63,141 nt of DNA, filler included, from Folioceros fuciformis (GCA_049999805.1; 5 parts of 5 records of this genome joined end to end with filler, not necessarily neighbours in it), one strand, 5' to 3'; shown: positions 1 through 63,141, numbered from the whole stretch's first letter. Translations and numbers: made by a program. The notes: generated from the sequence alone by a model not told the origin.

Positions 1-88
1 ACGGCTGCAAAAGGTGGATCAGAGAGCGCCGGTTCCATGCTACCACACAATCGTGCCCTGCTTAGCATCCCCGCATGCACATGTACAG

Positions 89-900
89 GAGGAGGAGGGA
101 GATGAAGAAGCCGTGGCATCCCCCGGGCCCGGCAGTGGCACCTACCACGGCGCGGAGGAAGAAGACGACTCGGCGCCGGGAAACGGCCCAGAGCAAGGCA
201 ACAACACGGGCGACACAGACAGCTGCGTCTTCTACCACAACGCAAGCTTGGAGCCGCTCACCGCAGACGAGGCCACCAAGGTGCTCCAGCAAACTGGTGG
301 ACAAGTACAGGGGACGCTACTCCCGGGAGCTGGGCATGGAGGTGGACCGGAGCGAGGAGGAGGTGGAGTGCTAGTTCCCGGCGTCGGTGCTTTTCAACCA
401 CCGGTCCAGCGTCCACCCGTCGCCCTCGCTCCTGCGTCGGCTGGAAGAAGGGGGGATCCGGACTGCGGCGGACGTGCTGGGAGTGGAGTATGGCCCGTGT
501 GACGCAACTCCTCGAGAGCGAGAGCCTGGAGAGACCCGCATGTAGTGTGAACAGGAGGTCACCCTCCCGCCTGCACAAAGCCATTGCGCAGAGCCTCAGG
601 CGCAGCGGGGCGGGCGCATCTCCGCGCTGAAGGACGTGCCGTTCTTCGACCAGCTTCTGGAGAGCGTGGGCCACATCCACGGGCCTGGGACCGAGCACCG
701 TGGGGGTCTTTCTCCACGAGCTCAAAGGCCTGTGGACGGGCTCGGGCCCCGGAACTGGCACTCGGGCCCTCTCTCCGCGATCCGCCATCTCAAGCAGAAG
801 CCTGCGCTCGGACAAGGGCGCCCTACTCCGCCTCACCCACGCGGCCCAGGGATTTGGATGTCCGCGACGCCGGACGCGCGACTTCCTTTCGTCGGTGACC
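89..900 (+). pseudogene. Frameshifted gene for a prokaryote-like helix-hairpin-helix (HhH-GPD / endonuclease III superfamily-like) protein with an acidic N-terminal region
   Basis: Joining frames across several 1-nt shifts gives VLQ/KLVDKYRGRYSRELGMEVDRSEEEVEC*FPASVLFNHR..RRLEEGGIRTAADVL../RVTQLLE../GGRISALKD..LLESVGHIH/GLGPSTVGVFLHELKGLW..AIRHL..KGALLRL. As I recall, this matches a bacterial/archaeal family with GxYSxELGIDL..E.xRWFLAxxLF...GxGPxTVxxFLRELRGVW...EAALVRL. There is an in-frame TAG at 372-374 and a possible splice acceptor tgtacag| at 88. Both ends are approximate. Confidence 0.6.
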
Positions 901-1642
901 CGGCAGGATCGAGTGTTCGAAATGGGCACCACCACGTCCCGCTCCACTTCAGTGGAGACACACATGTCAGGCTCGATTGACGCGAGGAAATTGATGGTAG
1001 CATTTTTCCTTTTTCTTAACTCCCTCTCCACTGGTTTCGCGATCATTCGAGTGTCCGCGCTGGCAAGTCCAGATTCGAGACCAGAACTTCCCGCACAGCA
1101 CATGTTTCGTCCCACCGACGGACCATCTTCCTGGTCACCATCCCAGGTTGAAAACGTCGTTGATTCGTCAAGGACTCCGGTCGAGGGCGTCTTGTAGTTG
1201 TAAGGTTGCCATCAGGCGAGGAGCCTGCCGGTGCACCAACCACGTTAGAACCGGGGCAAGTTCGCGCCTTCTCATACTCCGGGCGTGTGTATCCATAATT
1301 TGCTGCTGCTCCCAGCATTTCCAAGTGCGACACAGAGCGCATTTCCACTTCGGCTGTGCTCCGAAAGTGGAAGTATCCTTCCTAGGTTGTTTCCATTCCA
1401 GTGTGCCGGACACAGCGACCTGTCCACCACTGATCAAGTACGGGCCAGTATAGATGGGGTCGGGGTCCGCTGAAGAAGTGGGGGTGGTCCACACGTAGCA
1501 ACCGATTTCGGTAAAGTATTTGATTAAACAAAGCCCTGGGAAGAATTGTGCGTTTCCAATCGTCGTCGTCTCGGTATCATGACACGAGTAGTTGGCTGGT
1601 GCGGCTGGGCACATTGAGGAGGAGAACGTGGGCGAGGGAGCC

Positions 1643-4335
1643 ATGGAATGCAGCAGATGGGTGGCGTTGGCGGTGTTGATTCAGCTTGCTGTCGGGTGCA
1701 GTGGCGCGGAACGGATTCATGCTCTGGGAGAGGACTTGGATAGGATTTTCCCTCTGGAGCAGCCGCTTCGAATTCACCAGGATCGGGATGGCGCTAGGCG
1801 TGGTCCACGTGCCGCGGGCGCTGTGATGACAGCGGGCCGGGAGCACAATCCATGGGATTCCGGGCTCGCGCTGGGCTCAGACGCAGCTTTGCGCTCTGAG
1901 CATTGGCATGGCGACTACCGGGTGGCGGGGGGATTGGGAAGAAGGAAGGCGCTTCAGCTGCTGGACAATTCAAGCTGGCCTTTGGCTGTGCGAGGGGATC
2001 GCCCAGACCCGCTCGACAAGCTCAGACACTACAGAGGCGGATTCAATGTCAAGAACAAGCACTATTGGGCGGTACGTTGACAGCAATTTTGGTGCCCAGC
2101 TTGACGCAGGATTGGGTTCCGACGGTGTTTGTACTGGTTTTGATCGGGTGTGGAACGCGAGCAGTCTGTTGTCTTCACAGGTATCATTGTGTTGTCTCTA
2201 GGCGCGGTATGGATTCTTGTTGGGATCGTCGTGATTTTGTGGAGGAAGCGGTTGCTCGGGAAACGGGCTGCAGCAACAGGTTTACCAGCTGTTCAGTGCG
2301 TCGGAGCTCTTTTTCTGGCCGCATGTCTGGCTCTGCTATCGATGTGAGTTGTGCATTGTCTTGAAGGAATTTGCTCTTGCCGTTCCATATGCCAGTCTGA
2401 GGGACAATGTCGTGTCAAGAATTGGATTATCTCTGCCCGCACCAGGTCCTGAGCTTAATTCAAGGCAATTACCTTGCAGAGCACTCCTGGGGATGCTACT
2501 CCATGACAACATGAACTTCCAGAAGGACATGAGGAGGGTGGAGGGCATCATCAACACCACAACAGAAACAGCTACGCTGGCTGTTACCGACATCACATCG
2601 CATCTTTCTGCACTAATGCAAGTCAACACCAGTTCCCTGGGCATCTCCTTACAAGACAATGGGGTAAGTTCGGACTTGAACGACATCAACAAGGAAGCAC
2701 ACTCGGTGCAACATAGAGTGGCACAAGTTCTGAAGATTATGAGAAAGGTGCTCAAACCCATGTAAGCTAGAACACCACCTCGTGTCCCCCTGTCCGTTGT
2801 TCTCCCTTGCTGGGAACGTGCCCGGGGCAAGTTGCTTTTTGCTTGTACAGCAGTAGCCGTGTTAATGACTCTTGTGCCTGCAGGAACATCGGTGTGTACG
2901 TCATTGCTGCGGCGGAGGTTGCCCTGCTCTTCGTTGGCCTTGGTAAGTTTGTACTTTTGGAGTCCAGCAGCACTGCATCACACGTTCTATTTGTGACTGA
3001 CTTGCTTCTCGTTCTTCTTGTGAGCTGCAGTGCTTGCTGTATTGCTTTTCAGGTTTCGCAAAGTAGGTCATGCGTTGGTATGGTAAGCAGTTCTCAACAA
3101 ACTAAAACCTCTGTGTCTGCCCCTTCTTCATCACCGCCAGAAGTAGTAGCCTAGTACTTCATCTTACAGTGTGTGAACTGGTGGCAGGGTCACGCTCATC
3201 TGCTGGCTCTTCACCCTACTCGTATGGTTGTCATCTGCAATGTACTTGGTTATCGACAAGTGAGCACCTCAGATCCAGCAATAACGTCCAGTTGTGCATG
3301 CTACAAGCTGTCTACACTCCACAATCACCTTGAAAACCCGTCTGTCTGTTATGGATGCAGTGTTGCAGCTGACGTTTGCACAACAGTGAAAGAGTACCAG
3401 CAGCACCCGGAAAGCACCACACTGGAAGCCATTCTTCCTTGCCGTAAGCTACAGCAAGTGTCTATTGAAGGGATATCGCAACTTAAACAAGAACTGAGTA
3501 TAATCGTGTCGGGAGTAAGTTCTCTCCCTTCCCTCGTACCTGCTCCGCAATTTTGATTTTAGGCCTTACGGATCCCTCTTCTTGTGGCTCCTCTCTTCAG
3601 GTAAACAGCGGCTTCGGCATCGCTCAAAGCTTACTGGGCACGGACTTAGTAGCAGGCGCCAGCTTCGTAACTGTGTGCGACCCCTTTGCAAACGCAAACG
3701 ACTCAACTCTGAGTCTGACCACCATGACACCATCCTGTCCACCGAACACAGTCCCCATCGAGGACTTCCCCGAGGTAAGTGCCGTCTCCTTCCTTCCCTA
3801 ATTGATGGCTGCGCGTGAACGAATGAAGCTCGTGCTCTGACAGGAGCTCTCCACATCGCAGGTTCTCGCGCCTTACGTGTGCCAGGACAGGGACCCAGAC
3901 CCGACTGCGTGCACCTCGAGACAGCAAACAATAACTGAAGAACAGTACAATGCGACGGTTTTGCTCTGCTCCAGACTGCAGACCGTAGTAACGGACGACA
4001 TTCCCGCGATCCAGGTCGTGGCCCAGTGCTCGTTCGTGCTGGATGCCTTCTCCGCCATCCAGCAACAGTGCCCGTCGGTCAAGTCCGCTCTGCGCTCCAT
4101 CTGGATCTTGTTTCTAACCCTGGCTGTGATTAGCGCCCTCGCCATCCTCGGCTGGTTGCTGGCTGTATGGCGCAGCCATGGAGTTCCGCGCTGGGCCAGC
4201 GTCATCGACGCTGATGGATCCAGTATCTTTGACATCGACGATTCCCAGCCCCAACCCAGCAAAAAGACTTTGTCACTCTCCCGTCATGACCAATCCAGTG
4301 CTGACCATAGCCATGGAGATGACGAGCTCGTCTAA
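1643..4335 (+). CDS. Multi-exon plant transmembrane protein, Tweety-like family (At1g71110/At2g12400/At1g80540 type)
   Basis: Signal peptide MECSRWVALAVLIQLAVGC; family motif RPDPLDKLRHYRGGFNVKNKHYWA|SVVFTG; several TM segments; DVCTTVKEYQQHP..TTLEAILPC; Cys-rich loop; C-terminal TM. About 9-10 exons with GT-AG introns (first ones traced in frame); TAA at 4333-4335. Confidence 0.85.
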
Positions 4336-4733
4336 ATTCCAATCCGGAGCTTCTCCAGGACAACCTTTCGCATTCCGCACTTCAAACCATCTTGAGCCAA
4401 GAAGGTATGGGACGAAGGATGGACTCCAAACGACCTTCTCAACGTCGTATACCAAGTTGTGAAATACGAACATGGCATACCATTGTACAAATTGTGAAGT
4501 ACCAAGTCCCATCCCGGAAATCCGTCCGTAGTTGACTGGAATAGAATTTTTCTTCCCTTTTCTCTCCCCGGAAGACGACGATGGGAGGATGTCACATGAC
4601 ATACCACTTTACGGATTGACTGAAGATATATTCTGTGTATGGTATCTTGCCAGCTTACATAGTCACTAAATTAATAAACTATATTTCCCTTATAATCCTT
4701 TGTAAGGAAGATGAATGGTGAATTTGTGGTCTT

Positions 4734-5070
4734 GCATTATCACTCAGCATTGCAATTGAGGTGGTCAGCTTGCATTGATCACTTCGCAATGCAATCGAGG
4801 TGGTCCGCTTGCATTGATCACTTCGCAATGCAATCGAGGTGGTCCGCTTGCATTGATCACTTCGCAATGCAATCGAGGTGGTCAGCTTGCATTGATCACT
4901 TGTCTTGCATTGTCAGCACATGTCTTGCATTGTTCACTCCGCAATGCAATTGAGGTGGNNNNNNNNNNTGTCTTGCATTGTTCACTCCGCAATGCAATTG
5001 AGGTGGTCAGCACATATCTTGCATGGATCACTCCGCAATGCAATCGAAGTGGTTGCAATTGAGGTGGTCA
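4734..5070. repeat. Tandem minisatellite with a 39-bp unit (gcattgatcacttcgcaatgcaatcgaggtggtccgctt) grading into a longer ~48-bp variant
   Basis: Directly visible repeats; 13-aa periodicity in the spurious ORFs (SIALRSDQCKRTT); a 10-N gap inside the array. Confidence 0.9.
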
Positions 5071-5807
5071 ACACATTTGGCTCCATATGATAGGGTGTGA
5101 ATTGGATAATGATTGTCTAATAATCAGCCCATTAACAATGGAGGTAGATGCACTGCATTACACTGCAGATCTCATTGCACTCACAACACCTAGGCATCCA
5201 AGCATGGAAATCAAATTTTTGTGCTAAGGATCGCTTGTAACCTTTGAAGATAACCAAAATTCTTGAAATGCAATGCCAAAGAGTCGAAGAGTTCTTCTTG
5301 GATGGTAATCAAATTCACACAAAGAAAATTAATCTCGTCTGGTTTACGAAGTGCAAATATTTTCACCTTATTGAACTCGTTCGTGCACTCCACATCGAGC
5401 ACTAGCTCTTTTCTATAGGAACTGCAAGACTCCCAACCAGTTTCATGGATTGGATGCGTTCACTGCTAAAAGTTCATGGGATGCACCTGCTAAAAGTTCA
5501 TGGGATGCACCTGGACAGTCGGTATGGTTGTCTAAAAATACTCTGTTCTTTGGTATGCTATGACATTCTTTTTTTAGACGACACAAAGAATGTGTCTAAT
5601 GTCCCGTCGTACCTGTGTTGTAACATAACCGTGGAGCAAGTGACAGGCACGACGCACCCGTCGAGTATATATTGTACGTGGATGTGGATAATGTGGATGC
5701 GTTGTTTGAAGACGATTTCGGTCACTATGGCCAGGCGTTGCAAGTGGCATGAAATGTCCGACATTAGGTTGTCTGGATCGGAGCTAGCTACAGGAGGCGT
5801 CTGAGAG

Positions 5808-7178
5808 ATGGCCATGGAGATCAGCATTGGATGTGCCGCGGCTATCTGCCAGCAATTTGAGGGTTGGAAGTGCAGGGGCCTTAGCGTCGTCAGGAGCTCT
5901 TGCGCGCCTCCCTTTCTCAGCCTGTGCAGCGGCCAGGCCCAGGCGTCTCGATTCGGTCCCGCATTGTCGTGTGCAGATACGAGCGGCAGCGGAAGGCAGA
6001 GATGCGCACGATGGGTGTGCGCAGCAGCAGGGGGAAAGGACGTATACCAGCCTTTCCGGCCCCCGGTCACCAACCTGCCTGCTCCGGGTACTACGTCCCC
6101 GGAGGAGCAGCTGCAGATCCTGAGGGAGAGGCGGGGGCTATGGCACGAGTACGCTCTCGTTGTCCCCTTCCTCGCCCGGGCGGGCTACACCCCGACGCAG
6201 ATAGATGAGGCCACGGGGGTGACCGGGGTGGAGCAGAACATGATCGTGGGGGCTTCCCAGGTGCGGCTGTCGCTCATAGCCGCGGGAATGGGAGCGGAGA
6301 TGCTGAATTTCTTCGATGTGGGAGGGGCTGAACTGCTGTATGAGCTTAGAATTCTGTCCACGGACCAGAGGAAGGCCTCGGCGGAGTTGATCGTGGACAG
6401 AAGGATGGACCCTAAAGAGGCCAAGGATCTGGCCCGGGCTGTGAAAGACTACGACCGGAGGAAGAGAGAGGAGGGGTGGGCAGCCTTCAACAACGGCCGG
6501 CCGGGGGACTGTCTTGCCTTCGCTTGTTACCGCCAGAGCAAGGAGGTGAAATCCGATGCTGAGAGAGAGAGCCTGATCAATAAGGGGCTCAGCTATGCCG
6601 TTTCTGAATCTGCACGGAGCAAGCTAAGGGGAGCCCTAGGGTTGGACGCTGCGCCGGAGTCATCCGAGCGCGAGGAGGCCGTTAGGGCTAGATTACAGGT
6701 GGTCAGGCTTCCTAGCAAGCAGGAGACAGAAAACTCTCCGCTTCCTGTTATACTGCCTGTAGCTACTGACCTGGCGTCTGTGGAAAGTGCTCCTCTGGTT
6801 GGAGCTGTTGGTGATGGTCCCTTCAATGTTTACGGTGCACAACCTGTGTGGAACTCATGGCTGCCTCTTCCAGGATGGTCCTCTGTCTTGACGTCCCGGG
6901 CTCCCATTGCTGTGGTGTTCCCGGATGCAAGTGTTTTAGATGTGGGGTCATCTCCGGGGACTGTTACAAGGAAGGGCAGGAACGAACCTGTCTTGTTGGT
7001 GGTGGACAAGGGAAACGTCGATTTAGAGGAAGATGCTTACTTTCTGGTGGAGGAACACCAGCGCTTGGCTTTGCGGTTAGGTTCCAAAGCAGCTGCAACA
7101 AAACCAAAGACATTCGGGAAAGTTGTAGTTGTATTGAGACCCCCCCTGCCTGAGAACGAAGATGATGTCTGGGAATGA
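5808..7178 (+). CDS. RAF1: Rubisco accumulation factor 1, chloroplastic (intronless, 456 aa)
   Basis: Transit-peptide-like N-terminus, then YQPFRPP, LRERRGLWHEYA, GYTPTQIDEATGVTGVEQN, LLYELRILS..QR, PGDCLAF, and the C-terminal GKVVVVLRPP..DDVWE. Confidence 0.95.
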   Translation: MAMEISIGCAAAICQQFEGWKCRGLSVVRSSCAPPFLSLCSGQAQASRFGPALSCADTSGSGRQRCARWVCAAAGGKDVYQPFRPPVTNLPAPGTTSPEEQLQILRERRGLWHEYALVVPFLARAGYTPTQIDEATGVTGVEQNMIVGASQVRLSLIAAGMGAEMLNFFDVGGAELLYELRILSTDQRKASAELIVDRRMDPKEAKDLARAVKDYDRRKREEGWAAFNNGRPGDCLAFACYRQSKEVKSDAERESLINKGLSYAVSESARSKLRGALGLDAAPESSEREEAVRARLQVVRLPSKQETENSPLPVILPVATDLASVESAPLVGAVGDGPFNVYGAQPVWNSWLPLPGWSSVLTSRAPIAVVFPDASVLDVGSSPGTVTRKGRNEPVLLVVDKGNVDLEEDAYFLVEEHQRLALRLGSKAAATKPKTFGKVVVVLRPPLPENEDDVWE

Positions 7179-7959
7179 GGTGAAGCCGTCATGTAGCCAC
7201 CCTATATGGTCTTGGCTTCTTCACATAAGCCTTTCAGGTGCAAATGGTTTTCGGGTACCAGCCAGACGCATCCATCTCAAATTCCTTCGAAGATGTGTGA
7301 CGAAGGACGCGACGACCAACGCGGGCCTCCTTTCACCATTTATCATGCATGACGTTTGGGGATGATGCCCGCGGTGTCTACGGCCACCCCGGACAAGTGT
7401 GGTCGTGACCAAGTCCCCTGTTGCCACTGGGACTAAGCTGTGAAAGCATCTGCAAAAGGAAAACGGGTGGAAGGTTGTAGCCACCGACTCATTGTCTTAG
7501 TGCTGGTTGCAGACGGTCCTTGTTTAGATTCCTGGCCAACGTTATTTGTGAGGTAGTGCGTACCTGGCGGACTTGCTCCGAAGGTGCTCGGTCCCTTCAA
7601 AACATGGGAAGAAGACCGGGTGTCCCCCTCCCCATCTGTTCGTTTGGAGATTCTACGTGTTTGGTGTGCCCTCCATAATGTGACTCTTCCACTGTCTGTG
7701 ACGCGGAAGGGTCGAGCGAGGCTACCAAGGGTGAGAAGTTCTCTGCATGCTTCTGCATTGCTGACAGTCAAAGTCGTAATCTGAAACACGCGGAGCAAGC
7801 AATAATTTCGCTGAAGGCAACTGCAACACACATTGTGTCGTACCAAAGCTCATCAAAGGGATGAATTTTTCCATCAGTTCTTCACGAAGGATACCAACAC
7901 CTGTTGTTAGCTCCACCTCCCACCATGAATCTAGAATGAATTGGTCTTAGGTTCTTCTG

Positions 7960-9060
7960 CAAAATGTGCAGATGATTGCCTCTATATTACAATATCAATC
8001 TCTCTATATGCTCTAAAATATAATATCAAAGTTTAAGGTAGTGTCACTGCACTATATAGCACTAGGTTGATTGAAAATCAATGGTTGCTGTTGAATCTCT
8101 TCATATCCACGTTTTTTCTTCAATTATCCACGTTTTTTCTTCAATTCATAACAAATGTTTGCTTTGTCTTGATGAATGCTCAAAAAATATATAATCATAA
8201 TTAATCAGCATCATGAGACACGTTATGTAGCATATTGGAGAGAGATTGGTTGTTTTGGAGATTGAATTGTAGAGCTTAAAAAAATTACTATTGGAGTAGT
8301 AACAAGCATCCAATGTTGTGGAGATAGAGTGTTGTGGAGATAGAGATGAAAAAAGTGTTTGCATTTTGTGGAAAGAATTAGAAGAAAAGGAGCGGGTTTT
8401 GCAAGGGTATGAATAGACTATTCAAGATCTAAGTGGAGAGAGAAAGATGGAGAGTTCTCTCTAACCCTTAGGTTCTATATATTCTTGTTGATTTGTGAAT
8501 CTGAAATAAAGAGCAATAGTAGGGGTGCTTTTGTGAGTCCTCCTATTGAAAAGGGCGGGCTACTTAAAGGCCTAATGTTGGTGCTTCGTGCTGAATTTTT
8601 TGCTTTTGCTCTCGCTTCAGTTTCTATGTGTGTGGTTTTCCTAGGGGTGGTACTTTACAAGCACTTATATTATTTGAAAATAAAATAAAAACTTAATATT
8701 CATTCACTTATTTGTTGTACATATCACAGGCATTAGTTTTACTCATGATCTAACATAAGATTATACCCAAGATCCAATTCATATCAAAACTAAAAATGAA
8801 AAAAAAATATTATAATTTTTTCCAAGCTAATGACACGCCCTAGGTATTTGCTGCACTTCATTTTAACCTCATGTCGAAGAGAATTCATTATAATAAATAT
8901 TTTTATCCTACTTAAATAATATAATAAAATAAAATAATAAAATAATAAAATAATAATATAATATACTGAGAAACTTGTAACCAAAGTCGAATCTCTATTT
9001 AATAGAGAAATATAAAATAGAATCAAATTTAATATTGATTGAAGAAGCTATGGTGATATT
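7960..9060. other. AT-rich intergenic block, probably a decayed transposon remnant
   Basis: Sharp drop in GC relative to the flanking genes, short direct duplications (atccacgttttttcttcaatt x2 near 8105-8147) and (aataa)n runs. No recognisable coding motif. Confidence 0.35.
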
Positions 9061-9282
9061 TATCATAGGCAAGCATCCAAATATGTATGGTAAATGGGAT
9101 GTCACCAATATATGCAGTAGTAGCTCTAACACGATCCCTTCGTGAATGTACGAGAATTCAGATGGCAACTTCCGGCAAACTTGCAGAACGGAAACTCGTA
9201 GAAACGGAAGGACGTTCATGGTACCAGCCTGGGCTCATCGTGTCTCCATCGTGTACCAAGCACTGCGAATGAAAGCGATTAG

Positions 9283-12200
9283 ATGGGGATGGCCGGCCTG
9301 TCGTGCAGTGCCCAGAGAATGAAACCTGCAACACGGAGCAGGACTAGCATGTCCCGGATAAGGATACTCTGCGTGCTTCTCATATTACGGAATTGTCTGC
9401 AGCATGTCAGAGCTGGTGAATCTGCTCTCCATTCTACACAGCTTTCTTCGGTTTTGCTATCTGCTGTCACCTTCGATGATATTGAAGTGGGGCCGTACGA
9501 TTGGACGTATTTCAGAGGTGAGGCTCTGCAGAGGCTTGAACGTTGGAATCTATGTACTATTTTTGGGTGACGCAGATGGCAATCTCACTCTGCTCCTTGT
9601 TTTTTTCATTATCACAGCTGAGCTACCTGTAGGCTTCTCGTTGGTTTCCTTTCAATGGAGAAAGAAGTGGGATATGGTGTAAGCTGAGACCTCCTTTGTT
9701 GAGCGAGGAATTTTGGTTTCTGAAACTCTGGTGGTGACCCTCTGAGCTGTTCTTGCAGGTGGAGGTTCAGAGGAACAGCACTGGAGGAAGAGCACCCCTG
9801 GTATGCTTCCGATTTGGAGGACCACCAGTGCCAACACCAGGATGTGAGCTTCTCACCTTTCGCATCGTGTCTGAGTCATGAGATGGGCTGGCTGAAGCTG
9901 AATCTTCTGGCGGCTCGGGCCTTCTGGACCTCTCAACATATGGGAATTCAATTTATAATTGTGCTCCAGGATTGCGGTCTTGCAGTGGGATCCCTTATGA
10001 TGGCAGCCATTGCCGCTGGAAGGATTCAGAATTTCTCGGACATGGGGAAATGTGCACTATTTGAGGAAAGTGTTCAATTCAACCTCACAGACTTGCAGGT
10101 ATTATTCCTTTGTTTTTTGTTCTAGGGTTGAGAAAATTCGTGAGAACCCGTTTGTTGCTGAAACCACTTGATTCTGGTCAGAGGCTTCATTGTTGTGCCG
10201 CAACAGGTGCTGTCTGGAGTTTTTTATGTTGGAGTATTTAGCGATCCTAATCCAACCCGCACACAGTCACAAATGGTAGGCGATCTGCCATTCATTTGTA
10301 TACATTTGCCAACTGCAATAGTGTCTTCAACTATTGATGGGAGTTGATGTTCAGATCTCTCGTGGTAAAATATTTCCCTTCGAGCTACAGCTGGAGGTGG
10401 TTGGGTGTAAAGTTCCTCTGATTGGTCAGTTCTGCGATCTGGATTTGAGCAGGCTTGGCTTACAGCGTCTTCCAGCTAATTATGGAAAGGATTCTGTTCT
10501 GACTACCCCACTGAATGGCTCATGGTTATCTCTATCGATTCAGTGTGCGAAGTCTGGGGGCTGGACCTTGTACGCCCTTCAGGTGACTGACACTGCATCA
10601 AACTTGGAATTCAGGCTGGAAGGCAACTCTACTTCTTGTCTCACAGGTTATGTCAGATATGGTGCCCTCCCAAGCAACACCACTGGTAGTTATGTGCTTC
10701 ATGATGCTGTACCGTTGTCAATAGACGCACCAAAAACTAGATGGTGGTATGTGGGCATCTTTATGGCAAACACATCTGAAAGTAGCAAACTGGGAATGTT
10801 TCAACTCAATGTTGTTACAGTATACAATGGAGATTGCAAACATGTGAAGACAGGAAAGTTGGTGCAGGTTGCAAGTGGAACCTAACAGCACTTGAGGTGA
10901 GTGCAGCGGACGGTCGTGCTCTCCCTTCTTACGCTCTTACGTTGCATATTTTGTGAACAGGAAGGACAGAAGTGAGGAACTGCGTCATAACTTGAAAAGC
11001 GTTGCAAAACATGATCAAGTCGTGGTGGCCTTGTGCCGTTTGGAGTAATTGAGTGATATGGTCGCAATAATGTCAAGTAGTTGTCCGTCCTAGAGTTTAA
11101 AGCTACTTGCCAGGGCCACTAGCTTAACTGTCGAAAAGCAGATGTCAAGTCGATGACCGCAGTAAGCTGAATTGCAGAATCTGAATCCTGTTTGAATGTC
11201 TCGCAGCGGGTACTTGAGGACGAAGGCGAGTCTCTATTCGACTCCTACTTTAGGCCAATCCGATCAGCAGCATTGATGGAGACCAAGTTTCGACGTTGGT
11301 TCTCATATCCCTTGGTGCCTGCAGTAGTCACAGTTGATGCAAAACATACTCCTGAGGCGTGGGCATACTTTTATCTGAAGTTGCCACAGGGTACAGCTGG
11401 TTCAGTTCTGTCAGTTAATGTCATAACACCAGCAACTATGCCAGTGCTTGTTGTGGCTCGATTTGAAGGTCTGCTACCTCAGACTTATGGGATTTTCGTC
11501 GTGCAAGTAGCCAACTGCAAGGGACTAACTCTCTTTTCTCAACAAAGTCACAGTCAATGCCTATGAAGCTCGATCTTGTATATCCTGCGGAAGGTGCCTG
11601 GTACATTGGAGTCCAGAGCTCCATTATGTCTACTACAGACAAGAATGATATGCCGAACATATCAGAGGCAGAAATAAAGATGCGTGTTCATCTTCACGGT
11701 TGTGTCGGTAAATGCTCACGACATGGCGTCTGTAAGACCCGGTACGATGAGAGTCGATTACATTATTACAGGTGAGTGCGAGTTTGGTACAGCGAGTCCT
11801 GCTTAACCAGACCTTCGAGAACACACTGTAAAGCGTAACGCTTTGTGGTGATGCTGTAGTTACTGCTACTGTGATCGAGCTCATGGCGGTCTTGATTGTT
11901 CTGTGGGGGTTCTTGCTCGTGGAGGTGAGTGTGTTAGACTCCTAAGTATTTGATGTGTGCAGGGAGTGATACCCTCAGATGAGCTCACGTCTTGGGCCTC
12001 GCTTACAGGACAGGCGCTGCACATATTTGCGCTTATTGCATCCAATATAGCAGCACTTTTACCAAGCGTGTGGTCCCTTCAACAAAAAGTACGGTTCTTT
12101 CTGGATTCTGTTGCAAGTGCTAGAAGTAGATGATGCGAACTTTGTACTTTGTGTTGGGATTATTTAAATCTGAAAATGTCGTGAAGGCATACTCGGAGTG

Positions 12201-13449
12201 GATCGTATACTCCACTAGTGGCCTGTCGAGTGGTATTTATGATTCTTGTGATGCTGGAGGCTGGTGCGCATTGTCATACGACACGTTACAGGTATTTGTG
12301 TTTCACGTTGAAGTCACTGTTGCTGGTTTGGTCTCATGCTAAAGTATTTGATAGTCTGGTACAACAAAATGCAAGTGACAGGTTTGAAAGTTTTTTGTTT
12401 GTTTGTCTTGCAGTTCCTGGACTTTTGGCTCTCATTCTTGGCAGTGGTCATCACATTTCTATTTATGGCCGCATATGTGGGCTCGTCAAAGGCAACAATG
12501 CACATCAGTGCCGCCATCTTTACTGCAACTATAGCACACGAGAATGCTACAAGGTGAGGATGATTCAATCCTTCTAGCTCAGGTAGATGCGATTGGGGTC
12601 GGTGGGTTTTGCTGGGTGAATGTACAGGAAAGAAATCCTTAGAGGAGAGGATTTTTTTTGATTCATTGTTACCAGGCTCCTAAAGTCTTTCCTTAAACTG
12701 CAGTGCAACAAACATAGTGGTTGTCATGTGTATTGGCGCGGCTGGGCTGCTGGTGGGGTTTGCACTGGAGTCCGGGAATCTTCCGCGGATAACCTCTATT
12801 CCCACCCAGTGGGGGTCCTTACAGATGGCAAGATGTTTCAGGTGCGCAAAAGATGAAGCCCTTGCAAACCATAAGTGGCCGTGATTTCCTGAGTTGCTTT
12901 CTCTCAGTACTGCCATTCCAACTTGGAGTGTCGATTCCTGCAGATGGCAAACCGTGGGATCTTGCTTGAAGGCATCCGGAGATATGCTACAAGAGAGGTT
13001 TCGATGGCAGTATATAGTGATCGGCGTTGTTGGTTTGGTTGTATCACTCATGAGTCTGATTTTTGAAAGTGGTCAGACACATTGGATTTGGCACAGGCAA
13101 GCGTGTTGTTCATTTGCAGATTTTGCGTGGAACAAATTGATTTATTTGAAGATGCATCTAGTGCAGAAATGGTTGCCTCTTTCATCTCTTGTGAGATTGG
13201 AACCTGACGCCTTCGCTCTGGTGCTGGTGCAGTTTGTGGCACGTAAGCATATATTCATCAGCTTTCTGTTTCCTTCGATCAAGGATTCATGGAAAAGGCG
13301 TAGAAGCTGAACTGGATGATACAAATTCTGTTATGGGCGGTGACCTTTCTAATCGTACTGCTGGTCGGAAGGGCCACCACAGGGAGAGACGTGGTGGCTC
13401 CGATGAAGAGCTTGTGGAGCTGACTCACAGTGTGGATGTGAACGACTGA
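9283..13449 (+). CDS. TMEM8/PGAP6/Myomaker-like (DUF3522, CREST superfamily) EGF-containing membrane protein, multi-exon
   Basis: Signal peptide; PYDWTYFR; EGF-like CVGKCSRHGVC..CYCDRAHGGLDCS; LIASNIAALLP; SGLSSGIYDSCD..WC..LQFLDFWLSFLAVV; WIWHSLWHVSIY. One GC-AG intron (13097-13232) restores H-S-L-W-H. TGA at 13447-13449. Confidence 0.88.
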
Positions 13450-13867
13450 AACCGACCCCAAGAGTCTGAGCTTTCAACTCGGGAGGGCATGTCCATCCTC
13501 ATTGTCTTCTAATTACAATAAAGGCATCGATATATTACAAAAGCGGAGAGCGGAACTAAACCCAAGTCTGCTCCAAGGCCCCCCCTCCCCCTATCCCCAC
13601 AAAGCCTGCCTTTGCTCTAGCCATTACATATCCTGCCCCGCAACAGCCACTCTCTATGGACTGGCGCATGAATCATGCAGGGCAGTCACAGGGGAAAGGG
13701 CCAACCAGCCAACAGCCTCCTTACTTGTGTCAATTTTAAAAAGTGCAAATAGAACAGTTTGAAGATCTTAAAAACCCTAAAACCTTGAGTGGAGCAAGTC
13801 AATTCTACGAATGGGTGGGTGGGAGAGTAAATAAATAAACAAATAAATAAAATACAAATAATCATAA

Positions 13868-15682
13868 TCACGTATGCTTTTCCAGGAAATTGATTGTAGG
13901 AACATAGGAAGCAAATTGCTTTGCCACCGACACGTCTTTCAGCTGTTTGGGGCCACATGCTTGCGACGGCTGCTGATCTGTGACGGTTTCTGCTGTTTCT
14001 GGGGGTTTGTAACCCCAAGGGTTTAGGCTGGCCCAATTCCACTGATCACGGCACATATCTTCGATACCATATCGTGCCCTGGATCACAGACATTGATCCA
14101 GGGTTAGTCAGGTACTCTCCAATTCTCCACTATTCCAAACAGCACTTGTAGACAACTTACTTCCACCCAAGCTCCCTTTCTGCCTTCCCTGTGGCCGCAA
14201 ATACCTCAGCAACATCCCCTGGTCGCCGATCGGTTATCTTGATGGGAATTACCTGTGCAACAGCGAATGACATTTCATTAAAAAAATGGCAATGGCAGGC
14301 TCACAAAAGTATGTATGGCATAAAAGATTGATCAACAGTCCACCCAACTGGATACGTACAACGCCAGACGCTTTCTCGAACGCTGACACCATTTCCAAGA
14401 CAGAAGTGCCACGCCCAGTTCCCAGATTGTAAACAGTACAACCTGTGGTTTTGTTTTACACAGCAAAACGAGTTTATACCAGCAAGAGCCGTCCTACCCA
14501 CCATTCGCAAATTTCTGAACTGAAAAGCCAGGGCCTTACCACCCTGAGGGCTGGAGAAGAGTTTCCGCAAAGCTACAGTGTGACCAGTGGCCAGATCCAT
14601 CACATGAATGTAGTCTCGAACCTAAGTTTCATGAGGAGCAGCCAGTGTTTAGTATCTCCAGCGACCGTAGCGGCCCTGAAGCACACAAGATTCAACACTT
14701 ACTTACCCCTGTCCCATCTCTCGTGGAGTAGTCATTCCCGAAAACGAGTAATTCCGGTCTCCTTCCAACGGCCACTTGTTGAACGAAGGGCATCAAGTTA
14801 TTGGGCATGCCTCGGGGGTCTTCACCAATGAGACCACTAGGGTGAGCTCCCACTGGGTTGAAATACCGAAGCAAGATGACGGTCCAGTCTGGATCAGCGG
14901 TCTGGACATCTCGTGCCATTTGTTCGATCCAAAGCTGAGACATAACAGAAGAGCAAGAATGAGTGGCCTGCAAGAACCGACTCCGCATGGAATTCGACCT
15001 GCGCCATTGCAATCTCGACAACCTTGGTTCTACCGTAGGGACTTGTAGTCTGTAGCGGGAAATCTTCTGTACAGGGCACTGCCTTCGGCTCCCCATACAC
15101 AGTCGCGGACGACGAGAACAACAGCTGGCGAAACAGTAGCCGTGAGTGCACCAATCAACGGCCAGCTTGAGCAGCAGAGCCAACAATTGTCCAGCAACCA
15201 CTATCCGAACCTTTTTGCACCCGCACACGGACATAAGATCAAGTAGATTATGCGTGCCAATGAGATTGTTGCCGTAGTACTTCAATGGCTCTAACACACT
15301 CTCCCCGATCGCCTTCAGGCCCGCGAAGTGTATGACAGCATCGAAGGGCTCCGCAAGTCGGAACACCCTCTCCAATGCCGCTTTGTCGCATACATCCACC
15401 TGCATGCCCCCGCGGAAACGGTGATCAAGAAAGGGCGGAAGGGGCGCAAGCCGCGCTGACACGAAAATCGCAGTTCATCTCACTTGGNNNNNNNNNNNNN
15501 NNNNNNNNNNNNNNNNNNNNNNNNNNNNNNNNNNNNNNNNNNNNNNNNNNNNNNNNNNNNNNNNNNNNNNNNNNNNNNNNNNNNNNNGTGTGGCTTCCAA
15601 TATACCCAGCCCCGCCCGTCACAAGAACACGCCGATGCACAGCGAAATTCGGCAGAGTCTCCAGCACCCCAGAAACAGTCAT
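13868..15682 (-). CDS. UGE: UDP-glucose 4-epimerase (GalE family), multi-exon, with a 100-N gap inside
   Basis: [101 protein letters not shown]. Confidence 0.95.
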
Positions 15683-17670
15683 CCTTCCTGTGGGTCCAAA
15701 CAACCCACGGCGCCCTCTCGCCTCCTCCTCCTGATTCCTACTCTTCCCAGCAACACGGTGGAAGAAACAATTTATATCCGAAGCTGCTTCTTCCTAACAC
15801 CGAATCTAGAAGAAGAAGAAGCCCACTACCCCCCAAGAAGGAAACATTTCTTCCCTTCCCTTCAAGTTGACAGAGAAGAAGAAACCAACAATCACTCAAA
15901 AAGCAGACAATCCCTCCCTTTCCCTCCTGTCACCGAAATCCCTGACAGCAAAAGCATTCTCCTCCGGGTCACGCCTAGGGCTGATAACAGCAAGTCCACT
16001 CCGCCTCCTGAGACATAAATGCCGTAGCAGAATTCCGGGAGATGGCTTCCTCCACCACCTTCCCAGCTGGGTGACCCGGCGCAGAAGAAGGACCACGGGA
16101 CGCACATGCCAGACTGCTCCCGCCGGGAGAGCTGGACTGGAGAGACGGAAGACCCGGGAGCGGCAACGAGAGCACAGGAGAGGGAGGGGCGAGACCAAGA
16201 GCGAGAGCGCGCACAGTGGCAGCAGCAAGCAGGAGGAGCGTCTCGGGAGACGAGCAAGTGACGATGGGACATCATTCCTGCCTGCAGATCAAACCTTCCT
16301 TTCAGGAGACGTGGGCGTTGCTTCCATGCCAAGACGGAGGTTCGGTCGGTCGGTCTGAGGTCAGCTCGTGGTTCTCGGCCACCGCAAGCCCTCTCTGTTT
16401 CCTCCTTTCTTCCCCACTCGACTCCGGCCNNNNNNNNNNNNNNNNNNNNNNNNNNNNNNNNNNNNNNNNNNNNNNNNNNNNNNNNNNNNNNNNNNNNNNN
16501 NNNNNNNNNNNNNNNNNNNNNNNNNNNNNCTCGGATAGCTACCCGCTGTCTTACCCGCCACGTCCTTCTGACGTGGACGTGGCTTGTTCCACACTGAACA
16601 AATACGTTTCCATGCACGGGTACTACGTCCCTATCCCAATGGCTTCATGGTTGTCCCATCTCTCGCACAACCAGGGGTACTGTAACTGAATTCTGTGGTC
16701 CTATTGGCCAAGTTTGCATACACACACTCCGAAGAACATCTTTGTCTGTGCCGGATCTTACCCTTCTTCTCGAAGTAGGCGTTGTAGCTAGGGACTTCCA
16801 AGTCCAGGCTCCTGCCCTGCCGTGTCCGGAAACCCCACGACACGTTTCATACCACTTTGCTGGGTCGCATTTCAGTGAAACAGCTCTTCTGCTTCCCGAC
16901 CCGACCAAAGGGTGGGTAGAGAGGTGCAGCTCAGCGGGTGAGAACTGAAAGAAATGACCAGTCCTCGACACTCTGGGCTATGCATACTCTTGGGTTTGAA
17001 TGAACACACAACATATATAGTACGCACCAGCTCGGTCGATTTCTAGCAGAAGGGGACGCCCATTTGGTATGTGGATGGGCATGTGCACGTTGTTCATCCA
17101 GCGAACCGCTGGAGATCCTCCAGGCTCTCAAGCTTGGAGGATATGAAATGGACACAACTGGAGACCATTGAGTCAACCATGTCAGCGGGGCCTGCCGACG
17201 CAGGCTGTGGGAGGTGTGGGTGCACACGGACAATCGTGCGTCGCGGTCTCTCTTCTGTTCCGTACTGAGACAAACCACCGTTCAGCGTCACACAGCCCGT
17301 GCTCCTCTCAGCCTACTAACAGCATGTCCAGTACGCAGTCACGTGGGTCCAGCGGACACGGAGGCTATGACGAGACACGCTGAAATCGCTCCCAGGGTGG
17401 AGCACTCCAGTCTCCACTTGCATGGTAGACGTTTGTGGGAGTCCCTGGCTTCGTCAAGGACGGTGCCTGCACTGCCTGTTTGGCCCACATCATCCGGGTG
17501 GCGGTCCAAACCCAGGGCGACGTCATGAAGAGATGGAAGCCAGACAGCAAGGATGCCACAGCGTGCCCAGATGTGGGAGGAGGCACTTTACACGCAGGTG
17601 AGAAGAAAGTCGTCGGGACATCGGAGCAGGCAGGGAGGCAGGATAGAGCTGATGGACTGACATGCACGGT

Positions 17671-17708
17671 CTGGTGCTGGTGCTGGTGCTGGTGCAGGTG
17701 CAGGTGCA
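17671..17708. repeat. (TGGTGC/AGGTGC)n hexamer microsatellite
   Basis: ctggtgctggtgctggtgctggtgcaggtgcaggtgca, read directly. Confidence 0.85.
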
Positions 17709-18640
17709 TGAAACATGGCGAGAGTGAAGAGTACTGTGAGGCTGAAAGCGGTTATGCCCACACCAGGAGAAACGAGGTTCTGAACCTCTGTACACTCCGT
17801 CTTCCTTCTCACCCACCTGTGTCTCGTGGCATGCCAAGGTAAGCTACGAATGCTGTGTGCCGGCTGGCTGTCCCAGATAAAGACCAGTCTCCCGCATCTG
17901 GAACGCCGCGCCAACATTTGGTTTGTACCTCACTCACTCACACCCCAGAATGACCGCGCTCTTCACACGTTTTCTCAGCCTCGCATGTGTGTCCGCATCC
18001 CAGGACGGTGCTGGAGTGAAGGGAGTGTACCCTAGCCCCCACGAGACACCCCTTGCCGCAGACTCTCTCCTCTCTCCCGCCATGGCTCGGCTCATTCCAC
18101 GGTCCCTTGGAGAGGTTGTGATCACCTGAAGTTGCTAAGTACAAGTACCATGCCGGAAAACTATGTTGACTGGTTCTTGAGGAGATGGGTCGGAGCTACT
18201 TATAGAGTGCTCACTTTTAAGTAACCGAGAATAGAACTGCTTAAGGGCTTTTATCATTTTAATTTATTTATTTATTTATTAAACAATAAAAATTCTTAAA
18301 TAGCGGAAATTCCAGTGGGACACCTCCTTGAATGGGACCTTTGATGGAACTCCCTATAGGTCCCATTTAGGGAGGGTCGACTGTAGTTGGAAAGACTATG
18401 ACCTACCCAAAGAACAGGTTCGTACAGACAGACAGGTAGAGTCACAGACGTATGACATTCACAGACCTTCATTACATGCGACCTGCAAATGTACTTCCCC
18501 ATCGTCCAAACTGAACCTAACAAGGGCCGGACTCGGATACCACAACCATACGAAAATGATAGCTGAAGCGAAGGGAGCCGGCAGAACCGCATATTTTTCG
18601 TGTCAGGTCAGTGAAATAGAGAGGGGAACAAACAATTGGG

Positions 18641-20551
18641 TCACAGACCCAATGGGATACTCTTGGCTAACACGTCCGCGTCAACAAGGGAAGCCTTCAT
18701 TTCTGTTTCCACCCTCTTGCGCAAGCTCTGATGCAGCAGGCGTTCGATGACCTCTGCTCCGAACGAGAAGATGAGAGCGCTTCTGGCTGTCAGGCCATCG
18801 ATCCCCCTAGCCTGGAAGTAGAAGAGCTGTTCCGCCTCGAAGTCGCTGATAGCCGCTCCATGGGAACATTTCACATCGTCGGCAATGATCTGAAGGTTGG
18901 GTTTCACGTTCACGGTGGCCCTCGGGGCCAGCAGCAGACAGCGGCTCAGCTGTCCAGCGTCAGTCTGCTGAGCATACCTGCCGAAGAAAAAAAGACAGCA
19001 GAGCAGAGCAAGAGGCAAGCGTCAAGGGATGCATGTGAGGATGAATGAAGGAGTGGAGAAAATGAAAAATGACAGCGTAAGACCCGAGGTGTCCGTACCT
19101 ATTCACTCTAATGTTGCCGTCAAAAACGCCATGACCTGAGGATTGAGAGACAATGCATTTGTGCAGCTGCCTGCTGAATCCTCCTGGATGGCTCAACACC
19201 AGCTTGCTGTGCAGGTCGTGCAGCTGGTCCTTTCCAGCCAACAGGAATGACGACATCTCGGTCATGGTGTCTGGTCCCAGTTGCTGGATTTGCAGGTTGT
19301 GCCTGCTGAGACGGCCGCCGAGCCCTACTTCCACATGCTTGTAGCAGCTATTCTCGGCCTGAGCGGAAGAAAGACGATGCAGTCCAAGTCCCTCGTCCTG
19401 TCAGAAAGGGCCAGGGCAAGCATTGCCATCCCATATCTCATGTCATGACCGAACACCTTACCTGCGTGACAGAAGTTTGCTTCACATGCACGGCGCCCTT
19501 CTGCTGAGTCTGGACATAGCGGTGAACGAGATTGCCGCCTTGCTCGACATGGATGTCACACACTGCATTGGTCCAGTAAGGGGTCCCCTGCAGTCCGACG
19601 AACTCCTCTACGAGCTCCACCTCCGCACCCTTCCCCACGGCCACCAGTAAGCGGGGGCAGGAAAGGGAAAAGGAAGGCCCGGCGTCTTCACCTCCATCCA
19701 CGGCCCCGGCCCCGGTGGAAATGTAAAGCACATGGAGCACATCGAAAAGCTTCATCTCTGGAGGGACCACGATGAGAAACACGTCCTTGGCTCCCAAACC
19801 GTTCAAAGAGGCAAACACATCCTCATCCCCGGATCCTGATCCCAGCTTGGGAAGCACCAACTGTTCCACCAGCTCCGTCGGAGCAGCCGAAACGCTCCCG
19901 ACGTAAACCTCGTCCGGCACGTCCTCCAGATTGGACAGTCGCTGGGAGAAGACTCCATCAACGAACACCAGCCTGGACTTCGATGCCTCGGGGATGGCGA
20001 AAGAGGCTAGGTCCAACTCCGCTCCTACCTCTCCATCCGCATTCGTCCCCTGGATAGGCCGGAGCAGAGCGTTCTTGAGGAACCTGAGGTCCGTGAACCT
20101 GTATGCCTCGTCCTTGCTGGTCGGCCATCGCTTAGCCAGCACAAGCTCCGAGGACCTCTCCCGGAGCCTGTCGAGCGCCACGCTGTGAGAGCCCCCGTGA
20201 GCAACGGACTCCTCCAGCCTCTCCGCCAAGTCCAGCAGAAACAGGTCAGGGCCAACAGGCGGCAACGACTCTGCTTGATCTCGCAGTGGCGCGTCCTGCA
20301 GAGCTGCTGCCGCCAGGGCTTGCTGACTCCCCCTCCTCCATGCCCTGAAGCCAAGTGCAACAGGCACCGCGTCATGCCAAAGCTCATCGAAGGGACGATG
20401 GGGTTGCACCAATTCCCCATACTCACGGCGGGCAGAAGGAGACCGACGCCTGTTGCGAGCTCAGCCTCCCGCCATGAATCCAGAATGCAAGCTTCCTAGG
20501 TCGCTGAAGCACTGACGGTCCGGCTGCGCATTCCAGCCGCGCGCAGGCCAT
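18641..20551 (-). CDS. SUFD: Plastid Fe-S cluster assembly protein SufD (ABCI7/NAP6)
   Basis: Exon 1 from ATG 20551 (MACARLECAAGPSVLQRPRK.., transit-like) to a gtgagt donor at 20426, then DLFLLDLAERLEES, WPTSKDEAYRFTD, GGRLSRHNL, QLHKCIV..GHGVFDGNIRVNRYAQQTDAGQL, KPNLQIIADDVKCSHGAAISD, FYFQARGID. Confidence 0.93.
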
Positions 20552-20619
20552 GCCTGCCGCCGATACCGATGGCGGCTCACCACTACTCCCGGTTGGCAAA
20601 GATGGAATTTACGAACTAT

Positions 20620-23330
20620 ACTTTGCATCCTAACGAGAAGGAGAAAGAAAAGAAAAGAAAAGGAAAGAAAAGAAAATTGATGAATGGTATATTGACCGAA
20701 TGGAAATGCGAAGTACCGTTATCGCACCTCTCTCGTGCTGAGTGAGCGCTGTAACATATGCGCTTTCAATCAATTTCATTTATCTCTAAGTAGTATAACA
20801 TTTCATTTATCTCTAATTATCATAATATTATAGCATATATATGTTTGAACAAAGTTAAATTATTTTTATTATTGAAAAAAAGATAAAAAGCCGTCTACTC
20901 TAAGATAAGGAGGAATAACTCATCTACTCCAAAGATAAGGAGGACCAACCCAAGTAGGGCGCGAAAAACTGTACTAGCCTCCCAAAATATCATGATGCGA
21001 AATAGCAAAAAGGCTATCTACCACCAGCGAAGTAGAAAATTGAACTAGAGAGACAAATTATTGATTTGCACACAAGGAAAGACTAAAAGAGAAGGAAAGC
21101 AAATGCTTGTAAAGAAGCCAACTAAGACGGTTAACAATCAAGGATTTTAGAGAGGCCAAGGAGAGTGAGCTTAAGGATATGGAAGGAGAAAAAATGTAGT
21201 GGAGAGAAATTCGGCACACTTAAAGAGAAGAGTGTAAGAGATATATATGTGGGCATAAACATGGCAAAAGAAAAGGAACTAGAATTCAAGTTCAGCATAA
21301 GGAAACAAAACTTGCATAGATGAGTCTCATGCTTATCTCCAAAGGAGAGGCGAGGCAAAGCGGTCGATCAGTCTCGATATGCAAATGATGGAAGCTAAAA
21401 CGAAATTAACCAATAAGAGTGTAGAGCTTGAAAGAGAGAGAGGAACTGAGCTAACGAGCTATATCCTTATTGTAAAAGTGTAAATGGAAATTTTCCTTCA
21501 TACAGCAACTTTGACTCCCTCTCCCAACCGTGCTAGTGATAACCATCCCCACAATATTCACCAGCACATAGAAGACTCCGATCTAATGGTGTCTCTCTAG
21601 GACACGATTCCCAACCAGACCTCCCATGTTACAAAGCGATCACCTAATGGTCTTGAGTAGCTATCCCCGCCAAGTCTGCATTGCCCTTCTATGCATTGGA
21701 GAAAGAGTATAGATACACTTCTCCTTTCTTGTTCTTATTAGACATCTCAATCGAGATTGCCTAGCTCCTTCTTCACATGTCATCACATACACTACGAACA
21801 CAACCAATACTACTTGTCCTCAACAGCAAACACTCGATTAGTAGCCCTGCCAATCCCTTGAGCTCCTTCCAATGCTGCTTTTGCCCAACCAACTAAAGCA
21901 AAAGTCGCTTCTAGCAACACTAACACATTGCATACTTCAACCGAGCAACAGCTACGAGCATGAGACTGCGATGTGCATTTATCAAACTAAGTTACCGCGT
22001 GTCGTAACAAAGCTTATTATAGTCACCAAGTAATCATCTGTGTTCCTCTAATAAACTTGAGTGTGTGCTATAACCTTGCTTGTTAAACCTTTCTTCAGTC
22101 GAGAGGCTCTCAAAAGCTTTTATGGAAGAAATGTGCAGTCATAAAAGTCAAGTAGCCAAGTCTTGGCCGCACTAATAGTTTCCTTACAAAAGTGTACTTG
22201 CAAGTGTCACATATTATCCTAACCATCATACATGCCCTCTAAACGGTATGGGCTCATCGACTCTATCGGTTAGCAGGTTATGAGAACTAAAGTCAAACAT
22301 TGAAACCCTGATTTGTTTATACCATGATATTGCCAAATTAGTACTTATTAGTCATGATGCTGCCAGATTAGTGTTGTTTAGTCGTGATGGAATCAACTCA
22401 TCGGAGTTAAGCTTGCAAGCAAATGATGTGTATNNNNNNNNNNNNNNNNNNNNNNNNNNNNNNNNNNNNNNNNNNNNTTAATTAATTAANNNNNNNNNNN
22501 NNNNNNNNNNNNNNNNNNNNNNNNNNNNNNNNNGTTCCTCCATGCCTTTCTAGGACAAACTGTCTTACTCCTTCGGTGGAACAAAATAAGGTACAATGAG
22601 ATAGCTGTGGCTACTAAGGGGCAGGGTTTGGGGGTCCTAAGGTTCTCCCACCACATTGAGTTCTTTGTCATGGTTTGTATAAGTTGAATACTTAGGATAT
22701 AAACTTTCTAAGATGGCTATTCAACATGTTGGTCTCTTCATTTAAAAATTCTTTGCCTTGGCTTTGGACTTTGAAAACCCTATTTGTGTTAGTCTTCTTT
22801 CTTCTATTCTTTCACCTTCTTGATATAAGCAACCCTATTTCTTCACCTTCTCGATAAACATAATCCTCATAATCCTAGTCCTTTGCTTGACAACCTCTTT
22901 AACCTTTTTGAATTTGGAAACCTTTTTCTTCATCCTCTTTTCTTTGTGACTTCACCTTCTTGATGTTGACAACCCCATCCCTCCGCATTACTACCTTCTT
23001 GTCCTTTAGAGTCTTGCACTTTTATTACTAACATGAGCCCTCACCACCCCACGGTCCCTACCTTCCTTGTCCTTTGGAGTCCTGTTGTTTTATTTCCTCA
23101 ATATATTTCTCTTATTTTTATATGGATAATCTCTTTGGCCTTTGTGGTGGGATTTATAGGTGTGATGTATTATTTTTTAATTTTTTATTCTATAATTTTA
23201 TTTCCTCCTGATAACCTTGGTCTTTGTTAGCTTCATGGGTTTAGGGTTTAGATAGACACAATTGGATTCTTGGCATCTTTGCCTTCTTTATTATATTAAA
23301 TATATTTTAAAATCAATTATAGATATATAT
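20620..23330. mobile_element. AT-rich degenerate repeat/transposon remnants spanning a contig join
   Basis: Low GC, short tandem duplications (tctactc(t/ca)aagataaggagga x2 near 20894-20945) and no credible ORFs. The family cannot be identified by eye. Confidence 0.35.
22478..22489. other. Artificial scaffolding linker TTAATTAATTAA inside an N-run (also at 45232-45243, 55918-55929, 61121-61132)
   Basis: Identical 12-mer with stop codons in all six frames, flanked by about 44 N on each side (about 100 bp total), occurring four times. Confidence 0.92.
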
Positions 23331-23498
23331 AATGATCCCCATACTTAGCACAAACAATAAAAGAAGGTTTATCCAAAACAAGGTGAAGTCCTACCAGTCC
23401 CTCTGGATTTGCGAGGACATGCGGAAAAGAACTTTCAACCTGTAATTAGGTATAGGCTGGCTTCCTGAATCCAGCCGGCCACGTACCACAACAATGTA

Positions 23499-24890
<1,392 letters not shown>

Positions 24891-26636
24891 GACACGTATC
24901 TTCGGTCGCCTAGTCCCTTTTGCGGACTCCCAACGTGCCCAACCGATACTTCAAGACTGCTGGCACTTCCAAGCGCTCCTCCTGTAACAGCTCGGAGGAT
25001 ACATCAAACTCCTAGTCCCTCCTGGCCTCCAAACTGCTATTCCAAACGAAGGCAGAGGAGATTGACATACAGACGTGGATGCAACGTCTGCGGTTGAAGT
25101 TTGTTTTATATGCCTGGTTGGAAGGCCAGGCCAGGCCAGTCAAGGCGAGGGGCCGGCCCTGGATGCCAGACGGCCTCGCAAGCTGAATTCAGGAATCGGT
25201 GCTCACCGACATCGACGGCGTTTGGGGTAGATCTAGGCGCCTTCAAGCATCCGTCTCGTTCGCTCTCCGAAGAAGCAACAAAAAGCGAGAAGCGACAGGC
25301 GGAAGCCGGAACACTCATCAGGTGCCTGCAGGCATTCCAAGCCTGCAGCGGCCTGCATTGGGCGGCCACTTGTTCTCTGGACAGCTAACCACCTCGGTCG
25401 GCCCGTAAGACCGCATTTGACTCTACAGTGCCCATATGGATGGTAGAATTGTAGATGCCCCCCCTTCCTCTCATTGCGCCTTGGGTGACCAACGATATGG
25501 ATGGCCATGCGCCATGCTGATTGATGCCCATAGCCCATTGGCCCGCCACAAGTTGCTGCATATAAATAGAACATGCACACGCCTCCAAACCGGTGCATTG
25601 AGATCCACTGCTACTGCCACTGCCTTCGCACACCGTGCTTTGGGACGCAAAGTGCGATGCAAAAGCGTGTACCTAGACAAAAGTACAACCTGGAAAGACA
25701 AGCCAAGGAAAGCTCCACCCATGTCATGAATCACATATGTATCATAACGCATAAATTATAGACGATAGCAGTGTTCGTTAATTATGGATGTGCAGTGTAT
25801 ACCCGTGTGATTGGAATTATGTGTGGATTGTGGCCGCGCGTCTGTGGCGCGTGATTCCTGACTGTGTCAACTCTTTACGTGGGGAGGAGGATTTCCTGTC
25901 CTGACGACAAGGTTTGAGTGGGACCGTACGGTACACTCTGGGGAGAGCTGCAATTCCGAGAAACGCACTCGGTGCCCTTTACACGCGATGGCCCATATCC
26001 CTTCGCAATGCACACCGTACTGTGGTTGGAATCTGTGCCAGATGGATCACAACATTTTCAAAGGCTAGGCAGTGGCAGCCCGGAATTCTGCTGCACGCAC
26101 CAGTGCCCGAGGTCACAAGAGATCACACCGGATTCAAGGATGTGGACGCTGGCTGTCCCACGGATGCCGCCGCGATAACTGCCTTCAGAATGTCCTCGGT
26201 TTTAGCGTCTCTCTTCTTTGAGGAGGCCGCCGAAGCTCCACCGGTGGATGTGGGCTACAACGCGTACCACGTACACGTACGCAACAACCTGCCCTGTTGC
26301 AGAGAGCATTCAGAGCGCGGCCTTGGGAACCTACGAGACGGATTGACCACAGCACAGCCTCTGGGTTTGTGATCCGTTTTCATCGTCGCTTTGTTCATGT
26401 GTGGATGTACATGGACAAAGGAGTCATGACCCATCGACGAACCAGTAGTCATGATCCATGAACGAGGCATTCATGACCCATCATCAACGAAGCAGTGATG
26501 AATCATGGACGAAGCAGCCATGACGGGACAATGAATCCTTCGTGTATCGTCTCCAGGTATCGGAGACTCGAGCCAGCGAATGGCAGTGTGGAGCGGGAAA
26601 ATTTGAGTCTCGCAAGGGGTCATCGGAGGACTCGTT

Positions 26637-29600
26637 ATGCGGACGGTTTCAGCGGATTGTACGAGTTGCCGAGCATCGAATTTTTCAGGGGCACCTACCG
26701 CTAGTGTGGCATCAAGGAAGCAGGTGTTGGAAAACGATGAGGTTGGAATGTGCAGCAGCGTTGGAAGAAAGTCAGCCCATCCGACAGGATATGTGCAGAG
26801 TGGTCGGAAGGTTTACCGGGGTTTCTCAGGGAAGTGGGATAACAGTCAAGAAGAGGAGAGGCTCCGTTCTCCCGATTTGCATCACAGGCAGTCACAAGGG
26901 GTCCCCTGGCTGAACAACGTCTGCAAGCCAGCTGGGGTGGATTGGCAGCTGGATGCCCTGAATATGTGGCCTTATTCAGCCGCCGACTGGATTCCAGCGG
27001 ATGAAAATGACACTTGCAGATCTGTAGGTCACGACAGTGATGTAACGCCTGAAACGGTGAGCAGGTTATGTCAGGAGGGCCTTCTCCCCGAGGCCGTCGA
27101 GGCTTTGGGAGTTCTGGTGCGGGCAAATTGCTGGATTGCCAAATCTCTCCTGTCGAATGTTATGAAGATATGTATAGTGAACAAGGATCTCGTTCTGGGT
27201 CGGCGTGTCCATGCTCTCACGGTGAAGAAGGGGTACCAGTCAGATAAGTTCCTGGGCTTCCACATCCTGCGAATGTACGCTTCTCATGGCAAGTTGCGAG
27301 ACGCGATGGATGTGTTTGCACTGCTTGCCAAACCAGATGCCTTCACGTGGTCCACCATAATTTCTGCCCATGTTAAGCATGGGCAAGAAAAGAAGGCCGT
27401 GCAGTTGTATCAGGCGATGCGCAGGTCGAAGGTGAAGCCAGACGGACATGTGTTTGTGGCGGCCCTTCAGGCTTGTGCAAGGGCGTTGGACTTGAAGGCT
27501 GGGCAGCAGGTGCATGCTGACGTCTTTGCTGGGGGCGCTCAGGGAGATTTGTTTGTCTGCAATGGCTTGGTGAACATGTATGCAAAGTGTGGAAGCTTGG
27601 AAGATGCTCACTGTGTGTTTGACGGACTTGGTCAGAAAGATGTGGTGACATGGAATGGCCTGATTGCAGGCTATTCGCAAAAGGGCTTGGGTCAGGAAGC
27701 CCTTCGTCTCTACAGTGATATGCAAGAAGACGGTTCTGCACCCGATTCTGTGACTTTTTTGTGCCTCCTGCAGGCGTGTGCCAGTCTGGGCGCGTCAGCT
27801 TTGGGCAATGGGAAGCAGCTTCACCAGCAGATTAAAGATCGTGGATATCAGGCTGATGTGTTCATCGGCAGCAGTTTGGTAAACATGTACGCGAAGTGTG
27901 GCAGCTTGGAAGATGCCCAGAGAGTGTTTGATGGCCTTGCTCAAAAAGATGTGGTGACTTGGACTGCTATGATAGCAGGGTACTCCCAACAGGGAATGGG
28001 CCTGGAAGCCCTTCGCCTTTACGGTGCCATGCAAGAAGGAAGCGCAATGGTACTTGATTCTGTCACAATTCTATGCCTCCTGCAGGCTTGTGCTAGTGTG
28101 GGCACTCCAGCTCTGGAGAGAGGGAAGCAACTTCATGCACAGATCACAGAACAGAGACATCAACCTGATGTGTTTGTAGCCACTAGCTTGGTGAACATGT
28201 ATGTAAAGTGTGGCAGCTTGGAAGACGCCCAAAGAGTGTTTGACCGACTTGGCCAAAAAGGTGTTGTTACATGGAACGTCATGTTAGCAGGCTATTCACA
28301 GCAGGGCATGGGCAAGAAAGCTCTTTCTCTGTACAAAGCCATGCAAGAAGGAGGCTATGCTGTCCCTGATTCCGTGACTTTTGTGTGCCTTCTGCAGGCA
28401 TGTGCAAATCTGGGAACTCCAGCTTTGGAGAAGGGGAAGGAGCTTCATGCTCAAATCAGAGAACGAGGACATGATGCTGATGTCTTTGTAGCCAACAGCT
28501 TAGTAAACATGTATGCCAAGTGTGGCAGCTTGGAAGAGGCTCAAAAATTGTTTGACGGACTTCGTGAGAAAGATGTGGTGACGTGGAATGCCATGATAGC
28601 TGGGTATTCGCAGCAGGGTGTGGGGCAGGAAGCGCTTGTGTTGTACAGCAGTATGCTAGACGAAGGAATTACTCCCCCCAATTCTGTGACTTTCTCGTGT
28701 CTCCTGCAAGCATGTGCAAGTGTGGGCACTGCAGCCTTGGACATGGGGAAGAAGGCTCATGCACAAATCATGGAAGGAGGTCATCACAGTGATGGGTTTT
28801 TATCCAGCGGTTTGGTGAACATGTATGCCAAGTGTGGCAGCTTGGAAGATGCGCAGAGAGTGTTCGACGGGGTCGGTAAAAAGGAGGTGGTGACGTGGAC
28901 TGCTCTAATTTCAGGGTATTGTCAGCAGGGCATGGGCCAGGAAGCACTTCGTCTCTACGGTGCTATGATGGAAGAAGGCCTGGCTGTACCTGATCCGGTT
29001 ACTTTTGTTTGCCTCCTGCAAGCATGTGCAATTGTGGGCACACCAGCTTTGGAGAATGGCAAGCAGCTTCATTTGCAGATTAGGGAACGAGGACTTGGGG
29101 ATGATGTGTTTGTGGGCAGCAGTTTGGTGAACATGTATGCAAAGTGTGGCAGCTTGGAGGATGCTGAAATTGTGTTTGACGAACTTGGTCAAAAGGATCT
29201 GGTCACGTGGACTGCTCTAATCGCAGGGTATTCCCAGCGGGAAATGAGCCACGAAGCCCTTCGTCTGTACAGTGTAATGCAAGTGGAAGGCATCGCCGTC
29301 CCTAATGCCGTGACATTTGTGTGCCTCCTGCAGGCATGTGCAAATGTAGCAGCTTTGCATCTGGGAAGGCAGCTGCACATACAGATTCAAGAGCAAGGAC
29401 TTCAAGCTGATGTATTTGTAGCTGGCAGTTTGATAAACATGTATGGAAAGTCTGGGAGCATGGTCGATGCACAGGAGGTGTTTGATGCAATGGACGACAG
29501 AGACGTTGGTGCCTGGAATGCACTGATTGCAGGCTATACCTGTCAAGGAGATAGTGAAGCGGTCTTTGACCTTGTCCAGAGAATGAGGGAGGATGGCATA

Positions 29601-30086
29601 CAGCCAGTCGATATCACGTTCCTTAGTGTACTAACAGTGTGCAGTCACGCAGGTCTGGTGAACCAAGGATGGGAGTATTTTGAGGATATGACTGAAGACT
29701 TCGGCATAACTCCCACAGAAGACCATTACACATGCATGGTGGATCTCCTGAGTCGTGCAGGGCAGCTGGATGAAGCACTAGCTCTAGCACAAACCATGCC
29801 TGGACTACCTTGTGTTGCAGTGTGGCATACTCTGTTGGGTGCCTGTCGAAAATGGAGGAACGTAGAGGTGGGCCGCCATGCTTTCGGACAAGCAGTGAAG
29901 GCAGACGACAAAGATGCTGCAGCTTATGTCTTGATGTCGAACGTATACACCAGTGCTCAGATGTGGAAGGAGGCACAGAAGTTGCAGATGCGGAGAAAGA
30001 TAATCAGAGCATGGAAGCAGCCGGGTCAGAGTTTTTGGACAGACGAGGATGGACTGGTACATAGTTTCCTGGCTGGGGATGAGTAG
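26637..30086 (+). CDS. PLS-class pentatricopeptide repeat protein, E subgroup (organellar RNA-editing factor type), no DYW domain
   Basis: Intronless 1149-aa ORF; about 8 P-L-S triplets (LVNMYAKCGSLEDA..VFD..KDVVTW.A.IAGY..PDSVTF.CLLQACA); P2-L2-S2 (ITFLSVLTVCSHAG, HYTCMVDLLSRAG); E1/E2 (WHTLLGACR, AYVLMSNVY, KQPGQS). Stops at HSFLAGDE*. The exact start codon is uncertain. Confidence 0.95.
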   Translation: MRTVSADCTSCRASNFSGAPTASVASRKQVLENDEVGMCSSVGRKSAHPTGYVQSGRKVYRGFSGKWDNSQEEERLRSPDLHHRQSQGVPWLNNVCKPAGVDWQLDALNMWPYSAADWIPADENDTCRSVGHDSDVTPETVSRLCQEGLLPEAVEALGVLVRANCWIAKSLLSNVMKICIVNKDLVLGRRVHALTVKKGYQSDKFLGFHILRMYASHGKLRDAMDVFALLAKPDAFTWSTIISAHVKHGQEKKAVQLYQAMRRSKVKPDGHVFVAALQACARALDLKAGQQVHADVFAGGAQGDLFVCNGLVNMYAKCGSLEDAHCVFDGLGQKDVVTWNGLIAGYSQKGLGQEALRLYSDMQEDGSAPDSVTFLCLLQACASLGASALGNGKQLHQQIKDRGYQADVFIGSSLVNMYAKCGSLEDAQRVFDGLAQKDVVTWTAMIAGYSQQGMGLEALRLYGAMQEGSAMVLDSVTILCLLQACASVGTPALERGKQLHAQITEQRHQPDVFVATSLVNMYVKCGSLEDAQRVFDRLGQKGVVTWNVMLAGYSQQGMGKKALSLYKAMQEGGYAVPDSVTFVCLLQACANLGTPALEKGKELHAQIRERGHDADVFVANSLVNMYAKCGSLEEAQKLFDGLREKDVVTWNAMIAGYSQQGVGQEALVLYSSMLDEGITPPNSVTFSCLLQACASVGTAALDMGKKAHAQIMEGGHHSDGFLSSGLVNMYAKCGSLEDAQRVFDGVGKKEVVTWTALISGYCQQGMGQEALRLYGAMMEEGLAVPDPVTFVCLLQACAIVGTPALENGKQLHLQIRERGLGDDVFVGSSLVNMYAKCGSLEDAEIVFDELGQKDLVTWTALIAGYSQREMSHEALRLYSVMQVEGIAVPNAVTFVCLLQACANVAALHLGRQLHIQIQEQGLQADVFVAGSLINMYGKSGSMVDAQEVFDAMDDRDVGAWNALIAGYTCQGDSEAVFDLVQRMREDGIQPVDITFLSVLTVCSHAGLVNQGWEYFEDMTEDFGITPTEDHYTCMVDLLSRAGQLDEALALAQTMPGLPCVAVWHTLLGACRKWRNVEVGRHAFGQAVKADDKDAAAYVLMSNVYTSAQMWKEAQKLQMRRKIIRAWKQPGQSFWTDEDGLVHSFLAGDE

Positions 30087-30113
30087 CATAGTTTCCTGGC
30101 TGGGGATGAGTAG
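30060..30113 (+). repeat. Perfect 27-bp tandem duplication that includes the PPR stop codon
   Basis: catagtttcctggctggggatgagtag at 30060-30086 and again at 30087-30113. Confidence 0.95.
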
Positions 30114-31565
30114 CACTACCCATTTTTAGCTAGGAATGAGAAGCACTCCCATTGCTCTTGGTTGGCCATGGGTAGTGTTTCCCTAGTGTCAGGCGAGCTG
30201 AAGCGGGTATTGCAAAGTGAAATGCCTGGAAGGTGAGAAGCAGCTCCGATGAGCTGCGTTGAACCCTATCGGAACACAAAACTACGAGAAGGCTGCTCTG
30301 CAACAGTTGTGAAGAAAGTCCAGTTTTCTCCAGACAGGCTGCTGCACCCGATCCTCCTAGGTCCACCATACTTCCCACCTGCTAATGGAAGGCCCATTGC
30401 CCTCGCTGTCCCAAACCAGTTTAAACAGCTCTCGAGACTGGGTAGCACTGGCGACAGCGAAAGGGCCGTCTCCTAAGCTTTACAACGTTCAGGCCCCGGG
30501 GCAGAGCTAGTGGTTACTGAGGAACCAGCCACGAGGTGTGTACAACACGATTTTGTCGTAGCCTTCTCTCCACCCTTGGAGTGGCCGAGCGGCCGAGGAG
30601 AAGAAGGCGTTTAAGAATTGTGTTGACGTCCACTTAAGGACGGATTTCCGTCATGGGAGGGAGTGGACGATTGACCCAAAGTGTGCAAACAGGGCTACGT
30701 GTGGAGCCCGGCCACTTTGTGCAAGAGATGTTTGGGCTGGAAGACGAGCGAGATTCTTTCAGTTTTGTTCATGAAACCCTGTTAGCAGAAGCTGCTGCTG
30801 CTCCATGGCAAGAGCTGTGGAACATCCTAAGGTTTCCTCATAGCCATCTCACGGTAGCCATCTCACCGGAGGCAATCAAGCTTGAGCCCGCACATATGCT
30901 TGGACACGACGTAGACATGGGGCGTACATACATACATTCAACCTCTGCACGATGTCGCAAACAGCATACTGATCACTGGAAAAAACACCATTTTCGCAGG
31001 CATCCATAGCCAGTGACTGCAATCACCCTCTGTGGGCGTCACGAGGACACTCTTCCCAATTCTGTTACGAACCCAGTCGGGATGCCACATTTTTTGTGTT
31101 TTCGGCAAACCCAGAAAAGAAAAAAAAATCGAAAACTATTCATCGCAGGCGGGAGTGTCTCTTTCGAAGGCTGCGGCTACCAGCTGCAAGCAGCCAGACG
31201 TTGTAGAGGGCCGCCTTTGAATGCACGCGGACAGCCAGGAGAGGAGAAGAGTCACCTGCAAGCCTGCGCCCCTTCTTGCTTTCGTACTTATCTGCAATTC
31301 ACACAGGTTTGAATCGGGCCAGGGGGCGAGGGGGGGAGCAAGGGGGAAGGCAGGAAGCAAGTGGGAAAGGAAGGTCACCTGTGCCTGTGACAAGGAGGTG
31401 GTGTGAGAAGGCAGCAAGGTTGTGGCAGGAGCGGATTCGTTGCTGCTCCGAGCAGTGGAGCGGTCGCACCAGGAGCTGGGGACTCAGGGGTTTAGGGTCT
31501 TGTAGAGAAATGGAGGGGAATATCTTGCAGTTGCATTGAGCAGGTCCGTAGACAAGAGAGGTTTC

Positions 31566-34500
31566 ATGGAGGTTCCATTTGTGTACACCGACGCTGTGCA
31601 CTGGGCACAAGTTCGTGTGCCTTCCGATTACGATGCAGCTGGCGCCTTCTGCCCGCCCGCAGAAGATTGCGCTGGCGGCGTGGAGAGGACCTGCAGTGAG
31701 GCTGTGCCAGGGTTTTCTCACTCCAATGCCACCATCGTCTGGTAGGCATTATTCCTCGTCTCGTTGAGGTAACGATTCGAAGGTTGTGGGTTTGGTGTCA
31801 ATGGAGGTCGACTTGTGCTGTTGCAGGAGAATTCACAGGGCACGTCAGACGGAATTGGAGCTCTTGGGGCTGTCGGCCTCGGAAGACCTACACGAGCGGG
31901 GAATTCGTCTTGTGTTTGAGGATGCGTTATCCCCATTTGTGGTCGTCACTCCATGTCAGGTGCGTTAGCTGTTGCGGTTAGGCCTCTGCCTTGTGACACG
32001 GTACTCTGGACGGCTCATCACAGAATGTGGAGATTTGTCAGGTAGCGACGAGCCAGGGTGCAGTGTATCAGGTTCTTGCCTTGACTGTGTCAGGCATCTT
32101 GTACGTGCTGAAGTTGGGCATTTCTTCCGCCAAAGGACTGTACGTGCAAGAATCAGGCATAGTTGAGCATGATCTGTCGAATCATCTCATACGTCTTCAG
32201 CAAGTCACCTCCATAACGGCAGCTCCAGGTGTGCTCTGCATAGGCTGTCAAAATGGTTCAGTCCTGTGCGTTCCACTCAACAGCCAGCTGAAGGACGGGC
32301 AAGGTGAAATATTCTCTGCCTGCCTTTTTGGATTATTGGGGAGTCCATTTACTGTACTCTCATTAAGCTTGGCTTGATGCTTGAAATTCACCTCCTTTGT
32401 CTACTTGTCAGACAATGTCTATGAGTTACGAGATGGAGACGCAGGGCTGAGCCGCCTGTGGGGTCTTGTCACCAGGTGAGCAAGTAATGTGCTTGGGGAG
32501 TCGGTCTGCAAATTTGACCACATTTGAAATTCTTTCCTGCCTATCGGGCGAAAGCACCATGGTTTAGGGAGCACCGTATTGTGTTGGATGGCAATCGCAC
32601 CTCCCTACTTTGACTTTGTGTTTTGTTTGCGATTAGAGGGAAAACGGCTAGTCCTGTTACAGGTCTGGCAGCACGTCTGGTCAATGGAACACAAACTCTT
32701 TTTGCTCTCCATGAAGATGGAGTCTTGCGGACCTGGGATCTGTCGCACCGTACACGCCTCCTTCAGCATGCTATTTCTCCTTCCAATATCCCAGGTATGT
32801 TTCATGGCGTGTATGAGTCACATTTAACATTTTCCTCAGCTTGTATGCAGCCTGATTGTTGTCCATGATGTCTTTGGCTTGTAGGGTTTGTGGCGCAAAT
32901 GATGTGCTTTGAGGAACCTCCAAGCTCTACTGTCTCTTTGAAGTTTGCAGTTCTCTATAACTTGAAAGATGAGGTTAGGAAGTGCGTACTTTTTGCAGAG
33001 GTTTTCTTCTTGTTCTAGAGGTCTGAAACATAGTGAGATGACCAGTTGAATGTTGATTGTGCCACAGGAGCGTACGCATCAAACGATTGTTGTATGCAGT
33101 CTTAATCGTGCACAAGGGGATGTTGGGAACCGGCTTAGCAGCCTAATATCACAACACGCATTCCCTATTGATCAGGTAGGATCGTCCTTGTAAGATTCTC
33201 TTCTAAACTGGACTAGTGGTTTGACGTGAGAGCTCGCTGCTCAGGGAAAAGTCAGAGATATCAAAATAGTCAACAGCCGCCTATGGATTCTTCGCGCAGC
33301 AGAGAGTGGTGCCTCCAGAATCCCAAAAGTGTACTGCGCAAGTCTGAAAATGTACAACCTGAACCTACTCTTTGTCTGCTGCAAATGTCAAATGTGAGAT
33401 GAAGTAGTTGCTGACAGAGAAAGCTGCTGCAAAGCTGATAGTTAGATATAGTTTCTGGCTGGCTTGAAAGCACAATTTGTTGCACAGGGATGGCAAGGGT
33501 GTACAAACGTGTTTTCTTCAGGAGGCAGACATCAGAGACCATCTACTGCAGGGTCCAGGGCACACGTGGGATGACACCTCGTTTGCCACCCATCAGCTGA
33601 GAGCAGATGCACTGGTACGCTTTATGTCTAGATTTGGTTGTGGGTGGCGGTTGTGGGAGGGAGATGGGATGGAGGCAGCTAGGCCTTTTTTTTATTGTGG
33701 AGATTTGGTGGTCTCATATTTATAGTTTATTCTGCCGGTCTTGAGTGAAGTCGTCTAGATTCTCGTTCTAGGTTGAATCACAAAGTCCATATGTTGCTGG
33801 CCAGGGTCTTTCAGGGGTTACTGTTGCAGGTATCTTCCTTCAAAGACTTTTTCAGCCAGGAGTTCTCCAGTATTCCTCGCTTGAAGAAGCTATGAGGATG
33901 CGAGGGAGACAGATCGGTCATTTTGAATTGCAGTCCCTTTCACAGGAAAACTTGAAAAAGGAGATCGCAATTGCTGTGCAACCTGAGGTATCTGCCATGG
34001 ACTGTTGGATTATTTTCTTAGATTGGTTGGAACCAAGTCGCCTTTTTGAAATCATGTCATGGTTATCTTTCCCATGACCCAGGTGAGCGGAGAGAACTCT
34101 GCACGTGTCCTGCAAGAATGGATGCAGTTTGGCCAGGACTATTTCATGGTGTCATGTAACAATAGCTCACCATATGGACTTCTAAGTGATGCCGCTACTG
34201 GAGTAGTGGGCTTGATAAGGAGAAACTCTTTGTCATTTATGCGTTCTCTAACAGGGGTTGAGCAGCACATTCATGGTAATCCACTATAGCCCATCACTCA
34301 TCCTCACACCATTGTTCTCTGGGTCCTCATTTCAGATGTTGGATCTGCAGGTGGTCTAGTCGAGGTTGAAGGTGCTCCTCTGTCATCAGAGTGGGAGGAA
34401 GCACAAGACTCGGCCGTGTTGGCTGGTGTACTCAGATGCACAGAAACTATTAGTAGACACTTAGGAAAACTAGCTTTGGCTGCATTCCATGAAGCGCTGC

Positions 34501-37500
34501 TTCGACCTCTGGACAACTCCTTCCACTCTCTGGCAACAACGTATATTTCTATATTGGATGTTGGCTACTGTCCTAAGCTCCTCCGGAATGAGAATCCATA
34601 TGTGGGTTTGGATGAGGCTCGAGATAAAGAACGAGATCAGCACTTAAGGCATAGGAAGTTTTCCTTGAACATCTGCCAATCATTGCAGGCATTGCATGAA
34701 AAGGCAGGAAGCTGGGAGGATGTGATTGACATCATTGAGAAATATGCAGCATTTTTGATCACTGGTTTGAAGTCTCCAGTCCGAGGGAAAACTTGCCAAG
34801 CTTATGTTGGTGGGAGCTTCTATAAGAAATTGCTTGCCCAAATGGCTTGCCAAGTTGCACTGGTACATTTTGAGGCTGCGAGGAATCTTCTCCTGCTTCT
34901 TAGCTACATGGTTAAAGTCCGCTGGCAGGTATGGTAGTCATCAACGCTGGGACTGTAATTTATTCTTACTCAGAAAGGGTGAAAGCTTGGAGCTTATGAG
35001 TCATCTTGTGTAGAGCAGGTTGGGCTGACTCCAAGTGAAGTATCGAAGATACAGCTAGGAGTGATCCCACAAGTGCAGGAAGCTTTGACAGTTGGACTAC
35101 TAATCCATTGGCTAACCGTTACCTCCACTCAAGCTCCACCACCTGAAGATTTCAGCTCTCAGCTGTCTTCACTGCGAATAGGTATTTCATTCCGTTGAAA
35201 TTTGCCAGTAATGTCTGGTGAACTTGCTTTGGAAGCATCTTCGCAACACTTCTTTTGATGTTGATAGTGATGAAATGGAACAAGTTAAAGTATGTGTGAA
35301 ACCGTAGTTCCAACCCTGGTGTTTGTCCAACAACGGAGTATGTTAACAATTACATGTTATTGTACCTGTGCAGATGGTCCTCCCGGAAATGGTCCCCAGG
35401 TCGCAAGGAAAGCAGTCTGCGAGAGTATGCTAGCTGATATCCTTGCCTCAACCTACGTGGAGCACGTGGACCTTGAGCAGATAGCATCAGCCCAAGTCCT
35501 GCCACCCTCGGAAGTCTTTCTCTGCCATGCGATCCACTTCCTGAGCTGGCTATTGTGGGGCAACAGCAAAGACAGCCCAGCAACTTTCTCTGGACGAGCT
35601 ATAATGTTATCATGGATTCTGTTGCAGCATGGCCAGCATGCTGTGCTGGAGGTGAGAGTTGTAACTTTGGTATCACTTTCTGCATCATGCATGGTCCCAT
35701 TTTTGCACTAATGTTCATCTGTTCTGATCTGAATCTCTGGTTTGAACCTGCAGAACTTCATCATCTCTATTGAACAGTTTTCGTCACAACAAAAGCTTGC
35801 AGATAATATTGAAAGCATGGATGGTGAGTGGAGTGCAAGAGTTCATTTGCTTGGCGTTAGTCTCCTGTCACGGGCTTGTTCAGGATCCAAGGACACTGTG
35901 CAGAAGCAAATCGAAGAAGCTATTCGTTGCTTCTTCAGGTGTGTGCAATGTCTTGTGGCTGGATGAAGAGGGGTCAGGTTCTTTAAACAACGTGCTTCTT
36001 TCAATTAAGTGAAGAGTTGCAAATAAGAATTTTGTGTGTTCCATCACCAAGCAGAGCAGCTTCTGCTATTGGAGAAGCAAATAAGGTGCTGCCGGCGCTG
36101 CTAGTAGGTGCAGGTCAAGAACAAATTCTGCCTGGTAGGTGTTTAAATAGTTTCTTTTTTCTATTTTCACAGGTTTCTTGCCTTTGCCTCTTCTGATACA
36201 AGAACTTCATCTCTGTGGCAGTGCGTGACGGCTCTACTGCAGCATTGAAGCTGGACTACTTCGAAGGGGTAATGCAGATTTTTGAACGGTACAAGCTAAA
36301 TGAAGGGGCATGTAGATTTGCTCACGCAGCCCTGGAACAAGTGGATGCGGCTTTTGGAACTCCCAGTGACAGGGAAATGTTAGAAACTATCAAAGGTCGT
36401 CTATGGGCAAACGTCTTCAAGTTTTCATTGGACCTGGAATTGTACGAGGATGCTTATTGTGCAATTGTATCCAATCCCGATGGGGAGAGCAAGCAGACCT
36501 GTCTTCGGCGTTTTATAGTTGTCTTGTGTGAAAAGAAAGCTGTTGAGGTGCGGGTGGATTCTACACTTTTTTGTTCAATTCATGTGTTCAAGGAGTTCTT
36601 GTTACCTTGTCAAGACTTCAAGTGGCATCTCCTACTTGACCAGTACTTCCTTTTCGTTGAGAATCATATATTTCTTAACGCAGGTCATCTTGTGAACCCT
36701 TGCCAAGTCAGACAAACTGAAGTCATGGAATGTGCATACAGGTCCTGTGTGGTCAAGAGTTGCCATATGTTGGGCTTCTTGAGCAAGTTGAGCAAGAGCT
36801 TACTTGGAAGGTACATCAGAAATGACGTTGGTTACGTTGAGCGGAGATGGATCAAATGTAGCAGCTTACAAATCTGTATGGCTCGTCCTGCAGGCGGAGA
36901 ATTCTGGTATCTACTCCAGACCCAATCCTTACAAGCTTCTCTATGCATTCAATATGCATCGTCACAATTGGCGACGAGCAGCTGCACACATGTATCGTTA
37001 TGCTCTGCGGATTAGGAGTGAAGTAATGTCCAAGTCGAAAGCACAGGTTTCCTCTCTTCTGCAGGAACAGCTGAATGGGATAGCTGCAGCTATGAATGCC
37101 CTACAACTTGTGGGTGAGTCACACGCCTGGATAGAATGCTCTTCTTTTACCTCGACCTCTGTAGACTGGGCGTCTCCAACTAAAAGACCACGAATTACAT
37201 CTGGTATGGCAGAGTCACCCCTTCCGCATAGCTGTCACAATGTTTCAGTAGTTTGTACTGCGCTGGTAGGTGGACACCTGCGAATGACCTGTTCTTCCTG
37301 TTCATGTACGCTCACCAGGGAGCTCTCCAGATGTTGTGAAGTCAGCTCCTCCGCGGATTGTTGATTTAAAGCAATTAGAGAAAGAGTATGCTGTCACTTT
37401 TGCTAGAAAGCAACTTGTGGATGCTGACATCAGCATTCCAATACCAGGTGAGTTCTACCGACACAGGTCTGCGAATGCTCCTATTGTGTCCGTTCTGTTG

Positions 37501-38984
37501 TGCAGCCATCATCCACAATAGGGTTCAGGGAATTGAGGGTTGTAAAATGGCATCCCCGTCTTCCAGGAGAGAACGCTTCACCGGCAGAAATTGTGCACTT
37601 GCTAGTGGAGCTAGGGGTCTATGAAACTGTATTTTCGTTGCTTTTCCTTTTCTGGAAAGATTCATCTCTCAAAAGGTGTGAATCGTTGTCCTGGCTGCTG
37701 ACTATGAGAAAGTGCTCTTCGTTTGAGCCATTCTTGGCTTTAATGGTTGCTAGTTTGTGGGATGCAGAGAACTGGAGAGAGTCTTCCAAACAATGGCTAG
37801 GAAGTGTTGCTCTTTGCAGTTGCAGGAAGCTTCTCCTAATTCTACAAAGTGAGTCTCCATGGCATCGAGATTTTAAAACACCGGAGGCAGGTTGATACTT
37901 CCAGCACGTTAACGTGATTTGTTGGACGTGTATCTTTCAGGGCTCTTACTTACAAACCATCAAGGCTGTTACTCGCCAATGCCTCAAGCACTGACAATTC
38001 AGATATTGACGTGCTAATAACTAAACTCCCAGCTACATCAACTGCAAGGACAGCTTGGCAAGCCCTCCAGTCTTATCTGGTAACCACAAGACGAGTGTTG
38101 TTCTGCTGTAGTGCGGCTTCATTGGCTAATGCTTGACTGTCAAGTGGTTCCCTTCGCTGATTTTTGTTCCGGGATGGGAACAAGAATATCTTAGCTAATG
38201 CTTCCTCCTCGATGCTACAGACCCGGTATAACAAAGAATATCCGCATCTGGCCGTGGCTGTTGCGGAGACAATTTTGTCGTCTCACAATCACATGGAACT
38301 ACCTCTCTGGTTGGTGGACATTTTTAGGGTATGTAGAAGACCCCCTCATGCCATGGCCTGTGAAAAGTTGTCCTTGGCTTCGTGAAGATTAGATACTTGA
38401 GGAAGCAGTGACCTGGACGCTTGTTGTGTTCAGGGAGGACGGCATGCGAGTCCATACGGTATGGCAGGGCAGTCAGCAGATCCAGCTGCCCTGCTGAGGT
38501 TGTACTTAGAGTTCGACTGTATAGCAGAAGCAACGACGTTCCTCCTCGAGTCTCTTCAGGCGTGGGCAAACTTGGTAAGCTGAAGCGAAGTCAGTCAGGC
38601 CTTGACCGTCTTTACCTTGTATCTTTAACATTTAACTGAATCATCGTCTCTGTGCTGTAGAGGCCCTCAGATATCATGAGGCGGAAACGCACGTCTGCTG
38701 TATGGTTTCCGTATATGTTGATCGACCGACTACAATCTCGGCTCACCGAACTCGCCTCCAGCGATAGGCCAGACATGCAGAACCTCCAAGCCTCGTTGGA
38801 CGCCGTGTTGCAAAGGCATTTCGATCAAGTAAGTCGCTCGATGATTACCAGTTTCGTCTGCTATCGCGGAAACCGCGACCGCTATTCGCTGTAGCTTAGC
38901 CTAATCTCATCACCTGTACAGATCAAGGTGGATTCCGAAGACGTCCTTTCGCTGGCACAGTACAATGGGGTGTCTGCACGTTAG
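31566..38984 (+). CDS. NUP160: Nuclear pore complex protein NUP160 (about 25 or more short exons)
   Basis: MEVP start; LFALHEDGVLRTWDL; EEAIRCFFRAAS; GRLWANVFKFSLDL..YEDAYCAIVSNPDGESK..CLRRFIVVLCE; PNPYKLLYAF..RHNWRRAAAHMY; ELPLWLV; AVWFPY.LIDRL; IKVDSED. TAG at 38982-38984. Confidence 0.93.
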
Positions 38985-39932
38985 CCCTGCCCGCGGCAAG
39001 TGGCGGGAGTCTAGAGGAAGCTTCCTCTATTTGAGCGACACTCGTAGCCTTGGAAAATGATGTATACTATGTCCCAGGACTTATCCCTTAAATCATCCAC
39101 CAAAACTATTCGAGTCAGCGAGCCAATAAGGGGCCTGAGCGGTCAAGGGCCGCCCTCGTCACGGTGGTTATCCCTTCCCATCGTTCAGACAACACGTTTT
39201 GTTGACGGAATCTGTGGCCAACGGGACGGCACGGCAGAAGGCTGGGACACGAGAGAGGAGCGAGTGGAAGGGAACAAAACGGGAGTCTCCGGTTCCCGAT
39301 GCGGCTTCTTCCCGTGGCATGAAGGCTCGTATGCATGTATGTAGGTGCTGTGTTGCGCAGCACAAGCAGCGAATATGTTCATTTGGTCCGCAGGAATCTA
39401 GAAGTGATGCCCACGGGCTGTAGCGGTACCGGACACAATCCCCCGTTTTTGTGTTGCAGCGAGCAACTTGGAGCCCACCAGCAGTTTGGTCTCCGTCCGG
39501 CCTGGATTCCTGGAAATGGATTGTGCATGGCCAGTAGAAGCCCGTTACGCTTGAATTTCCCGCACGGTAGGGCTGGCTCGCCCAATTTCGGACCAGCCGG
39601 AGGCAATTGAAGCGATCCGCTCTTGGATTTGACGCTGGACTGCTCGCCTGCTGCAATTGGGGCCAGGGTTTGGAGGCAGGAGCTGGATGGAGGGCTGAGG
39701 TGCGGGCCCCGCGCAATGACGCTGCATGGAGAGTTTGGGTGATGTTTCTTGCTGCTGAAGGCTGCAGGCACATCTGGGTTGCCAATGCCTTCAATTCGGG
39801 AGGGGTGATTTAGTGATCTTGATGTTTCTGGTCTCGGTTGTTGTTGGGAAAGCAATCTCGCCATTCTGCAAGCGCAAGGGAATCACCTGGAGCTTCGTGC
39901 CACGCCATCCATGCAGTCGGTTGAGGTTCAAG

Positions 39933-42900
39933 ATGTACGCTGTGGGACGGTACATATCGCAGGGAGTGTATACTGTTGCCGGCCCCTTTCACCCGTTCGG
40001 TGGTGCAGTGGACATAATTGTTGTTGAGCAGGAGGATGGCACCTTCAAGAGCACACCCTGGAATGTTAAGTTCGGCAAATTCCAGGGAGTTCTCAAACGG
40101 AGTGAGAAGATTGTGGACATCGCCGTTAACGATGTTGCAGCTCGTTTCCACATGCACATGGATCGGAAGGGGGAGGCCTACTTTCTTAAGGATGTGGATG
40201 GAGGGAATAAAGAGAACAAGGTGTTGTCGCCCCCGAGTAATCCGTCTTCAGGAGATGAGACCACGGTGGAGCCACTGGCTATCGAAGATTCTAAGCCAGA
40301 AGAGGATCAGGCAGCGAAGGTGGCCTGGCAGACTGCTGCAGATGAAGAACTTAGGAAGCAGCTGGAAACTGCCGCTGAGTTTGATTTGAAGGAGCTTATT
40401 GAGGAGGATGCTGAAACAGAGGACCGGGGGAAGGGTAGTTTGGTGCTCAGGACGCAGAACTCAGCGGGCTTGCCTCAGCAGTTGGAGGTTGTTGTCGGAT
40501 TCCCGGATGAGGAAAGCCTGAACGCTGTACGGATGGAGACAAAGGCTTCGGCGAATCTTCAGACACTGGGTGATAATCCGTCCGTGTCCGAGAAGGAGCC
40601 AGTTGAAGGTGATTCTATGCAGGTTTCCGCTGGTGAGCAAGCAGTATCAGTGCCACTTAGGGATTTGGAGACATCAGAGGCAAGCGGGCAGGGGTGTGAC
40701 TCGAGTCCTCTTTCGACTTCCGGCAGTGCTCTTCAAAACGCTGTTGGAGTCTTAGTAGCAACTAGGGCTCCCACAGAGGGAACTGGGGATAAGACAAGTA
40801 CTGCAATACATTCTTTGCTGAACAGAGCGGTTGGACTGAACTCTCCTTTGACAAGGCCAGCTACAGCGCTTGTTGCAAATGCTGCATTGAACTCCTTTAC
40901 CAATGCAGTCTCACGTGCTGATATTTCTGCCGGGAACAATCACAAGACTAATGCACCTCATGAGCAGAAAGTGGAGAAGTTCGAATCGGCATCTGAGGTT
41001 GCCGCTTCTCATGAGCCGAGCAAGGATTCTCACTCTGTGACTGTTAATGGCATGGATGAAGCAAGCCTCACAGCGGGTGTTCCTGTTAACGAGGATGAGA
41101 CGGCAGCCATGGAGAATCCTGTTGCCTCAGGGTCGGAGATCACGGAGGAGGAAGCAGTCAAGGGCCCAGAACAACAGGTTGTTGATCCTGATTCAGCTAG
41201 TCAATTAGCTTTGGGCTCTAGCGCCCCTGGTGTCTCAGGGGTTGAGATATCACTATGTGGGCATCTGCTGACAGAGGGCATGGGTGTGGAGGCTGCTGCC
41301 AAAGCATTTAACTCGGCCATTGTAGCTTTGGATACCTTTAGGAAGTCACCAGGCACCATCACTGCAAATCCCAGACTAGTCGTCAAGCTCTGTGGGCACT
41401 ACTACCCTTGGACTACAGCAGCGCCGACAGTATTAGGAATGCTTGCCTTTGGTCAGGTTATCATTCCTGAGACGAACTTTGGAGGTGCCATCAAGGTTGA
41501 GGCCACTGAGAATAAACCTGCAACCGGCACGTTGGTTTCAACTGCGAGTGGTGGATGGACACTTTGGCCTTTTACAGGTAGAAGACAAAAGACTCCACAG
41601 AAAGGTAGTATCCCACCATTGACAAGTGAAGAGCTACTAGTTGCGACAGGCATTGCAATTGAGAACCCTTTGACTCAGGACCTTCTGAGAAAGAACGGCT
41701 ATTACAAACGGTTGAGGGAGAACGATTTGCGAACAAATATTCCGAGTTCAGAACAGCTTGCTACATTGAATTTGAAGGAGGGAAAGAACACAATAACTTT
41801 CACCTTCATGACCCGGGTACTTGGCAAGCAACAGGTGCGTGGGCTTTCACTCTTCTCAGTTTTGCCTGTCTAAGTCAGATGTCCTGTGAAGAAACTGTTA
41901 TGGTTCAATTGCTTTCAGCTAAGTGATTATGATTTAAATCTGTGTGCGGGTAATTGGTGTTGGTCCACTCGTTGCCCTCCCTGTGTTTTGTTGCGGTGTG
42001 ATGCGAGTAAGTTCTTACCTGAAGATGTGAGTAAGTTCTCATCTTCAGGTGAGAGTGCAGCTTTAATGGTCTGTCGTCGCGCTTTCTCAGGTGGACGCTC
42101 GCATTTATTTGTGGAAATGGAATACCAGGGTGGTGATCTCAGATGTAGACGGGACTATCACAAAGTGAGTCTTGGGACTCACTGCTTCGGTGACGGCTTT
42201 GTCCACGTGTTTGTGACTTACCCACATTCACAAAACATGGTCACTTGTACTAGGCCCTGAAATGGCCACTTTAGGCCCTAGAGTGCGTTGCTGTTGGGTT
42301 CGCCTGATGTGGTCCTGTGTTGTCTGCTGTACAGGTCGGATGTTTTGGGACAGGTGTTGTTTCTTGTTGGCAAGGATTGGACTCAGTCTGGAGTAGCAAG
42401 ACTCTTTTCTGCTATCAAGGTTGGTTCCTTGGTTGACCCTAAAAAGGGACGTTGGAAGTATTCTCAAGCATGTCTCAGAAGCGCGGACGTACTTGCATGC
42501 GCCAGCCAGAGTGCTGTGCTGATCATCATTCCATGTTTTTGTTGATTTCTGTTGCATAACAGGAAAATGGTTATGAGCTTATGTTCCTGAGTGCGCGTTC
42601 AATCTCCCAGGCCTACATTACCCGCCAGTTCCTTTTGAACTTAAAGCAGGTACCCAATTATTAGGCGTTTCCGCGAAGAGTGTTGTATAAGATGTCCCAA
42701 TTGTCCGACAAGCAAGAGAACGTACTAACTTCACCTTTTGTAGGATGGAGAACCCCTCCCAGATGGACCAGTTGTAATCTCACCTGATGGACTGTTTCCA
42801 TCCCTTTACAGAGAAGGTCAAACCACCATGGCAAAGTGAATTTCAGTAGGAATTGATGAACGTGATTTTACAAAACCATTTTGCTAGACTTCTTGCCTAA

Positions 42901-43791
42901 AATCAGCCCTATCTTTGAATGTTTTGTGACTGCCAGTTATTCGAAGAGCGCCTCACGAATTCAAGATTGCATGCCTGCAGGTGAGCTTTGTTTGTGTGGA
43001 CATTTTCTTTTTTCACTGAATAATGGCGTCGTCATGTCATCGCTGTTTGGTATGAAGAAAGGTGTGGTGGATTTTTCATCACGTGGTTGGAACTACAATC
43101 AGACTGGAGTTGCCTCTGGCACGTTGCAGGAAATTAGGTCTCTCTTTCCGTCTGAATGTAACCCATTTTATGCGGGATTTGGAAATCGAGACACTGATGC
43201 AATCAGCTATCTGAAGGTGGGGATTCCGAAGGGCAAAATATTTATCATCAACCCAAAGGTGCCCACGCTTTCTATGACCTGTTAAGTGTTTGTAGAATTT
43301 GTAAATGCTGATTGCCCAGGCTGAGGAAAATGAAATGCACAATGTATCAACAGGGTGAAGTAGTAGTAAACAACCTTGCTGACGTGCGAACTTACACCTC
43401 TCTTCACAAGCTTGTTGACGACATGTTTCCAGCAAAGACAACATATTTACTGGTAGGATCCTGTCCATTTGTTTGCACCCCAGGAGTGTACATGGGGCAT
43501 GAAGCTTTGTACGCAGGGAAAGGTGGTTGGTGTTGGCTAATGGTGAAAAGTAATGTGAGTCACAGGAAGACTACAATTCCTGGAATTTTTGGAAGATGCC
43601 CCTTCCTGACATCGAAGATGAATTGAGCAGCAACAGCAAAAGGTATGTGGGCTAGGGCGCTCTTGAACCTACAACTTCATGTCATTTTCAGTCATCACAC
43701 ATTGCATTCTAGTTGTGGCTGCGTAATAACGATGACACTGGTTGTGGGTGTGTGCAGTTTAGCCCTTACCACTAAGAAAGGTGTCAAGTGA
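39933..43791 (+). CDS. PAH: Lipin-type phosphatidate phosphatase (PAH1/PAH2 family)
   Basis: [45 protein letters not shown]; middle domain [18 protein letters not shown], catalytic [15 protein letters not shown] (DxDxT intact), [25 protein letters not shown]. Confidence 0.95.
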
Positions 43792-45664
43792 CGTGGGTGA
43801 GACAGCCTGACAATATACGAACTTGTCGCTCGAGTCCGGGTTACTGGAGCAGTTCAGGTTCATTGTACAGTATGTGATGGCGATTGTCACTGCAGTGATC
43901 CGGAACTTGTAGAACGGTGTAGAGCGGCGCATTGGCTATCATTGTTAGAGCTTGGGTCCTTATTGGGTCCCTTATTGAGATGTGTGTTCACGTGAGGCAG
44001 ACATTCGCACCCCTACCTTATTCACGGTGAGTGACACAGCATTGCTGTCATCCCTTGAATGGCAGATGAGAAATTGTGCTGCCATCCAAGCTAAGGTGTG
44101 TGCCTGAGGTTGCGCTTGAGAGGTGACAAGAAGAAGCTGACTCTTAGCAGCCGAGCCAATGACCTTGTGAGGGCTGGAAGCAGGCCAGCACGAAAGACGC
44201 GAGTTCCCCCGCAGACCCTCCTCGGGAGGCCGGCGAAGGTTGGTGGGTCCGGTCTATCTGTCATATTATAAGAAATTGCATTAATATATCGTCTCGTGCT
44301 TTCATTGCCTTCAACTTGTTGGGTGATAGTGACATAGGTCTACAGAGGTGCAGCATCCCTGCGGATGATGGCCCCGGGGCCGGACTCCTCCCTCTGCCAC
44401 CCAGAATAAAATAACACATGGATCTGAATCCGCGAGCGGCCCAAAGTACAAATCTCCTAATCCTTGCATACTAACCCAGGTATGATGCGAATGATGAATT
44501 GTTCTCCGCTTGTTTTTCCTGCTACCAGAAGGCAAAAGCAGTGTGTACATGATTGGGCGGGGCGGCCGCATCTTTGCTTCTTTTTGCTCCTACATTCCGC
44601 AGCTGCTGGCTGCTGCAGCTGCTTCTACTCCTGGGTCCCATACACACCTCACTTTCACACGCGCCGCCACAAGATCGAGCCCGGATCATGGTTGCTGTCA
44701 TGTCATGCCCCTGTTCTCCTGCTGTGGAGTGCGCCTGAAGCTTTCTCGGGTCAGGGACGCGGGACCCAGGACCGAGGCCAGGGTACTCTTCACTGTCTTG
44801 TTCTTGTGCTGCATACACACATTAGTTCCTTCCTTCCTTCCTTCGTTCTTCCTTTCCTCTGCTGCTCTGTTTTGTGTGCCTGTCTATGCCTGTGTTTCTT
44901 TGTGTGTGTTTGTACAGTACAGACAAAAGGGTGGTGGAACAAAGGGCAGCCCAAAGCTGCTGCCCGCTCTGCAGGGACCTGGAAAGGAATAAGGATGCCC
45001 TGGGCTCCACAGATGCTGGATGGCGATGCTGGGCAATGGCCATACTGGCCCATTCTTTGCCCTTTTTTTTATAGCTGTACACATGTTTATCGGATGAGAT
45101 GCCGGCGGTGGCCATGCAACAGATCCGTGGCCAGGCCACCTACCTTTGATACATGGCTTGCAAGACGCTCGTGCACTGACCAACAGCNNNNNNNNNNNNN
45201 NNNNNNNNNNNNNNNNNNNNNNNNNNNNNNNTTAATTAATTAANNNNNNNNNNNNNNNNNNNNNNNNNNNNNNNNNNNNNNNNNNNNAAGAAGCCTGCCA
45301 ATCCATGCCAATGTCTCAAGGATTGCTCGCAAATGACCTTCCTTACAAGATGCAAGCTAATATCACTCAGAGTTTGATTGAAGATAGGGTTACAGTAGCA
45401 TAATTAAGCCGCCACTTGAATATGAACGTTTGATCACGATAACAAATAGTTGTTGTTGGTCTGAAACGACGCTTACAATCGTTGTTGTGGCATAAATGCT
45501 GAAGATGTAGTTCAAACACCCTTGCTATTTCATGAAACAAAAATTCAACTTCACATTTGACTTCAGATCTCATCGTTCAATGCTTAAGACATCCTTCTCT
45601 CCTTCTGAATCAGACCAAGTGTTTTTGAGTTCCATCATTCACAGGCTCTCCAGCGCAATCGACG

Positions 45665-46735
45665 ATGGTAGCTGGTCGACGGAGCAACAAGCAACTGAAT
45701 GCGGCCATTGACATGCAAGCATTGGAGGCACCACCAAGGTTGAAGAAACCACGATAGGGTGCGAAAGCTTCAGCTTGCACTACCTCTGGCCCATTTATGG
45801 AAAGAGATAGCCATCGGCGACCAGCGATCACAATAAGGGATGTTACACCACAGCCACCAGCTGTTACACTAAGGAAAGACAATTCTGCCGGGAGCGTCCG
45901 TGCCTCAAACAACAAAGCTAGCAAAGTTCATATTAACCGTGTTCCTGTGAATGTGACTCAAGATGGCAGCACGGGTGGTAGCCAAAAACCACAACATTCC
46001 AAATGCGTTCAACTTTGTTGAGCGTTTGAAGCTAAAAAAGCTTGAAGACACGCTTGCCAAAAGATTCAACACAGACAAAGAGTGGTTTTTAGTCATAGAA
46101 GAGGAGCCAGAAGAATGCAATTTGCCCTGGGTGCCGCTGGTGGCTCTGTGGGTTAATGGTTTCCAAGGCTTGCAAGACGATGAGGCAAGGAAGCCTGGAT
46201 GGATTCTGTGTGCATCTGTTGACGGCGTGGAAGAGGAAACCCATGTCAATTTCATATGCACGCGGCACCCACCAAGCCATATCACCGATGACTACGATAG
46301 CCACAGGCTTATTGTAGTCAACGTCACGAAACTGTGCCACGGCGCTGTGAACCGATGTGGCTAAAAATCGCTTTGAAAGATTGCTTGAATGTGGAAGATG
46401 TTAGTATTTATTTGGTGTAATGTTGGTTTGTGTTTATAAACCCAGCATAACGCAACCCTAAAATTTCCATTATGTGTTTCCTGCAGGGAGGCGAACAGTT
46501 CTGTCAAACTATTTTGCGCTGTGTTGCTGATTGCATTATGAAGAATCGTGCTCTAGCATCGAGAATCACAGGAGAGCGCTAGAGGGTATCACTCCAAGCA
46601 GAGTTCGGCCCCATCTCATAAAGGCCAACGGAGAGGGTTGAGAGACCGGTGGAGATGCCACGCATGTAGCCAGAGCTTTCGGAAGACGACCTCCCTGACC
46701 CTGAACAGCTAAGCGGTGAGGAGGAGAAAGAGATG
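45665..46735 (+). pseudogene. Disrupted, apparently spliced ORF of unknown function upstream of the methyltransferase
   Basis: ATG 45665 MVAGRRSNKQ..KKPR*GAKAS.. runs in frame into ORF 45797; a frameshift leads into ORF 45963-46364 (KRFNTDKEWFLVIEEE..WVPLVALWVNGF..). A probable intron ends at cctgcag 46487, and an acidic stretch runs into an N-gap. Confidence 0.45.
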
Positions 46736-46869
46736 NNNNNNNNNNNNNNNNNNNNNNNNNNNNNNNNNNNNNNNNNNNNNNNNNNNNNNNNNNNNNNNNN
46801 NNNNNNNNNNNNNNNNNNNNNNNNNNNNNNNNNNNCTCCAGCCACTTCTACACGAAATTAGATTGGGGG

Positions 46870-46897
46870 GGAGTGCGCCGGTCTACCGACGCACTCC
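46870..46897. repeat. GC-rich palindrome/hairpin, copy 1
   Basis: ggagtgcgccggt-ct-accgacgcactcc; its reverse complement matches the copy at 48333-48358 with 2 mismatches over 26 nt. Confidence 0.8.
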
Positions 46898-47116
46898 AGC
46901 CACGAGAAGAGTTTTTCTCTTTACAGTTTAGGATCAATGTAGTTCTCGATTTATAATTGTGCTTGTAGTGTGGTTGTTCTGACCAAACTGTTTGTTGGCA
47001 GAAACCCGCAAACGTAAACGACCTTGAATCATTGCCGAAGCCTTTCCAAGATTATGTGTATTCAGCGAGAAACTGGAAGCGCATGGGAGAGGAAAAATAG
47101 AAACTCGCTGACGCAG

Positions 47117-48161
47117 ATATGGATGCAAGATTATCGAAGCTTAGGGTCCCAAGCAGCAACCAGAAGACTAAGTATCAAGTAATCCAGCGAAACGTTTTGG
47201 AGATGAATGCATTTTTGGTAAAACGACCTTATACTCTATTATTCGTTGATTTGCCTCGCGGACTGGAACGCCATGGATTCGATTGGCAGCTAACAAGCGA
47301 AGAGCTTGAAGACTTGATCAGAGGGTTTTCAGAATGCACAAGCAGTAATGTTTATAGGATGGTCCTCATGCATGGCATGGACCTCATTACACAGGCTAGG
47401 GAAGCACTTTGGCCATGGTGCAAGAAGGGCACCATACAGACATTTATATGGGAGAAGACCAATATTCCTCCCAATGCAGGGCAGTTGAGACTGTGGAGCA
47501 TTTAACTATTGGAAGTGCAAGTCACTTTGAAGCTCAGACCACAAAAGCTACTTTATTCGCGAATCAGGGATTTCTTTTGCCGAGAGTTATAAGGCATGGA
47601 GCTGTGGTTAAAAAACATCTATTCCACTCGGTAGATTCTATGGTCGTCTCGCCGTATCAAAAGCCTCTTGGGTTAATGGGTATGCTGGTCAATATGTTTT
47701 CGGCTGAAGGAGATTGGGTAGTGGATGCGTGCGCAGAATCTGGGTCGTTCCTTCAGGCTGCGATTCAAAGACGAAGGCATGGTGTCGCGATGAACATTGA
47801 TACACGATGCACGACTTATATGATGTAGAGAGTGAATGGCATAGGCTCTTTGTCAGACGCTGACGAGGAGATCAGCACAAACCACTTCTCGCACGGGCCC
47901 ACGAAGTTTAGGGCCAAAGAAGCCTACTCGGACGGTAGCGTGGATCGTCGTATGCAGGTATTCAGTTTGCTGGGGGAAAAAGGAGAGATATTTTCTCAAT
48001 CAGACGACAAACCAGCAGAAGATCTGTATGCGATGACGATATGGGATGAGAATGGCACACTTCCGCCTCAAACTGTGGACAACCCAAATTTCTCTGTCCT
48101 AGACGTGGAGGGCCCAAATTTCTCTGTCCTGTCACAGAGGGCCAACGCCTCAAAGATGTAG
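47117..48161 (+). pseudogene. Degenerate beta-class N4-cytosine/N6-adenine DNA methyltransferase (N6_N4_Mtase-like)
   Basis: Motif order IV-...-X-I, as in beta-class enzymes: LLFVDLPRG (cf. DPPYG), FIWEKTN..VEHLTIG, PYQKPLGLMGMLVNMFSAEGDWVVDACAESGSFLQAA..RRHGVAMNID (cf. HPTQKP..L..LI...S..GD.VLDPFxGSGT...AA...R...G.EI). One frameshift near 47490 and an in-frame TAG at 47826 before an acidic tail. Acceptor ctgacgcag| at 47116. Confidence 0.8.
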
Positions 48162-48332
48162 ATATAGTTGTCGATTCCGAGGCCAACCAAGACGTTCATG
48201 TTTTGGTGTAGAGGTGATTTGGAGAGTAGATGAAGTCCATGGTACATTATGCCTATATTTAAATTCGACTGTTAAACCCGTTAAATTCATAGCATGCAGA
48301 TAGCCAACTTCCTGTCACCCAAACATATTGTT

Positions 48333-48358
48333 GAGTGCGCCGGTAGACCGGCGCACCC
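48333..48358. repeat. GC-rich palindrome/hairpin, copy 2
   Basis: gtgcgccggt-ag-accggcgcac, with perfect 10-bp arms (48335-48356). Confidence 0.85.
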
Positions 48359-48891
48359 GAAGTACGATTCGTTTTTTCTGGAAATTTTCATAGTTCTAAT
48401 AACTTATGTACCAGTTGGTTGGGGGCTGAAAGCAAATTTGTGGAGATGGATGGCATCCACCACAAGTCAAAACAAGTGTTTTTTTTTTTAAACGGCTTAA
48501 ATGTGGATATGTGACTATGATGGTATAAATTCAAATGTGCACCAAACGGGCTTCATAGAATACGACCATCCCTATATGAGACCTATAGATGCAAGGTGTC
48601 TTCAACTGTCATCAAGCGGAAACAGCTATTTGAATTATATGTTAGTTGCTTCATGTTGACTCCTATATTTGACAACACCTTCGTCTTCCATTATTTTTGT
48701 TGAAACGAGGAGGGCATTCAAGGGAATGTGGATCGCTCATGTTGTTTGTATCCATAATCACTGCATAATGGTACTCAAGCTCTATTCCCGTTATTGGTGA
48801 GTACTCTACTAACACCTACATGCTACAACACTACTACAATTTCAAACTCACACATTACTCTACAATACAACAAGCGCCATTGTGCTATATG

Positions 48892-51600
48892 TGTAACACC
48901 TCCCACTCGAAACAAATATTGAAGAATAACTGGAAAAAACAATTTCAACATTTTCGGGGCTACACCAAATAACACCCAAGGACATTAAGCAAAACATCCG
49001 GAACGTAAGGCATGAAGGTGCAAGTCTACACTTTCACACCCCGAGCTCATGAGCTGGGCAACAAGACATGGACAACAAGCAATCGGAGGGTGGATTTTTC
49101 AGGAGATAAGAGTGAATGTAGGCATGAGGTCATCGCATGGTTGTCATGAGGTAGCCATGAGTGCGACACCGCAATTGCAAGCTAGGCAAGCACACACCTT
49201 GAGCTAAAGAGCTGGGCAATGCCATCAGCAACAACAAGCAAGACATGTTTGGAGGACTTTTTAGCAACCACATTGGACAGGGGGAACTACAGCAAGATCG
49301 AGATAGCCATGAGGTCCCCGTGATTACAGGCTAAGCAAGCACACACCTTGAGCTCAAGAGCTAGGCAACACCATCAGGGACAACAAGCAAGATAGGTTTT
49401 GAGGACTTTTTTGGCGACCAGATTAGACAAGGGGAATAGTGCCGAGATCAAGGTAGCCTTGAGGTCCCCATGATTACATGCTAGGCAAGCACACCGTAAG
49501 CAACATGGAAGCCCTGCTGAAGAGGATAGCCAAGTAGACTACGACCACCCTATATCCAAGTACCTCTTAGAGGTAAGGGCTTAGAGGTGCACAATTGAAG
49601 TTGTGCTCCTCAACCTTTTTGGAGATAGTGTGATACAGGATGTGTGCCCTACAGGAAGCAATCAAGTAGGAGCACGAATATTCCTCGGCATGAAAACAAC
49701 TATAGGTTATCACTTCAATCTCATGAGTCAAGGGTTTCTTGATCAGATGCTACGGCGGCTAGTGGGTGTGGAAGGTGGATTGAGAGGAGAGGAAGGGGAG
49801 GCAATTCTACAAGGCACACGGATGTGGATCCAAGTTTGGTTTTGTGAGCTTATGATGTGCAGGGTTTGAGATAGCACTCTGTTCCTTGCAAGCGAGGTTG
49901 CCTAGCCTCCAAGGAGGCATGAAGGCAAACTCGAGGGGCACCCGTTTCAACACGCACAACACAAGATGCTACATGCATTGTGTCTTTGATATATCAAAGG
50001 CTCCAACAACCTTGAATTTTTAGTTCGCTGAAGGAATTGCCGAATAAACACAAACAGTTCAACAAATCCTTCACACGAGGGAGGTGTCTCGCAACACCAA
50101 CCACTCCATACTACGAGTGATCATACGCTGATAAGTCATTGGACTGCAAGTACCCCATGTCACAGCATCTACTCCATTTGCCCCATGTGCGGAGATGGTC
50201 ACATGTGTGCCCCCTACGAATTTGGCTATTCCATGCCATCCATGATGCACTTCAAGTGGTTATGTGAATTTGCTTTCAGAGGATGTGCCTCCTTCACACC
50301 CATCATGAACACTATCACACCCTCATTGCTAACCATGCACTAAGCCTAAGATGAAGGGCGTGTTGTGTGTTTTTTCTTCTTATGAAGGATCTACAGTCAA
50401 TGAAGGAGTCTCAAAGCAAAAGAGCAAGTTGACAACCATTCTTGGTGACCACTTGATCCGTATTAGGTCGTCACCAAGAATGGTTATCAACTTGCTAGCT
50501 AGGAGAGTTGGCAAAAGTCAACATACAACCAAAAGTGTACAACGCATGGTCCTGCCTTGACAAATGGTTTAGGACCGATGTGTGGCCTTGAATGTCCTCA
50601 AAGGTTTCACAATCCTCTCAACTCTTTTGAATGATTTCCATCTTGTGAGAACATTTCCGAATGTCATATCCCACCTAACCTAGTTTTTGCTTATCACTGA
50701 TTAAGGCTTGATTGATCTCCTTTACTATAGCATGCAACTTGTCATATGTCTATTGGATTATGTACGTTCTTGGTACTTCATTCTCAATGCCCTCTGTAGG
50801 TAATATATTTGGGTCCAATTCATCTCCATGATCAATACGAATGTAGTGCAATATTGCACATTCATAAGAAACCTCGGTGAAGTAGTTGATGTTCCCCTGC
50901 CAGATATTTCTTCCCAATATTTGCCATACTTTTTTTCAATGCTCCAAAAGCAGGTTCAACAACCATTCTTGTAGATGAATGCTGGTGATTAAAGGACTCC
51001 ATATTACACAATAAACCTCAACCATTCTTGTGTATCAATGCTTATAATTAAAGGACTCCATATTACGCAATAGACTTATACATGGGAAAAGAATAACAAA
51101 CCAAGGCAATAAAAGATAACTTGCATCACCTATTATGTATTCTCTTATGGCTTGTTCACCAACTATGACGACCTCTCTATTTAGTCTTCTACTTGCATTT
51201 CCCAAATGATAAAATTACCTATTATAGAAAATACATATGTCATTATTTGCTCTTGGCCACCGTGTAATAATGTCCAAGAATTCCCAAATGATAAAATTTC
51301 CTATTACACAAAATATTAGTTGCTCTTGGTCGCCTTGTAACAATGTCCAAGAATTTCTTGTCAGGCCCTACAATGGCTTGCATTGCCATACTATAGCCTT
51401 TGTATCATTCACAATATTCCCATGAGTTTTCCTTCATGGGAAGCTCCATCTTGAAGTGAGTTGCATCCAAATTCGTCCAGTATGGTTTGTGAAGTTCCTC
51501 GCTAGATATGATTCGTGGAGTTCCTTAAAGTAGATAGCTCCACGTTGTACTCGGAGCCACAGGCTAGCGAGCTTGGTGGATTATGGGGGTTCGAGCTGCA
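48892..51600. mobile_element. Degenerate LTR-retrotransposon-like remnant with a ~149-bp internal tandem repeat
   Basis: Begins TGTAACACC, a typical LTR start. Two and a bit diverged copies of gcta(g/a)gcaagcacacaccttgagct..gaggtcccc(g/a)tgattaca lie at about 49181-49494. No intact ORFs; the right boundary is uncertain. Confidence 0.45.
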
Positions 51601-52118
51601 GGACGGATTTTCTGTGGGATTTTCTTGTCCCATCCAGGACATGGGATTTTCTTGTGCTATCCAGGAATTTTGTTTCTCAATGTGCTGACTGTCGAGTTAA
51701 AGGCACGTACTTTAGGACCCCATGCGATTGAGTAGCATCTTGTATCTACAAATTCCCCATCATGCTCTGAGTCACAAGCCCCAATATCCAAATTAGCAAG
51801 AACCAAATATAAGTTGGAGCGAATGTTCAAGTCCTGACAAAATTAATAAGAAGGTGTAAATCAATTACATTTAAGTAATTACATCATTATTTATTATCAA
51901 GAAGAAGTAAGTTAATTAAGAAACCAACTAGACTTAAACTAGCTGTTGAAAGGACATGACCTTTAGCTAGAGACACAACCCTAGCGAAGCGACAAGTAGC
52001 TAAAATGAAAACCATATCCCTATTCACACTAGCTACATATGAAACGAAACCCTAAGCAATGATTCAATACACTATCTTCCATTAAGTCCTTGGTGGTAGA
52101 CATCGAGCAGCTTCAATG

Positions 52119-55100
52119 TGATCTAAAGACCTCTCATAATGAATTACAAGAACTCCGGTCGACATTTCAGAATTCGAAGCAACAGTATGAGGATAAATTC
52201 AATCGCAACAGAAAGAGATTGATGACTTGAGGCAAGTGCATGCAGTGGAATTCCCAATAATACGGGCTAATATCACGCAAAATAGGTACCAGATTAAGTC
52301 TATCCAAAAGCAACTGCCGACATTTGTTCCCAAAAGCTTCATCTCCCTCAAATTCGATCGAATCTATGGGAACATCACCAAGAACAAATGAATTGCCTTC
52401 AAAATGACGTGTCCACAACTTATATGCCCAAGACAAACATCACAGACTTGCGGGAGGGCATTATGGACTCTGTGAAGAAGCAGTTATCGGCCGAGTGTAT
52501 GCCTGTCAAGGATGTCCCCATATCACAGGATTACATCATACAAAGAGCCTCCACCTCTGTGGATGCCAAATGCGCAGCTTTAAAGCAATTTGTGCACGAA
52601 GAACTCAAGACCAGGACTGGCAGATTGGCAGTCTCAAAGCTTGAAGTTGCAGATCACATCTCCGTGACAAAAGTGATTGTGCAATAGGAGGTCAGCAAGT
52701 TCATCAAGGAATAGGCCCACAGCCCTCAACTCTGCTTGACGTTTCTAATTCCCAGGGATTGCTTGCCTCGCCTTCTGATACAGTCAATGCAACTATCATG
52801 GAATCCCAGGAGCGATTGAGGCGCTCACTTAACCTTCGGATAATAGGTTTGCAAGGTTCAGGAACTCCACGACATGTTGTATCTGACTTTCCTGCCACAA
52901 AGCTTCATCTCCCTGGCGTTCCTCTTTAGAATGCTTGGTTGGTTGGGAAGGATCCAGACCGCCCGTTGGTTTTTCTAATTCGTTTTCACTCTGCTCAAGA
53001 TAGGCTTCAGGTGCTAAAGGCTCGTACCAACCTTCGGGACCAAAATATTTTTATTACTGATGATTTAACTAAGTTGCAAATGAAGACCAAGCAAGCTCAA
53101 ATGCCTGCCTTCAGGAAGGCTCCTGCCGCAGGAAAAATTGCATTTTTCTATGTGGATCGCTTGATCATTAAGGTGGATGATCAAGTCCAAGAAGGGCTTA
53201 AGCCCCTATAAGAAGTTGCGGCCTGCAAGGCCCAATCTAGGTGTATCCTTCGGATGGCATCCTGGAACTGCAACGGATCTTTATGAGCACAACCAGGTGG
53301 GATGCTCCACCTTACAGCGGGCCACGACTTGATCTTCCTTACGGAGACTCATGAGCAGCAGGCTAGACACCTTCTCACTTTTCCCAATTTCCTTTCTTCT
53401 TCTTTATTTATGGAATATGTTTCATGCAACATGCCTAAAGCTGCAGGTGGTGTGGCTTGTTTCTTTCGGTCCTCTCTCTCAAATGTTGTGACTATGGCAA
53501 AGAAAGACTCCTTTGAGAGAGTTTTGTGGATCAAGGTTTCTACAACGATTCTTCCTTCTAACCGTCATCTATTCATTTCTTGCTATTTTTTCCACCTCAA
53601 GGTTTTCCTTATGCTAGAGGCCAGCCTCTTATGACATTTCAAGACCTCTCTGATGACTTGATGCATTTTATGCCTTTGGGTGATATTCTGTTGGTTGGAG
53701 ATTTCAATGTGTGGACTTCATCCGAGCAGTTCCCTATTATGTATGCACCTGATGATCAACAACAAATATTCCTGCTTGATCTAGTTGATCTTGGCTTCGA
53801 GAGAAGAACAGAGGATCCACACCAAGTCAATATCTTTGGTAGGGTGCTTCTCAACCTTGTGGAGTCACATGGCCTACTTATCTACAATGGCCTTCCTCAA
53901 TGGCGCGGGAGTGAGAGAATTACGCACTATGCACCTTCAGGTCAACTTCCTACTGTCCTTGACTATGCCATTGGGCAACCCTCCTTTGTTTCTTCTGTTC
54001 GTCAATTCTTTGTTTTTGACATTAGGCCTTTTGAGTCTGACCATGCCTTCCTTTCTTGGCATATCCTTTTTGATAAATTTGACCCTATGCTTCAATCCCA
54101 TAAGTCTTCTAGAATTCGCTTTTCCCTTCACCATGGCCTAGCTCCCCAATACTCCTCCTTTTTGAAAAAGCCAATTGCCGCCATCCATCCTAGCCTTTCG
54201 TTCCCCCAACAAGCCAATGATTTCACTTCTGCCATGCTCCATGCTGCAAACCAGATCTTCCCCCTAAAGCCTTGTCATGCCGTCAAGCTATCTAACACTG
54301 CTCCTCGACACCCTTGGTTTGATGACGAGTGCAAGCGCCTTCGCTTTCACACTCACAAATACCTCCAATTCCTCAATGTCTCATCCAAGTCCCACCACTC
54401 CCCACTCTACAAGAAAATTGTCAAACCTTATAAAGCCCTTATTGCTGTCAAAAAGTCTGCCTTCTTTTCCTCCCAACATGATCGCCTCTTGAAGCGCCTC
54501 AAGGAATCTCTTGGGGGTGCTACTTTTTGGAAACAGGTTCTCCTCTCATCAAACCATCCAACTATAAGTGTCCCCTGAGCTCATCAATTATGTACAAGCC
54601 CTCTTCTTCCGAGAGTCTGCTCCCCTTCCTTTTAGGATTCAAGACCCTGGGGTCAAGCTTTTCACTCCTGACCTCGTCATGGCTGCCATCAATAATCTTA
54701 GATCTGGGAGAGCCTCTGACCCTGTAGACATCCCAGGGGAACTCCTTGCGTATGCATCCCCTAATGTTATTGCCCCTCCCTTAGCTGCCCTATTTAATGA
54801 GTCGCTGGTACATGGATTCCTCGAAGCATGGTGTTGGAATGACCTCCACTCTATCTTCAAGGGAGGTGACCCACAACTATCGGTCAACTACAGGTATATT
54901 ATGGTGGAGTCTATTTTTGCCAAGATTTTTAGCTCGTGCTTGGAAATACTCACCATGTCTTGGGCTGAGAATGCTAGCATCAGAGCAAGGGGCCAAGCTG
55001 GCTTTCGTCCGCAGCAGAATACATAGGATCATCTATTTACTCTCATTGCCATTATTCAGGAGGCCAAGAGCAGACAGAAGGTTATCAGACATGTTTATGT

Positions 55101-55700
55101 GTGCTTTGTTGACTTCAAGCACGCCTTTGACTCTATCTCTCGGGAGAAGCTCTTTGCCCGCCTCGAGAGGTTGAGGATGCCAGCTCATCTTTTACATGCT
55201 ATTGGGATTCTATACAAGAAGGTTAAGGTCAAAATCCGTACTCCTTATGCTGCCTTTCATCTTTTGGACTTCCTATGTAATATGGGAGCACGACAGGGGG
55301 ATCCATCTTCTCCTAACTTATTTGGGCTCTACATTGATGATTTAGAGTCTTGGATTGTAGAGTCTGGGGATCCAAATTGACTACTCTCCTTGTACATTGC
55401 TGTTCTCCTATATGCAGATAACATTGCCCTCTTGTCTCATTCCCCAGAGGGCCTCCAAAAGCAACTAGACGTATTGTCACGCTTTTATGAGGCTAGAAAC
55501 TTGGAAGTGAACCTCAAGAAGAGCAAGGTCATGTTCTTCAATCGGCGGGATCCAGTTAACCACAATCTCAAGTTCTTCTATAATGGCCAGCGATCGGAGA
55601 TTGTGCAATCTTATGTCTACTTTGGTGGCGCTATCTATGGTCCAACACTCCAATGGAAGCTCTTTGCCTCAACTCGTATTCTAAAGGTGTGGCATCGGCA
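52119..55700 (+). mobile_element. Decayed non-LTR retrotransposon (LINE): ORF1 plus APE-RT ORF2, 3'-interrupted
   Basis: ORF1 remnants: coiled coil, RRSLNLRIIG, IRFHS..RLQVLKARTNL..IFITDDLT. ORF2 from 53254: SWNCNG, LTETH, GGVACF, LVGDFN, LDYAI, SDH, PWFDDEC, QAGFRP, FVDFKHAFDSI, GARQGDPSSPNLF, LLYADN. Multiple stops and frameshifts. Confidence 0.92.
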
Positions 55701-58700
55701 TGTGGGGTGCGGAGACAATGCTCTCGGATGTTGTGAACGAAAAAAACTTTCGGAATCCCCATTTTGAGCGACGGAATGAGCAGGTTGTGATTCTTTTTGT
55801 GAAGGGACAGGCGAATCGGCTTTGTAAGCGAGTAAGACCAAGGTGTTTATACCCAAAGTCCACCTTGGGCTTCNNNNNNNNNNNNNNNNNNNNNNNNNNN
55901 NNNNNNNNNNNNNNNNNTTAATTAATTAANNNNNNNNNNNNNNNNNNNNNNNNNNNNNNNNNNNNNNNNNNNNTCAGAGTAACCCTAGTGGCGTGGTTAC
56001 AGACTTTTCAGTCTTAACAGGAACATCTAGAGGCTGCCGAAGGGCAACACGTCTCAGCCGCAGGCAGCCCAATCGGGGAGTTGCCTGGCGGGATCCAGGT
56101 GGTCTGAGTAGTAGGAGGTAGCCGGAGCTAGGGGCAAAAAGGGCAGTCGGGCGGCGGCTGAGGAGGGTCGACCTGGCTGCTTGGCCAATCCACCCAGCCA
56201 ACAGTCCAGCCCGGGCTGGTGGCAAGAAGGAGGTCCGGGGCCAGATCCGAGCCGGGGTCCTGGCCGAGTTCAGTGTGCAGGAGGGCTGATCGGCTAGTTG
56301 GGCAAGTGGGGGCAAATCAGGCCCGAACCCTGGCCAGGAGTGGATCCAGGCTAGGAAGACTGGTGGAGCGCATGGCGGCTGTCAGGGGTGGACCTCGTCG
56401 GGTTGGCTCAGCAGAGGCCGGCCGCTCAGTAGTAGCTAGGTCCAAACTAGGCAGGTGGCGACCAGATCCAAACGGTTCAAAACCAATCAAGCAACAAGGT
56501 GACTGGGCTAGGGCTCCGGATGAATGTGGCCAGACTCAGAAGCTAGGTAGTGGCCTGGCTGCAAGATCTTGAGCAGGAGTCGGCAGCGCGGGATGACGAT
56601 AGGAGGCATATGGCCTAGCTTGCAGGTGGAACCAACCAGGCGGGCAGCCACCTAGTGGCTGGCAGTTGACCCAGGGGATCCTGGCCAGGGGGGGGGGAAC
56701 CCCTGGCCCCTAGCCGGCCAACGAGCCAGCAGGCTAGCGGGCCGGATTTGGGGGATGGTCTACTTGGTCGGCGAGCGGGTTTGGGTGCCAGCACCGGGCT
56801 TGGAGGGCGGGCTAGGTGGGGTGGCTGCTTGCCAGATTGCCAAGGCAGGCCATGGCCGGTCCCGTTAGGAACCAGGCCTAACAATAGCACAGGCGGGTGG
56901 GATTCGGACCAGACGACCAGGGGGGCTGGATCCAAATAGTCAGGCTGTGAACGTCGGGCAGCCCGAGCTCTGGTTGAGCGGAAGGAGGGGCTGGCATATC
57001 CAAAGGCAGCCAGGCCTCGGTGGGCCTGGTAAGTGGGGTCTAGCTGGCAAGGGGGCTGGCTAGGCCATGGCGAGGATCCGCCAGGCAGAGGCGGCGCTGG
57101 ATCCGCCTAGCTTGGCTGACTGATCTGAAGCAAGCCATGCCTGCTGCAGGCGAGAGGCGGCCTGGCTGGTTGATTTTGGAGCCGGGCAGCCAGGAATGGC
57201 GATTTGGCATCTAGGCAGACTCTTAGGCCGGCTGCAGGCGCCTAGGCAGGCAAGGCAGCAGCTGGGCGAGTCGGGGGCCGACGTGCAGCGGCTAGTAGGT
57301 GAACCTGCCTGGCTAGATGTGAAGGCCAGAGGCCGCAGGTTGGATGAGGAATGGTCTGCGGAAGGCGCTGCACAAGGCGGGCTGCTAGCAAGATCAGGCC
57401 GGCTGGCCGAGGAGAATCCAGGCCGAGGAAGATTGGCTGGTGGAAGGCGGTGACTGAAGCGCCTAGCCAGCAACCAACCTGGCCCGGCTGCAAGCAGGCA
57501 TCGGTAGCTGGCGTACTGCCTGGTAGAAGGTGACAGGGGTGGCTGCATGCAGGCAGCATGCGGGCCAGCAAGCTGACTGCCCGAAAGGATCTAGGGGGGG
57601 CTGTAGGTGACTGAATCTAGCTGACGTGCAAGCAAACTTGCAGGCAGATCCCGGCGAGTCTGGCCAAATTGCTAGATAGCCAACCAGCCCGGCAACAGCA
57701 GCCGGGTAGGCCAGCTGCAGCCAAGCAGCAGGCGGTCCCGCAGGCTGACTGCCTAGCCAGATCTAGGCGGCCAGGCAATTGTGCACTAGGCGGAGCAATC
57801 AAGTTGGATTTAGGGAGTAGGGTAGGGGCTCGTTGGACCCCCTCCTCTGAGCGAACCAGCCACACCCTCGCGTTCAAGCCAGAAGTGGAGTCTTATCTCA
57901 CCAAGCACTACAAATAAAAGTGTGCCAATAATTTGCAAATTTGGCGAAGGGGGCTTGTGGAGGAGGGTTTGCTCGTCTCGGGCACCAAAGATGTTTCGGA
58001 TCACTTGGCTAGGACCGGATAAGGGCCAGAAGGTGACGTTCGGGGAGCTGCTGGAAACTTGACGGTGGTGGCACGTATTGCCAAGATAGTGACTTGTGGC
58101 ATGGGGAGGCAAATGGAAGGTGAAAGGCTACCAGAAGAGTGCGTGCGGACAAAGCTGAGGGACTGGCAAACTGCCCCATCTAGATGTTGGAGAGTGGTCA
58201 ACCATATAGAGTGATATATCTAACATTTGGCTGTCCGTCGACGACCAGCATGCCTGGCTGCTCGCACGAGGAAGGCCTCAATACAAACATGCTGCTTGTA
58301 GATGGGGAGCCTGATGGTGGAATGTCATTTTTAGGTGCCAGGTTTACAAGGCTGCCCCTCAAGAGCACCAGACCAGCAGCGTGGAGGCTGAACGAACGTG
58401 AAGAGGTGGAGGCTCTGAAGGTTCGCAGGATGATCTAAGGGGAAGGTATTATCTGATCTGAGAGAGAAGGGAAGGGTGTTGAGAACCACTCCTAATTTTT
58501 GGTAATTGTGAGGTGTTGATAATTTTGGGATAGAGGGCAACGAACGGTGTCTAAGGAGGTAACAGGAAATTAGGTGAAGGGGTAGGTTAGAAATAGGCTT
58601 GGTTCAGGTTAAGGTCAGAACTAGGGTAGACCTAGGTTAGGTCTAGGGTAGACCAAGGTTAGGTCTAGGGTAGACCTAGGTTAGGTCGAGGGTAGACCTA

Positions 58701-59594
58701 GGTTGGGTCTAGGGTAGACCTAGGTTAGGTCGAGGGTAGACCTAGGTTAGGTCTAGTTTAGACCTAGGTTAGGTCCAGGGTACACCTAGTTTAGGTCTAG
58801 GGTACACCTAGTTTAGGTCTAGGGTAGACCCAGGTTAGGTCTAGGGTAGACCCAGGTTANNNNNNNNNNCCCAGGTTAGGTCTAGGGTAGACCCAGGTTA
58901 GGTCTAGGGTAGACCCCGATTAGGTCTAGGGTAGACCCATGTTAGGTCTAGGGTAGACCCAGGTTAGGTCTAGGGTAGACCCAGGTTAGGTCTAGGGTAG
59001 ACCCAGGTTAGGTCTAGGGTAGACCCACGTTAGGTCGAGGGTAGACCCAGGTTAGGTCGAGGGTAGACCCAGGTTAGGTCTAGGGTAGACCCAGGTTAGG
59101 TCTAGGGTAGACCCAGGTTAGGTCTAGGGTAGACCTAGGTTAGGTCTAGGTCAGACCTAGGTTAGGTCGAGGTCAGACCTAGGTTTGGTCGAGGTCAGAC
59201 CTAGGTTAGGTCGAGGTCAGACCTAGGTTAGGTCGAGGTCAGACCTAGGTTAGGTCGAGGTCAGACCTAGGTTAGGTCCATGTCAGACCTAGGTTAGGAT
59301 CAGGTCAGACCTAGGTTAGGTCCATGTCAGACCTAGGTTAGGATCAGGTCAGACCTAGGTTAGGATCAAGTCAGACCTAGGTTAGGTCCATGTCAGACCT
59401 AGGTTAGGATCAGGTCAGACCTAGGTTAGGATCAAGTAAGGGTTTAGGGTAATGTAATCAACTACACACACTAGTTTAAGAAAGGTTTTGGTGCTTGAAG
59501 AAAGGCTGAGACCCACTTCTTGCCGAATCTTACTAGTCCTTCTCTTTTTTCCCAACGAACCACAAACTAGTTCATATCAAGGGAACCGCTTACA
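55701..59594. mobile_element. Large LTR-like block (TG...CA) with a GC-rich low-complexity interior and a 22-bp satellite
   Basis: The LINE RT breaks off at tgtggggtgc (55701). The block ends at cgcttaca (59594), whose reverse complement tgtaagcg also occurs at 55823. The interior is rich in ctagg/ggcc words with no recognisable protein. It spans a contig join and shows no matching TSD. Confidence 0.4.
58621..59440. repeat. 22-bp tandem satellite (ggtagacc(t/c)aggttaggtctag)n, roughly 37 copies
   Basis: Directly visible array; variants are clustered in blocks; there is an internal 10-N gap. Confidence 0.95.
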
Positions 59595-60414
59595 TATTAC
59601 AAAAGACAAGTTGCACGTTGAGGCAACCTTATTCAAGGCAATGGAACCTTAAGGCTCCTACCATTACTCTTTCTTGTAGGACTTGGCCTATTGCTCGATG
59701 TGCTACTTCATACGCTGTTGTTCCTTATGCAAGATTGTTGCCTTCCTGCCTACTCAAGTTGTTGTTCAGTTATATGTCAATCTCCAAAGGCCCGTCCTGC
59801 ATGTCATCCTTAGTCCAAAAATCATCATTTAATTATGGAGAAGGGCACATACATGAATCCAACGGCAAACATCAGAGTAATTCGCCTTGTTGGAGATATG
59901 AGGAGAACCTCCTTCAAGCTGAGATATGAGGAGAACCTCCTTCAAGCTGAACCAACGGGACTTAAGTACACCAATATAGTGTTCATTCACATAGTATACC
60001 TTGGCATTTGTAGTGTTGGAATCTTTTTTATCTATTGATCCATAGTGTAGGATCACTAGAGGAGCATGGTGGAGGAGAGGAGAAGAGGAGGCAGAGAGGA
60101 GAGGAGAAAAAGATGTCACATTGAAAGTAGTTGGCAAGGGAGCTCAAGGGGGTATTTATACCCTCTAGAAGAGCTCCCTAGGAAGCTTCACAAGAAGCTC
60201 ACAGGAAGCTGCGCAAGAAGCTTCCTACAAATTAGCTTAAGCTAATCTAAACTAATGATACTTAATTAGACACTAATCTTAGACTAAACACATTAGTCTA
60301 AGCACATTAACTAGACACTAATCTTAGACTAAACACATTAGCCTAAGTACATTGGGCTTTAATAACCCTACAACCTCCCACTTAAAGGCCAATTTACCTT
60401 CATAAGAGAGTGGT

Positions 60415-61076
60415 CTAACTCATGCCCATGAGTGTTCGAGCTTGTGCGAATTGCTCCGTAGAGAGCCCCTTGGTAAGAACATCTGCAGGGTTCTGACTGG
60501 TGTGAACTTTGACAAGCTGTACCCTCTTGTCTTCCAACACCTCTCGAATGAAGTGATACTTCACTTCCACATGTTTGGTCTTCGCATGAAACACTGGATT
60601 CTTCGCCAATTGGATAGCACTCTGGCTATCACAATGCAACACTGGCAGCTCACCCTTGATCCCCAAATCTCCCACTAAACGAGCAAGCCACATGGCTTCC
60701 TTACAAGCCTCAGTCGCTGCAACATACTCGGCCTCTGTGGTAGATAGCGTTATGCACGATTGCAAACGAGATCGCCATGAGACTGCCCCTCCAGTGCACA
60801 TGAAGACATAACCTGATGTGGACCTCTTTTTGTCCATATCCCCTGCATAATTAGCATCCGTATATCCCACTACAGATGCATCTTCACTACCAAAACATAA
60901 GCACAAAGCTTTTGTACCATTCAAATACCTCATAACTCCTTTCACTGCCTCCCAATGCTTCCTGCCAGGGTTTGACATGAACCTGCTAACCACTCCCACT
61001 GCAAAAGCAATGTCAGGACGTGTAGCAATCATTGCATACATCAAACTCCCTACAGCTGATGAGTATGGAACCTTCT
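60415..61076 (-). CDS. Copia pol C-terminus (end of RT plus RNase H), open to the gap
   Basis: VPYSSAVGSLMYAMIATRPDIAFAVGVVSRFMSNPG..HW, GYTDANYAGD..KRSTSGY, LSTTEAEY, CDSQSAI, KTKHVEVKYHFIRE, NPADVLTK. Confidence 0.93.
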
Positions 61077-61176
61077 NNNNNNNNNNNNNNNNNNNNNNNN
61101 NNNNNNNNNNNNNNNNNNNNTTAATTAATTAANNNNNNNNNNNNNNNNNNNNNNNNNNNNNNNNNNNNNNNNNNNN

Positions 61177-61778
61177 CTTGAGTGCATGGTAGCCTCCTCC
61201 TCAAGCAAAGCACCAATAGTGTTGGATAAGGACACAGTAGCAGCAGTGGCAGTCCTCAAGCTGCTGTTTTGTGTACTGACAAATACCAGGTATTTGTCTG
61301 GCAGTGACATGAGCAGAGCCACTAAAGCCTGCAACTTCGTGACTGTCGTGCCTGCGGATGCCAGCTTCTGTCTAAGGTGGCGAAATCGCATCACATGCTC
61401 CTCAACACTGTCCGTGTCCTTCATCTTGCAGTTCCAAAACGATCTGGTGGCATGTACCAGGGAGGACTGATTTGTGGTCGCAAACATTTGTGACAAGGCT
61501 GTCCACGCCATGTGTGATCCAGAGGCATCATCGATGTGGTGGATCATTGAACTGTTAATGGTGGCCTCCAGTAGGGCCCTTGCTCTAAGGTCTTTCTTCA
61601 TCCAGACTGCAACATCGGCCTGCGGTGCGTTGGCCCCTGGCTTGGAGATTGTGCCATCCACGATGTCCCACAATTCCTCGACTTGCAGCAAGGTCTTGAC
61701 CCTACGAGCCCACACATCATAATTTGCTCCAGAGAACCGATCCTTGTCCTTGAAGTCAAGCCGTGTCACATTCGCCAT
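61177..61778 (-). CDS. Copia gag N-terminal part (DUF4219 / Retrotran_gag_2-like), running into the gap
   Basis: FSGANYDVWARRVKTLL..ELWDIV, W.KKD.RA, AW..L...F, M..TDSVEEHV..F, LLMSLPDKY. Confidence 0.88.
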
Positions 61779-63141
61779 GATAGCTGGTGAGCCTGTCAAC
61801 CATGTGGGCAATGTTCCTTGGAGCCAATGTCAAGATTTTGAGGATGTCGATGGTGCTGAAATGGAGCGGGCTTTCAAAGGCAGAATATCAGCATGCCGCC
61901 CCTTGCTTCTGCCTCGTGGCCTCTCAGCAGAAGTTGACCTCTTCGGGGGCATCAACCATGGTAGCAGGTTGTGACATCAGAGGCAAATCTGGAGGATTTA
62001 GGGTTTGTGGCCTGCTCCAGTCTCAGAAGTGCACACTTGCTGCCGCATCCTGCAATTGTTGCCACCATGGCCTGCTCTTGCCTCCGATGTTAGCGCGTTC
62101 CACTCCACGCTCCTCCACGACTTTGACAGGTAACCACAACCAAGGAGATTGTGCTTCACCTGTGTTGCCACCATGCCCTTCTCCTATCTGTAGTTGCTGG
62201 TAGCGAGATTAGATTCCCGCTTCAACATTCCAGGTCGCAGTTTCTGTCGAAACAATCACAAATCAAGCAGGGATCACATATTTGCTGCTGCGCCGTTGCG
62301 GGGTCTGACTCCCTGCCTCCAATCCTTGCCACCACGGCCTGCTCATGCATTGGATGTCACCACGGCGAGCACTGCCACCACAGCGCGTTGTGCCAAAGGT
62401 TCAACACAAGTTTGACGCCGTCGGGTGCAACCATCAAAGATGCACAGTCAAGTGCAAGAGCACCAAGTGGCGGTCTGATTTCTGCCGCCGAAGTTGCTCC
62501 ATCAAAATCTTCGCCACCACGGCCAGAATTCTGCCTCCAATCCGTGCTGCCGATGCTTGAATTTGCCATCGATCGTTGTCACGTCTCTGTCAGGCCTGAT
62601 TTCATCAATCACAATTGCGATGTCGCCATGTGTGTGGGTTTGATCAATGCTTGGGGTCGTTGCTACCGTGGTCTGCACCTTGGCCTGTGCCAGCCACATA
62701 TCCCTGCCGCGCCGCTGCAGGGCATGATCACCTCCTAGATCACTCCGATCTCATGCACACGGCCGACTGCTCCTTGGAATCCACGGCACACACAGGATGG
62801 AAAACCCGTTGGCCATGGGAGGCCCAATACAATCTGGCTTGTTGCTCACAAGGATTTTATTGCTCACATTTTACTTCCTTTTTTTTTATTCCCTTTTTTT
62901 TGTCTCAAAAAGGAAAGATCACAATCGCCTCCTCTCCATGGCATCGCTTACCAACCTGGCTCTGATACCATACAAAAATCAGAGCCATCTTTTTTGCATT
63001 GAGAATGATCGTGTGTAGTAGTAGTAATAACAAAGCAAGGTCTTGTGTCTTGTGCCATACGCCATGGCGGTTAGGTATTTTTTGTGTTTATGTGTCTTTT
63101 CACATTAGGCTATCTAGCCCTAGCTAAAACTCATTTAGTTT

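What the first reader, a model, noticed from the sequence alone, without database searches (positions are those of the whole stretch)
47117..48161. Bacterial-type beta-class N4C/N6A DNA methyltransferase remnant in a plant transposon nest
Seen: two frameshift-linked ORFs give DLPRG ... WEKTN ... PYQKP..LVNMFS.EGDWVVDACAESGS..AA..RRH..MNID. This is the catalytic-motif-first, SAM-motif-last order of beta-class amino-methyltransferases, and a plant-type splice acceptor lies in front. Established: such enzymes are prokaryotic restriction-modification components and rare in eukaryotes; HGT-derived 4mC writers are known in Marchantia (DN4MT1) and bdelloid rotifers (N4CMT). Inference: this is a decayed copy of a eukaryote-domesticated or transposon-borne amino-MTase family, so intact relatives may write 4mC/6mA in this genome. 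This copy is probably inactive (DLPR for DPPY, CAESG for FxGSG, a frameshift and a TAG).
Basis: partly seen in the sequence, partly recalled or inferred. Interest (0 to 1): 0.85.

Follow-up and report, generated by a model that had tools for sequence, protein, structure and literature searches.

The report
Dead copy of repeated methyltransferase-like gene
This is a broken copy of a gene present in many versions in this plant genome; it encodes a DNA-methyltransferase-like protein from a little-known, apparently non-bacterial family whose closest members all carry an unusual active-site motif.

Summary
Window 46969-47912 (+), with the open frame running on to 48161, is one unspliced beta-class (permuted) amino-methyltransferase-like gene. 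It is broken by two in-frame TAGs (47098-47100, 47826-47828) and a 1-base deletion at 47477-47479.

- The gene is not bacterial-type. An exhaustive HMMER search and a tree place it in a distinct clade (signature D[ILFV]P[YHR]G ... [NS]xYQKP ... DxCxGSG) that includes a Ginkgo protein.
- DLPRG is not decay. All four closest intact relatives that cover this region have it.
- CAESG is decay. Most other copies in the same DNA sample read G there, and about half of the depth at the break shows an extra base that restores the frame.
- Public DNA runs hold hundreds of 90-99% similar contigs over this stretch, so it is a dispersed repeat.
- In one metagenome, relatives lie next to a DUF7869 transposase-like gene at 3 loci, which hints at a DNA-transposon vehicle.
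- No specific link to MpDN4MT1 (TSPPY motif) or to rotifer N4CMT was found.

This copy is inactive. Whether the family methylates anything is untested, and the Tyr-to-Arg change argues for caution. I rate it a moderately interesting new variant of a known kind.

The parts
46969..47478 (+). N-terminal half of the MTase-like pseudogene (frame 1). It holds the linker motif LPKPFQDYVYSARNW, motif IV DLPRG at 47248-47262, and IWEKTN at 47446-47463.
   Evidence: tblastn of P0003, P0060, P0001 and P0029 aligns here (E 1e-16 to 3e-25). No Pfam family at E<=10 on its own.
47098..47100 (+). First in-frame stop (TAG). It falls where relatives have K or Q.
   Evidence: Alignments to P0003 and P0060 read through it.
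47477..47481 (+). Frameshift: one base is missing in or next to the run GGG (47479-47481).
   Evidence: The frame changes from 1 to 3 between 47466 and 47469. In DNA runs other copies carry an extra G behind 47478 (depth 51.7 of 104 in X1, 29 of 69 in X2) or an extra A behind 47477. Contigs identical to the window lack it.
47479..47825 (+). C-terminal half (frame 3): VEHLTIG, SPYQKP at 47649-47666, motif I DACAESGS at 47724-47747, and ...GVAMNID.
   Evidence: PF01555 E 1.7e-5. phmmer best hit 5.2e-15. 47737 A>G (Glu to Gly) is the majority in the other copies: 149.9 of 165.3, 125.1 of 125.1 and 58.3 of 58.3.
47826..47828 (+). Second in-frame stop (TAG). It falls where relatives have Leu.
   Evidence: Alignments to P0003, P0001 and P0029 read through it.
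47829..48161 (+). C-terminal tail. The motif SLSDADEEI and the sequence after it are homologous to relatives up to about 47912. The rest is an open frame holding a 26-nt direct repeat (copies at 48075-48100 and 48105-48130, spacing 30).
   Evidence: tblastn of P0007 reaches 47912. Repeat D8. Other copies differ before 48133 (table 7).
46871..46898 (.). GC-rich palindrome upstream of the gene. It is a member of a short dispersed repeat.
   Evidence: 0 matches in shuffles. Many contigs join it to unrelated sequence (tables 5 and 7).
48333..48360 (.). Second copy of the same palindrome, downstream of the gene.
46736..46835 (.). 100-N assembly gap directly upstream. It hides whatever precedes the gene.
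53287..55767 (+). Decayed LINE (endonuclease and reverse transcriptase) on the same gap-free stretch. It shows that the contig is eukaryotic.
   Evidence: RVT_1 E 1e-8 and 1.3e-6; Exo_endo_phos E 0.0065.

Best explanation
Window ~46969-47912 (frame open to 48161) is a dead copy of a gene that occurs in many diverged versions in this plant's DNA. The gene encodes a beta-class (circularly permuted) amino-methyltransferase-fold protein of a distinct clade that seems not to be prokaryotic.

The clade's catalytic loop reads D-[I/L/F/V]-P-[Y/H/R]-G instead of (D/N/S)PP(Y/F/W). Its other signatures are [N/S]xYQKP and DxCxGSG. The sub-clade nearest the window has DLPRG, with Arg in place of the base-stacking aromatic residue, while keeping the SAM-binding glycines.

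Shown here: the window copy cannot make the protein. It has two premature TAGs, a 1-base deletion and a private Gly-to-Glu change in motif I.

Inferred: the family is carried by, or has spread like, a DNA transposon, as an accessory gene. Its product would act on nucleic acid with SAM, either as a methylase of unusual specificity or as a catalytically weakened SAM-dependent binder that helps the element.
For: Identity and fold:
- Window pieces: Pfam, PHROGs and the Atlas, as quoted under the observation check.
- 13 of 14 relatives scanned pass the Pfam cut-off.
- The AlphaFold model of P0003 (core blocks at pLDDT 85-97) matches CcrM, M.BceJIV, M.MboIIA and M.RsrI at Foldseek E ~1e-12.

One broken gene: colinear tblastn of both halves, reading through both TAGs.

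Distinct clade:
- On the tree, 39 rows including the window separate from 19 phage/bacterial-type rows with support 98/91.
- One member is Ginkgo biloba Gb_37443.
- P0017 found no relative in prokaryote genomes. The signature PYQKP-x14-G[DE]W gave 10 matches, none of which encodes a relative.

DLPRG is a trait of the sub-clade: P0001, P0003, P0029 and P0060 plus the window all have it, 5 of 5 members that cover the motif.

Repeat family: 330, 223 and 126 contigs of three DNA runs of one sample lie on the stretch. In X1 they split 64/111/155 at >=99, 95-99 and 90-95% identity. Up to 15 different contigs carry the other base at one site.

Window-private damage: other copies carry the missing base, Gly in motif I, and Gly and Val at 47772 and 47782, where the family has GRNV.

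Transposon hint: a convergent DUF7869 ORF (PF25273, E 8.9e-50) lies next to the gene in L006, L010 and L032.
Against: - No transposase, terminal repeats or target-site duplication were found around the window copy.
- The ends of the repeat unit are unknown, because a gap lies upstream and only 1561 bases were laid on reads.
- The three DUF7869 loci come from one metagenome. That DUF7869 is a transposase is my reading of its D...D...H/D motifs and was not tested.
- Summed contig depth is not a copy number, and the runs may be the data the window was assembled from.
- Only the Ginkgo protein and the window have a known eukaryotic source. The other members are unnamed.
- 10 synonymous against 20 non-synonymous differences to the other copies does not separate neutral decay from weak constraint.
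- No activity, expression or DNA-modification data exist.
Confidence: 0.72

Rival explanations
1. It is a pseudogene of an ordinary, domesticated host gene family that expanded by duplication, not a transposon passenger. The intact paralogues would serve a host function.
For: The window shows no transposase or terminal repeats. Motifs are conserved across relatives that are only 25-50% identical. A Ginkgo gene model exists.
Against: There are hundreds of 90-99% similar contigs in one DNA sample. Many database members are fragments with a broken motif I: P0018, P0022, P0025, P0036 and P0052. Relatives neighbour a DUF7869 transposase-like ORF at 3 loci. The copy lies among a LINE and tandem repeats.
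Confidence: 0.15
2. It is a relative of the horizontally acquired 4mC writers (Marchantia DN4MT1, rotifer N4CMT), so intact copies write 4mC in this genome.
For: It shares the Pfam family and the permuted fold. The P0003 model matches N4CMT 8s9o at E 9e-11 and M.PvuII at 5.8e-10.
Against: DN4MT1 has TSPPY (passages of the Walker preprint), whereas this family has D[ILFV]P[YHR]G. The family profile scores N6A enzymes higher (CcrM 3.9e-14) than N4CMT (1.4e-8, over 52 residues only), and M.PvuII is not listed at E<=0.01. N4CMT is 13% identical to the P0003 model, against 17-21% for CcrM and BceJIV. No MpDN4MT1 sequence was available for a direct comparison.
Confidence: 0.05
3. It is bacterial or phage DNA: either contamination of the assembly or a very recent transfer.
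For: The nearest large Atlas clusters are phage PF01555 families. The window is a linker-joined scaffold, so the plant genes lie on other pieces.
Against: A LINE remnant lies on the same gap-free stretch. GC content is like the neighbouring sequence. Many diverged copies exist, with transitions in excess: in X1, 100 transitions against 44 transversions. The closest relatives are 45-49% identical proteins with long low-complexity tails and a Ginkgo member, not phage proteins. Viral contigs gave only 27-35% matches over 59-86 residues.
Confidence: 0.03
4. The gene is intact in the organism, and the frameshift and stops are assembly errors.
For: The frameshift lies in a short G run, and the assembly has gaps.
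Against: Contigs of two runs reproduce the window's version exactly across 47415-47589 and 47707-47852, the latter covering the second TAG (table 8, records 3, 7 and 13). There are three independent lesions plus the Gly-to-Glu change. These runs may not be independent of the assembly.
Confidence: 0.05

Closest known systems
Beta-class (permuted) N6-adenine DNA methyltransferases: CcrM, M.BceJIV, M.MboIIA, M.RsrI, M1.HpyAVI (Pfam PF01555)
   Same: Same Pfam family and same motif order (IV...X-I). These are the best sequence-profile matches (3.9e-14 to 2.7e-10) and the best fold matches (E ~1e-12).
   Different: The catalytic tetrapeptide is D[ILFV]P[YHR]G, not DPP[YFW]. The motif is [NS]xYQKP rather than HPTQKP. 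The clade is separate on the tree. Members have long acidic or low-complexity C-terminal tails, and many have a ~500-residue N-terminal region of unknown fold.
Marchantia polymorpha MpDN4MT1a/b (4mC writers of sperm DNA)
   Same: A PF01555-type enzyme resident in a land-plant genome.
   Different: DN4MT1 carries TSPPY and clusters with prokaryotic N4C enzymes (passages of bioRxiv 10.1101/2021.02.12.428880). It is two tandem genes without extra domains (passage of PMC8885841), not a dispersed repeat. No direct sequence comparison was possible.
Bdelloid rotifer N4CMT (PDB 8s9m/8s9n/8s9o)
   Same: A beta-class fold in a eukaryote. The model of P0003 matches it at E 9e-11.
   Different: It is 13% identical. 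The family profile matches only its last 52 residues (1.4e-8). N4CMT has a chromodomain, and its authors report no eukaryotic homologues (passage of PMC8885841).
Red-algal transposon accessory gene PAG2 (PF01555 + SET) of Plavaka/Zisupton elements
   Same: A PF01555 methylase-like gene carried as a passenger by DNA transposons, mostly in degenerate copies (section 8 of bioRxiv 10.1101/2025.02.11.637652). This is the best analogue for how the family may live.
   Different: No SET domain here. Homology to PAG2 was not tested because no sequence was available. That vehicle is a Plavaka (CACTA) element, whereas here it is unknown, with a DUF7869 ORF in 3 related loci.
Catalytically degenerate MTase-fold paralogues (METTL14; the MTase domain of DIRS1 retrotransposons)
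   Same: An MTase fold kept under selection after loss of canonical active-site residues. The DIRS1 case is transposon-borne (passages of PMC4738411).
   Different: These are different MTase clades. Here only the aromatic residue is replaced and the SAM motif is kept, so loss of activity is not shown.

Membership tests
Pfam N6_N4_Mtase (PF01555) / beta-class amino-MTases | Profile match at or above the gathering score | tested here: inconclusive
   The window's C-terminal piece scores 25.4 bits against a 26.7 cut-off, and the N-terminal piece gets no hit. 13 of 14 relatives scanned pass, for example P0001 at 50.1 and P0003 at 30.0 bits; P0043 is at 25.0.
Pfam N6_N4_Mtase (PF01555) / beta-class amino-MTases | Permuted order: catalytic motif IV first, motifs X and I last | tested here: met
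   DLPRG at 47248-47262, SPYQKP at 47649-47666, DACAESGS at 47724-47747. Relatives show the same order.
Pfam N6_N4_Mtase (PF01555) / beta-class amino-MTases | Catalytic tetrapeptide (D/N/S)PP(Y/F/W) | tested here: not met
   DLPR in the window and in P0001, P0003, P0029 and P0060. D[IV]PYG in 11 family-type metagenome loci; DIPYG/DFPYG (DIPHG in P0011) in other family proteins. The canonical consensus is recalled knowledge; DPPF, DPPW and DPPY are seen in the prokaryote-type loci.
Pfam N6_N4_Mtase (PF01555) / beta-class amino-MTases | SAM-binding motif I (FxGxG type) | tested here: not met
   The window has Glu for the first Gly (DACAESGS). Relatives have DxCxGSG, and most other genomic copies read GGA (Gly) at 47736-47738. 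So it is met for the family but not for this copy.
Pfam N6_N4_Mtase (PF01555) / beta-class amino-MTases | Beta-class MTase fold | tested here: met
   Tested on the relative P0003, not on the window copy: Foldseek E 2.6e-12 to CcrM 6pbd, and also MboIIA, RsrI and BceJIV.
N4-cytosine writers (MpDN4MT1, N4CMT) | S in motif IV (TSPPY/SPPY) | tested here: not met
   The window and its relatives have D at that position. TSPPY is taken from passages of the Walker preprint.
N4-cytosine writers (MpDN4MT1, N4CMT) | Closer sequence kinship to N4C than to N6A enzymes | tested here: inconclusive
   The profile favours N6A enzymes (CcrM 3.9e-14 against N4CMT 1.4e-8). However, specificity has switched repeatedly in PF01555 (passage of PMC8885841), and no MpDN4MT1 sequence was available.
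Transposon accessory gene (like red-algal PAG2) | Many dispersed, diverged copies in one genome | tested here: met
   330, 223 and 126 contigs at 90-100% identity in three DNA runs of one sample; up to 15 contigs carry an alternative base at one site.
Transposon accessory gene (like red-algal PAG2) | Linked transposase and element termini (TIR, TSD) | tested here: inconclusive
   None was found in the window. A convergent DUF7869 ORF lies in 3 related loci of one metagenome. Its transposase nature is my reading and was not tested.
Transposon accessory gene (like red-algal PAG2) | SET domain fused to the methylase domain | tested here: not met
   No SET hit in 14 relatives at E<=0.01, nor in 4 long forms at E<=10.
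Phage-type ParB-N6_N4_Mtase fusions | ParB-CTPase fold N-terminal to the methylase | tested here: inconclusive
   The N-terminal domain of the long forms (A3) got no ParB match by PDB profile search, by Pfam (only DUF6551 at E 0.0015 in 1 of 4), by Foldseek (best E 0.2) or by VIA-align (best Z 3.4). The model is poor: only one of five models reached pLDDT 72.

The most novel reading that the evidence does not exclude
Land plants, including this species and Ginkgo, carry a so far undescribed transposon-spread lineage of beta-class amino-methyltransferase-fold proteins with their own ~500-residue N-terminal domain. In one conserved sub-clade the base-stacking Tyr has become Arg (DLPRG) while SAM binding is kept. 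That would make it either an enzyme with a new target (another base, RNA or protein) or a SAM-dependent DNA binder that the element uses against host silencing. Copies with the frame and motif I intact exist in this genome and could be active.
Probability: 0.25. Interest if true: 0.75.

Novelty: new variant of a known kind. Interest (0 to 1): 0.5.

Why it matters
Amino-methyltransferases of the bacterial restriction-modification type are rare in eukaryotes. The two known cases that write 4mC, in Marchantia sperm and in bdelloid rotifers, each changed how eukaryotic DNA marks are understood.

A separate lineage that is apparently mobile, sits in land plants and has a non-canonical catalytic loop would be a third kind of case. 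It would give a direct test of whether transposons carry their own DNA-modifying or anti-silencing proteins in plants, as has been proposed for red-algal Plavaka elements.

The copy in this window is dead and has no function of its own. It is useful only as a pointer to the family.

Tried and rejected
1. Own genome: none is held. Copies therefore could not be counted or their ends defined.

2. Word-indexed protein searches were nearly blind to this family.
- C-terminal piece, longer proteins: no hit.
- P0003: 3 proteins.
- Alignment A1: 12 proteins, of which only P0060 was a new close relative.

3. ParB idea. From memory, the conserved 'GGxH..A' block of the long forms looked like ParB or DGQHR. 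Four tests gave no support, so I do not claim it.

4. Viral origin. IMG/VR gave only 4 weak phage-type loci.

5. Expression. No RNA holder was listed, and the one guessed RNA run had nothing laid on the stretch. This says nothing either way.

6. N-terminal domain in the window. An HMM built from 16 sequences, run against the six-frame translation, found nothing better than E 2.4.

7. DUF7869 in the window: no tblastn hit. DUF7869 is found in no paper and has no PDB sequence relative.

8. Terminal repeats. A self-comparison of 45288-53300 found only local tandem repeats. The flanking palindromes are a separate dispersed short repeat and not element ends.

9. Prokaryote genomes. P0017 alone found nothing.

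10. Earlier findings of this scan: nothing to show.

11. Literature searches for a land-plant PF01555 family or a transposon-borne one found only the Marchantia, rotifer and red-alga cases. Supplementary files were not seen. The Supporting Information of PMC4738411 and the supplemental table and figures of the Bostrychia preprint may list related families.

12. The synonymous to non-synonymous count (10:20) is too small to show selection.

Full report
**Observation.**
- Frame 1 from 46969 gives ...LESLPKPFQDYVYSARNWKRMGEEK*KLADADMDARL...YTLLFVDLPRGLERHGFDW...TIQTFIWEKTNIPPNAGQ.
- The frame one base back gives, from 47487, VETVEHLTIG...VVSPYQKPLGLMGMLVNMFSAEGDWVVDACAESGSFLQAAIQRRRHGVAMNIDTRCTTYMM*.
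- The same frame then stays open to 48161.

The statistical support is as follows.
- The C-terminal piece hits Pfam N6_N4_Mtase at E 1.7e-5 (25.4 bits, cut-off 26.7). The other two pieces hit nothing.
- It also hits PHROG DNA-methyltransferase families (best E 1.6e-8). All 30 Atlas look-alikes are PF01555 clusters. In the PDB its best, weak, sequence matches are TTHA0409 and M.RsrI.
- Intact relatives align colinearly to both halves. P0003 residues 10-173 match 46990-47466, and residues 222-324 match 47586-47891. P0029 matches with a joint E of 3e-27.

This is therefore one unspliced gene. It carries two in-frame TAGs (47098-47100 and 47826-47828) and a -1 frameshift at the run GGG (47479-47481).

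**Surroundings.** The window is plant nuclear DNA. It holds Raf1, SufBD, a 1159-residue PPR-E protein, NUP160 exons, lipin and a copia gag. However, it is a scaffold. Four 44N-TTAATTAATTAA-44N linkers join separate contigs.
- The gene lies on the piece 45288-55873.
- A 100-N gap sits just upstream of it (46736-46835).
- Downstream on the same gap-free stretch lie ~150-bp tandem repeats and a decayed LINE (RVT_1 E 1e-8).
- So the DNA is eukaryotic and repeat-rich, but adjacency to the plant genes on the other pieces is not assured.
- Two GC-rich palindromes flank the gene (46871-46898 and 48333-48360). Read data show they belong to a short repeat dispersed in many contexts, so they are not element ends.

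**The family.** Word-indexed searches were almost blind to it. The exhaustive HMMER search of 1.84 billion representatives gave 55 hits at E<=0.001. One of them (P0005) is an ankyrin false positive. The rest fall into two kinds.
- Phage/bacterial-type proteins have DPP[YF], HPTQKP and DPxAGSG.
- A second kind has D[ILF]P[YHR]G, [NS]xYQKP and DxCxGSG, often with long acidic tails. The window belongs here.

On a tree of an 86-column region, 39 rows including the window separate from 19 phage/bacterial-type rows with support 98/91.
- Before building the tree I dropped P0005, three near-copies of P0017, and seven sequences that were too short or lacked the anchor motif.
- My 'euk' label was a motif rule. 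It missed five rows that nevertheless fell inside the family clade.

Only one member has a named source, Ginkgo biloba Gb_37443. Of the 14 members scanned, 13 pass the Pfam cut-off.

A model of P0003 built from 20 aligned members has a confident core (pLDDT 85-97).
- It matches CcrM, M.BceJIV, M.MboIIA and M.RsrI at E ~1e-12.
- It matches rotifer N4CMT at 9e-11 and M.PvuII at 5.8e-10.
- The sequence profile ranks the N6A enzymes first (CcrM 3.9e-14). N4CMT comes lower (1.4e-8, last 52 residues only).

In prokaryote genomes P0017 found no relative. The signature PYQKP-x14-G[DE]W matched 10 places, about what chance predicts by my estimate (~9). None of them encodes a relative.

**DLPRG is a trait, CAESG is damage.**
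- The four closest relatives that cover motif IV (P0001, P0003, P0029, P0060) all read DLPRG, like the window. They are only 29-50% identical to the window's halves in tblastn.
- The wider family reads DIPYG, DFPYG or DIPHG. Eleven family-type metagenome loci read D[IV]PYG, and none reads DLPRG.
- The Arg is therefore an old, fixed feature of one sub-clade.
- By contrast, the Glu in DACAESGS is private to this copy. At 47737, A>G (GAA to GGA) holds 149.9 of 165.3, 125.1 of 125.1 and 58.3 of 58.3 of the depth in three runs.

**A repeat family in the source organism.** Two DNA runs of one sample hold the stretch. Laying four runs on 46840-48400 placed 330, 223, 126 and 0 contigs.
- In X1, 64 are >=99% identical, 111 are 95-99% and 155 are 90-95%. 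Up to 15 different contigs carry the alternative base at one site.
- Depth is a sum over contigs and is not a copy number, and the runs may be the assembly's own data. Even so, many diverged versions clearly exist.
- Differences are mostly transitions (X1: 100 against 44 transversions).
- At the frameshift, other versions have an extra G behind 47478 (51.7 of 104 in X1; 29 of 69 in X2) or an extra A behind 47477. Either restores the frame.
- At 47772 and 47782 the other versions encode Gly and Val, where the family consensus is GRNV.
- Contigs identical to the window span the frameshift and the second TAG (table 8, records 3, 7 and 13), so these lesions are probably real.
- Of the 30 best-supported coding differences, 10 are synonymous and 20 are not. 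This is uninformative about selection.
- No variant at either TAG was among the 40 rows shown; 146 further rows were not shown.

**Architecture and vehicle in relatives.** A metagenome scan gave 80 loci.
- In 14 of them an ORF upstream on the same strand matches the ~500-residue N-terminal region of the long forms P0011, P0035, P0054 and P0055. A gap of a few hundred bases before the MTase ORF looks like an intron.
- The window has no such domain in its assembled sequence.
- The fold of that domain is unknown. My recalled likeness to ParB found no support.
- In three loci of one metagenome (L006, L010, L032; 70-83% identical to each other) a convergent ORF with DUF7869 follows the gene (PF25273, E 8.9e-50).
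- I read its DGMDQ...QLDN...GHTHDQID pattern as transposase-like. This rests on my own knowledge and was not tested.

**How it most likely works.**
- Shown: this copy is dead.
- Shown for the family: a beta-class MTase fold with the SAM motif kept.
- Inferred: the gene spreads with, or like, a DNA transposon as an accessory gene, and its product binds SAM and nucleic acid.
- DIPYG-type members keep Asp, Pro and Tyr and may well methylate adenine N6 or cytosine N4.
- The DLPRG sub-clade lacks the aromatic residue that stacks on the flipped base (established knowledge of amino-MTases, recalled). It may therefore have another target or be a weakened enzyme, as METTL14 and the DIRS1 MTase domain are thought to be (passages of PMC4738411).

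**Comparison and novelty.**
- MpDN4MT1a/b carry TSPPY and cluster with prokaryotic N4C enzymes (passages). N4CMT is reported to have no eukaryotic homologues (passage).
- The 2015 survey of eukaryotic N6A-MTase clades lists no land-plant permuted clade of this kind, and states that land plants have few such enzymes (section 8 and passages of PMC4738411).
- The nearest analogue is PAG2, a PF01555+SET accessory gene of red-algal Plavaka and Zisupton transposons (section 8 of the Bostrychia preprint).
- My searches found no description of this plant family. Supplements were not seen.
- I rate it a new variant of a known kind. The locus itself is an ordinary pseudogene, and the family behind it is moderately interesting.

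Noticed in passing
window 22434-22533, 45188-45287, 55874-55973, 61077-61176: Four identical artificial linkers (44 N, TTAATTAATTAA, 44 N) join separate contigs. The window is a pseudomolecule-style scaffold, so gene order across the linkers may not be real.
   Followed up: yes
window 46871-46898 and 48333-48360 (also CTCCAGCCAC at 46836, on the edge of the gap): A GC-rich palindrome (GAGTGCGCCGGTnnACCGnCGCAC, followed by TCCAGCC) occurs twice around the gene. In DNA runs it is joined to many unrelated sequences, so it is a short dispersed repeat of unknown nature.
   Followed up: partly
window 53287-55767 (+): Decayed non-LTR retrotransposon: a weak endonuclease hit and two RVT_1 pieces in different frames.
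   Followed up: partly
window 48977-49500 and 50960-51355: Tandem repeats with a unit of about 150 bp (79-85% alike), plus shorter ~60- and ~80-bp tandem units downstream of the gene.
   Followed up: no
window 5805-7178 and 26607-30086: Intronless Raf1 (Rubisco accumulation factor 1) ORF of 457 residues, and an intronless 1159-residue PPR protein with an E motif.
   Followed up: no
L006 1945-3081(-), L010 2994-3539(-), L032 966-2981(-): A DUF7869 protein (672 residues open in L032) lies convergent to the MTase-like gene in three diverged copies from one metagenome. Its motifs look like a DDE-type transposase. No paper mentions DUF7869.
   Followed up: partly
L005, L007, L008, L010, L011, L013, L015, L022-L025, L027, L035, L036; proteins P0011, P0035, P0054, P0055: A conserved ~500-residue region N-terminal to the MTase domain, with invariant residues such as Y..GG...A...L...P and H.N. 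It has no Pfam family above threshold and no fold match.
   Followed up: partly
L005 403-1779 (+): A 459-residue ORF upstream of the N-domain and MTase gene, with no Pfam hit and no similarity to the reference proteins. It may be a further gene of the same element.
   Followed up: no
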